Below, in pieces: positions 1 to 42,862 of a stretch of 42,862 nucleotides of DNA. The stretch comes from an uncultured Ruminococcus sp. (GTDB lineage Bacteria; Bacillota; Clostridia; Oscillospirales; Ruminococcaceae). The notes beneath the pieces were generated by a model. It was given only the letters and a program-made list of their open reading frames with translations, was not told where the DNA came from and did no database searches. The stretch lies in contig CADBOP010000077.1 of the NCBI GenBank assembly GCA_902796255.1, positions 1 to 42,862 of the forward strand, in the 5' to 3' direction. The position numbers and the translations under genes are program-made. Position 1 is the first letter of the stretch, and each line of letters starts with the position of its first letter.

Positions 1-38
1 TATTTTTTGCTGTTGTCTTTTCGTCCGACAGCTTTATT

Positions 39-67
39 ATTATAGCATGTTTTTCCTGTTTTGTCAA
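39..67 (-). promoter_or_regulatory. Consensus sigma-A-type promoter firing leftwards out of the window
   Basis: Minus strand reads TTGACA (67..62), a 17-nt spacer, then TGcTATAAT (47..39). No gene start lies to its left inside the window, so it should serve a gene beyond position 1. Confidence 0.55.
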
Positions 68-300
68 GCAGAAGATTTTTAATAATCCAAATCGATTTTT
101 GTTAATTTTGACATCTCATAAATACATCATACTATAATATTGACAGAATAGGAGTTCTTTCGTGCTAACATTCTGAATAAAAATTATACAGCATTTTCAT
201 GCATTTTGCCGTGAAATACTGTTTTCGGCTTAAAATCTGCATTTTCTTGAAAAATTTGTGTAAATATTGTAAAAATTTGAAAAAAATATTCTGTACCCCC

Positions 301-329
301 TTTTCAAATCTGACTTTTTATGCTATAAT
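301..329 (+). promoter_or_regulatory. Candidate promoter of the phosphoglucomutase gene (extended -10)
   Basis: TGcTATAAT at 321..329 with a weak -35 (TTTTCA, 301..306) at 17-nt spacing. It lies about 50 nt upstream of the ATG at 380. Confidence 0.4.
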
Positions 330-379
330 AGAAATAGTATATCCGGAATATCCGGAGAAGATTTTTAGGAGGTTTCTGT

Positions 380-2092
380 ATGTCTGTAAAGGAACTCTAC
401 ACCACTTGGTGTCAGAAAGCAGTTGATGATTCGGATTTACTCCCCGAATTACTCGAAATTGAAGGTAAAGAAGATGAAATCCGTGACCGGTTCTATCGTG
501 ATTTGGAATTTGGTACAGGCGGCCTGAGAGGTGTTCTCGGTGCTGGTACAAACCGTATGAACGTTTACACTGTTCGACGTGCAACACAGGGTCTGGCAAA
601 TTATGTCAAGGCTTCTTTTGAAAATCCCAGCGTTGCAATCTCTTATGACAGCCGTATCAAGTCCACTAAGTTCGCACAGGCTGCTGCTTCGGTACTGGCT
701 GCGAATGGTATCAAAGTGCATATCTATGCAGAGCTGATGCCGACTCCCTGTCTGTCATGGGCTGTCAGAGCATTGAAATGCAGTGCTGGTATTATGGTGA
801 CAGCAAGTCATAACCCGTCAAAATATAATGGCTATAAAGCTTATGGTGCAGACGGTTGTCAGATTACACTCGAAGTTGCGGAACAGGTTCTGAATGAGAT
901 TAATTCTCTGGATATGTTCAATGATGTGAAATATACTGATTTTGAAAAAGCTGTTGCCGATGGCATGGTTTCTTATATTTCTCAGGATGTAATCGAAGAA
1001 TATTATAACAACGTAATGGCTCAGGGAATTCATACAGATTTGTGTGCTGACAGTGGCCTGAAAATTGTCTATACCCCTCTGAACGGCACAGGCAATAAAC
1101 CGGTTCGGGAAATCCTGAACAGAATCGGCATCAAAGATGTCACAGTCGTAAAAGAACAGGAAAATCCTGACGGCCATTTCCCGACTTGCCCGTACCCGAA
1201 CCCCGAAATCCGTGAGGCTCTGGAACTCGGACTGAAATACTGTGATGACGTAAAGCCGGATTTGCTGCTGGCTACTGACCCCGATGCCGACCGTGTGGGA
1301 ATCGCTGTGCCGGATGGTGATGATTATGCATTATTCTCCGGAAATGAAGTCGGTGCAATGCTGCTGGAATATATTTGCAGTCAGAGAAAAGCGAACGGCA
1401 CAATGCCGGAAAATCCGATTTGTGTCAAGACTATCGTTACAACAGATTTAGTAAAAGCGATTGCAGCAGAATATGGTGTAGAAGTGATTGAAGTTCTGAC
1501 AGGTTTCAAGTTTATCGGCGAACAGATTGGCCTGCTCGAAGAAAAAGGAGAAGAAAACCGTTATATCTTCGGCTATGAAGAAAGCTACGGCTATCTGTCC
1601 GGCACCTATGTACGGGACAAAGATGCTGTTGTAGCTTCCATGCTTATCTGCGAAATGGCAGCTTATTACCGCACACAGGGCATTTCCATGTTACAGGCCC
1701 GTGAAAACATGTACAAGAAATACGGCATCTTCCGTCACTCCCTCCAGAGTTTTGCATTCGAGGGCGAAACTGGTATGAACAAGATGAATTCTCTCATGCA
1801 GGAGCTGCGTGAGAATCATCCGGTAGAAATCGGCGGTCTGAAAGTGGTATCTGTTTCTGACTACCAGACCAGCGAAACCGTAAATCTTGCAACTGGTGAA
1901 AAGACAGCAATCACACTCCCGAAATCCAATGTACTTGTATTCGATTTGGAACAGGGTGCAAAAGTTGTGATTCGTCCTTCTGGTACAGAACCGAAAATCA
2001 AGAGTTACTACACCGCTATCGGCAATACTATGGAAGAAGCGATAGCTGTAGAAGAAAAACTCAAAGCAGATTTCAGTAAAATTTTCCAGTAA
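380..2092 (+). CDS. pgcA: Phosphoglucomutase/phosphomannomutase (alpha-D-phosphohexomutase family)
   Basis: 570 aa with the active-site phosphoserine loop TASHNPSKYNGYK. AGGAGG RBS at 367..372. A hairpin terminator follows the stop. Confidence 0.9.
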   Translation: MSVKELYTTWCQKAVDDSDLLPELLEIEGKEDEIRDRFYRDLEFGTGGLRGVLGAGTNRMNVYTVRRATQGLANYVKASFENPSVAISYDSRIKSTKFAQAAASVLAANGIKVHIYAELMPTPCLSWAVRALKCSAGIMVTASHNPSKYNGYKAYGADGCQITLEVAEQVLNEINSLDMFNDVKYTDFEKAVADGMVSYISQDVIEEYYNNVMAQGIHTDLCADSGLKIVYTPLNGTGNKPVREILNRIGIKDVTVVKEQENPDGHFPTCPYPNPEIREALELGLKYCDDVKPDLLLATDPDADRVGIAVPDGDDYALFSGNEVGAMLLEYICSQRKANGTMPENPICVKTIVTTDLVKAIAAEYGVEVIEVLTGFKFIGEQIGLLEEKGEENRYIFGYEESYGYLSGTYVRDKDAVVASMLICEMAAYYRTQGISMLQARENMYKKYGIFRHSLQSFAFEGETGMNKMNSLMQELRENHPVEIGGLKVVSVSDYQTSETVNLATGEKTAITLPKSNVLVFDLEQGAKVVIRPSGTEPKIKSYYTAIGNTMEEAIAVEEKLKADFSKIFQ

Positions 2093-2100
2093 TCTGAAAT

Positions 2101-2152
2101 AAAAAATCATCAGCACAGTATTGCAGTTTTACAATACTGTGCTGATTTTTTT
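2101..2152. terminator. Bidirectional rho-independent terminator between convergent pgm and RNase M5-like genes
   Basis: Perfect 15-bp stem: atcagcacagtattg (2109..2123) pairs with caatactgtgctgat (2132..2146). An A-run (2101..2106) precedes it and a T-run (2146..2152) follows. Confidence 0.85.
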
Positions 2153-2156
2153 GCTT

Positions 2157-2741
2157 TTAACAAGCAGTCTGATTTAAAAATTCTTCTCTGGTCATCATGC
2201 AATTGAGTACTTCCAGCAAAGCTGAAGCAGAAAGATTTTCCGGCAGACCTAAACTTTTCTGAAACGCTCTGCGTTTTGAAGCACTTTCCGGCTGACCGCT
2301 CATACCTGCAAAATACAAATCTGTTTTAGTAATTGGTTCTGAAAGCGGTTTCTCTTCTGTGAGCACACCAGCTTTCCGGAACGCTTCCCGAAGAATATCC
2401 GCATCAATACCCTCTACACCGAGTTTGCCTTCTGCGGAAGGCTTTACTTTTCTCTTTTCTTTGCCGAACACATCTGGAATATAAATATTTTTAATTTCCC
2501 CTTCCGGCACAGCACCTCGGATATAATTTCTAATCTGGAAACCTGCTCTGTCAGAGTCAGTGAGAATTAAAATTCCGGTTGTTTTCGCATAGTATCTGAT
2601 TAAATCCAGAAGTTCCTGATTTTTGTAAATTCCGAAGCCATTTGTCTGGATAATCACAGCTTTGACGAGAGAAGCTAATTTTATTTTATCATATTTTCCT
2701 TCTACAATAATGGCCTGCCTGATTTGCAGCATTCGCATCAC
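2157..2741 (-). CDS. rnmV: Toprim-domain protein, ribonuclease M5-like
   Basis: IIVEGKYDKIKL ... TNG ... ILTDSDRAGFQIRNYI ... VP matches the Toprim E/DxD layout of RnmV. Length (194 aa) is typical. Confidence 0.6.
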   Translation of the reverse strand: MMRMLQIRQAIIVEGKYDKIKLASLVKAVIIQTNGFGIYKNQELLDLIRYYAKTTGILILTDSDRAGFQIRNYIRGAVPEGEIKNIYIPDVFGKEKRKVKPSAEGKLGVEGIDADILREAFRKAGVLTEEKPLSEPITKTDLYFAGMSGQPESASKRRAFQKSLGLPENLSASALLEVLNCMMTREEFLNQTAC

Positions 2742-3061
2742 TCCTTTTTCAAGCAGAATTTTTTCACAGCAAACTGCATTAATTGTAACAGCTCACTGGG
2801 GTTATCACATTCATACACAGCAAGCGGATGTTCCCAGTCCTGTCCCGAAATTACATAAATTTTAAATCTGTGATGATAGTAACCCACATCCATCAAAATA
2901 CCACTCGCATATTCTGCCTGAAACATGTCCTCTTTCAGATAAGTATCTGTATATGTCACGATTCCGCCGGAACTGTCAAACTGATTCCAGAAGTTTTTGT
3001 CTATTGATTCGGAACTCCGACCATGTTCCAGCATTTTTTCTTTGTATTCTGTTTCGCTCAT
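2738..3061 (-). CDS. Hypothetical 107-aa cytoplasmic protein
   Basis: ORF wedged between holA (4-nt gap) and the Toprim gene (ATGA stop/start overlap). No signal peptide and no motif I recognise. Confidence 0.5.
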   Translation of the reverse strand: MSETEYKEKMLEHGRSSESIDKNFWNQFDSSGGIVTYTDTYLKEDMFQAEYASGILMDVGYYHHRFKIYVISGQDWEHPLAVYECDNPSELLQLMQFAVKKFCLKKE

Positions 3062-3065
3062 TGTT

Positions 3066-4103
3066 TTATTTCCTCAGCATTTCAATAACAGTTTTCTCAA
3101 AGAGGACACGCTCGTCAACCGTACCGGAATGCATTTTTTTCTCAGCCTCACAGAGCAGATTCAGGCATTCAGCGATATGTTCCGGCGTTTCACCCATACT
3201 GTCACGAAAAGAACGCTCTACAGCAAAACTGAATTTATATCCGAAATCGCTCATAACATCCTGTACAGTACGGCCATTTTTTCTGGCGGCAGATGCCCTC
3301 TGAATATCAATCATACAGCCCGACACAACAGCCATCAGATACGGCATTTCAACTTTTAATGCAAGCAGTTCTTCCACGGCTTTCATTGCATCAGAAGCAC
3401 GTCTTTTTAATACTGCCGCTGTCAGAGCATAGACAGTTGTTTCCAGCTGAGGTGTCACCATTTCTTGAATCAGCTGTTCCGTGATGATACCGCCATTGAC
3501 ATAGGCACATAATTTATCTAATTCATTCTGAATCATGAGAGTCTGACTGTTGCACTGCATCGCCAAGGCCATAGCCGCCGGACGTTCAATCGTACAGCCT
3601 TGTTTTTTAGCAGATGAGATAATTTCCGTTGCAATCTGAGAAACAGGTTTCGGCTCACAGATACAGACAGTCCCTGCTTTTATAATATAATCTATAATTT
3701 TCTTGTTCTGTGCCGTTGGCTTTTTATTCTTTCCGGTTTTACCGCCGTAGATATCAAAACCCGTGACATCAAACAGCAGTATTGTCTGTCCTGAAACCTG
3801 TTTCAGAATTTCAAGCAGCAATTTTCTTTCAGATTCTTTGAGCGTTTCCGCATTACAGTCATGAATCTGAATACAGTTATATTCTGCAAACATCGGACAG
3901 AGTTCAGCTTCTTCAGCGAGCTGATGCAAATCAAGATTCTGCCCGTCCAGCTTCGTGACATTCTCACTTCCGCCGACAGCCTTAATCACTTTCTTTACGC
4001 AGTTCCCGACAGCGAGAATATCACTTCCGCAAAAATAATACAAATTCGAGAGCTGTCCTGATTTTATTTGATTCTGTAAACTTTTTTCATCTACCTGTGC
4101 CAT
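3066..4103 (-). CDS. holA: DNA polymerase III subunit delta
   Basis: 345 aa with an N-terminal LYYFCGSD-type clamp-loader delta signature. It lies immediately downstream of and overlaps comEC, which is the conserved Firmicute arrangement. Confidence 0.8.
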   Translation of the reverse strand: MAQVDEKSLQNQIKSGQLSNLYYFCGSDILAVGNCVKKVIKAVGGSENVTKLDGQNLDLHQLAEEAELCPMFAEYNCIQIHDCNAETLKESERKLLLEILKQVSGQTILLFDVTGFDIYGGKTGKNKKPTAQNKKIIDYIIKAGTVCICEPKPVSQIATEIISSAKKQGCTIERPAAMALAMQCNSQTLMIQNELDKLCAYVNGGIITEQLIQEMVTPQLETTVYALTAAVLKRRASDAMKAVEELLALKVEMPYLMAVVSGCMIDIQRASAARKNGRTVQDVMSDFGYKFSFAVERSFRDSMGETPEHIAECLNLLCEAEKKMHSGTVDERVLFEKTVIEMLRK

Positions 4104-6195
4104 ATAAACTCCTTATCCGGCATTGCCCCTGTTCAGAAATAGTAAATTCCAGATTATTCTGATTTACATAAGTATGTGCATCCGGCAGATAACTCTGATT
4201 TTCTCCTGAAAATAATAAATATCCACAATCCGGCTGGACAGTTTTACTTTTTCCGTAAACAGTGAGAATATCCGGAGTTTCTGCAATCTGTGTCTTATCG
4301 TTCTTGCAGATATAAATTTTATCTGCATACTGAATTTTGATTTGCTTCTGAGATACTTGTATTTTTGCCCCATGAAATAAAATTTCTTTCTGCTGAGCAA
4401 AATGCAGTAAATACTCTGACTTGATTTTATTTTTGGGTTCTTTCATGCACCAGACTTCCTCCGGTGGTAAAAATTTCAGATATTCCTGATATTTCCGGAT
4501 AGTTTTTTCTTTTGGATTATGCAAAAACAAGCTTTCTACATGCCGGACACCGACAGAATCCAGATAAGTTTCTGCATAGTCAGGGGCATAATAATTTCCG
4601 GTCATATCCAATAAAACAGCATCCTGTCCGTACCGCACAGCTATCAGGCACTGAGAAGTTTCACCAAGTACAGCAATTTTCAGGTTTTTCTCCTGTACCA
4701 GATTTTCAATATTCACAGTGATACAAGTAATCAGCAATACCATTGCAGCAGAAACAGCAGTCAGTTTTCTGCTTCTGAAACAAATCTGAAAAAGCAGAAC
4801 CAGAGCCGCACCGGCATAAATCACAAACACCAGAATTTCGCTGTCTGTCGAAGCATGTGTCCAGTTCAGACCGGCAAAGAAATCAGAAATTTCCAGTATA
4901 AACTGATTCAGCGTATCAGCAGTATGCAGAAGCAGTTCTGCAATACTGCCCTGACAGCCCAGCAGTACAGCTGCCAGTCCGCATATCATAGACAGCATAC
5001 AAAACGGGACTAACAGTATATTACTCAGCGGTGAGATAAGAGAAAATTCCCTGAAATACAATACACTCACAGGTAAAATTATCACAGATACCCATGTGAA
5101 AGCTGTCAAATCTTTCAGCAGAAGATGATAAAATTCTTTCTCCGGCAGTTCCTGAATCATGTATGCTCCGGCGACACCAATCCCGAACGCTCCCGTACAG
5201 GACAGCCAGAAAGCCGGATTATGTATCACAAACGGATTTTCCACTCCCAATATCAGCACCGCAATTGCCAGCGAATTAAATGCATCAGCCTGCCGAAAAA
5301 ACAGTTTTGCACTCTGTGAAAGCAGAATCATAATAAATGCTCTTTTGACAGATACTGTTCCGCCGGCACAAACAACAAATAACCCACCAGTTACTGTAAT
5401 CAATAAAAATTTTATTTTTCTTCCTGCTTTTAATTTTTCCATCAGCCAGCCGATACAGACCGCCAAAAAATCCAGATGCAGGCCGGATACTGCTAAAATA
5501 TGCCCGATGCCTGTCCTGTAGAGAGCTGTTTTCTGACTATGCCGCATACCAGACTTATCCCCGAATAACATACCCGTCAGCATTGCTCCGGTATCTTCCG
5601 GCATAAGTCCCTGTATCCGTTCGGACATGCTTTCTCTCCAAGCATAAATTTTTCCGGAAAGTGATAATTTTTCTGCCGGTTTTATCTCCTGTATTTCAAA
5701 TTCTGTAGCAAAATCAAAACAGAGAAAAATATTTCTTGCTTTTGCATAATTTTTCTTGTCAAATAAAAATCCGGATTCTATTTTCTGAGGCCTGCCGAAA
5801 ATAGTAATACTATCGCCATAATTCAAAGTATTATCATCTGTAAACAAATCTATCTTAGCCGGTATCTCTCCCCTGTCAATATACCCTTGCAGAATATAAT
5901 CTGCACTGCCTCCGGAATAGACTGTCTTTTCTATGACTTCGCCGCAGAAAGTCAGTTCCAGACCTGCTAATTCTTTCTGACGGGTTTCTGTCAGCTTGGT
6001 ATGCTGCCAATAACTACAGCACGCTATCAGGCATGACAGCGTGCTGAGTACTACATATTTCCAGACAGACCGGCGATACACAATCACTCCGACCGCTGCC
6101 AGAAGTATCACACTCCATGACAGAATATCAAATTCTGATGCAATCAGCAGGCCAAGCAAATACGGCAAGCCAATATATAATGCCGGTCTTTTCAT
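4087..6195 (-). CDS. comEC: ComEC/Rec2 DNA internalisation channel protein (C-terminal MBL-like domain degenerate)
   Basis: 702 aa and polytopic. Competence-domain motif GIGHILAVSGLHLDFL. N-terminal OB-like segment between TM helices. The C-terminal region lacks HxHxDH. Confidence 0.85.
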   Translation of the reverse strand: MKRPALYIGLPYLLGLLIASEFDILSWSVILLAAVGVIVYRRSVWKYVVLSTLSCLIACCSYWQHTKLTETRQKELAGLELTFCGEVIEKTVYSGGSADYILQGYIDRGEIPAKIDLFTDDNTLNYGDSITIFGRPQKIESGFLFDKKNYAKARNIFLCFDFATEFEIQEIKPAEKLSLSGKIYAWRESMSERIQGLMPEDTGAMLTGMLFGDKSGMRHSQKTALYRTGIGHILAVSGLHLDFLAVCIGWLMEKLKAGRKIKFLLITVTGGLFVVCAGGTVSVKRAFIMILLSQSAKLFFRQADAFNSLAIAVLILGVENPFVIHNPAFWLSCTGAFGIGVAGAYMIQELPEKEFYHLLLKDLTAFTWVSVIILPVSVLYFREFSLISPLSNILLVPFCMLSMICGLAAVLLGCQGSIAELLLHTADTLNQFILEISDFFAGLNWTHASTDSEILVFVIYAGAALVLLFQICFRSRKLTAVSAAMVLLITCITVNIENLVQEKNLKIAVLGETSQCLIAVRYGQDAVLLDMTGNYYAPDYAETYLDSVGVRHVESLFLHNPKEKTIRKYQEYLKFLPPEEVWCMKEPKNKIKSEYLLHFAQQKEILFHGAKIQVSQKQIKIQYADKIYICKNDKTQIAETPDILTVYGKSKTVQPDCGYLLFSGENQSYLPDAHTYVNQNNLEFTISEQGQCRIRSLYGTGR

Positions 6196-6197
6196 AT

Positions 6198-6740
6198 TCA
6201 GTCTTTAAAGAACAGCGGCAGCTTTTCGAGATAGATAATATCTGTCCGGTCAGCGGCATCTCCTTCAGCGAGTACAGCAGCTTTTCCGGACACAGTGCCT
6301 CCGGCTTTTTCTGTCAGATATTCCAGAGCTTTGAGGGATTCGCCTGTACTGATAACATCATCCACAATAAGCACTTTTTTATTTTTCAGCAATTCTGCTT
6401 TTTCGCCGTCCAGATGCAGAACCTGTTCGTTTGCAGTCGTAATGGATTTCACATTGACAGAAACAACATCCTGCATATAGAGCTTGACAGATTTTCTGGC
6501 TACGACATAAGCTTTTCCGCTCTGACGAGCCATTTCATAAGCGAGCGGAATGCCTTTGGATTCCGCAGTCAGAATCACATCAAATTCCGGTGCTTTTTCA
6601 AGAAGCAGTTCTGCCGATTTCACGGTCACTTCGACATCAGAAAACATGATAAAAGCCGCAATATCAAGCTTATCGCTGACGGGGCATTTTTTTAACTTTC
6701 TGTCGAGTCCTGCAATTTTCATTTCATAATATTCAGCCAT
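6198..6740 (-). CDS. Purine (Xpt/Apt-like) phosphoribosyltransferase family protein
   Basis: PRPP-binding loop VLIVDDVISTGESL. The overall layout resembles xanthine/adenine PRTases (AESKGIP ... VVARK). Confidence 0.75.
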   Translation of the reverse strand: MAEYYEMKIAGLDRKLKKCPVSDKLDIAAFIMFSDVEVTVKSAELLLEKAPEFDVILTAESKGIPLAYEMARQSGKAYVVARKSVKLYMQDVVSVNVKSITTANEQVLHLDGEKAELLKNKKVLIVDDVISTGESLKALEYLTEKAGGTVSGKAAVLAEGDAADRTDIIYLEKLPLFFKD

Positions 6741-6758
6741 GTTAAAATTCTCCTACTT

Positions 6759-7109
6759 TCAGCCGAGAGACTGTTCGCCCCAGCCCATTTTTCTGCCTGC
6801 CACCAGATGGAAATGCAGGTGCATTACGCTCTGGCCGGCATCTTCTCCGCAGTTATTGATAACACGATAGCTTTCAATATTTTCCTGTTCCGAAACTTTT
6901 GCAATCGCCTCGAAAATCTTAGCAACATACTGTGAATTTTCCGGAGTGATTTTCTTTGCACAGCAGATATGTGTCTTAGGTACAAATAAGTAATGCACAG
7001 GTGCAATGGGGCTGATATCTTTAAAAGCAAATACAAATTCGTCTTCATATACTTTAGCAGAAGGAATTTCCCCTGCGATAATCTTACAGAATAAACAATC
7101 TTTATCCAT
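6759..7109 (-). CDS. HIT (histidine triad) family nucleotide hydrolase
   Basis: 116 aa with the histidine triad HLHFHLV near the C-terminus and an N-terminal CLFCKI motif. Confidence 0.9.
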   Translation of the reverse strand: MDKDCLFCKIIAGEIPSAKVYEDEFVFAFKDISPIAPVHYLFVPKTHICCAKKITPENSQYVAKIFEAIAKVSEQENIESYRVINNCGEDAGQSVMHLHFHLVAGRKMGWGEQSLG

Positions 7110-7200
7110 GATAAGTTCCTCCTCGATGATATTTTATTGATAATAAAATTTAAATTTAATCCATGGTCAGTTGTCAGCACATAGCGTAATGTCAGAATAG

Positions 7201-7659
7201 CTATTCTTCTTCCAAATCCACAATCATTTTTTCAAATGCCTGAAACGAGTCAGCGACTTTGCAGTTTTCGGGATTTTCTTCAAATTCATCGAAAAATTCA
7301 TGACTGATATAATAAATCCCCTGATTTTTAGTATTCAGATAATAGCTGTCTCCAGCTTCATCAGCACAGAACGGGATATACTCCATCGGGATTAACTTAT
7401 CCTGTTTCTGCCATTTCAGAAGTGTTTTCACAGTCAGTTCTTCTTCATCCTCGCTGAACAGCGGATAGACCTCTGCTAAAAAGCATTCTTCCGCTGAGAA
7501 TCCGCATTCATCGAGCAGGCCGCCGTTTTGCTTCAGATAGAGGGCTTTCAGCTCCGGCGGAAGCCGGAACTGATATTTTTTTTCAAATGCCTTGATTTCT
7601 TCTTTTGTAAGCGGTTTCTGACCGTCATATTCCAGATAAGTAAGCAAAGCCATTTTCAA
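7201..7659 (-). CDS. SMI1/KNR4 (SUKH-1) family protein, immunity-protein-like
   Basis: Typical SUKH N-terminus: LTKEEIKAFEKKYQFRLPPELKALYLKQNGG. 152 aa, acidic, no signal peptide. An AGGAGGG RBS lies 14 nt after the alaS stop. Confidence 0.8.
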   Translation of the reverse strand: MKMALLTYLEYDGQKPLTKEEIKAFEKKYQFRLPPELKALYLKQNGGLLDECGFSAEECFLAEVYPLFSEDEEELTVKTLLKWQKQDKLIPMEYIPFCADEAGDSYYLNTKNQGIYYISHEFFDEFEENPENCKVADSFQAFEKMIVDLEEE

Positions 7660-7673
7660 GCCCTCCTAAATGA

Positions 7674-10301
7674 TTACTTAATAAATTCAGCAGCAACTGC
7701 TTCTAATTCTGCCAGAGCCTTGTCAACAAGTTCCTGTCTGCCGATACCAGCCATAGCACTGTCCGGACGGCCGCCGCCCTTGCCTTCTGTCAGGGCAGCA
7801 ATTTTCTTGACAATATTACCGGCATGTGCCCCCTTTTCCAGTGCAGCCTTTGTGCAGACACAGTATAACTGTCCTTTTTCGCCGCCGATTCCGGCCAATA
7901 CAGCAATCACAGGCTTATCTGTACTCTTAATCTGGTCGCCCATCTTACGAAGCATATCAGCATTTGCATTCTGCACAGCAGCTCCGACAACTTCCACACC
8001 ATTCACCAGTTTAGCTGATTTCAGAATATCATCCAATGCATTGCCGGCCATTTTCTGGCGGAGAGATTCTACAGTCTTTTCAGTTTCTTTCAGCTGAGCA
8101 GTCAGAGAAGCACATTTTGCAGGAAGTTCCGCCGGATTATTCAGTTTCAGAGCCTTTGCACTTTCATTGATAGTATTCTGCAAAGAATGGATTAATTCCA
8201 GAACCCCTTCACCGGTTACAGCTTCAATTCTTCTGACACCGGAAGCAACAGAGCTTTCTGAAATAATTCTGAACAAGCCGATATTGGCAGTATTCTTGAC
8301 ATGTGTACCGCCGCAGAATTCAACAGAAACTTCTCCGGCCTTTACAACTCTGACAACATCGCCATATTTTTCACCAAACAGAGCCATTGCACCGAGTTTC
8401 TTTGCCTGTTCGATAGGCATTTCATTGACTTCTACCGGAATGGCTTCAAGAATCCATGTATTGACAAGCGTTTCCACTTTCTGGATTTCTTCAGATGTCA
8501 TTGCACTGAAATGAGAGAAGTCAAAACGGCAGGCCTTTTCATTCACAAGCTGGCCGGCCTGATGAACATGGTCACCCAGCACTTCACGCAGAGCAGCCTG
8601 TAACAGGTGAGCCGCCGTATGATTTCTCATCACTTTGTTTCTGAATGTCGGGCAGACTTTCGTTTCAACATCATCACCAACAGAAAGCACCCCTGTTTTC
8701 ATGATACCAAAATGCAGGTAGTGTCCGTCTTCGTCCTTGGTAACAGCTGTCACTTTAAATTTCGCAGTATCTGTGAAAATCTTGCCGTGGTCAGCAACCT
8801 GACCACCACTTTCTGCATAGAACGGTGTAGTATCAAGAACAATCACAGCTTCTTCGCCTTCGCTGACAGAATCTGCATTTTCTTTATTTTTCAGAATAGC
8901 TAAAATTTCAGCATCTTCTGTCAGGGTGGTATAGCCGACAAATTCTGTTTTCTGGAGATTCAGCTTGATAGAATTATCAGCCCATGAAGAGCTTGCCTTT
9001 GCAGCATGGTCAGCTTTGGCTGTATCACGCTGTTTCTTGACCAGTTCCCGATAGCCTGCCTCATCTACAGCAAAGCCTTTTTCAGCAGCGATTTCAACAG
9101 TCAAATCAAACGGGAAGCCGTAAGTATCACTTAACTTGAAAACATCCTCACCAGACAAAATTTTATTTTCTGACTGATTCATGATATCTGTCAGCAGTTC
9201 CATACCCTTGTCGATTGTCTTAGCAAAAGCTTCTTCTTCGACTTTGATAATTTTCTTGATATATGCTCTTTTTTCTTCGAGTTCCGGATAAGCAATTTTA
9301 TTTTCATCAATCACAGTATCACAGACTTCATGCAGGAAAGTACCTTTAATGCCTATCATACGGCCATGACGGGCAGCACGTCTTAACAGTCTTCTTAATA
9401 CATAGCCTCTGCCTTCATTGGACGGCAGAACCCCGTCACCTACCATAAAAGTAGTGCTTCTGATATGGTCTGTAATCACTCGCAGAGATACATCAGTATC
9501 ATGATTTTCATGATACTTCACACCAGCGATTCTGGAGATATGTTTCATAATATTCTGCACAGTATCGACTTCAAAAAGATTGTCAACACCCTGCATTACA
9601 CAAGCCAGCCGCTCCAGTCCCATACCAGTATCAATATTTTTATGTTCCATTTCTGCATAATGGCCGTTGCCGTCAGAATCGAACTGACTGAATACCAGAT
9701 TCCATACTTCTACATATCTGTCACATTCACAGCCGACATGACAGTCAGGCTTTCCGCAGCCTTTTTCCGGACCACGGTCAAAATAAATTTCCGAACACGG
9801 ACCGCAAGGGCCTGTACCATGTTCCCAGAAATTGTCTTCTCTGCCCATTCTGACCATATGTGAGGGGTCAACCCCGATTTCCTTTGTCCAGATATCATAG
9901 GCTTCATCATCGTCCTCAAATACAGAACAATGCAGCAGTTCTTTCGGCATTTTCAGAACTTCTGTAAAAAATTCCCATGCCCACTGAATTGCTTCACGCT
10001 TGAAATAATCCCCGAACGAGAAGTTGCCGAGCATTTCAAAATACGTACCATGACGGGCGGTTTTTCCGACATTTTCAATATCAGGTGTTCTGATACATTT
10101 CTGACAGGTTGTCACACGCACATTCGGCGGTACAGCCTGCCCCAGAAAGAACTTTTTCAGCGGAGCCATACCGGAATTGATTAACAGCAGGCTCTTGTCT
10201 CCCTGAGGAATTAGAGAAGCACTGGCCATTCTGGTATGATTCTTGCTTTCAAAGAAAGTTAAAAACTGTTCACGAAGGTCGTTTAATCCACGCCATTCCA
10301 T
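7674..10301 (-). CDS. alaS: Alanine--tRNA ligase
   Basis: 875 aa. Class II core (FEMLGNFSFGDYFK), editing-domain zinc motifs HTAAHLL and CGGTHV, and a C-terminal DHHA1-like tail. Confidence 0.97.
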   Translation of the reverse strand: MEWRGLNDLREQFLTFFESKNHTRMASASLIPQGDKSLLLINSGMAPLKKFFLGQAVPPNVRVTTCQKCIRTPDIENVGKTARHGTYFEMLGNFSFGDYFKREAIQWAWEFFTEVLKMPKELLHCSVFEDDDEAYDIWTKEIGVDPSHMVRMGREDNFWEHGTGPCGPCSEIYFDRGPEKGCGKPDCHVGCECDRYVEVWNLVFSQFDSDGNGHYAEMEHKNIDTGMGLERLACVMQGVDNLFEVDTVQNIMKHISRIAGVKYHENHDTDVSLRVITDHIRSTTFMVGDGVLPSNEGRGYVLRRLLRRAARHGRMIGIKGTFLHEVCDTVIDENKIAYPELEEKRAYIKKIIKVEEEAFAKTIDKGMELLTDIMNQSENKILSGEDVFKLSDTYGFPFDLTVEIAAEKGFAVDEAGYRELVKKQRDTAKADHAAKASSSWADNSIKLNLQKTEFVGYTTLTEDAEILAILKNKENADSVSEGEEAVIVLDTTPFYAESGGQVADHGKIFTDTAKFKVTAVTKDEDGHYLHFGIMKTGVLSVGDDVETKVCPTFRNKVMRNHTAAHLLQAALREVLGDHVHQAGQLVNEKACRFDFSHFSAMTSEEIQKVETLVNTWILEAIPVEVNEMPIEQAKKLGAMALFGEKYGDVVRVVKAGEVSVEFCGGTHVKNTANIGLFRIISESSVASGVRRIEAVTGEGVLELIHSLQNTINESAKALKLNNPAELPAKCASLTAQLKETEKTVESLRQKMAGNALDDILKSAKLVNGVEVVGAAVQNANADMLRKMGDQIKSTDKPVIAVLAGIGGEKGQLYCVCTKAALEKGAHAGNIVKKIAALTEGKGGGRPDSAMAGIGRQELVDKALAELEAVAAEFIK

Positions 10302-10365
10302 AATAGAAAATCACTCCTAAATTTTTAAAAATTCTAATTTTTTGATAATAACCAAATACAAATAT

Positions 10366-10394
10366 AGTATAGCAAATTTCCGGCAAAAAGTCAA
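10366..10394 (-). promoter_or_regulatory. alaS promoter
   Basis: Minus strand reads TTGACT (10394..10389), a 17-nt spacer, then TGcTATACT (10374..10366). This leaves a leader of only about 55 nt. Confidence 0.6.
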
Positions 10395-10411
10395 TGATTT
10401 GCAATAAATTT

Positions 10412-11011
10412 TTATATTTTCGGTCTGAGTCTGATTTTAGGCTTTCTGATTAAATTTTCAAACTGTTTCAGATTTCTTGACAGCGAAGCCACCGGAAGTC
10501 CGACTACATTGAAATAATCCCCCTCAATTGCTCTGACCAGAAGCGAACCTTTGCCCTGAATCCCATAAGCACCGGCTTTGTCAAACGGCTCACCGGTATC
10601 CAGATAGGTATAAATTTCTTCATCAGAGAGTGTATAAAATTCTACTCTTGTTTCTGTAGTAAAAACCGTTGTCTGTGTATTATAATACAGGGAAACCCCT
10701 GTCAGGACAGAATGCACCTCGCCGGACAATTTCCGGAGCATCCGGAAGGCATCTTCACGATTTTCCGGTTTACCCATAATTTCGTCATCATAAATCACAA
10801 TTGTATCACAGCCGATAATAATCTTATCCGGAAAAAGTTTTGCACAGGCACTGGCTTTCATATCTGCCAGAAAAGCAGCAGCCATCTGGACAGGCATCCC
10901 CTCCGGAATAGTTTCCTCTGCATTGACCGGACAGATTTCAAAATCTTCTGTAATAAATTTTAATAACTCCTGTCGTCTGGGTGAACCAGAGGCTAAAATA
11001 ATATCACTCAT
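10412..11011 (-). CDS. maf: Maf-like nucleoside triphosphate pyrophosphatase
   Basis: N-terminal ILASGSPRRQELL and the AGAYGIQG motif; 199 aa. Confidence 0.9.
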   Translation of the reverse strand: MSDIILASGSPRRQELLKFITEDFEICPVNAEETIPEGMPVQMAAAFLADMKASACAKLFPDKIIIGCDTIVIYDDEIMGKPENREDAFRMLRKLSGEVHSVLTGVSLYYNTQTTVFTTETRVEFYTLSDEEIYTYLDTGEPFDKAGAYGIQGKGSLLVRAIEGDYFNVVGLPVASLSRNLKQFENLIRKPKIRLRPKI

Positions 11012-11247
11012 TTTTTCAGCACATCCTTCGGGTCATAATCAGGTTTCAGAACAAGATTCTGATTTTCAGCGACTTCTATTCTGTACTGTTCCTGCCATTC
11101 TTCAGGTGTAAAATCTTCTACAGACACAGAAACATGTGTCTGATTGCAGCCGATAGCCTCTGTCAGTGCAGCAGCCAATTTTTCAGCAGCGGCTTTTTTC
11201 TGTTCTTCTGTTCTGCCTTTCAGCATTTTAATAGTAATATGCGGCAT
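11008..11247 (-). CDS. 4-oxalocrotonate tautomerase family protein
   Basis: Begins MPHITIKMLKGRTEEQKK (catalytic Pro-1 after Met removal). 79 aa. ATGA overlap with maf. Confidence 0.75.
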   Translation of the reverse strand: MPHITIKMLKGRTEEQKKAAAEKLAAALTEAIGCNQTHVSVSVEDFTPEEWQEQYRIEVAENQNLVLKPDYDPKDVLKK

Positions 11248-11284
11248 AAAAATACCCCTTTCTGCATGATAAATTTACTATTTG

Positions 11285-11313
11285 ATTATAGCATATTTTC
11301 AGAAAAAAAGCAA
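11285..11313 (-). promoter_or_regulatory. Candidate promoter of the 4-OT/maf pair
   Basis: Minus strand reads TTGCTT (11313..11308), a 17-nt spacer, then TGcTATAAT (11293..11285). Confidence 0.45.
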
Positions 11314-11380
11314 GCATTGTATAATTTGTCAAAATTTTCCTGCTTTTATTGATAATTTTGCTGTTTTTTCAAAAAATTAC

Positions 11381-11409
11381 TTGCATTTTATTTTCAGATG
11401 TGCTATAAT
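11381..11409 (+). promoter_or_regulatory. dtd promoter
   Basis: TTGCAT (11381..11386), a 17-nt spacer, then TGcTATAAT (11401..11409). Confidence 0.55.
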
Positions 11410-11456
11410 AAAATTAATTATTTTATTTTTATCTCTTTCGCAAAAAAGGTGTTATC

Positions 11457-11891
11457 ATGAAACTTGTTGTACAGCGTGTGACAGAAGGCTCTGTTTCTGT
11501 AGACGGAAAAATCATCAGTCAGATTGGCCGTGGCTATGTCGTATTTCTTGGTGTCGGAGAACAGGATACTGAAGAAACAGCGGCAAAATTAGCGGATAAA
11601 TTAATCAAAATCCGCATATTTTCAGATTCTGACGGAAAAACCAATCTCTCACTCAAAGACGTTCAGGGAGAAATTTTAGTCATTTCACAATTTACACTCT
11701 ATGCAGACTGCAAAAAAAACAGGCCGAGTTTCTGTCATGCCGGAAATCCTGTGCTTGCAGAACAGCTTTATGAATTTTTCATTGCACGTCTGAAAACGCA
11801 GATAGCCTCTGTACAGCACGGCATATTCGGAGCAGATATGCAGGTACGCTTGTGTAATGATGGCCCTTTTACCGTTTTGCTGGAAGCATGA
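11457..11891 (+). CDS. dtd: D-aminoacyl-tRNA deacylase
   Basis: 144 aa. Starts MKLVVQRV and carries the SQFTLYAD and NDGPFT motifs typical of Dtd. Confidence 0.92.
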   Translation: MKLVVQRVTEGSVSVDGKIISQIGRGYVVFLGVGEQDTEETAAKLADKLIKIRIFSDSDGKTNLSLKDVQGEILVISQFTLYADCKKNRPSFCHAGNPVLAEQLYEFFIARLKTQIASVQHGIFGADMQVRLCNDGPFTVLLEA

Positions 11892-11929
11892 AGCAGACTT
11901 CCGGAAGTAATCTTAAAGGGGGAATTTCT

Positions 11930-12493
11930 ATGCAAATGGAGCAGTATCAGAATATCGTTGTGATTCACATCACGCACGGAAAATATACGAATTCTTGGGT
12001 ATATCGTGCAGATGCTGTCAATCCGGACAAAGAACACGGCTATGATTCACTGCCGGTGTATCTTTCTGCACTTCAGCAGACTATCACAAAGCCGGAAATT
12101 CATAAACGTGGCAACGGCGAAGACCAGCATTTGTATTATATTCCGATGGGAAATATCGTAGATTTGGAAAAAGCCAAAAAAATAGCTCTGGCAAAATTCG
12201 CTGTCTGGAAACAGTCATGGGAATCCATGCCGGAATATGTAGCAAAATTTATTTTCAGAAAAAAACAAAGCACTCCGGCAAGAGTAGAAATTTTTCGCAA
12301 AAAAAGCAGTCATGATGCCAAAAGTGCATATTTAAAGGCCTATCACCGTTCTGTATTCCGGCCGTATCACCCGCATAAAAACCAGCACGTCATTGTTTAT
12401 TGGCACGGGAACAGCATCCGGCAGATTACAGAAGAAATCAATGCTCTGATTTATGAACGCTGGCTGAACCCGAAACTTTCCAGCTGGCTGTAA
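11930..12493 (+). CDS. Hypothetical basic protein (187 aa from the RBS-supported ATG)
   Basis: The ORF is open from 11888 (ATGA overlap with the dtd stop). The ATG at 11930 is preceded by AAAGGGGG at 11915..11922. No recognisable motif; the C-terminal half is rich in K/R/H. Confidence 0.5.
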   Translation: MQMEQYQNIVVIHITHGKYTNSWVYRADAVNPDKEHGYDSLPVYLSALQQTITKPEIHKRGNGEDQHLYYIPMGNIVDLEKAKKIALAKFAVWKQSWESMPEYVAKFIFRKKQSTPARVEIFRKKSSHDAKSAYLKAYHRSVFRPYHPHKNQHVIVYWHGNSIRQITEEINALIYERWLNPKLSSWL

Positions 12494-12560
12494 TTCTGAA
12501 TATTTTTTTCAAAATCTCTCATAATTTCAGTATGACTGAAATTACGGGAGGTTTTTGTTT

Positions 12561-14219
12561 ATGAAAATTTTTCATAATATTTATCAGCGAATACTTGCAG
12601 TCAGCATCAGCTTTATCCTGCTGTGGACAGTTATCATGACTTATCTGGCATTTCAGATGAAAGATACTGCTTATCTGGAAACAGCCCTGCAACAGAGTCA
12701 GTTCACCCTGACAGCAGGCACTGCCGAAGGCGGAATTTATGACAGAAATTTTATTAATTTTGTAAATCAGGATATGAAATATTATGCCTCCGGAAATCCT
12801 GAACCGGAAATTTTACAGGAACTGTTTCCGCATATACAGGAAATTTCTCCTGTTCTGGAATCTCTCCGCACCGGAAAGCCGTTTCTTTGTCAGACAGATA
12901 CTAACCAGATTTTTAATCCGGATATTAAAATTCTGGAAGTCCCTGCACGATATTCTGAAACACCCTCTGCACAGCATGTACTTGGCTATACTCTGGAACA
13001 TACTGGTATTACAGGCATTGAAGCAGATTATGATTCTGTTTTAAGAGCAAGGGAAGACGCCGCTTCTGTAAGCTATACAACTGATGCACTGGGAAATATT
13101 CTTTCTGGTGCAGAACCCCTGACTTCTCCCGTGAAATATCTGAATGCCGGCATTGTGACAACTCTTGACAGCAGAATCCAGCATATCTGCGAAACACAGG
13201 AAATTCAAAAAGGTGCTGTTGTTGTCATGGATGTCCGAACCGGAGATATTTTAGCTATGGCAAGCTACCCGAGCTATACTCCCTCTGCCCTTGGAGATGC
13301 CCTGAGCAATCCGGACAGCCCCTTGATTAACCGCTGCTTATATGCCTATAATGTCGGTTCGATTTTCAAGCTCATCACCTGTGCAACAGCATATACCCAA
13401 GGCCTTCAGGAATATCGTGCTAACTGTACCGGCAGTTTTGAAATTAAAAATCAGCTCTTCCGCTGTCATAAGCTGACAGGCCACGGGATTTTAGATATGA
13501 AACAGGCTGTCATTCTGTCCTGCAACAGCTATTTTATACAGCTCAGCCAGTTATTACAGCCTGCTCTTATGCGTGAAACCGCTCAGGACTTCGGCTTCGG
13601 GACACAGATTCCCTTAACACACAGTATCATTTCCGCAAGCGGCACACTGCCATCCATGAAAGATTTGCATTATCCGGCAGAAATGGCGAATTTCTGTTTT
13701 GGTCAGGGACTTCTGACAGCAACCCCTCTGCAAATTACACAGATGACCTGCGGAATCGCCAATGATGGAAAAATGCCGATAGCCAGACTGATTCTTGGGA
13801 AAACCAGAGACGGCCTCACACTCTCCGAACATGCCAAAGCCCCCATGTATGCAAGAGCCATCAAGAAAGAAGCTGCTTATTATCTTCAGAATCTCATGAT
13901 TGCAGCAATTAATGAAAATGAAAATTCAAATGCCGTACCGGAAACTGTTTTTGCTGCCGGAAAGACTTCCACAGCCCAGACCGGACGTTTTGACCAGTCC
14001 GGAACAGAATACTGTCATGCATGGATAACAGGCTATTTTCCGATTGATGACCCTCAATATGCTGTAACTGTCCTGATAGAAGACGGAGGCTACGGCAATA
14101 CTGCCGCAGCCCCTGTTTTCAGAAATATTGCTGATAGCATCATCAATCAAGAACAGGCATTGCATACTGAAAAGCAAGCAGTACAACCGCCGCAGAAAGC
14201 AGAATCTGTATCAGAGTAA
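12561..14219 (+). CDS. Class B penicillin-binding protein (PBP2/SpoVD-like transpeptidase)
   Basis: N-terminal TM anchor. Motifs SxxK = GSIFK and SxN = SCN; the third motif reads KTS (AGKTSTAQ) rather than KTG. GGGAGG RBS at 12546..12551 supports the ATG at 12561 rather than the TTG at 12555. Confidence 0.85.
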   Translation: MKIFHNIYQRILAVSISFILLWTVIMTYLAFQMKDTAYLETALQQSQFTLTAGTAEGGIYDRNFINFVNQDMKYYASGNPEPEILQELFPHIQEISPVLESLRTGKPFLCQTDTNQIFNPDIKILEVPARYSETPSAQHVLGYTLEHTGITGIEADYDSVLRAREDAASVSYTTDALGNILSGAEPLTSPVKYLNAGIVTTLDSRIQHICETQEIQKGAVVVMDVRTGDILAMASYPSYTPSALGDALSNPDSPLINRCLYAYNVGSIFKLITCATAYTQGLQEYRANCTGSFEIKNQLFRCHKLTGHGILDMKQAVILSCNSYFIQLSQLLQPALMRETAQDFGFGTQIPLTHSIISASGTLPSMKDLHYPAEMANFCFGQGLLTATPLQITQMTCGIANDGKMPIARLILGKTRDGLTLSEHAKAPMYARAIKKEAAYYLQNLMIAAINENENSNAVPETVFAAGKTSTAQTGRFDQSGTEYCHAWITGYFPIDDPQYAVTVLIEDGGYGNTAAAPVFRNIADSIINQEQALHTEKQAVQPPQKAESVSE

Positions 14220-15135
14220 ATCTGATAACAACCTGTGTATCACTCCAGTTTTTATTTTTTCTTGCATGGTCATGAATGGGTGTTCTGATATTTTTCATGA
14301 AAGTCTTGGATTTTGTCACTCTCAGGATAGTTAATTTCACAAGCCCCAGACCACCGTCAATAAGCAGCATCAAGGCACAGGGAATAAACAGGAACGGCAT
14401 ATCAGAAAGCATAAAAGCCACTGCAATAATCAGACCAAGTGCTCTTGAGCCGGCATCGCCCATCAGAATACTGCTCGGCGAACAGTTAAACCAGAGATAA
14501 GCAATCAGCATGAAGATTGTCATCCAGACAAGCATATAGCCATAATTCTGTTCTGTGACAGAAGCAGCATACTGCATCAGGAATAAGACAGAAACCAATG
14601 TAATCAGTGACATACTTGTGCAGAGGCCGTCCACACCGTCAGAACAGTTTGTTACGTTGATACTTGCCCATACTAAAACAGTTCCTAAAATAATATAGAC
14701 AGGCATGGAAATCACAAGATTCATATGCAGGATAGGAAGCATCACATAGCCTCCTGTCAGATTCCATGCAGCAAAGGAAACCGCTATAGAAACGACTAAA
14801 TCTATCAGACCTTTTTTAAGTTCTCCCCACGGGACCTTGGCCGCATCATCCAAGAAACCGCTCATCATTTCGATAAAAATTGCTGCTAACAGGATAATCA
14901 TGCTGACATTCAGAGGGATGCACACCACACAGGCAACAATCAATGCACTGATTAAAATAATCCCTGCCCCTCTGGCCTTGCCTTTGGATAATGCACCATT
15001 GACAGCAAATTCTCTGCCGTGGTCTTTCGGCAGATATTTTGTAAACCCTAAAATTCCGCCGAGTGTCAGCCCGAAAGCCAATACTGCTGCAATCAGCAGT
15101 ATCAGCGTTTTACTCTCTACTAAATCAAAAATCAT
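14143..15135 (-). CDS. MraY-like polyprenyl-phosphate N-acetylhexosamine-1-phosphate transferase (divergent paralogue)
   Basis: 330 aa with about 10 TM segments. Family motifs FLDD, NCSDGVDGL and MGDAGSRALG are present. The MraY HHH loop reads PIHDHAR and the N-terminal cytoplasmic loop is non-canonical. Confidence 0.75.
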   Translation of the reverse strand: MIFDLVESKTLILLIAAVLAFGLTLGGILGFTKYLPKDHGREFAVNGALSKGKARGAGIILISALIVACVVCIPLNVSMIILLAAIFIEMMSGFLDDAAKVPWGELKKGLIDLVVSIAVSFAAWNLTGGYVMLPILHMNLVISMPVYIILGTVLVWASINVTNCSDGVDGLCTSMSLITLVSVLFLMQYAASVTEQNYGYMLVWMTIFMLIAYLWFNCSPSSILMGDAGSRALGLIIAVAFMLSDMPFLFIPCALMLLIDGGLGLVKLTILRVTKSKTFMKNIRTPIHDHARKNKNWSDTQVVIRFTLIQILLSAAVVLLAFQYAMPVLD

Positions 15136-15174
15136 AAATCCAGATTCTCCTTCTCTTGAATTAATAATATATAT

Positions 15175-17451
15175 TTACTCTGTCAGAGCCCCCTGTTCCG
15201 CAGCATAAACTAAAATATCCGCAGCATCGAGGGCATTCACTTCCCCGTCCGGATGATAATCCCCACGAAGCAGGAAATTTTCATCGGGCAGTTCCGGATT
15301 TTCACCAGACCCGACCTGTGCAGCATAAACTAAAATCTTTGCAGCATCCGCAGCATTGATGACTCTGTTATTATCAGCATCACCGCATAATTCAAAACAG
15401 ATTTCATATACAGTTTCTTTTCTGCCTGCCTGTGACACATGCAGTGTTATCTTACCGGTTTCATCCGGCTCGACAGGTGTCAGCACACCAGAAAAAAGCT
15501 GTTCTTCTTTATAAAAAATTTCTCCGGTAGAAACAGGCATACAAGCCACAGTTTCATCTTTAGCCAGAGGCTTACAGAATGCAGTATACTGCTGTGTGTC
15601 TGTCTTTTCAAATTGCAGATAAGATTTTTCTTTGCCTTTTGCAAGATACAGACTGGAAAGTACAGCTTCCTGCATAGCATATGTTTTTTCACAAATTTCC
15701 TGTTTTTCTCCGTTCACGACAGCACAGGCAGAAATTGTAATTTCTTCTTCCGGCATAAGAATCGGTTCTGTGTAGAGCATTTCTTCGCCGTTATTAATGC
15801 AATAATAAATTTCAGAACTGCCGGAGCTGGAAAGCTGAATTTCTGTTCCGGCCGGAAGTGCCTCTGCATCTTCTGAGAATATGACTGTTCCGGCCTGTTT
15901 GGTCAGAGCCCGAACACAGAGATTGCCCATAATAGAATAATCAGAAAATTCTGAACCGTCTTCGGCAGTATATTCTTCTTTGAGCGGTTCTTCTTCATAG
16001 ACATCATACCATGTACGGCCGTTTGCACTATAAAAGCTTTCGCCTTTATGAAAATTCCTGAAAATCATTTCTTCTGTGAGCATACTGGATTCTGAAGAAA
16101 TCGTACCGTCTGTTTTGATAACTGTGCTTTCTGTATACAGTTCTCCGGCGAGATGCTGACCGGATTTTCCGGATAATTTCACAACAACTGAAAATGTTTC
16201 GCCTGCAAGAAGCTCTACAGGTTCTTCCAAATCTATTGTATGATAACCGGCTTCTGAGACTGTACCGACTGTATAGCCGGATTTTACAGTTCCTGAAGAT
16301 GGATTATTCTCCTGTTTAAGATTTTTATAAATCCGGATAGTATACTGTTCTTCCGGCATAGCAGTACAGAGCATGACAGAGGTCAGATACGTATCTTCTT
16401 CGGCAGTGAATACATTTGCCATATATGCAGAATCGTCAGCTTCTTCTATAGAAAATGCTGACCAGTAGCCATAATCATCATGCTGATAAATTTTGTCATG
16501 TTTCTGGAACGGCTCTGTATGCAGATAATAGAACTCCAGCATAGTCGGGTCATAATAAGAAAGCCAGAAATAGCCACAGTCTCCCCAGTCTGCCCCCCAG
16601 CTGTTTTTCACCAGCCATGCACCGTCCTGTTCCGGTTCTGTCAGAAAATCACCTGCCGGAAAATTGTCATCCCAGCCGATAATAGAAACAGCGTGATAAT
16701 TTCCGCCGGTTTTGGTATTACTGCCGTTATAATAGCAATATTTGTTTTTATTATAATAATTATTTTTATTATAATAGCTCACAGAAACTGCATTGCCCTG
16801 ATAAACTGCCTGCTTGACCGCATCTGCCTGATTCTGAAAATTTTCATCTTCGATATAATAAGAACATAAATTAATATCTGAAACATGATATTCTGTCTGT
16901 GCTTTTATTGCACTCCAGTCCGCATCCGGATTTAATACAGAAAAATCATCAAACGGAAAAAATTTTTCTGATACCGGTGCAGTCCAGCTTGTCAGCATAG
17001 GTGCAACAGTATAATAGCTTCCGCCCTGCTGAAAGACATCGTCCATGTCTGTATTTGGTCTTAAAGGAAAGCCAAATATCGGTGAATAGGTATAATAGGC
17101 AAGCTGCCATTCAGACAGGTCAATATCCGGATTTCTGTCAATCAGCTGATTTTCAATCAGATTGACAGCAGAAAAACTCCAGCACATTCCATACGGGTTC
17201 TGATTTTTTACAGAAGAAACCAGTCCTTTTGTACGCAGGTCATAGGCAGCCGGCAGTGCTTCTGTAATATCTGCTGCAAGCGATTCATTGACAGCCGTCA
17301 GCCGGCCGACAGCAGCAGCATTTTCATATTGTACATAATTTTCAAAATGTCCGGTATGCAGACCGGAAGTTTCGGCAGATACCATAAGCGGACAGATACT
17401 GTTCAGAAGCAAACTGCCCAGCACACAGCCTGCAAACTGCTGTATTTTCAC
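15175..17451 (-). CDS. Secreted papain-like (C1) cysteine peptidase with C-terminal dockerin
   Basis: Signal peptide from the GTG start (VKIQQFAGCVLGSLLLNSICPLMVSA). Catalytic Cys in NQNPYGMCWSFSA, His in NYHAVSIIGWDD, then WLVKNSWG. A CHB_HEX_C-like module follows (EIYYCINNGEE..YTEPI). The dockerin has two F-hand repeats, DADNNRVINAADAAKIL and DYHPDGEVNALDAADIL. Confidence 0.85.
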   Translation of the reverse strand: MKIQQFAGCVLGSLLLNSICPLMVSAETSGLHTGHFENYVQYENAAAVGRLTAVNESLAADITEALPAAYDLRTKGLVSSVKNQNPYGMCWSFSAVNLIENQLIDRNPDIDLSEWQLAYYTYSPIFGFPLRPNTDMDDVFQQGGSYYTVAPMLTSWTAPVSEKFFPFDDFSVLNPDADWSAIKAQTEYHVSDINLCSYYIEDENFQNQADAVKQAVYQGNAVSVSYYNKNNYYNKNKYCYYNGSNTKTGGNYHAVSIIGWDDNFPAGDFLTEPEQDGAWLVKNSWGADWGDCGYFWLSYYDPTMLEFYYLHTEPFQKHDKIYQHDDYGYWSAFSIEEADDSAYMANVFTAEEDTYLTSVMLCTAMPEEQYTIRIYKNLKQENNPSSGTVKSGYTVGTVSEAGYHTIDLEEPVELLAGETFSVVVKLSGKSGQHLAGELYTESTVIKTDGTISSESSMLTEEMIFRNFHKGESFYSANGRTWYDVYEEEPLKEEYTAEDGSEFSDYSIMGNLCVRALTKQAGTVIFSEDAEALPAGTEIQLSSSGSSEIYYCINNGEEMLYTEPILMPEEEITISACAVVNGEKQEICEKTYAMQEAVLSSLYLAKGKEKSYLQFEKTDTQQYTAFCKPLAKDETVACMPVSTGEIFYKEEQLFSGVLTPVEPDETGKITLHVSQAGRKETVYEICFELCGDADNNRVINAADAAKILVYAAQVGSGENPELPDENFLLRGDYHPDGEVNALDAADILVYAAEQGALTE

Positions 17452-17452
17452 A

Positions 17453-18343
17453 TTATCCCTCCTGTGATAATTCCAGTATCCGGAAAGCCTGTCCGACCGT
17501 TTCACAAGCCTGTACAAAAGCGAAATCTGTTTTCAGTGCTTCAGCACAGGCTTCTGCTGTTTCAGAATTTTTGAATATCCCGAACACTGCCGCACCGCTT
17601 CCGGTCATAACAGCACATTCTGCCCCATAGTCCAGCAATACTTTTTTTGCTCTGACAACATCCTGACAGTCTGTAACATCTTCAAATAAATTACTGCAAT
17701 TCTGATATAATAAATTCAAATCCTGATGCTGGACAGCGTACAGCATCGCCCGTGTATCAGGATGAACAGGAGATTCCAGCGAATCGATAGCTTTATAGGC
17801 AGCCGGAGTCGAAATACTTTCCGTGCCTTTGAGAATTACAAGCGGCAGAGCCGGCAAAGTTTCCAGAGGTGTTAGAATTTCCCCGATTCCCTGTGTCCTT
17901 GCCGTACCGCCAAGCAGCAGAAACGGCACATCTGCACCAAGTGTCAGGCCGATTTTTCTTAATTCCTGATTAGAATATTTTTCTCCTGTCAGAAGATTCA
18001 GTGCATATAATACACCTGCTGCATCTGCACTGCCGCCGCCCATCCCTGCACCGGAGGGAATCTGTTTTTCCAGCCGGATATTAATTTCTGCATTCAGACC
18101 GGATATTTCAGAAAAAGCCTGTGCTGCCCTGTAAGCAAGATTTTTTTCATCACAGGGAACGGAAGCAATATTGCATTCGAGAGTGATGCCCTTTCCGTCT
18201 GCAACTGCAATTTCTAATTTATCATATACAGAAACCGTCTGAAAAATGCTGTCGAGTGTGTGATAGCCATCTGGCCGTTTTCCTGTGACATCAAGAGACA
18301 AATTAATTTTTGCTGCACAAAGCAGAGAAATTTTTTTATTCAT
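17453..18343 (-). CDS. ispE: 4-diphosphocytidyl-2-C-methyl-D-erythritol kinase
   Basis: AKINLSLDV N-terminus and the GHMP kinase loop PSGAGMGGGSADAA. The ATG at 18343 has a GGTGGA RBS; an alternative ATG is at 18355. Confidence 0.9.
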   Translation of the reverse strand: MNKKISLLCAAKINLSLDVTGKRPDGYHTLDSIFQTVSVYDKLEIAVADGKGITLECNIASVPCDEKNLAYRAAQAFSEISGLNAEINIRLEKQIPSGAGMGGGSADAAGVLYALNLLTGEKYSNQELRKIGLTLGADVPFLLLGGTARTQGIGEILTPLETLPALPLVILKGTESISTPAAYKAIDSLESPVHPDTRAMLYAVQHQDLNLLYQNCSNLFEDVTDCQDVVRAKKVLLDYGAECAVMTGSGAAVFGIFKNSETAEACAEALKTDFAFVQACETVGQAFRILELSQEG

Positions 18344-19517
18344 GCTTTCCACCATGCTTTTCTAAGAATCTTGTGATTCTGGTAACAGCTTCCATAAGAT
18401 GACGCAGCGAATATGCATAAGAAACTCTGACAAAGCCTTCTCCGCTTTCACCAAAAGCATTTCCGGGAACAACAGCCACTCTTTCTTCTGCAAGGAGTTT
18501 TTCACAGAAGTCCTCACTGGACATGCCAGTATTCTGAATACTGGGGAATACATAGAAAGCCCCCTCCGGAGAAAAGCAAGTCATGCCGATTCTGTTAAAC
18601 GCTTCTACTAAATATCTTCTCCGGATATTATATTCTTTGACCATGCGTTCAACATCGTGTTCGCATTCTTTCAGAGCAGTGATAGCCGCATACTGGCTGA
18701 CTGTCGGCGAACTCATGATAATATACTGATGTATCTTGACAAGCTGTTTGGCAACAGGAGCAGGGGCACACAGATACCCCAGTCTCCAGCCCGTCATGGC
18801 GAAAGCTTTGGAAAAACCGTCTACTACGACAGTTCTTTCTTTCATGCCGTCCAGTTCAGCAATAGAACAATGCTTCTTGCCATAAGTCATGGCCGAATAG
18901 ATTTCATCAGACAGAATCATAATCTGTGTATCCCTGAGAACTTCTGCAATCTGTTCGAGGTCTTCACGGGTCATGATAGCCCCTGTAGGATTATTCGGAA
19001 ACGGCAGAACCAAGAGTTTTGTTTTCTCTGTAATTTTTTCTTTTAATTCCTGAGCGGTTAATTTAAAATGATTTTCCTGTTTCGTAGCAATCGGCACAGG
19101 CACACCGCCGGCCATCTGTACAATAGGTGCATAGCAGACAAAACTTGGCTCAACAATCAGCACTTCATCCCCCGGATTGACCAGACCACGGATAGAAATA
19201 TCAATGGCTTCTGAACCGCCTACCGTGATGACAATTTCATGTTCAGGGTCATATTTCACATGAATTTTCTTTTCCTGATAATTAGCGACTTCTTCACGGA
19301 GCTGAGCAAGTCCGGCATTGGCTGTGTAAACAATTTTTCTGCGTTCCAGAACATCAATGGCTTCTTTGCGGATACTCCAAGGAGTAGAAAAATCCGGTTC
19401 GCCGACACCTAAGCTGATAACATCATCCATAGCAGCAGCCAAATCAAAAAATCTCCGGATACCGGAAGGCTTCATCTCCTGCACAACACGGGATAAAATA
19501 GTTTCATAATTCAGCAC
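18336..19517 (-). CDS. Class I/II pyridoxal-phosphate aminotransferase (AspC-like)
   Basis: 393 aa. PLP-lysine context DGFSKAFAMTGWRLGY and the NPTG motif. Overlaps the upstream Lrp gene by 7 nt. Confidence 0.9.
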   Translation of the reverse strand: MLNYETILSRVVQEMKPSGIRRFFDLAAAMDDVISLGVGEPDFSTPWSIRKEAIDVLERRKIVYTANAGLAQLREEVANYQEKKIHVKYDPEHEIVITVGGSEAIDISIRGLVNPGDEVLIVEPSFVCYAPIVQMAGGVPVPIATKQENHFKLTAQELKEKITEKTKLLVLPFPNNPTGAIMTREDLEQIAEVLRDTQIMILSDEIYSAMTYGKKHCSIAELDGMKERTVVVDGFSKAFAMTGWRLGYLCAPAPVAKQLVKIHQYIIMSSPTVSQYAAITALKECEHDVERMVKEYNIRRRYLVEAFNRIGMTCFSPEGAFYVFPSIQNTGMSSEDFCEKLLAEERVAVVPGNAFGESGEGFVRVSYAYSLRHLMEAVTRITRFLEKHGGKHE

Positions 19518-19993
19518 GGGAAAATCATACTCCTCTCGTCTTTTTCATCTTCTTCGATTAAGATGCCTTTTTCTTTGTATCTCTTGAGTACAAAATGGGT
19601 GGCTGTCGCAAGAACCCCTTCCATAGCAGAGAGCCGCTGAGAAACAAACATAGCCACTTCTTTGAGACTTTCCCCCTTGACAGTCAGGGCTAAATCATAC
19701 ATACCGGACATGAGCGAAACCGTCTCTACTTCATCATACATCATGATAGTTTTAGCAATATCATCAAAACCACAGTCACGTTTAGGAGTAACTCTGAGTT
19801 CAATCAGGGCTTCTACTTCTGTGCTTTTGGCTAATTCCTCATTGATAATGGCCGTATAGCCACGGATAACGCCCTTGGTTTCGAGAGTATGAATTTCATC
19901 AGCAATTTCCTGTTCTGTTTTGCCGAGCATATCGGCCAGCTGAGCATTTGTCAGTCTGGCATTGGTTTTCAGAAGATGTAATAAATCATTCAT
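19511..19993 (-). CDS. Lrp/AsnC family transcriptional regulator
   Basis: HTH segment LKTNARLTNAQLADMLGKTEQEIADEI plus a RAM-like C-terminal half. AGGAGGAA RBS 7 nt before the ATG at 19993. The longer ORF-track start would overlap the PHP gene. Confidence 0.85.
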   Translation of the reverse strand: MNDLLHLLKTNARLTNAQLADMLGKTEQEIADEIHTLETKGVIRGYTAIINEELAKSTEVEALIELRVTPKRDCGFDDIAKTIMMYDEVETVSLMSGMYDLALTVKGESLKEVAMFVSQRLSAMEGVLATATHFVLKRYKEKGILIEEDEKDERSMIFPC

Positions 19994-20009
19994 AAATAAA
20001 TTCCTCCTG

Positions 20010-20855
20010 TTATGATAAATTAATAAAATGCGGCTCATGCCGTAAGAAAAAGCATATTTTTTCAAATCCGCAGGCCTTGGCGAGTTCTGTTCCCTGTGCG
20101 ATGCCGCCGCCTAAATCCTGCGGAGTATGTGCATCAGAACCGAGTGTGAGAATCCTGCCGCCTAAGTCATGATATAATTTCAATAAATCGGCATCCGGAA
20201 AAGGCTTTCCGTATTTCTGCCGATAACCGGAAGTATTCAGCTCAATGCCCTTCTGATTCTGAATCACTGCTTTAAAACATTCAGCAAGCATATCCCGATA
20301 TTTCTGCATATTGATTCTGATACCGGCTTCTCCGGCAATATACCGCAGAGGATAGGTCACATGGCCAAGTACATCAAAACAGTCTTTCCGGCTGATTTCC
20401 AATAAAATCTGAAAATAGGTTTCCAGCAGGCTTTCAGCATCTTCCTGCTGATAATCCAGAAAATAGAAATCCAGCTTATCCGGAAGTTCATGCAGAGAAG
20501 CAATGACAAAATCAAGCCGCTTATCCTGATATAAACTTTCTGCCAGAGAAAAATCTGCATTCGGCTCACCCAGTTCGATACCGCTGATAAAATGCAGTTT
20601 GTCAGACAATAATGCTTTTGCAAGCAGATTCTGCTGCATAGACTGTTCCCATCTGGCAGCATAATCAAAAAAGTCTTCTTCATTTCTGGGCTGTGTCTGA
20701 TAATAGCCCTGCGGATAATACCGGCATAATTCAATATGGTCAGTTACAGCATAGGCCTGCAAGCCAAGTTCCTGTGCTTTCCTGCACATGACAGACAAAG
20801 CTGCACTGCTGTCCGGTGAAATTTCTGTATGTGTATGACAATCGGTCAGAAGCAA
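20010..20855 (-). CDS. PHP-family phosphatase (HisJ-type histidinol-phosphatase-like)
   Basis: N-terminal DCHTHTEISPDS metal-binding motif, with later H and D ligands (DHIE, LGHV, GSDAH). TTG start preceded by GAGGGGG. Confidence 0.8.
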   Translation of the reverse strand: MLLTDCHTHTEISPDSSAALSVMCRKAQELGLQAYAVTDHIELCRYYPQGYYQTQPRNEEDFFDYAARWEQSMQQNLLAKALLSDKLHFISGIELGEPNADFSLAESLYQDKRLDFVIASLHELPDKLDFYFLDYQQEDAESLLETYFQILLEISRKDCFDVLGHVTYPLRYIAGEAGIRINMQKYRDMLAECFKAVIQNQKGIELNTSGYRQKYGKPFPDADLLKLYHDLGGRILTLGSDAHTPQDLGGGIAQGTELAKACGFEKICFFLRHEPHFINLS

Positions 20856-20893
20856 AATATCCCCCTCTTTCTGTGCGGATTCCGCATAGTTAC

Positions 20894-20922
20894 ATTATAG
20901 CATAGAATCCGGATTTTTTCCA
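20894..20922 (-). promoter_or_regulatory. Candidate promoter of the PHP-to-MraY-like gene string
   Basis: Minus strand reads TGcTATAAT (20902..20894) with a weak -35 (TGGAAA, 20922..20917) at 17 nt. Confidence 0.45.
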
Positions 20923-20932
20923 TAGCCTGAAC

Positions 20933-20949
20933 AAAAAAAAATTTTTTTT
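20933..20949. repeat. A9T8 homopolymer palindrome in a divergent promoter region
   Basis: aaaaaaaaa (20933..20941) is directly followed by tttttttt (20942..20949). Confidence 0.9.
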
Positions 20950-20976
20950 CACATTTTTGTACTATCTGCATAAAAT
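20948..20976 (+). promoter_or_regulatory. Candidate promoter of the 116-aa ORF / recD2 unit
   Basis: TTCACA (20948..20953), a 17-nt spacer, then TAAAAT (20971..20976). Confidence 0.35.
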
Positions 20977-21014
20977 AATAAAGAAAACAAAGACTGAAAC
21001 AGGAGGTTTTCCCA

Positions 21015-21365
21015 ATGCTGATAATGATTTTATGCTTTCTGCTTCTGACCGGCGGCTGCCTGACAGCATTTGCATTGGCAGGTAAAGCCATCCCCGTATC
21101 AGAACCCAGACTTCTTCCTTTTGCAGTGCTGCCTGTACCGGACGGTATGCCGGATACAAAAGCTTTTTTAGAATTTTATGCTTCTCAGATTGCATGGATG
21201 GACAGTGATATTCTGACAACTGTAGTGCTGCTTTATCCGGAACAGGACAGCTCTGCAAAACAGCTCTGCACAGAAATCAGCCGGCAGTATGATTTCTTTA
21301 CAGTTGCTTCGCTTTCAGAAGCCCAGCAACTTCTTGCTTACAGACTAAAAAAAGAAATCTTCTGA
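21015..21365 (+). CDS. Hypothetical small protein with N-terminal signal/anchor
   Basis: AGGAGG RBS at 21001..21006. Hydrophobic N-terminus MLIMILCFLLLTGGCLTAFALAG. No recognisable domain. Confidence 0.5.
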   Translation: MLIMILCFLLLTGGCLTAFALAGKAIPVSEPRLLPFAVLPVPDGMPDTKAFLEFYASQIAWMDSDILTTVVLLYPEQDSSAKQLCTEISRQYDFFTVASLSEAQQLLAYRLKKEIF

Positions 21366-21371
21366 AACCTG

Positions 21372-21400
21372 TTGCAATTTTTTCCGGAATGCTGTATAAT
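21372..21400 (+). promoter_or_regulatory. recD2 promoter
   Basis: TTGCAA (21372..21377), a 17-nt spacer, then TATAAT (21395..21400). Confidence 0.5.
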
Positions 21401-21443
21401 AGAATAAGTATATTTTTATGATACAGAAAGGGGTTTGCTGCAT

Positions 21444-23684
21444 ATGGCCGAAACACTGCATATTGAAGGCTCTGTCGAGCATGTTTTATTCCGGAATGAA
21501 TCTAACGGCTATCTGGTGCTGGAATTGAATGCTTCCGGTACACTTGTGACTGTTACGGGGGAAATCGGCGAAGCAGATGAAGGAGAAGTATTGTCTTTAT
21601 GGGGAAATTATACAGTACATCCACGTTACGGAGAGCAGTTTCAGGCAGAGGCCTGTGAACATAAACTGCCCTCTTCTTCTGCCGATATTGAACGCTATCT
21701 CAGTTCCGGTGTGATAAAAGGCATCGGAAAAACACTTGCCTCCAGAATTGTAAAAGCATTCGGTGACAAGACATTGGAGATAATAGAACATGAACCGCAT
21801 CGCCTGATGGAAGTCAAAGGCATGTCCAAAGCAAAATGCAGAGAAATCACAGAAGAAGCCAAACATATCTTTGCATTGAAAAGCACAATTTCTTATTTTG
21901 AAAATTACGGGATTAAAACCAGATATGCTATCAGAGCATTCCGGCTGTGGGGGACAGCCTGTCAGGATACTGTCGAAAAAAATCCTTATCTGCTCTGTCA
22001 GGAGGCTGTCGGTCTGGAGTTCCGCAATGCTGAAAATTATGCACATGACCTGCATATTCCGAAAGATGCCTACTGCCGCATTTCTGCCGGAATGGTGCAT
22101 ATCCTGCGGCATAATGCCACAAACCACGGCCATAGCTGTCTGCCGCTGGACAGGCTGGCAAAAACAGCTGTCGATTTTTTAGAAATCAATGAGTCTCTGT
22201 TTTATGAGTATTATCAGCAGGCACTGGAAGAAGACCTGCTTATAGAATATATGAAAGACCAGAGAGAGTTTGTCTATCTGCCGGAATATTTTTTTGCAGA
22301 GCATTATATTGCTGACAGAATCCAGCTGCTCCGGAAATACCATCCGCCCGAACCTGAACACATGCCCGATTATCAGAAAATGATTGCCGAAGCCGAAACT
22401 GAATCCGGCATACAGTATGCAGAATTACAGAAACAGGCAATTTTATCCGCTATGACAGAAGGCCGGCTGATTCTGACCGGCGGCCCTGGTACAGGCAAAA
22501 CCACTGCACTCAATGCGATTATCTCCTGTTTTCAGAAACTGGATGCCGAGGTAATGATTGCTGCCCCGACCGGACGGGCGGCCAAGCGTATCGCCGATTT
22601 GACAGGCTATCCGGCAAAAACTATCCACAGACTGCTTGAAGTGCAGTTCGATGCCGCAGGCTTGCAGAAATTCGTACATGATGAAAACAATCCGCTTTCC
22701 TGTGATGTTATGATAATTGACGAAATGTCTATGGTGGATGTATTGTTATTTTCCAGTCTGCTGCGGGCACTTCGGGCTGACTGTAAATTAATCCTTGTCG
22801 GCGACTCTGACCAGCTCCCCTCTGTAGGGGCTGGAAATCTGCTGGAACATCTTCTGGAAAGTCAGTGTATGCCGGTTGTGACACTGAAAGAAATTTTCCG
22901 TCAGGCACAGCAAAGCTGTATTATCATGAATGCCCATAAAATCGTAAACGGCCAGCTGCCGGATTTGTCCAGAAAAGACAGTGACTTTTTCTTTTTCTAT
23001 CGTCCGGAATATGAACAGGCCTCCCAGCTTCTCATTGACCTCGTATGCCACAGACTCCCGAAAGCATATGCCTACTCTGCATTAAAAGAAATACAGGTGA
23101 TTTGTCCGTCCAAAATCGGAACACTCGGAACAGTGCAGATTAACAAGGATTTGCAGGCACGGCTGAATCCGCCGGATGCCCAGAAACCACAGGTGAAATC
23201 TTCTGTTTATGAGTTTCGGGCCGGTGACAAGGTCATGCAGACAAAAAATAATTATGATATTACATGGATAAAGGATGATGAAAACGGCAAAGGTATTTTT
23301 AACGGCGATATCGGCATTATTTTATCCATCAACCGCAGACAGGGAGAAGCTGTCATTGATTTTGACGGCCGGAAAACTATTTATCCGCTGACCATGCTCG
23401 AACAGCTTGACCTTGCCTATGCAATTACAGTTCATAAAAGTCAGGGCAGTGAATTTGATGTTGTTATTATGCCTCTGCTTGGCAAGCTTGAAAAACTGAC
23501 ATACCGGAATCTGTTCTATACTGCTGTCACCAGAGCCAAAAAAATGCTGATTCTCATCGGCACACCTGAAAAAGTACGGCAGATGGTGACAAATATCCAG
23601 AAAAATTTTCGATATTCCTGCCTGAAGTACATGCTTACAGAGGAGATGTCTGCCCATGAACCAGCCAGCAAGGAAGATTCTTAA
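21444..23684 (+). CDS. recD2: RecD2-type SF1B ATP-dependent DNA helicase
   Basis: Walker A GGPGTGKTT, Walker B IIDEMSMV, VGDSDQLPSVGAG, and C-terminal AITVHKSQGSEF. HhH-containing N-terminal region. The ATG at 21444 follows an AGAAAGGGG RBS. Confidence 0.9.
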   Translation: MAETLHIEGSVEHVLFRNESNGYLVLELNASGTLVTVTGEIGEADEGEVLSLWGNYTVHPRYGEQFQAEACEHKLPSSSADIERYLSSGVIKGIGKTLASRIVKAFGDKTLEIIEHEPHRLMEVKGMSKAKCREITEEAKHIFALKSTISYFENYGIKTRYAIRAFRLWGTACQDTVEKNPYLLCQEAVGLEFRNAENYAHDLHIPKDAYCRISAGMVHILRHNATNHGHSCLPLDRLAKTAVDFLEINESLFYEYYQQALEEDLLIEYMKDQREFVYLPEYFFAEHYIADRIQLLRKYHPPEPEHMPDYQKMIAEAETESGIQYAELQKQAILSAMTEGRLILTGGPGTGKTTALNAIISCFQKLDAEVMIAAPTGRAAKRIADLTGYPAKTIHRLLEVQFDAAGLQKFVHDENNPLSCDVMIIDEMSMVDVLLFSSLLRALRADCKLILVGDSDQLPSVGAGNLLEHLLESQCMPVVTLKEIFRQAQQSCIIMNAHKIVNGQLPDLSRKDSDFFFFYRPEYEQASQLLIDLVCHRLPKAYAYSALKEIQVICPSKIGTLGTVQINKDLQARLNPPDAQKPQVKSSVYEFRAGDKVMQTKNNYDITWIKDDENGKGIFNGDIGIILSINRRQGEAVIDFDGRKTIYPLTMLEQLDLAYAITVHKSQGSEFDVVIMPLLGKLEKLTYRNLFYTAVTRAKKMLILIGTPEKVRQMVTNIQKNFRYSCLKYMLTEEMSAHEPASKEDS

Positions 23685-24375
23685 TTTCTTTTATCCGAAC
23701 CGCTGCCCGAAATGCGGCGTGTTCCTGTTTCCGGCAGAAACGCTCTGTGAATCCTGTGCTGAAGAAATTCTGCTTGAACAGGATGCCTATTGTCATACCT
23801 GCGGAAAGACAAACTGTATTTGTAAATATAAGTCTCTTGCTTATGACAAAGCCGTTGTCGCCTGCCGGTATGACAGGCAGACCGCACCGGCGGTATATGC
23901 ACTCAAAGAAGCCAAAAATACCAATTTTGCTTATTTTGCTGCCCGAATTCTGGCACAGCGGCTTCTGCACGGGTCTTATTATGAAACAGAAAAAATAAAT
24001 TATATTATGCCCGTGCCGATGCATATTTCCAAACAAAGAAAACGTGGCTATAATCAGGCCGGTGTAATCGCAAAGGAATTATCAGAAATCCTGCAACTGC
24101 CCTATCGTGACGATGTGCTGTATAAATCCAAATCCAGCATTGAACAGCATAAACTTCACTCTGCCGCAGAACGTGAAAAGAATGTCGAAAGCTTTGGCAT
24201 TCATGACATTTCACTTGAAAACTGCCGGATTCTGCTTTGTGATGATGTTCTTACTACAGGCAGCACCATGAACCGCTGTGCAGAACTGCTGAAACAGAAT
24301 CATGCTGTTTTTGTCATAGCCGCAGCCGCTTCTTCCACAACCCCCAGAGAAAAAGAACAAGAGAACAATTTTTAA
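23656..24375 (+). CDS. comFC: ComF family protein (ComFC-like phosphoribosyltransferase fold)
   Basis: N-terminal Cys4 finger (CPKCG ... CESC) and PRT loop ILLCDDVLTTGST. Overlaps the recD2 end by 29 nt. Confidence 0.85.
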   Translation: MNQPARKILNFFYPNRCPKCGVFLFPAETLCESCAEEILLEQDAYCHTCGKTNCICKYKSLAYDKAVVACRYDRQTAPAVYALKEAKNTNFAYFAARILAQRLLHGSYYETEKINYIMPVPMHISKQRKRGYNQAGVIAKELSEILQLPYRDDVLYKSKSSIEQHKLHSAAEREKNVESFGIHDISLENCRILLCDDVLTTGSTMNRCAELLKQNHAVFVIAAAASSTTPREKEQENNF

Positions 24376-24401
24376 CTATTTTATCAGGAGGCAAGCAAAC
24401 T

Positions 24402-25421
24402 ATGAGTATTCCCGATATTGGCATTGACCTTGGTACAGCCAATCTTGTCATGACCTACGGCCGAAAAGGTGTTGTTCTTTCTGAACCTTCGGTGATTGCA
24501 TATAACAAATGCACACAGAGAATTCTGGCTGTAGGAAAAGAAGCATATCAGATGATTGGAAAAAATCCGCCTTATATCGATGTTGTGCATCCTGTTGCAG
24601 ACGGGGTGATTTCTGATGATATGCTGACCCAATGCATGATTCGTGAATTTTTACAGAAAGTCTGCGGACATCAGCTTGTCAAGCCGAGAATTATTATCTG
24701 TGTACCGGCTTTTATTACTGATTTGGAAAAACGTGCTGTGGGTGATGCCGTAATGAGTGCAGGCTGCCGGAAAGCTTATCTGATTGATGAGCCAATTGCC
24801 GCCATGCTGGGGGCTGGCATTAATATCGGCCGTGCAAAAGGCCATATGGTTGTGGATATCGGCGGCGGTACAACAGATGTGGCTATTGTTTCCATGAACG
24901 GCATTGTGACTTCCCATTCTGTCAAGAGTGCAGGCAATCAGATTGACAGGGCAATTATGAAATATATGATGAATCGCTACAAACTTCTGATTGGCGAACA
25001 GACGGCCGAACATGTCAAGAAAACGCTGACAAATCTTTATGACCCCAGTGCAGAAATCACAATGGCTGTCAAAGGCAGAAATATTCTCCGTGGGCTGCCG
25101 GATACGGTCGAGCTGTCAGAACTGGAATTATTCGATGCTGTAGAAGATGAAATTTTTGCCATTATGGAAGCAATAAAAAAAGTACTGGAAGAAACCCCGC
25201 CGGAACTTGTCGGAGATATTCAGGAAAACGGTATTTTACTGACCGGCGGGGGGGCTTTGCTGGGTGGTTTGCGTGAACTGATACACAGAACGCTCAATGT
25301 CAACTGTGTGCTTGCAAGAGATACGATGCACTGTGTTGCTAAAGGAACAGGCATGGCATTTCAGAAAATCAATAATCTGCTTGATGGCTTTGAAGGTGTG
25401 ACAATTTATAAATACAGATAA
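24402..25421 (+). CDS. mreB: MreB/Mbl actin-like protein
   Basis: IGIDLGTAN, DEPIAAMLGAG and VVDIGGGTTDVA actin-fold phosphate and adenosine motifs; 339 aa. Confidence 0.92.
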   Translation: MSIPDIGIDLGTANLVMTYGRKGVVLSEPSVIAYNKCTQRILAVGKEAYQMIGKNPPYIDVVHPVADGVISDDMLTQCMIREFLQKVCGHQLVKPRIIICVPAFITDLEKRAVGDAVMSAGCRKAYLIDEPIAAMLGAGINIGRAKGHMVVDIGGGTTDVAIVSMNGIVTSHSVKSAGNQIDRAIMKYMMNRYKLLIGEQTAEHVKKTLTNLYDPSAEITMAVKGRNILRGLPDTVELSELELFDAVEDEIFAIMEAIKKVLEETPPELVGDIQENGILLTGGGALLGGLRELIHRTLNVNCVLARDTMHCVAKGTGMAFQKINNLLDGFEGVTIYKYR

Positions 25422-25446
25422 GAAATATATCCGGAAGTTATTATTA

Positions 25447-26313
25447 TTGCTTCTGTATCTTGCAGCCGTCAGCGGTTTTTGTCTGTACCGGCTTCATGCA
25501 TATCAGCTTTCGTTTGAAGAAATACAGCCCTATTCGCATTATTATGAAACCACAGAAACAGAAACAGAAACGTTGTCTGAAACACTTCTGCTTACAGAAA
25601 CGCTTCTGCCTTCAGATACTTTTCCGGAATCTGAAAAAATGACAAAACCGACAGAAACAGAAACTGTCTCTGAAACACTGCCTGTTACCACAGCCGCAGA
25701 AATCACAGAACAGCCTGAAAGTTCCCCTGAAACTGCCCCTGTACCGGAAATACAGTTTCCGCTGGAACTGAATCATGCCAGTCTGGAAGAATTATGTGCC
25801 ATTCCGCAAATCGGCACTGTCAAAGCACAAAATATCATAGACTATCGTGAAGCACACGGCGGATTTCAGAACTGTCAGCAGCTTCTGGAAGTATCCGGAA
25901 TTGGTGAAACTATTTATCAGCAGATTCTGCCCTATGTCTATCTGGAAGCAGAATATTTTCCGACAGAACAGGAGCAGGAACAGGAAATCATAGAAAATGC
26001 AGAAATGCCTGAACCAGACCCGACAGAACCACCGGACGAAACCCTTCCGCCGGAAATTCCCGTCATCAATCTGAATACCGCCACAAAAGAACAATTGCTT
26101 CTGCTGCCGGACTGTGACGAAGCTCTTGCTGATGAAATTCTTGTACTGCGTGACAGGGACATTCATGTTTTTTATCATGTTCTGGAAATCACGCTTGCCG
26201 AACATGTCACGCCCGAATTATTCCAGAAATGGGAAGCCTATCTGACTGTTTCCGATGACGGCAGTACACAAATCCCCTATACCCGTTACCAGAATGAAGA
26301 AAATCAGGATTGA
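25447..26313 (+). CDS. ComEA-like protein with two helix-hairpin-helix modules and an acidic Thr/Glu-rich linker
   Basis: Short N-terminal hydrophobic segment and T/E/S/P-rich linker. HhH module 1: LNHASLEELCAIPQIGTVKAQNIIDYREAHGGF..LLEVSGIG. HhH module 2: INLNTATKEQLLLLPDCDEALADEIL. The start (TTG at 25447) is uncertain. Confidence 0.65.
   Translation: MLLYLAAVSGFCLYRLHAYQLSFEEIQPYSHYYETTETETETLSETLLLTETLLPSDTFPESEKMTKPTETETVSETLPVTTAAEITEQPESSPETAPVPEIQFPLELNHASLEELCAIPQIGTVKAQNIIDYREAHGGFQNCQQLLEVSGIGETIYQQILPYVYLEAEYFPTEQEQEQEIIENAEMPEPDPTEPPDETLPPEIPVINLNTATKEQLLLLPDCDEALADEILVLRDRDIHVFYHVLEITLAEHVTPELFQKWEAYLTVSDDGSTQIPYTRYQNEENQD
25552..25689 (+). repeat. Imperfect coding repeats built on (ACAGAA)n = (Thr-Glu)n
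   Basis: acagaaacagaaacagaaacgttgtctgaaacact at 25552 recurs as acagaaacagaaactgtctctgaaacact at 25651. An extra acagaaacg lies near 25594. Confidence 0.8.
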
Positions 26314-26330
26314 CAAAATCCTGATTTTAT
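26301..26330 (+). terminator. Hairpin at the end of the comEA-like gene (weak terminator) overlapping the LysR promoter -35
   Basis: Perfect 11-bp stem: aaatcaggatt (26301..26311) pairs with aatcctgattt (26317..26327), with loop gacaa, followed by tat. Confidence 0.5.
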
Positions 26331-26338
26331 GTTATAAT
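26310..26338 (+). promoter_or_regulatory. LysR-gene promoter (full consensus)
   Basis: TTGACA (26310..26315), a 17-nt spacer, then TGtTATAAT (26330..26338). Confidence 0.65.
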
Positions 26339-26353
26339 ATTATCTATAAAGCC

Positions 26354-26380
26354 TATATACATACTGGTATATTATATACC
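26354..26380. promoter_or_regulatory. Palindromic operator candidates (LysR-box-like) in the LysR leader
   Basis: ATAC-N6-GTAT at 26357..26370. A perfect 7-1-7 palindrome, GGTATAT-T-ATATACC, at 26366..26380 abuts the AAGGAGG RBS. Confidence 0.45.
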
Positions 26381-26394
26381 AAGGAGGAATGAAA

Positions 26395-27297
26395 ATGACA
26401 TTACAGCAACTGCATTATGCAATCGTGATTTCTGAAACTGGTTCTATGAACAAAGCCGCCGAACTTCTTTATATTGCACAGCCTTCACTTACAAGTGCAA
26501 TGAAAGAACTGGAAAAAGAAATTGGTATTACCATTTTCAACAGGAGCGGAAAAGGTGTTTCTCTCACGGCAGACGGAACAGAATTTCTGACCTATGCCAG
26601 ACAAGTCTATCAACAGTATGAAACTTTGCAGGAAAAGTATACCAGCAATGCAATACGAAAAAAATTCGGTGTCTCTGCCCAGCACTATTCTTTTGCTGTC
26701 AAAGCCTTTGTCGAGCTGGTCAAGCAGTTCGATACCTGTGAATATGAATTTGCAATCCGTGAAACCAAAACCGCCGAAGTCATCTCCGATGTCAATACTA
26801 TGAAAAGTGAAATCGGCATTTTATATCTCAGTGATTTCAACAGACAGATTATGCAAAAACTCTTTCAGACAAATCATCTGGAATTTCATCCGCTGATTAA
26901 CTGCGGTGTATATGTCTATCTCTGGAAAGGCCATCCGCTTGCCAAAAATAAAAAAATTGAATTTGAAGAACTGGAAAAATATCCCTGTCTGACATTTGAA
27001 CAGGGTGACAAAAGCTCTTTCTATTTTGCCGAAGAAATTTTCAGTACCAATGATTATGCACGAGTGATTAAAGCCTCTGACCGCTCCACAATGCTGAATC
27101 TGATGAAAGGGCTGGACGGTTATACTTTCTGTTCCGGCATTATCTGTGATACGCTCAACGGCTCGGATTATACAGCCGTTCCGCTGAATAATGACAGCAT
27201 TATGGAAATTGGCTATATCACAAGAAAAAACATAATTTTAAGCAATCTTGGAAAATTATATATTCAGGAACTGGAGCAATATTTAAAACAAAAATAA
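26395..27297 (+). CDS. LysR family transcriptional regulator
   Basis: N-terminal winged HTH (LQQLHYAIVISETGSMNKAAELLYIAQPSLTSAMKELEKEIG) plus a substrate-binding-type C-terminal domain. AAGGAGG at 26381..26387 favours the ATG at 26395. Confidence 0.9.
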   Translation: MTLQQLHYAIVISETGSMNKAAELLYIAQPSLTSAMKELEKEIGITIFNRSGKGVSLTADGTEFLTYARQVYQQYETLQEKYTSNAIRKKFGVSAQHYSFAVKAFVELVKQFDTCEYEFAIRETKTAEVISDVNTMKSEIGILYLSDFNRQIMQKLFQTNHLEFHPLINCGVYVYLWKGHPLAKNKKIEFEELEKYPCLTFEQGDKSSFYFAEEIFSTNDYARVIKASDRSTMLNLMKGLDGYTFCSGIICDTLNGSDYTAVPLNNDSIMEIGYITRKNIILSNLGKLYIQELEQYLKQK

Positions 27298-27335
27298 AAA
27301 AGCAGGACAGCCTAAAAGCTGTCCTGCCTGTTTTT
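27291..27335. terminator. Bidirectional terminator between convergent LysR and GH48 genes
   Basis: 10-bp GC-rich stem: gcaggacagc (27302..27311) pairs with gctgtcctgc (27318..27327). Flanked by an A-rich run (27291..27300) and a T-run (27331..27335). Confidence 0.85.
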
Positions 27336-27363
27336 ATTGACTTATTTCACGATTTTTTCCAAA

Positions 27364-30015
27364 TTACTGAATCGGGAAGTTAGACTGCTGGTACATGCCA
27401 ACAATCAGTTTCAGAATATTCAGAGAGTCAGTAGAATCCTGAATACCATTTACGTCTACGTCAGCATTTACCTTGCCCTGCGGGCTCAGAGAATCTTTAC
27501 CCATAACATACTTGTTCAGAGTGATTACGTCAAGGATATTAACGATATCGTTGCAGTCAGCATCGCCCCAGAGAGTAACTTTGAGGTCATCAGGATTGCT
27601 TTCTGCGGTTGTCGGTGTCAGGTCAGGATACAGAGTAGCCATGTCACCAAGAGCCATCATGATATCACCAGCATGCCAGAATCTGTGATAGTACAGATTT
27701 ACATCGCCGACATTCTTGAATTCAGCAAGTGCAGCAGCACCTTCTGCACTGGATGCAGAGAGGTCACTCTTGCTTGCCCAGTCAGCACCAGCAGCAACGT
27801 CCTTTTCATAAGCAGCTCTCAGTTCTTCTACCAGTGCCAAAGCACGTTCAGAAGTCTTAGCACCTTCTTTAGAACCATAGTTGCCCTCATACATTGTACG
27901 CAGGCTCAGGAAGGTTGCACCATTTTCAATAGCATCGCCATTCGGCATTGTGCCCTTGTAAGATGTCGGTACCCATGTGCCCTGAGAGAACAGACGTGCG
28001 AGAGAACCGTTGTGGTCAAGTCTTGTCAGACCAATGTTATCACGGCCAATTTTCCATTCACGGTCAAGCAGCTGCTGTGCCAGATACAGACCAGCTGTAG
28101 CTGCATCAGCATCACCAGCAGCATAAACCTTGCTGCCCTTTGTGATATCAGCATTGCCTGTGATGGTAACAGAGCTGGACGGATATGCACCACCTACATC
28201 AAAGGTCTTGCCCTTGATATCAGCAGCTTCTACACCCTTAGCCTTTGCATAATAAATCAGAGTATTTGCAAGAGAAGATACGCAGCCGAAGTCGCCGTTG
28301 CCATAGCCGTTTACTTCGCATGTCAGACCGCTGTTGCCAGTCGGAGCACCGCCCCATGTATCCGGTTCGCCGGACCATGTCAGACCTGTCGGGATATAAT
28401 AATCACCGTCATTTGTCAGAACAGAGTTGTTGATGAACCAAGCAACCCACTTGTCCAGAATCTGTTCCAGTGCCTTTTCAAGAGACATGCCGCCGGGGTT
28501 TACACCAGTAGTATCACCGTTGGTCTTTACCCAGTAATACAGTTCAGACAGACGCTGTACAGCCCATACCTGGTTACCAATCCAGTTGTTGGAAACAGGG
28601 TCACCATATACCGGATGGTCCCAATATGCCATACCATAGAATGTGGACTTGCCGGACGGATATGCTTCATAACGACCCTTCCAGGAGTTTGTTGCACCAC
28701 CAGCGATAGGACCATTTGCAGACTGTAACCACAGATAGAATTCCATCTGTCTTTCGAGAGATTTTGTATAATCGTCTACAGCACCCTGTGCCTTCATGCC
28801 GCTCTTGAGTCCGCTTTCCTGAATCAAAGCGAAAGCAGCCAGCGGGTTCTGATAGAATTCATGGCAGTGAGAGCAGCCAATCTGCCATACCCAGCTCTGA
28901 CCAGAGGACTGGAGAGCACCGCCCCAGGAAGTATACCAGTTCATCAGATAGTGTGCAGAATCTGCACCGGCATTGCCGTTCTGCCAGCCAGCATAGCTGG
29001 TATCAGCAGCAATCTTCTGATAATATTTATCATACATGTTGTTACGGAGTTCGTCACCCATTTCAGCAGCCTTGGAGGTAACAGAAGCATCACCAACGCC
29101 CCACATGTTAGCATCATATACACCCTGAATAGCACGGTCTTCAGCGTCAGGTGCGTTTGTGTAAGCCCACTGCGGTGTAACAGGGTTATCTCTGTTGAAT
29201 ACACCCTTGATACCCTGCTGTGCATTACCATACTTGAGCTGGTCAACGCAGGGCTGCGGAACAGTTTCCCAGCAGGATTCCTGCTCACCACGCTGGAATG
29301 TATTGATGAATGTAAAGTTTGTGCCCTCACCGAAACCATACCAGTTGTCAACGTCAGCGAGCCAGTGCATCAGGTACAGACCGCCCTTGCCGTCTTTGCC
29401 GTTATATACACTTGTAAATTTGTTGTAAATCGGGTTGGAAGCAGTGTGGTCAGCTTCACCGGCATGATGGTCAGGACAATCCTGAGGCATATCATATTCG
29501 CCGCAGTACTGAGCACTTACAGAACCAGCAGTCCAGAAATTATCCTGAACTTCCGGAACCATAACTTCCAGAGTTTTCCAAGCCTTAGCAAGGTCGCCTG
29601 TATACTGTACATTGCCTTTTTTTACCTGGTCAGCATGATTCTTTGCAATGTTATCTCTCATTGCAGCAGCCCATACCAGATAGGACATAGCTTCAGATGT
29701 TGTTTCATGACCATAGTCAGGAGCTTCAATAATTACTTCTTCTACAGCATGGTACGGAATTCCGAAAGAATCGCCGCCGCCTGTATTGGAACTCAGATAG
29801 CCGTTTTCCTGACCGTTTGTGATGACATCATCATAAAGGGACAGGAAACGAGCGGCATAAGTATCATCGCCGAAAGCTTCCTCTTTTGTTCTCTGGCCGG
29901 GTGTACCATTGTTACCATTGTCGCCTGCATTTGCTACAGTAACAGCCATAGTGCTTGTCAGCATAGCGGCAGACAGGATTGCAGAAATCACTGCTTTGCT
30001 CTTTTTAAAAAGCAT
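27364..30015 (-). CDS. Glycoside hydrolase family 48 exoglucanase (cellobiohydrolase) with C-terminal dockerin
   Basis: Signal peptide. GH48 blocks GIPYHAVEEVIIEAPDYGHETTSEA, LYLMHWLADVDNWYGFG, INTFQRGEQESCWE, YTNAPDAEDRAIQ, IGCSHCH, GGATNSWKGRYE and YYHRFWH. Dockerin repeats DADCNDIVNILDVITL and DVDVNGIQDSTDSLNIL. Confidence 0.95.
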   Translation of the reverse strand: MLFKKSKAVISAILSAAMLTSTMAVTVANAGDNGNNGTPGQRTKEEAFGDDTYAARFLSLYDDVITNGQENGYLSSNTGGGDSFGIPYHAVEEVIIEAPDYGHETTSEAMSYLVWAAAMRDNIAKNHADQVKKGNVQYTGDLAKAWKTLEVMVPEVQDNFWTAGSVSAQYCGEYDMPQDCPDHHAGEADHTASNPIYNKFTSVYNGKDGKGGLYLMHWLADVDNWYGFGEGTNFTFINTFQRGEQESCWETVPQPCVDQLKYGNAQQGIKGVFNRDNPVTPQWAYTNAPDAEDRAIQGVYDANMWGVGDASVTSKAAEMGDELRNNMYDKYYQKIAADTSYAGWQNGNAGADSAHYLMNWYTSWGGALQSSGQSWVWQIGCSHCHEFYQNPLAAFALIQESGLKSGMKAQGAVDDYTKSLERQMEFYLWLQSANGPIAGGATNSWKGRYEAYPSGKSTFYGMAYWDHPVYGDPVSNNWIGNQVWAVQRLSELYYWVKTNGDTTGVNPGGMSLEKALEQILDKWVAWFINNSVLTNDGDYYIPTGLTWSGEPDTWGGAPTGNSGLTCEVNGYGNGDFGCVSSLANTLIYYAKAKGVEAADIKGKTFDVGGAYPSSSVTITGNADITKGSKVYAAGDADAATAGLYLAQQLLDREWKIGRDNIGLTRLDHNGSLARLFSQGTWVPTSYKGTMPNGDAIENGATFLSLRTMYEGNYGSKEGAKTSERALALVEELRAAYEKDVAAGADWASKSDLSASSAEGAAALAEFKNVGDVNLYYHRFWHAGDIMMALGDMATLYPDLTPTTAESNPDDLKVTLWGDADCNDIVNILDVITLNKYVMGKDSLSPQGKVNADVDVNGIQDSTDSLNILKLIVGMYQQSNFPIQ

Positions 30016-30084
30016 TCTAATTTCCCCTCTCGTTTTAGATTTAGATTTTGTTAAGATTTAAAAAAATATCACACCAATTCTGAC

Positions 30085-30120
30085 AGTCTGGCTTGCCGTC
30101 AGTGCAAACGGAAGCAGACT
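30085..30120 (-). promoter_or_regulatory. 5'-proximal stem-loop in the GH48 leader
   Basis: On the minus-strand RNA, AGUCUGCUUCCG pairs with CGGCAAGCCAGACU: 12 bp with two single-nt bulges and a 10-nt loop. It starts a few nt after the predicted TSS. Confidence 0.45.
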
Positions 30121-30131
30121 TTCATAATTTC

Positions 30132-30160
30132 ATTATAGTCAATTCCGGAGATTTTGTCAA
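30132..30160 (-). promoter_or_regulatory. GH48 promoter (perfect consensus hexamers)
   Basis: Minus strand reads TTGACA (30160..30155), a 17-nt spacer (aaatctccggaattgac), then TATAAT (30137..30132). It lies about 115 nt upstream of the ATG at 30015. Confidence 0.7.
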
Positions 30161-30449
30161 GGCTTTCACGAAAATCTGAAACAATTTTTTCATGATTTCG
30201 GCACTATTCACATGACTTGAACATCATTTTTGTATATTTTAACAACAAATTTTCAAACATTATGCAAAAGTTTTTCACGCAGCATACACAAAATACCATT
30301 ATAATAAAACAGTAAGTGTGTTTATGTATAAATTCATAGTTTGTAAATATTTTATTTATATTTTATTCATATATTTATGTAATAATAAAATTATGTATGT
30401 CCGTATTTAAAATATATAAAAAATCATAAAGAGAAAGGAAATTTTATTT

Positions 30450-31448
30450 ATGGTCGAAATCAAGAATCTGTCGAAATATTACGGCAGAAATCCCGCTGTC
30501 AAAGGCATTGACTTTGAAATACGGGATAACGAAATTCTGGGTTTTTTAGGGCCGAATGGTGCAGGAAAATCCACGACAATGAATATCATCGCCGGCTATC
30601 TGCCATCCACGGGGGGAACGGTAACAGTCAACGGCTTTGATATTACAGAACAAGCCTCAGAAGCCAAAAAATGTATCGGCTATCTGCCGGAAATTCCGCC
30701 AGTCTATCCGGATATGCGGGTAGAAGAATATCTGGATTTTGTGGCCGGCCTGAAAGGTGTGCCACGTACCGAACGGAAAAAACAAGTGGAGGATTCTATG
30801 GAAAAACTGCATATTACTGATATGCGGCGGAGATTAATCCGGAATCTGTCCAAAGGCTATAAGCAAAGAGTCGGCTTTGCACAGGCTCTGCTCGGTGACC
30901 CGAAAATTCTGATTCTGGACGAACCGACTGTCGGTCTCGACCCCTCTCAGGTAATGGAAGTCAGAAACTTAATTCTGGAACTGGGCAAGAATCATTCTGT
31001 GATATTCAGTTCACATATTCTGGCTGAAGTCAGTGCCGTGTGCGAACGTGTGGTGATTATCAACAAAGGCGAAATCATGGCTGTTGATACTATCGAAAAT
31101 CTTGAGAAAAATATGACGGCAGATACTGTCCTGAACCTGACAGCCGAGGGCGACAAGGATAAAATTACCCGCCTGCTGAAAGATGTCCGTGGTGTGACAG
31201 GCATTTCTGATATCAAAGAAATTTCCGAAAACCGCAATCTCTACCAGATTGAACTGAAAGAAGAATCTGTCCGGAATGAAATTATGTCTGTATTATTAAA
31301 TAACCAGTGCAGCATTGTGGAAATGAATCTCGCAAAATTAAATTTAGAGCAGGTATTCATGAAGATTATTCAGGAAAAGAAAAAATCCAGTCTGGAAGAA
31401 TTAATAGACGAAACCCAAGAATCCAATCCCTATGACGAGGAGGTCTGA
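30450..31448 (+). CDS. ABC transporter ATP-binding protein (GldA-like), module A
   Basis: Walker A GPNGAGKSTT, signature LSKGYKQR, Walker B LILDEPTVGLD, H-loop SSHIL. Confidence 0.92.
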   Translation: MVEIKNLSKYYGRNPAVKGIDFEIRDNEILGFLGPNGAGKSTTMNIIAGYLPSTGGTVTVNGFDITEQASEAKKCIGYLPEIPPVYPDMRVEEYLDFVAGLKGVPRTERKKQVEDSMEKLHITDMRRRLIRNLSKGYKQRVGFAQALLGDPKILILDEPTVGLDPSQVMEVRNLILELGKNHSVIFSSHILAEVSAVCERVVIINKGEIMAVDTIENLEKNMTADTVLNLTAEGDKDKITRLLKDVRGVTGISDIKEISENRNLYQIELKEESVRNEIMSVLLNNQCSIVEMNLAKLNLEQVFMKIIQEKKKSSLEELIDETQESNPYDEEV

Positions 31449-31452
31449 CCCC

Positions 31453-32184
31453 ATGTTTTCATTATATAAAAAAGAAATGCAGTCATTTTTCTTCTCGCCC
31501 TTTGCCTATGTTCTGATTGCATTATTTATGCTGATATTCAGCTTCGCTTTTATTACATCTATCGCTTCCATGAGCTCAAGTGTCCTGAAATTTTCATTTC
31601 CAAGTATTTTCTATGATAATTTCTTCTTCTTTATTTTTATTATCCCGATTCTGACAATGCGTTCTTTCGCTGATGAAAGAAAAGGCGGCACAGAAGTCCT
31701 GCTCCTGACAAGCCCCCTGAGTGTCGGAAAAATCGTACTTGCAAAATTTCTTTCGATTATTACAGTATTCGCCATCATGCTGCTTGCAACATTTTTCTTC
31801 CCTGTCTATACAGCCCTGAACGGTCAGGTAATGTGGTCTTCCCTGATATGTGCATATTTAGGCTTTTTCTTATGGGGTATGGTCTGCATAGCTGTCGGAA
31901 TGCTGCTTTCTTCTCTGACAGGAAATGCCATTATCGCCGCTGTTTTAGGCGAAATCATCATGGAAGGTACACTGCTTGCCGACCAGCTCGGCGGCTCTGC
32001 TCTGGTAAATGCTTACCCTAACCTGAACTCCCTTATCAGCTGGATTTCCATGCAAAGACGCTTTGTCGTCTTTTCACAGGGTATGTTCCGTCTGGAAGAT
32101 TTGATTTTCTTTCTGAGTGCGACAGCTGTCGTTATCTGCTGGAATATTATCGCTATCGAAAAACGCCGCTGGAGTCACAGCTAA
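31453..32184 (+). CDS. ABC-2 type permease (GldF-like), module A
   Basis: About 6 TM segments. IPILTMRSFADERKGGT loop and C-terminal EKRRWS. GAGGAGG RBS at 31436..31442 supports the ATG at 31453. Confidence 0.8.
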   Translation: MFSLYKKEMQSFFFSPFAYVLIALFMLIFSFAFITSIASMSSSVLKFSFPSIFYDNFFFFIFIIPILTMRSFADERKGGTEVLLLTSPLSVGKIVLAKFLSIITVFAIMLLATFFFPVYTALNGQVMWSSLICAYLGFFLWGMVCIAVGMLLSSLTGNAIIAAVLGEIIMEGTLLADQLGGSALVNAYPNLNSLISWISMQRRFVVFSQGMFRLEDLIFFLSATAVVICWNIIAIEKRRWSHS

Positions 32185-32200
32185 GAGGAGGAAAGCTATC

Positions 32201-33733
32201 ATGGATAATAATACCAATCAAAAGCCTTTTAAAAATCTGAAAAACAGAAAATTCACTGCCTATGCAGCGGTTCTGGCTGCACTCGCTTTAGCCGTGGCGA
32301 TTCCTGTCAATCTGCTGGCAAGCAGACTGAATATTATCTGGGATATGACCCCTGCAAAACTCTATGAATTATCAGATACTACTAAAAATTATCTCGAAAA
32401 TTTAGACAAGCAGGTGGATTTCTATTTCCTCATGGATATGGATTATCTCTCCACAGATGACAACAGCATGGCATTATATTACACTCTCAAACAATATGCC
32501 GATTATGATAATATTAATTTCATCGCCTTTGACCCTGACCAGAAACCGGAACTCGTAAACGAACTGAAAGAAAAAGGCTATAATCTCTCTGATGGTGATA
32601 TGGTCATGTGCTGTGAGGACAGAAGCAAACATGTCTTGGGTACAAACATGTATCAGTATGATGTCTCTTATGATGAAAATGACAACAAAACCATTGAAGC
32701 CGCCTACTTTACAGGCGAAAATTACATCACAGGTGCGATTCATGCCGTTGTATCCGGAAAAGAAGCTTCTGTTTATTTCCTGACAGGTCACGGAGAAAAA
32801 ACACTTTCCGGCGACTATACAAAATTTAATTCCAATATGAAAAATCAGAATTATAACGCACAGGAATTAAACTTGGCAACAGAAACAGCTGTCCCCGAAG
32901 ATGCTGCCATGCTGATTTTAGCCGGCCCGAAATCCGACCTTTCCAATGACGAAACCCGTATGATTAACGAATATCTTGACAACGGCGGGAATATCTGCTT
33001 CCTGATGTCGCCAAACAAGGAAAAAATGGCCTATAAAAATATAGAATCTATCATGGATTCTTTCGGCATTCATATGGATTATGACATTGTCAAAGAAACT
33101 GACTCCAGCCGTTATGTCAGCGGTGACCCCTATACTTATCAGGTCAGCATTGTCCGTGCAGATACAGAAAACTATGATGTCGACCTTACCAGCGAACTGG
33201 CAGATATGACAGACAACGGCTATTATGCATTTATGAGCAATTCCCGAAGCTTTTACCAGTATTTCGGTGCAGAAGATTATTCTCTGGAAGTGGGGTCTTT
33301 ATTGCAGACCGTTTCCGGTACAGATGAATACGGCGATTCTACTTCTACTGCTGTCGGAGAAATCTACGGCGGTACTGACCCGACTGCTGAAGATATTACA
33401 GGCTATCCGCTGGATTTAGCCATGTATTCTACAAGCACATCACGCAATAATGCCAAAGTTCTGGTAATGGGAAATGCAGAATTTATTGACGATGTCAATG
33501 TCGCACAGGACTATATGATTATCCCCGTTTATTTAATGCTTTCGGCAATGAGCTGGATGTACGACAGTGATACTATACTGGATATGGGTATCGCTGATAA
33601 AGAACGTGACTATGATTCTATGAATATCAATTCTGAAACCAAAGCAAATACTGTCATGGTTCTGTATATTGCTGTTCCGGTAGTCATCGGTCTTGCCGGT
33701 GTAGGGGTATGGCTCAAAAGGAGGTATTCCTGA
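32201..33733 (+). CDS. GldG-like ABC-transporter auxiliary protein, module A
   Basis: About 510 aa, with an N-terminal TM (AAVLAALALAVAIPVNLL) and a C-terminal TM (VLYIAVPVVIGLAGVGVW) flanking a large extracytoplasmic region that contains VYFLTGHGE. GAGGAGG RBS precedes the ATG at 32201. Confidence 0.75.
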   Translation: MDNNTNQKPFKNLKNRKFTAYAAVLAALALAVAIPVNLLASRLNIIWDMTPAKLYELSDTTKNYLENLDKQVDFYFLMDMDYLSTDDNSMALYYTLKQYADYDNINFIAFDPDQKPELVNELKEKGYNLSDGDMVMCCEDRSKHVLGTNMYQYDVSYDENDNKTIEAAYFTGENYITGAIHAVVSGKEASVYFLTGHGEKTLSGDYTKFNSNMKNQNYNAQELNLATETAVPEDAAMLILAGPKSDLSNDETRMINEYLDNGGNICFLMSPNKEKMAYKNIESIMDSFGIHMDYDIVKETDSSRYVSGDPYTYQVSIVRADTENYDVDLTSELADMTDNGYYAFMSNSRSFYQYFGAEDYSLEVGSLLQTVSGTDEYGDSTSTAVGEIYGGTDPTAEDITGYPLDLAMYSTSTSRNNAKVLVMGNAEFIDDVNVAQDYMIIPVYLMLSAMSWMYDSDTILDMGIADKERDYDSMNINSETKANTVMVLYIAVPVVIGLAGVGVWLKRRYS

Positions 33734-33735
33734 TT

Positions 33736-35163
33736 ATGAGTACCAGAAAAATGAAAGCCCTTGTCATAGGCCTTATCGTTATGCTGATTGTTGCTGTGTG
33801 TGCCTATATCGCAGTAGATACGCTCAAAACCCGTGAAGAACAGGCTGCTCTGGAAGAAGAAAAATCTCTCCAGTTATTTGACTTTGATGCCGACAGTATC
33901 GACAAAGTAGACATCGAAGTGCCGGAAGGTAATTTTACTGTGGAGAATTCGGCTGACGGCTGGACAATCACAGATACTACTTATCCGCATGATATTGCCC
34001 TGAACACATATTATATTAATACTATATGCAATTATATGAGCGATTTGACAGCCCTGAAAAAACTCACTGTCAGTACAGAAGAACTTGCAAACTATGGCTT
34101 TGAAGCCTATTGCCCGCTGACATGCTATGCCGGCGGAACAGCATATACAATTTATCTGGGAAATCCCTCCGCAACAGAAGACTATTATTATGTCATGCGG
34201 CCGGAGGATTCCACCGTCTATGCAATCGATTTTGACAAAGGAGAAATCATGAAAGGCGGCCTGACCTATCTGCAAGACCCCTATATGATAACATGGATGG
34301 ATGTAAATATCAACTATGTCAGACTGTCAAATAAAAATAATATTATTTTTGAAATTGAAAAAGACGATTCTGAAAAATGGCAGATGCTCGAACCCCTGAA
34401 ACGTTCTCCGCTCAATGCTGCAAATATCAATTCTATGCTGACTTCTGTCACCCGTCTGCAAATTGAACGTTTCATCAAAGTTGCTGAAACTCCGCAGGAT
34501 TTAATTGACTATCATCTGGATAATCCGGCTTATCAGTTCACCCTGAAAACCGAAACCGGAGAAACTATGACAATTGATTTCGCTTCTTTCAAAAAAGAGG
34601 ATACAAGCGTTTATCTTGTCTATGAAGAATCCGGCCAGATAGCTACAATGGACATCGGCAGCGTTGCCTTCTTACAGACAAAAGCATCTGAAATCATGAC
34701 AGATAAAATCTATTCTCCGGAAATCACAGATGTTTCCGTTCTGGATGTGACTGTAGATGACCTGCATTTCACAATGAATATGAATCATGAAGAAAGCAAA
34801 GCATTTTTCACTTCTGCCGGCTTTGCTGATGAAACTGAAATCTCCGGCAATACAAATGAAATCCAGAAAGCATATCATGAATTGTTCTCCTCTGTTTCCA
34901 ATCTGACTTATGATTCTCTTGAACTGGATGCCGAAATAGACAAAGAAGCACAGCCCTCTGTTATTTTCCATTATACCCTCACAGACGGCACAGAAACGGA
35001 AGTGACACTTGTGCCGGTTGATGACACTTATTACCAGTCCTTTATTGATGGCGAATATACCGGAAAAATCGTCCGCAGACGAGCCTTGTCAGGAAATGCC
35101 GGTGTACTGACCTATCATGAAAAACTGATTGACTTGCTTGAAATGAATTCTGAAACAGAATAA
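33736..35163 (+). CDS. DUF4340-like membrane-anchored protein, module A
   Basis: N-terminal TM (ALVIGLIVMLIVAVCAYIAV) followed by about 440 extracytoplasmic aa. Contains the segments WTITD ... LANYGF ... IYLGN ... YYYV typical of the family that accompanies GldG. Confidence 0.7.
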   Translation: MSTRKMKALVIGLIVMLIVAVCAYIAVDTLKTREEQAALEEEKSLQLFDFDADSIDKVDIEVPEGNFTVENSADGWTITDTTYPHDIALNTYYINTICNYMSDLTALKKLTVSTEELANYGFEAYCPLTCYAGGTAYTIYLGNPSATEDYYYVMRPEDSTVYAIDFDKGEIMKGGLTYLQDPYMITWMDVNINYVRLSNKNNIIFEIEKDDSEKWQMLEPLKRSPLNAANINSMLTSVTRLQIERFIKVAETPQDLIDYHLDNPAYQFTLKTETGETMTIDFASFKKEDTSVYLVYEESGQIATMDIGSVAFLQTKASEIMTDKIYSPEITDVSVLDVTVDDLHFTMNMNHEESKAFFTSAGFADETEISGNTNEIQKAYHELFSSVSNLTYDSLELDAEIDKEAQPSVIFHYTLTDGTETEVTLVPVDDTYYQSFIDGEYTGKIVRRRALSGNAGVLTYHEKLIDLLEMNSETE

Positions 35164-35171
35164 TATCAAAA

Positions 35172-35210
35172 AAATCCGCCGTTTTCAGTTCCGGCGGATT
35201 TTCTTGTTTC
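35172..35210 (+). terminator. Terminator of ABC module A
   Basis: Perfect 10-bp stem: aaatccgccg (35172..35181) pairs with cggcggattt (35192..35201), followed by a T-rich tail. Confidence 0.8.
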
Positions 35211-35274
35211 TGCTTTGCTTCTTTTATATTCAGAATTTTGTAATTCGTGTGGAAAAATTTGTCATATTTACTGA

Positions 35275-35303
35275 TTGACAATAATATTATAAAATGCTAT
35301 AAT
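35275..35303 (+). promoter_or_regulatory. Promoter of the GGDEF-domain sensor gene (full consensus with extended -10)
   Basis: TTGACA (35275..35280), a 17-nt spacer, then TGcTATAAT (35295..35303). Confidence 0.7.
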
Positions 35304-35335
35304 AAAATCATACTTTTATACAAGAGGTGATATAT

Positions 35336-36730
35336 TTGAAAAAATCCAGACGAAATTCCACCAGAAGAAATCTTGCATTGGCTTTATTCCTCTTACTGTC
35401 TGCCAATATTATCATGGGTACTATTATGGCATGGCAGTCCAAAATTTCTATGCAGACCCTTATCCAGCAAAGAATGCTGGATATTTCCAACACAGCCGCT
35501 TCTATGCTGAACGGAGATACTATGAAAACGCTCCATCGTGATGATAAAGGAACAGAAAACTACGAAGAAGCAATGGCTGTTCTCAGAATCTTTCAGGAAA
35601 ATATCGAGCTGGAATATATCTATGCCATCAATGTAGAACCAGATGGCAGTTTTACTTTTTCTATCGACCCCACTATCGAAGACCCCGGAGAATTCGGAGA
35701 GCCTGTTGTCGTCACTGATGCATTGATTCAGGCTTCACAGGGAATCCCTGCCGTAGACAAACAACCCTATGAAGATGCATGGGGAAGATTCTATTCTGCC
35801 TACAGCCCTGTCTATGATTCAGAATGGAAAGTCCCTGTTGTAGTTGCTGTCGATTTCGATGCGGATTGGGTTGATAAGCAGGTTTCAAAACATATTATGA
35901 CAATTGTAATTATTACTGTATTTTCACTTGGTATTGGTATATGGCTTGCATGGGCGATTTCTTCAGGAAGCCGGAAACGTGCAAATGCACTGAATGCCCA
36001 GATGGCAGAACTGGCAGGAGGTTTCAGGCAATTAAAACAAGTCATGATGCAGACTTCTATGAACAAATTAGATACTATTCGGGACGAGAGCCATCGGGAA
36101 CTGCTCCAGACACTGGCTTCCGGCCAAAACTATTCTGACAGTAACTGGAATGAATTTTCTGAAACAACGGATAACCTGCACTCCATGCAGAAAGACCTTC
36201 TGCGGTATATTGCATTTTTAAACTCCCAGACCTATATAGACCCCCTCACAGGTGTCGGCAATAAAGAAGCCTATCGTATGCAGGTCATGGAACTGGATAA
36301 GCGTATTTCTGAAAAAAAAGCAAAAACTGCTGAATTTGCCATTGGCTTTTTTGATATTAACGAATTAAAAAATGTCAATACCAACTATGGTTTTGCAGAG
36401 GGTGACAAACTTATGACGGCTGCGGCTGGTCTGTTGTCAGAAATCTTCCAAGAAGAAAATGTCTATCGTCTTGTCAGTGATGAATTTATTGTCATTCTGG
36501 AACGAAAAACAGTAGAAGATATGTATCAGCTTTTTGCCGAACTGGAAAAGAAAATACAGGAATATAACAAACAGAATCCGAAATCTCCCCGTCTTGCAAT
36601 CGCAATGGGTACAGATGTCTATCGTGAAGAAAATAAAAACTACCGGCAAGTATTTATTAAAGCAGAAGCAGATATGCGAAAAAATAAAAAAGCATATTAT
36701 AACAAAAAAGCTCCCAGACAGGAGTTTTAA
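35336..36730 (+). CDS. Membrane sensor protein with extracytoplasmic (Cache-like) domain and degenerate GGDEF domain
   Basis: Two TM helices (LALALFLLLSANIIMGTIMAW and IMTIVIITVFSLGIGIWLAWAI) flank about 160 aa. The C-terminal GGDEF fold is DPLTGVGNKEAY ... GFFDINELKNVN ... GDKLM ... YRLVSDEFIVIL; the signature reads VSDEF. TTG at 35336 follows the AGAGGTG RBS; the ORF track used GTG at 35327. Confidence 0.8.
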   Translation: MKKSRRNSTRRNLALALFLLLSANIIMGTIMAWQSKISMQTLIQQRMLDISNTAASMLNGDTMKTLHRDDKGTENYEEAMAVLRIFQENIELEYIYAINVEPDGSFTFSIDPTIEDPGEFGEPVVVTDALIQASQGIPAVDKQPYEDAWGRFYSAYSPVYDSEWKVPVVVAVDFDADWVDKQVSKHIMTIVIITVFSLGIGIWLAWAISSGSRKRANALNAQMAELAGGFRQLKQVMMQTSMNKLDTIRDESHRELLQTLASGQNYSDSNWNEFSETTDNLHSMQKDLLRYIAFLNSQTYIDPLTGVGNKEAYRMQVMELDKRISEKKAKTAEFAIGFFDINELKNVNTNYGFAEGDKLMTAAAGLLSEIFQEENVYRLVSDEFIVILERKTVEDMYQLFAELEKKIQEYNKQNPKSPRLAIAMGTDVYREENKNYRQVFIKAEADMRKNKKAYYNKKAPRQEF

Positions 36731-36741
36731 TATTAATATTC

Positions 36742-36782
36742 AAAAAGCCCCTCTGTCACAGACAGAGAGGCTTTCTTTTTTT
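36742..36782. terminator. Bidirectional terminator between the GGDEF gene and the cyclophilin gene
   Basis: Stem gcccctctgtc (36747..36757) pairs with gacagagaggc (36761..36771) at 10/11 bp. An A-run precedes it and a T-run follows. Confidence 0.8.
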
Positions 36783-36816
36783 CCACAATCTTTCAACAAA
36801 ACTTTCCACAAATACT

Positions 36817-36867
36817 AACAGGTTCTCAACAGTCTTAACCCAGACTGTTGAAAACCTGTTTTTTTAT
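36817..36867 (+). terminator. Second long hairpin plus T-run overlapping the cyclophilin stop codon
   Basis: 19-bp stem with one mismatch: aacaggttctcaacagtct (36817..36835) pairs with agactgttgaaaacctgtt (36842..36860), followed by ttttttt. Confidence 0.6.
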
Positions 36868-37568
36868 TTTGTTACCAGCTCAGCCATTGTAATCTGTACA
36901 CGGGGATTTCCGTTTTCATCGGGGTCAATCATAGTCACATCCTGCATGGTAATCGGTGAGGTAGGAACAGATACTTCTCCTGTTGCTGACATAATCCGCT
37001 CAACATTCAGGAAATTATCCACCACTTCCATACCTTGTGTCACTTCACCGAAGGCAGCATAATTTCCGTCCAGAAAAGAACAATCTGTATAGCAGATAAA
37101 AAACTGACTGGAAGCACTGTCGGGGTCACTGCTTCTTGCCATAGAAACAATCCCTCTCTGATGTGATAAATCATTCTCCACACCATTGGAAGCAAATTCG
37201 CCTTTAATAGTCTGTTCACTTCCGCCCATGCCAGTCCCTTCAGGGTCACCGCCCTGAGCCATAAAATCATCAATTACTCTGTGAAATGTCAGACCGTTAT
37301 AAAACCCCTGTGATACTAAATTTTCAAAATTCTCACATGTAATCGGTGCTTTATCCGGATAGAGTGTAATCACAATAATATTGCTGTCAGAGACAGAATC
37401 GCTGGCTGCTTCCGGTACTGTACCCGCCTGTGTTTCTGCTTCTGCGGCAGGAACAGTTTCTGCATTCTGTGAAGCTGTAGTATCTGTTTCTTTTGCAGTG
37501 CCGCATCCTGTCAGCAGAACCAGCCCGAGAGCGAGACAAAGCCATGATTTTTTTCTCATATTCTTCAT
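36864..37568 (-). CDS. Lipoprotein peptidyl-prolyl cis-trans isomerase, cyclophilin type
   Basis: Lipobox LLTGC in MKNMRKKSWLCLALGLVLLTGCG and an Ala/Glu/Thr-rich linker. Cyclophilin core FHRVIDDFMAQGGDP ... SMAR ... SQFFI. AAGGAG RBS precedes the ATG at 37568. Confidence 0.9.
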   Translation of the reverse strand: MKNMRKKSWLCLALGLVLLTGCGTAKETDTTASQNAETVPAAEAETQAGTVPEAASDSVSDSNIIVITLYPDKAPITCENFENLVSQGFYNGLTFHRVIDDFMAQGGDPEGTGMGGSEQTIKGEFASNGVENDLSHQRGIVSMARSSDPDSASSQFFICYTDCSFLDGNYAAFGEVTQGMEVVDNFLNVERIMSATGEVSVPTSPITMQDVTMIDPDENGNPRVQITMAELVTK

Positions 37569-37585
37569 ATTCCTGATACTCCTTT

Positions 37586-37846
37586 TTAACTGCGATTTGC
37601 ACGTTTCAGCCATACCAGAGCGACATCCAGTGCTTCATAGAGATTATCACGCTCGGCATTCTGCACCGGCAGAGGATTATTAAAATCCGTTGACATCTGA
37701 TAAAATTTAATACTCTTGGAAACTACAATATCCTGTTGTTTCTGAGAAGTTTCCACTTTAAGATATACGACATAGGGGTCACTCATATACCCAAAATACA
37801 TTTCGTTGCCCTTACGGACGAGGGGGTAATTCTTATACATCATCAT
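37586..37846 (-). CDS. Hypothetical 86-aa cytoplasmic protein
   Basis: AAAGGAG RBS 10 nt before the ATG at 37846. Lies 37 nt after the DUF4340 gene and 17 nt before the cyclophilin gene. No recognisable motif and no TM segment. Confidence 0.5.
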   Translation of the reverse strand: MMMYKNYPLVRKGNEMYFGYMSDPYVVYLKVETSQKQQDIVVSKSIKFYQMSTDFNNPLPVQNAERDNLYEALDVALVWLKRANRS

Positions 37847-37883
37847 AACAAAAAAACTCCTTTCTGTGTGACACAGCAGGATG

Positions 37884-39488
37884 TTACTGCCATGTCATGA
37901 CAAACTCCTCATCGGGATTATCAAATATTTCTATATTGTGCAGAACTGTATCTACACAGGAAGAACGTATTTTATAAGTCGGCGTACCATTTACAGCAAT
38001 CATTGCATTCAGGCCGCCCATTTTATAGAACGAAATCACATAATCTTCCTTGCCGTTCTGGGAGACCAGATGAATTTCCGCTTCTGGTGCAGAAGCCGGC
38101 AGTTCGGCATCAAGATATAACTCTTCACCATAAATATATAACAAAAATTTATAAAACAGCCTGAAACGTTCTGTATCGCATGTTTCGCCGTTTTTGGTTA
38201 CAGTATAATCATTCTGGTCAGTTCCCGAACCGTTAAACAGAAGCTTTTTCTCTCCGGCCGTCACCTCCAGCGTAGCAATATCCCATACATATGTTCCGAA
38301 AATATTTGCCGAAGTAATATCACCAGCCTGAACAGTAGCCCAGACAGCACGACTGTCTGCAATGCCATATAAAATATCCGTTCCCTCCAGAACAGCGTAA
38401 TAATTACTTTCGCCGGATTCTGTCTGATACTGATTTCCTAATTTCAATACATACGTATTGCCGTCATCACAAACCATTGTTACAGTACAGAACGGCTGGT
38501 TCATTCCTGCCTGTTCCAATTCTGTTTCAGAGGGGTGAACAGTTACAATTTCATTTGCTGTCAGGCCGAACAAGCCATTTGTAACATCCGCAGATTTTTC
38601 CACATTCAGATAAGCGAATACAGGTTCACGCAGTACATGAGTTGCCGCCGTACCGCCGACAGAATCATCTTCAGTGACATCATAGGCATATTCCATATAC
38701 AAATCCGTATTCAAATCCTGTCTTTGTATCCGAAGCGATTCTACAATCGGATACTCTTCCTCAGCGGGTTCTTCCAAAACAGTTTTAGAAAAGAAAAACT
38801 TCAGTCCCTGCTCATAATTATTCATGAGAGAAGATTTCACAAGATACACATTTCCGTCTACTGCACAATAAGTCTGTGCATTGTTCATTGGTGATACACT
38901 TCCGACAGAAAATGTAAAATCCGTGCCGTCCTGATAGCTCATAACCACCTGAGAAACCGGCTTATCCAATCCATATTTTTCCAAATCAGATGCCTTTTCC
39001 TCCACGAGCTGGTCAGCAGAAAGCTGGCTTGCGTTCTTCACCAGAGTAGAAATATATCCTGTATCTAACGGAATATCCTCATATCCTTCAATTGTATAAC
39101 CTGCATCATCTTCACTGGTTTTTTCTGCATTCTTATAAACCCTGAACGCATCCTGATTAGAAATCCGGATTTCTTTCAAATCATCAGCAGATTCCGGATT
39201 CAGCATGACTGCATTTTTTTCGTCATCATCCAGAAGCCCTTCTGCAAGAGAGTCGACATCGAGAGAGCTTGTATCCTGTTCTGAATTTTTATTCACCAGC
39301 AATATTGCTGTCAAAGCACCACCCAGAATCACCAGAGCTGCAACAGCCGCTATCAGCATTTTTACATTTTTAGACATTCCCTTTTTTTCAGGTTTCTGTA
39401 TTACCGGAGCGGGAGAATCTGAAAAAAACGTATCCATACCGGCCTGAGATTCTTCTGTTTCCTGCTGAGAATTTTTTTCTTCGCTCAT
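37884..39488 (-). CDS. DUF4340-like membrane-anchored protein, module B
   Basis: Acidic N-terminal tail, one TM (MLIAAVAALVILGGALTAILLV), then a large extracytoplasmic region with LEKYGLDKP ... FSVG ... VYLV segments. ATGA overlap with the upstream gene. Confidence 0.7.
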   Translation of the reverse strand: MSEEKNSQQETEESQAGMDTFFSDSPAPVIQKPEKKGMSKNVKMLIAAVAALVILGGALTAILLVNKNSEQDTSSLDVDSLAEGLLDDDEKNAVMLNPESADDLKEIRISNQDAFRVYKNAEKTSEDDAGYTIEGYEDIPLDTGYISTLVKNASQLSADQLVEEKASDLEKYGLDKPVSQVVMSYQDGTDFTFSVGSVSPMNNAQTYCAVDGNVYLVKSSLMNNYEQGLKFFFSKTVLEEPAEEEYPIVESLRIQRQDLNTDLYMEYAYDVTEDDSVGGTAATHVLREPVFAYLNVEKSADVTNGLFGLTANEIVTVHPSETELEQAGMNQPFCTVTMVCDDGNTYVLKLGNQYQTESGESNYYAVLEGTDILYGIADSRAVWATVQAGDITSANIFGTYVWDIATLEVTAGEKKLLFNGSGTDQNDYTVTKNGETCDTERFRLFYKFLLYIYGEELYLDAELPASAPEAEIHLVSQNGKEDYVISFYKMGGLNAMIAVNGTPTYKIRSSCVDTVLHNIEIFDNPDEEFVMTWQ

Positions 39489-41101
39489 TTATTTCTTCTC
39501 CTTAAAAATACCAGAATGCCGACTGCCACAACAGCGGACGGAATTGCAAAGATAAAAATATTAATTCCATGCATTTCTGCTGTTTTAACACTAATCGTCT
39601 CATTTGTCAGATTTTTAGAGGCAATCACCAGATTATCGCCTTTACCTGCAAGGCAGTTCATAACTGTCACAAAATACTGTGCATTATTATAAGAAGCGTC
39701 CTGCATCAGGCTGGAATCGCACAGCATTGCTGAACCCAATACCAAAATATTGCTGTCATGTGTAATATTATTTTCAGTATTTTTTCTTGTTGTCAGAGCT
39801 GCAATTGTCTGTGAGCCTACAGGGGTTTTATCCGCCTCATCTGTTGGCTTGCCCATTTCACTCAGATATACAGAATCAGAAGTTTTCAGCAGCTGTGTTG
39901 TAATGCCGCCTGTTTTGGAATCCCATAACAAATTAATTGCTCTGCATAACGGTGCAGCAATCGGCAAAGCTGTATTCGGCAGACCTGCACTGTAAGTTTC
40001 TTCTGCGATAGTTGCAACCGGAACAGAAACTGCACCGGTACTGATAGACAATGCTACCTGCTGGGCAGCACTGGAATCGCTTTCCAGCACCAGATTCTTT
40101 GTCACCTCAATGCCCCATGTAGCCAGAAATTCGTCCAGATTCGGCGTTTCTGCCTGTGTGAAACTTGCAATATAAATCAAATCTTTATCATAATTACCGT
40201 CATTATACAAAAAAGCTGAGAGCTTGTCAATTCCGTCAGCTGTCAGGTCATTGACCGGAGCAGGCAGCAGCAGCATATCATATTTTTCAGTATCAAATTC
40301 ATCTGTATATAAATCCAGTTCTTCATAGCTATAGCCGTTTTTATACAGTGTATTCACAAAGGCATTCAGAGCCGCACCGCTGAACTGCGGGTTATACAGA
40401 GCCTGTCCGTTGCCCATAGATACCACACCAACATTCACAGGGTCAGCATCTGTGACATTCATCAGGGCAGAAGTCAGATTCTGTTCACCGGAGAAACCAG
40501 TAATTGCATCTTCCAGACTGCCTTGTCCGTAATAATAGGCCATATATTTCTGCTGGTCATAATCAAATAAATTTCCGATTTTGACGACTCTTAATTTCGA
40601 CTCATCCGAAGCATTGGAAATCACAATATCACCTTCTGTCAGTGAAGCCGAATAATTTGCCTGATATTTATTCACGATATCCGGATTTGACGAAGGGTCG
40701 ACATAGTTCAGGTGGATTTTATCAGAATACTGTGTATATCTTGACAAAATCTCTGAAACCATTTTGAGTGACTCACCGCTGGTCTGAAACTTACTTTCTG
40801 CCATCAGGACAGTAAAATTCACTTCCTGATTCAATGTTTTCAGGTAATCAATACTTTCTTCTGAAATTTCATATTTTGCATCTTCTGTCAAATCCAGTTT
40901 CAGCGGATATTTTTCCACCAGTACATTCACCAGTATATTCAGCAAAACCACTACAGCAACGACCGTACAGGTAATTGCGGTTGCGATTCCGCCATATTTC
41001 AATTTCTTCTGTGCAGCGGCACTTAATTTCTTCTTTTCTTTTTTTATTTTTTCAGGTTTTTTCTGTGATTCTGTTTCCTGATTTTTTTCTAAATCAGCCA
41101 T
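39485..41101 (-). CDS. GldG-like ABC-transporter auxiliary protein, module B
   Basis: 538 aa. N-terminal TM (ATAITCTVVAVVVLLNILV) and C-terminal TM (IFIFAIPSAVVAVGILVF). The N-terminal block YEISEESIDYLKTLNQEVNF parallels YELSDTTKNYLENLDKQVDF of module A. Confidence 0.75.
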   Translation of the reverse strand: MADLEKNQETESQKKPEKIKKEKKKLSAAAQKKLKYGGIATAITCTVVAVVVLLNILVNVLVEKYPLKLDLTEDAKYEISEESIDYLKTLNQEVNFTVLMAESKFQTSGESLKMVSEILSRYTQYSDKIHLNYVDPSSNPDIVNKYQANYSASLTEGDIVISNASDESKLRVVKIGNLFDYDQQKYMAYYYGQGSLEDAITGFSGEQNLTSALMNVTDADPVNVGVVSMGNGQALYNPQFSGAALNAFVNTLYKNGYSYEELDLYTDEFDTEKYDMLLLPAPVNDLTADGIDKLSAFLYNDGNYDKDLIYIASFTQAETPNLDEFLATWGIEVTKNLVLESDSSAAQQVALSISTGAVSVPVATIAEETYSAGLPNTALPIAAPLCRAINLLWDSKTGGITTQLLKTSDSVYLSEMGKPTDEADKTPVGSQTIAALTTRKNTENNITHDSNILVLGSAMLCDSSLMQDASYNNAQYFVTVMNCLAGKGDNLVIASKNLTNETISVKTAEMHGINIFIFAIPSAVVAVGILVFLRRRNK

Positions 41102-41116
41102 GACTGCAATACCTCC

Positions 41117-41821
41117 TTAACTCCAGCGTCTTTTCTCGAATACTCTCACAGTAAAGAAATTAAACAGCACTGCTGTACTCAGATAAAACAGCACACTGGA
41201 GAGATTGAAGATACCGCATGTAAACTCATAATATCTTGTATAAAAAGACAAATCATACAGCACGCTCTGAAGCCAGCCGATTTTTACAAACGATGCTACA
41301 ACATCAATCAGGAACAGCATTGCCAGACAAACAATACCACCGACTGCAGCGGCCACCTGATTTTCTGTCAGGGAAGAAACGAACAGCCCGATTGCAATAA
41401 AGGCCGCACCGACCAGCAACACAGCCAGATAATTAGAAATCAGTGTCAGCCATGCCACTGTGCCGAACAAGCTCAGTATCAGCCCATAAATAAACACAAT
41501 GCTGACAGCTATCACAAACATTGTCAGGGCTGCAAAATATTTTCCCAATACAATACCAGTCAGCGATACCGGAGCAGTCAGCAGCCCCTGTTCCGTTCTT
41601 TGTCTTTTCTCTTCACTGAACAGACGCATAGTCAGAATGGGTATCAAAAAAATACTGATAAAAAACAAAGTAGAAAACACACCGGACAAATTTGTCGAAC
41701 CGACTGCAATATTATCCAGCGAAAAAAACAAGCCTGAAAAAATATAGAATACTGCTAAAAAAATATACGCAATGCTTGACGAAAAAAATGCTCCGATTTC
41801 TCTGCGGTAAATAGCACCCAT
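41117..41821 (-). CDS. ABC-2 type permease (GldF-like), module B
   Basis: About 6 TM segments, the IPILTMRLFSEEKRQRT loop, and C-terminal EKRRWS as in module A. TAATG junction with the ATPase gene. Confidence 0.8.
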   Translation of the reverse strand: MGAIYRREIGAFFSSSIAYIFLAVFYIFSGLFFSLDNIAVGSTNLSGVFSTLFFISIFLIPILTMRLFSEEKRQRTEQGLLTAPVSLTGIVLGKYFAALTMFVIAVSIVFIYGLILSLFGTVAWLTLISNYLAVLLVGAAFIAIGLFVSSLTENQVAAAVGGIVCLAMLFLIDVVASFVKIGWLQSVLYDLSFYTRYYEFTCGIFNLSSVLFYLSTAVLFNFFTVRVFEKRRWS

Positions 41822-42792
41822 TATTTTCCGTCTCCTTTCTGATTCTGACTTAACTGGATATTCTCACCCATTGTAATTTTCAGGAAAATATCTTCCAGTG
41901 TCATTTCCATTGTTTTCAAAGTCAGAATATCCCATTCATGTTCTCTTGCAATCCGGTTAATATCCTTCCGAATATCCATACCGGGTTCAGCTTCGATTTC
42001 ATATTCATAGATACCTGGTTCTCTCTCCATATCTGCACGGACATATTTAATTCCGGGCAAGGCTCTGATGGCCTGAAGAATCTCCGCACGTTCGCCGTCA
42101 ATTCTTGCAATAATCCTATGGTCAGTCGTAACTTTATTTGACAAATTTGTTGCCGTATCATCTGCTGCAACAACGCCATGATTAATAATAATAACTCTGT
42201 CGCAGACGGCCTGAATTTCGCTCAGAATATGAGATGACAGAATTACAGTATGATTCTTTCCCAGTCTTTTAATCAATGTTCTGATTTCGACCATTTGTTT
42301 GGGGTCAAGGCCGACTGTAGGTTCATCCAGAATCAGCACAGGGGGATTACCGATTAAGGCCTGTGCCAGACCGACTCTCTGCTTATAGCCTTTGGATAAA
42401 TTTTTAATAATTCTGTTCTCGACATCTGCAATCTTGCAGAGTGTCAGCACATCTTTCAAATGTGACCTTCTGGGGAGTTTGCATTTTTTGAGGTCAAATA
42501 CAAAATTCAGATATGAATGCACCGTCATATCCACATACAACGGCGGTATTTCCGGCAGATAGCCGATATACGACTTGGCTTTTACAGGGTCTTCCAGAAT
42601 ATCCACGCCATTGATTAACGCCTGTCCGGAAGTAGAGGAAATATATCCTGTCAGCATATTCATAGTAGTTGACTTTCCTGCACCATTTGGCCCTAAAAAG
42701 CCTAAAATTTCACCGTCATGCACTGTAAAACTAATGTCATTGACGGCTTTTTTATCTCCATAATGTTTTGTCAGGTTTCTGACTTCAATCAT
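41821..42792 (-). CDS. ABC transporter ATP-binding protein (GldA-like), module B
   Basis: Walker A GPNGAGKSTT, LSKGYKQR, LILDEPTVGLD, SSHIL. AAGGAGAGGAG RBS upstream. Confidence 0.92.
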   Translation of the reverse strand: MIEVRNLTKHYGDKKAVNDISFTVHDGEILGFLGPNGAGKSTTMNMLTGYISSTSGQALINGVDILEDPVKAKSYIGYLPEIPPLYVDMTVHSYLNFVFDLKKCKLPRRSHLKDVLTLCKIADVENRIIKNLSKGYKQRVGLAQALIGNPPVLILDEPTVGLDPKQMVEIRTLIKRLGKNHTVILSSHILSEIQAVCDRVIIINHGVVAADDTATNLSNKVTTDHRIIARIDGERAEILQAIRALPGIKYVRADMEREPGIYEYEIEAEPGMDIRKDINRIAREHEWDILTLKTMEMTLEDIFLKITMGENIQLSQNQKGDGK

Positions 42793-42822
42793 GAGGAATT
42801 CTCCTCTCCTTATTATTTCTAA

Positions 42823-42850
42823 ATTCTACTATACTATAGCTATGTGTCAG
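42823..42850 (-). promoter_or_regulatory. Candidate promoter of ABC module B
   Basis: Minus strand reads CTGACA (42850..42845), a 16-nt spacer, then TAGAAT (42828..42823). Confidence 0.4.
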
Positions 42851-42862
42851 TTTTGTGACAGA

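What the first reader, a model, noticed from the sequence alone, without database searches (positions are those of the whole stretch)
30450..42792. Two diverged four-gene GldA/GldF/GldG/DUF4340-type ABC modules converge on a sensor/foldase island: candidate uncharacterised envelope export system
Module A lies on the plus strand: ATPase 30450..31448, ABC-2 permease 31453..32184, GldG-like 32201..33733, DUF4340-like 33736..35163, then a clean terminator. Module B lies on the minus strand: ATPase 42792..41821, permease 41821..41117, GldG-like 41101..39485, DUF4340-like 39488..37884. Gene order is identical in both, and the junctions are tight (TAATG, ATGA, gaps of 2-16 nt), so each module looks like one translationally coupled unit. 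The paralogues are clearly related but old. The ATPases share ILGFLGPNGAGKSTTMN, IGYLPEIPP, NLSKGYKQRVG, LILDEPTVGLDP and LGKNH..SSHIL; by eye roughly half the positions match. The permeases share IPILTMR and the terminal EKRRWS. Both large subunits are anchored by an N-terminal and a C-terminal TM helix, and both fourth subunits have a single N-terminal anchor. No solute-binding protein is present, so these look like exporters. The only studied relatives I know are GldA/GldF/GldG, which are required for Bacteroidetes gliding and whose substrate is unknown. To my knowledge the DUF4340 partner and the Firmicute versions have no assigned function. Here the two copies flank a GGDEF-type sensor and an extracytoplasmic cyclophilin, directly next to the major cellulosomal exoglucanase gene. 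This suggests a surface-assembly, exopolymer or adhesion-related machine.
Basis: partly seen in the sequence, partly recalled or inferred. Interest (0 to 1): 0.85.

Follow-up and report, generated by a model that had tools for sequence, protein, structure and literature searches.

The report
Two GldG/DUF4340 ABC modules, one GH48-linked
The window really holds two old, diverged copies of an uncharacterised four-gene ABC machine with large outward-facing subunits. The "sensor/foldase island" between them is a recent accident of gene order; the conserved links are one copy to the cellulase gene GH48 and the other to a housekeeping operon plus a small unknown protein.

Summary
All eight ORFs exist at the stated coordinates. 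Their Pfam hits are ABC_tran, ABC-2 permease, ABC_transp_aux/GldG plus DUF7088, and DUF4340. Topologies and junctions are as described. Paralogue identity is 47/36/22/20%.

The two modules belong to separate, reciprocally monophyletic lineages with separate conserved homes.

- **Module B:** in 80 Oscillospiraceae species genomes it follows truB-ribF (69/70). It is followed by a conserved 86-aa cytoplasmic protein with no Pfam family (71/72). A cyclophilin lipoprotein follows in 17/62.
- **Module A:** in 61/61 testable loci (29 clusters, locus GC 31-60%, including R. albus 8) it is divergently paired with a GH48 gene, while the outer flanks vary.
- **The island:** the convergent A/B arrangement occurs only in the window and its closest relative. 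The GGDEF gene appears in only three loci, and its motif is degenerate (VSDEF).

The function is still unknown. The family is a known but uncharacterised kind, annotated as GldG family/DUF4340. All three GldA/F/G equivalog cut-offs are missed. I found no solved analogue of DUF4340; the GldG ectodomain matches the IFT52 GIFT fold.

The most likely mechanism is an ATP-driven ABC-2 core acting through two ectodomain partners on envelope or surface proteins. This is inferred, not shown.

The parts
27364..30015 (-). GH48 family exoglucanase with signal peptide and C-terminal dockerin-like repeats. It is the conserved divergent partner of module A.
   Evidence: Pfam Glyco_hydro_48 E 9e-176. Dockerin_1 is recorded on orthologues. 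Divergently adjacent to A-lineage modules in 61/61 testable loci.
30016..30449 (.). AT-rich (26% GC) divergent intergenic region between GH48 and ATPase A. It holds a consensus sigma-70-like promoter for GH48 (30160-30132, minus strand) and the Shine-Dalgarno sequences of both genes.
   Evidence: Promoter scan, 12/12 match. Conserved k-mers across 26 diverged loci: GH48 SD GAGAGGGGAA in 20/26, -35 CTTGACAAA in 10-14/26, ATPase SD GAAAGGAG in 13/26. No Rfam family.
30450..31448 (+). Module A ATPase (GldA-like/DrrA-like NBD with a C-terminal DrrA1-3_C-type domain).
   Evidence: ABC_tran 1.5e-32. TIGR03522 GldA 311.8 bits, below the 402.6 cut-off.
31453..32184 (+). Module A ABC-2 permease (GldF-like, about 6 TM).
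   Evidence: ABC2_membrane_2 2e-9. TIGR03518 113.7 bits, below the 288.5 cut-off. TM scan. The start MFSLYKKE is conserved in orthologues.
32201..33733 (+). Module A GldG-like subunit: N- and C-terminal TM helices flanking a large ectodomain (DUF7088 plus GIFT/ABC_transp_aux).
   Evidence: PF09822 1.3e-19, IFT52_GIFT 2e-10, DUF7088 7e-9. IFT52 chains by sequence, 1.3e-7. TM scan.
33736..35163 (+). Module A DUF4340 subunit: a single N-terminal TM anchor and a two-domain DUF4340 ectodomain.
   Evidence: PF14238 1.3e-29, two stretches. TM scan. No PDB sequence relative.
35167..35206 (+). Intrinsic terminator closing module A.
   Evidence: dG -17.3 kcal/mol, z -5.1, followed by UUUUCUUGUUU.
35327..36730 (+). 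Membrane protein with two TM helices, an extracytoplasmic domain of about 155 aa and a degenerate GGDEF domain (VSDEF). It has its own consensus promoter (35275-35303). It is not a conserved partner of either module.
   Evidence: GGDEF 1e-20. Motif and TM scan. Promoter 12/12 with TG. Present next to the modules only in the window, L005 and L013.
36817..36860 (-). Strong intrinsic terminator closing the module B transcription unit, after the cyclophilin gene.
   Evidence: 19-bp stem. dG -31.2 kcal/mol, z -8.5.
36864..37568 (-). Cyclophilin-type peptidyl-prolyl isomerase lipoprotein (lipobox LLTGC). It is the last gene of the module B unit in this lineage.
   Evidence: Pro_isomerase 4e-46. Start and lipobox read from the sequence. 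It follows the small ORF in 17/62 testable species loci.
37586..37846 (-). Conserved 86-aa protein with no TM helix or signal peptide and no Pfam family. It is the fifth gene of module B.
   Evidence: Alignment A4, 42-87% identity with 24 invariant positions. No Pfam hit. Present after DUF4340-B in 71/72 testable species loci, and 514 bp away in the 72nd. 331 representative clusters in 1.84e9 proteins.
37884..39488 (-). Module B DUF4340 subunit.
   Evidence: PF14238 8.9e-27. AF2 model pLDDT 88.5, pTM 0.78: TM helix 40-65, then beta-rich modules 104-520. No significant PDB fold match.
39485..41101 (-). Module B GldG-like subunit.
   Evidence: PF09822 8.3e-20, DUF7088 4.8e-10. AF2 pLDDT 81, TM helices 28-64 and 507-537. 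Foldseek best match is the IFT52 GIFT domain, E 3.5e-9, TM 0.69.
41117..41821 (-). Module B ABC-2 permease (GldF-like).
   Evidence: ABC2_membrane_2 2.3e-8. TIGR03518 119.9 bits, below 288.5. The profile's only PDB hit is NosY, E 0.19.
41821..42792 (-). Module B ATPase.
   Evidence: ABC_tran 3.2e-30. TIGR03522 318.8 bits, below 402.6. Closest solved NBDs: ABCA3/ABCA1 2e-62, T. maritima 4yer 3e-41, NosF 2e-36, LptB 4e-35.

Best explanation
The window carries two independent members of the widespread but uncharacterised GldA/GldF/GldG-like plus DUF4340 family of ABC-2 systems.

Shown from sequence and models: each module encodes a cytoplasmic ATPase, a roughly 6-TM ABC-2 permease, a GldG-like protein whose GIFT-fold ectodomain is held by two TM helices, and a DUF4340 protein with one TM anchor and an elongated beta-rich ectodomain.

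Shown by comparative genomics:
- Module B is the core copy. It is appended to the nusA-infB-truB-ribF cluster in all sampled Ruminococcus-group species, including non-cellulolytic ones such as R. bromii. It always carries a fifth gene for a small cytoplasmic protein, and in this sub-lineage a cyclophilin lipoprotein as well.
- Module A is a separate, equally old lineage. It is found only as a divergent pair with the GH48 cellulase gene.
- The convergent A/B arrangement with the GGDEF gene is a recent, lineage-specific juxtaposition of these two loci.

Inferred mechanism: an (ATPase)2(permease)2 core uses ATP hydrolysis to act on the outer face of the membrane through the GldG and DUF4340 ectodomains. 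No binding protein is involved, so it is an exporter or mechanotransducer, not an importer. I favour a role in the maturation, stability or placement of envelope and surface (lipo)proteins over bulk solute export. On this reading B serves the general envelope and A serves the cellulolytic apparatus.
For: Architecture and family.

The quartet is conserved as a unit and in the same order in all loci examined. For B, 75/80 species loci show it complete and the rest are truncated by contig ends. For A, 56 loci hold GH48, permease A and GldG-A together. An outgroup quartet, L171, has the same order.

B context: ribF upstream in 69/70, small ORF in 71/72, cyclophilin in 17/62. No minus-strand terminator was found between DUF4340-B and the cyclophilin; a strong one follows the cyclophilin.

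A context: GH48 is divergent in 61/61 testable loci. These fall into 29 clusters at 90% GldG identity, with outer flanks in at least 8 different contexts on each side and locus GC of 0.31-0.60. Named hosts include R. albus 8, Porcipelethomonas ammoniilytica and Ruminococcus sp. CAG:403.

Lineages: A and B are reciprocally monophyletic. The A-B distance (0.62-0.68) is about the same as the distance to the outgroup.

The convergent layout occurs only in the window and L005.

For the favoured mechanism, by analogy and literature:
- In F. johnsoniae, GldA, GldF and GldG are needed for the stability of the lipoproteins GldJ and GldK, and a PPIase lipoprotein (GldI) is needed for the same proteins (PMC9127263). 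Here a PPIase lipoprotein is co-oriented with module B.
- The permease profile's only PDB hit is NosY of NosDFY, an ABC-2 machine that matures an extracytoplasmic enzyme. That description is my own knowledge; the hit itself is weak (E 0.19).
- A SAR11 preprint predicted with AlphaFold-Multimer that a DUF4340 protein is a subunit of the adjacent ABC transporter (10.64898/2025.12.11.693642).
Against: No experiment on any Firmicute member was found, so the substrate and the action are unknown.

The closest solved NBDs are ABCA lipid exporters. ABC-2 permeases are typical of polymer, lipid and drug exporters, which fits plain export at least as well.

The NosY similarity is not significant (E 0.19).

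The cyclophilin is absent from most B loci (45/62).

The B-ribF junction is as conserved (69/70) as the A-GH48 junction. Very stable adjacency in this clade therefore need not mean shared function.

No shared operator or RNA element was found in the GH48/A intergenic region beyond the promoters and SD sequences.

Confidence: 0.55

Rival explanations
1. Each module is a conventional ABC-2 exporter that moves a hydrophobic or lipid-linked molecule (lipid, lipid-linked glycan, teichoic-acid-like or exopolymer precursor) out of the membrane. The GldG and DUF4340 ectodomains act as an extracellular receiving scaffold, by analogy with the large ectodomains of ABCA transporters.
For: The closest solved NBDs are ABCA3/ABCA1 (2e-62) and LptB (4e-35). 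DrrA is the second-best NCBIfam hit. The permeases belong to ABC-2 families. There is no SBP gene. The GIFT fold is shared with OST48 and IFT52, and OST48_N gives a weak hit at 1.5e-5. V. spinosum Tn-seq reports an essential domain in a DUF4340-containing gene (PMC12283558), which fits a core envelope-building role.
Against: No glycosyltransferase, polymerase or flippase partner is conserved next to either module. The NBD similarity reflects the ABC subfamily, not the substrate.
Confidence: 0.3
2. One reading: the two modules, the GGDEF sensor and the cyclophilin form one integrated, c-di-GMP-controlled surface-assembly island.
For: All of these genes are adjacent in the window and in the closest relative, L005. 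The cyclophilin is co-transcribed with B as far as the sequence shows.
Against: The arrangement is absent from all other relatives. GGDEF is linked in 1 of 80 species loci. The GG(D/E)EF motif is VSDEF. The GGDEF gene has its own promoter and sits between two terminators.
Confidence: 0.05
3. The GH48/module A adjacency is frozen synteny without functional meaning. Module A is simply a second envelope-housekeeping paralogue that happened to land beside GH48 in the ancestor of the cellulolytic ruminococci.
For: The B-ribF junction is equally conserved (69/70) with no obvious functional tie. No shared regulatory motif was found. The correlation of GH48 and GldG-A divergence (rho 0.92) is what any vertically co-inherited pair would show. 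No literature or expression evidence links them.
Against: The junction survives across 29 clusters with locus GC of 31-60%, while both outer flanks turn over repeatedly. No A-lineage module was seen away from GH48 (0/61).
Confidence: 0.35
4. The modules are drug, bacteriocin or lantibiotic self-protection efflux pumps of the DrrAB / lantibiotic-protection ABC-2 type.
For: NCBIfam drrA scores 232.6 / 221.9 bits and lantibiotic-protection ABC scores 166 / 179 bits. Both ATPases have a DrrA1-3_C tail.
Against: All of these scores are below their cut-offs and below the GldA score. Known pumps of that type, to my knowledge, do not have GldG or DUF4340 partners. No biosynthetic or immunity genes are adjacent. 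Module B is core and syntenic in all sampled species, which is unlike accessory resistance genes.
Confidence: 0.07

Closest known systems
GldA/GldF/GldG gliding-motility ABC transporter of Flavobacterium johnsoniae (TIGR03522/03518/03521)
   Same: It is the best-scoring NCBIfam family for all three core proteins. It has the same ATPase, 6-TM ABC-2 permease and doubly anchored GldG with a GIFT ectodomain. The ABC signature is similar (LSKGYKQR here, LSKGYRQR in GldA). Its substrate is also unknown. A PPIase lipoprotein, GldI, appears in the same functional network.
   Different: All scores are well below the equivalog cut-offs (312/319 vs 402.6; 114/120 vs 288.5; 49/44 vs 389.9). The host is a monoderm Oscillospiraceae with no link to T9SS or gliding. 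Here all genes form one operon with a DUF4340 fourth gene, plus a fifth small protein in B. The PPIase is a cyclophilin, not GldI.
DUF4340-containing ABC quartet predicted in SAR11 (HIMB59), bioRxiv 10.64898/2025.12.11.693642
   Same: A DUF4340 protein is conserved next to ABC transporter component genes and was predicted by AlphaFold-Multimer to be a transporter subunit. This appears to be the same kind of four-component system.
   Different: The host is a diderm alphaproteobacterium. There is no GH48 link, no small fifth protein and no paralogous pair. That case is also purely computational.
NosDFY (N2O-reductase maturation ABC-2 system; PDB 7O0Y)
   Same: NosF is a close NBD relative (2e-36). 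NosY is the only PDB hit of the permease profile. It is an ABC-2 core that works through a large extracytoplasmic partner to mature an extracytoplasmic enzyme, with a lipoprotein helper (my own knowledge).
   Different: The NosY match is not significant (E 0.19). The partner NosD is a beta-helix protein unrelated to GldG or DUF4340. There is no copper or sulfur context here.
ABCA-type lipid exporters (ABCA1/3/4/7)
   Same: They are the closest solved NBDs (about 2e-62). They have type V/ABC-2-like TMDs combined with very large extracellular domains (my own knowledge).
   Different: They are eukaryotic single-chain full transporters whose ectodomains are inserted in the TMD. Here the ectodomains are separate subunits with unrelated folds: GIFT and DUF4340, which has no PDB match.
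IFT52 / OST48 GIFT-domain proteins
   Same: The GldG-B ectodomain superposes on the IFT52 N-terminal GIFT domain (5fms: E 3.5e-9, TM 0.69). There are also sequence hits at 1.3e-7.
   Different: These are eukaryotic cytoplasmic or ER-lumenal scaffold subunits, not ABC partners. The similarity identifies the fold but says nothing about substrate.

Membership tests
GldA/GldF/GldG equivalogs (NCBIfam TIGR03522, TIGR03518, TIGR03521) | Whole-protein score at or above the curated equivalog cut-off for each of the three proteins | tested here: not met
   GldA 311.8 / 318.8 vs 402.6. GldF 113.7 / 119.9 vs 288.5. GldG 48.6 / 43.6 vs 389.85. These are the best-hitting families, but they fall below cut-off, so the proteins are relatives, not equivalogs.
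GldA/GldF/GldG equivalogs (NCBIfam TIGR03522, TIGR03518, TIGR03521) | Occurs in Bacteroidota with the gliding/T9SS gene set | tested here: not met
   All named close homologues are from Oscillospiraceae, Ruminococcus or Porcipelethomonas. No gld or spr neighbours were seen in any locus.
GldG family / ABC_transp_aux (PF09822) with DUF7088 | Significant PF09822 and PF23357 matches, a GIFT-fold ectodomain, and N- and C-terminal TM anchors | tested here: met
   PF09822 70.9 / 71.6 bits vs cut-off 34.7. DUF7088 36.3 / 40.0 vs 27.8. Foldseek to IFT52 GIFT, E 3.5e-9. TM helices confirmed.
DUF4340 (PF14238) | Significant PF14238 match | tested here: met
   104.2 / 94.9 bits vs cut-off 25, with two stretches each.
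ABC-2 type exporter core (ABC_tran plus ABC2_membrane families) | NBD with Walker A and signature motifs, a separate 6-TM ABC-2 permease, and no solute-binding protein | tested here: met
   There is no SBP gene in either module or in any orthologous locus.
Four-gene GldA/F/G-like plus DUF4340 unit | The same four genes in the same order and on the same strand in relatives | tested here: met
   B: 75/80 species loci are complete and the rest are truncated. A: all loci long enough show it. Outgroup L171 has the same order.
NosDFY-type maturation system | NosY-type permease together with a NosD beta-helix partner and nos genes | tested here: not met
   NosY hit is only E 0.19. No NosD, NosL or NosZ homologue was seen among the neighbours. 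This is an analogy of mechanism only.
Active diguanylate cyclase (GGDEF) | GGDEF domain with an intact GG(D/E)EF active-site motif | tested here: not met
   The domain is present (74.6 bits), but the motif is VSDEF at residues 383-387.
Cyclophilin-type PPIase lipoprotein | Pro_isomerase domain plus a lipobox signal peptide | tested here: met
   PF00160 157.5 bits. MKNMRKKSWLCLALGLVLLTGC read from the sequence.
GH48 cellulosomal exoglucanase | GH48 catalytic domain, signal peptide and dockerin | tested here: met
   PF02011 586 bits. N-terminal hydrophobic segment at residues 9-27. Dockerin_1 is recorded on orthologues. In the window protein the dockerin was only recognised by eye in the C-terminal repeats.

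The most novel reading that the evidence does not exclude
Module A is a dedicated accessory machine of the cellulolytic apparatus. On this reading it is an ABC-2/GldG/DUF4340 complex, co-inherited and co-regulated with the single GH48 exoglucanase gene throughout the cellulolytic ruminococci (including R. albus 8 and human-gut lineages), and it is needed for surface deployment, maturation or turnover of Cel48 or the cellulosome. It would be the first ATP-driven envelope factor tied to cellulolysis and the first functional handle on the DUF4340/GldG family.
Probability: 0.25. Interest if true: 0.8.

Novelty: new member of a known kind. Interest (0 to 1): 0.5.

Why it matters
The GldG/DUF4340 ABC family is very widespread: Bacteroidota gliding genes, a SAR11 predicted complex, a Verrucomicrobium gene reported with an essential domain, and the core locus of gut ruminococci shown here. 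No substrate or mechanism is known for any member.

The two modules in this window are ordinary members of that family, so the finding as written is not a new kind of system. The comparative work does give two concrete handles:
1. A specialised paralogue is strictly paired with the key cellulase gene GH48 across very diverse cellulolytic ruminococci. This suggests a testable phenotype, namely Cel48 level or localisation and growth on cellulose.
2. A core paralogue has a previously unlisted fifth small protein and, in some lineages, a PPIase lipoprotein. This echoes the GldA/F/G-GldI relationship in Flavobacterium.

Either could make the long-open question of what GldAFG-type transporters do experimentally approachable.

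Tried and rejected
- **PDB sequence searches.** DUF4340-A and permease A gave nothing significant. The permease profile gave only NosY at E 0.19.
- **Foldseek.** The confident DUF4340-B model gave no match (best E 2.7e-3, TM below 0.2), so no mechanism could be read from the fold.
- **Rfam.** Nothing credible on 26000-42862. A c-di-GMP or other riboswitch upstream of either module is therefore not supported.
- **Intergenic motif search.** K-mers in 26 diverged GH48/A intergenic regions recovered only promoters and SD sequences.
- **Literature.** DUF4340 appears in 4 papers, none functional. ABC_transp_aux gave nothing relevant. GldG plus Ruminococcus gave none. One search was too unspecific to be useful. 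GH48 or Cel48A with ABC gave no paper noting the linkage.
- **R. albus 7 transcriptome.** The cellulose-induced four-gene "ABC operon" Rumal_3184-3187 turned out to be an SBP-dependent importer, not this system. The supplement held no expression table.
- **Devillard 2004** (R. albus 8 Cel48A/Cel9B mutants) is not held.
- **Genome-collection scan.** The permease alignment returned only B-lineage loci in its 80 rows. Genome-wide co-occurrence of A with GH48 could therefore not be tested.
- **Rejected readings.** SBP-dependent importer (no SBP gene). T9SS/gliding component (wrong phylum, scores below cut-off). Integrated GGDEF-controlled island (not conserved, degenerate motif).

Full report
**1. 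Observation**

The chosen starts agree with gene calls on related contigs and with database proteins of identical length.

Pfam assigns both first genes to ABC_tran (1.5e-32, 3.2e-30) and both second genes to ABC-2 permease families. Both third genes match ABC_transp_aux/GldG (PF09822; 1.3e-19, 8.3e-20) plus DUF7088. Both fourth genes match DUF4340 (1.3e-29, 8.9e-27), with two domain stretches each.

Pairwise identity between the modules is 47% for the ATPases, 36% for the permeases, 22% for the GldG-like proteins and 20% for the DUF4340 proteins. All the quoted shared motifs are present. A hydropathy scan and the AlphaFold models confirm the topology: about six TM helices in the permeases, N- and C-terminal anchors in the GldG-like proteins, and a single N-terminal anchor in the DUF4340 proteins. 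The junctions are 4, 16 and 2 nt gaps in A, and a 1-nt overlap, a 15-nt gap and a 4-nt overlap in B. The terminator after module A is real (dG -17.3 kcal/mol, z -5.1).

Three details needed correction:
- An 86-aa ORF (37846-37586) lies between DUF4340-B and the cyclophilin.
- The cyclophilin starts at 37568 with a lipoprotein signal (LLTGC). A very strong terminator follows it (36860-36817, dG -31.2). No minus-strand terminator was detected upstream of it, so it looks like the last gene of the module B unit.
- The GGDEF domain carries VSDEF instead of GG(D/E)EF. The protein is unlikely to be an active cyclase.

**2. What the modules are related to**

In NCBIfam the best hits for the three core proteins are GldA, GldF and GldG. 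All fall far below the equivalog cut-offs: 312/319 vs 403, 114/120 vs 289, and 49/44 vs 390. These are relatives of the Flavobacterium gliding transporter, not members of it. NCBI already names the close homologues "GldG family protein" and "DUF4340 domain-containing protein" in Oscillospiraceae and Ruminococcus MAGs.

No solved structure is related in sequence to the DUF4340 protein or the permease. The permease profile's only PDB hit is NosY, at a non-significant E of 0.19. The ATPase is closest to ABCA-family NBDs, then NosF and LptB.

AlphaFold2 gave confident models.
- DUF4340-B (pLDDT 88.5, pTM 0.78) has a disordered N-terminus, a TM helix and a run of beta-rich modules. Foldseek finds no significant analogue in the PDB.
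- GldG-B (pLDDT 81) has two terminal TM helices around alpha/beta domains. Its best structural match is the GIFT domain of IFT52 (E 3.5e-9, TM 0.69), followed by ThuA-like and class-I-amidotransferase-like folds.

The literature holds no functional study of DUF4340, and none of GldG outside Bacteroidota. A SAR11 preprint predicted a DUF4340 protein to be a subunit of the adjacent ABC transporter. A Verrucomicrobium Tn-seq study reported an essential domain in a DUF4340-containing gene.

**3. Is the island conserved? No.**

Contigs encoding homologues were retrieved by look-up. One scan covered species-representative genomes (loci L009-L088) and one covered metagenome contigs (L091-L170). All loci were annotated by BLASTP with the window proteins.

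*Module B.* In 75 of 80 species loci the four genes are complete and in the same order. The other five are cut by contig ends. truB-ribF lies upstream on the same strand in 69 of 70 testable loci. The 86-aa ORF follows DUF4340-B in 71 of 72, and lies 514 bp away in the last one. The cyclophilin follows in 17 of 62. A GGDEF gene is nearby in 1 of 80. The species include R. bromii, R. callidus, R. flavefaciens MAGs and Porcipelethomonas. Module B is therefore a core locus of the group, not a cellulosome accessory.

The 86-aa protein has no TM segment and no Pfam family. It has 24 invariant positions across 42-87% identical orthologues and about 331 representative clusters in 1.84 billion proteins. 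It is at least as conserved as the DUF4340 subunit: median identity to the window is 50%, against 40% for DUF4340-B.

*Module A.* Every locus with at least 1.2 kb upstream of the ATPase carries a GH48 gene on the opposite strand. That is 61 of 61 loci, falling into 29 clusters at 90% GldG-A identity. The divergence reaches 43-50% GH48 identity and 23-30% DUF4340 identity. The outer neighbours on both sides differ among clusters, with at least eight contexts per side, and locus GC ranges from 0.31 to 0.60. Exact-sequence look-ups place these permeases in R. albus 8 (EGC03663.1), Porcipelethomonas ammoniilytica, Ruminococcus sp. CAG:403 and other Ruminococcus. Several of those organisms also carry module B. 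No small-ORF or cyclophilin homologue follows module A.

*Phylogeny.* A neighbour-joining tree of the permeases makes A and B reciprocally monophyletic. A-B distances (0.62-0.68) equal those to an outgroup quartet, L171. The paralogy is therefore very old, or one copy was acquired horizontally.

*The convergent layout.* The arrangement with the GGDEF gene is found only in the window and in L005, the closest relative (84% and 76% identical DUF4340 proteins). L013 has GGDEF after the cyclophilin but its contig ends there. In MAG RGIG4890 the two modules lie roughly 25-30 kb apart on one contig. The island is a recent juxtaposition of two independently conserved loci.

**4. How strong is the GH48 link?**

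The junction is much more stable than the flanks around it. No A-lineage module was seen without GH48. GH48 and GldG-A divergence are tightly correlated (rho 0.92).

Three things keep me from calling it functional:
- The B-ribF junction is just as stable, so hyper-conserved junctions do occur in this clade without an obvious shared function.
- The shared intergenic region (417-903 bp) shows only the GH48 promoter and SD and the ATPase SD as conserved k-mers. There is no Rfam element.

No paper in the library mentions the linkage. The cellulose-induced four-gene ABC operon of R. albus 7 is an SBP-dependent importer, not this system.

**5. Mechanism**

*Shown:* an exporter-type ABC-2 core without a binding protein, plus two membrane-anchored subunits whose bulk is outside the cell.

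*Inferred:* ATP hydrolysis is used to act on the outer face of the membrane through those ectodomains.

I favour a role in the maturation, stability or placement of envelope or surface proteins, for four reasons:
- Module B here ends with a PPIase lipoprotein in part of the clade.
- Module A is tied to a major secreted enzyme.
- NosDFY, a weak sequence relative, is an ABC-2 machine that matures an extracytoplasmic enzyme (my own knowledge).

The main rival is plain export of a lipid or lipid-linked glycan. It is about as compatible with the data: the nearest NBDs are ABCA-like, the permeases are ABC-2 family, and the GIFT fold is shared with OST48. Only experiments or complex structures can separate the two.

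**6. Novelty and verdict**

The quartets are ordinary members of a known, widely annotated but uncharacterised family.

Three things are new relative to the searchable literature: the strict pairing of one lineage with GH48 across cellulolytic ruminococci, the conserved fifth small protein of the core lineage, and the appended position of that lineage after the nusA-ribF cluster. These are leads, not demonstrations.

Interest is moderate (0.5). The most novel surviving reading, that module A is a dedicated accessory of the cellulolytic apparatus, gets about 0.25 probability and would be of high interest if true.

Noticed in passing
It has no TM helix, no signal peptide and no Pfam family. It is conserved directly after DUF4340-B in 71/72 species loci and is at least as conserved as the DUF4340 subunit. 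It is probably a fifth, cytoplasmic component of module B. The family has about 331 representative clusters.
   Followed up: yes
window 27364-31448; loci L089-L170: A-lineage modules are divergently paired with a GH48 gene in 61/61 testable loci (29 clusters, locus GC 0.31-0.60), including R. albus 8, Porcipelethomonas ammoniilytica and Ruminococcus sp. CAG:403. The outer flanks vary. The searchable literature does not report this.
   Followed up: yes
window 35327-36730 (+): The GGDEF protein has VSDEF in place of GG(D/E)EF, with no obvious RxxD I-site nearby. It is probably not an active diguanylate cyclase. It has two TM helices around an extracytoplasmic domain of about 155 aa that matches no Pfam family. 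The start codon is ambiguous (GTG 35327 or TTG 35336).
   Followed up: partly
window 42792 onward (off the window); L005-L088: Module B always sits directly downstream of the nusA-ylxR-infB-rbfA-nrnA-truB-ribF cluster on the same strand (69/70). The window ends 70 nt upstream of ATPase B, so this context is not visible in the window itself. It suggests constitutive, growth-coupled expression.
   Followed up: partly
window 27337-28728 (+) and 28861-30054 (+): Long ORFs of 463 and 397 aa lie antisense to the GH48 gene. Their composition is odd and Cys/Ile/Thr-rich. They are almost certainly spurious shadow ORFs of the highly expressed GH48 frame.
   Followed up: no
window 40230-40202 (-): A perfect 12/12 sigma-70 consensus (TTGACA-17-TATAAT) lies inside the GldG-B coding sequence. 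It could be an internal promoter for DUF4340-B, the small ORF and the cyclophilin, or it could be chance.
   Followed up: no
L108-L118, L134 (about 900 bp downstream of DUF4340-A): In the human-gut A-lineage clusters, two consecutive ORFs of about 570-580 aa with ABC ATPase similarity (23-29% identity to the module ATPases) follow module A. Their length suggests fused permease-ATPase half-transporters (not checked). They are absent from the window.
   Followed up: no
L171 5604-11646: An outgroup quartet (DUF4340 23% identical to A) in a different genomic context is followed by a DUF5711 protein instead of the small ORF. There is no GH48. This shows that the four-gene unit exists outside both lineages.
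   Followed up: partly
window 15175-17517 (-): A papain-family C1 peptidase with a lectin-like domain. A protein with the same Pfam domains plus a faint dockerin hit sits next to GH48 in L090.
   Followed up: no
window 1-27300: The rest of the window is ordinary housekeeping context: phosphoglucomutase (380-2092), ComEC (4087-6195), AlaRS (7674-10301), a PBP transpeptidase (12555-14219), RecD2 (21435-23684), MreB (24402-25421), a ComEA-like HHH protein (25447-26313) and a LysR regulator (26389-27297) next to the 3' end of GH48. The LysR gene is present in the window and L001 but not in L003 or L089.
   Followed up: partly
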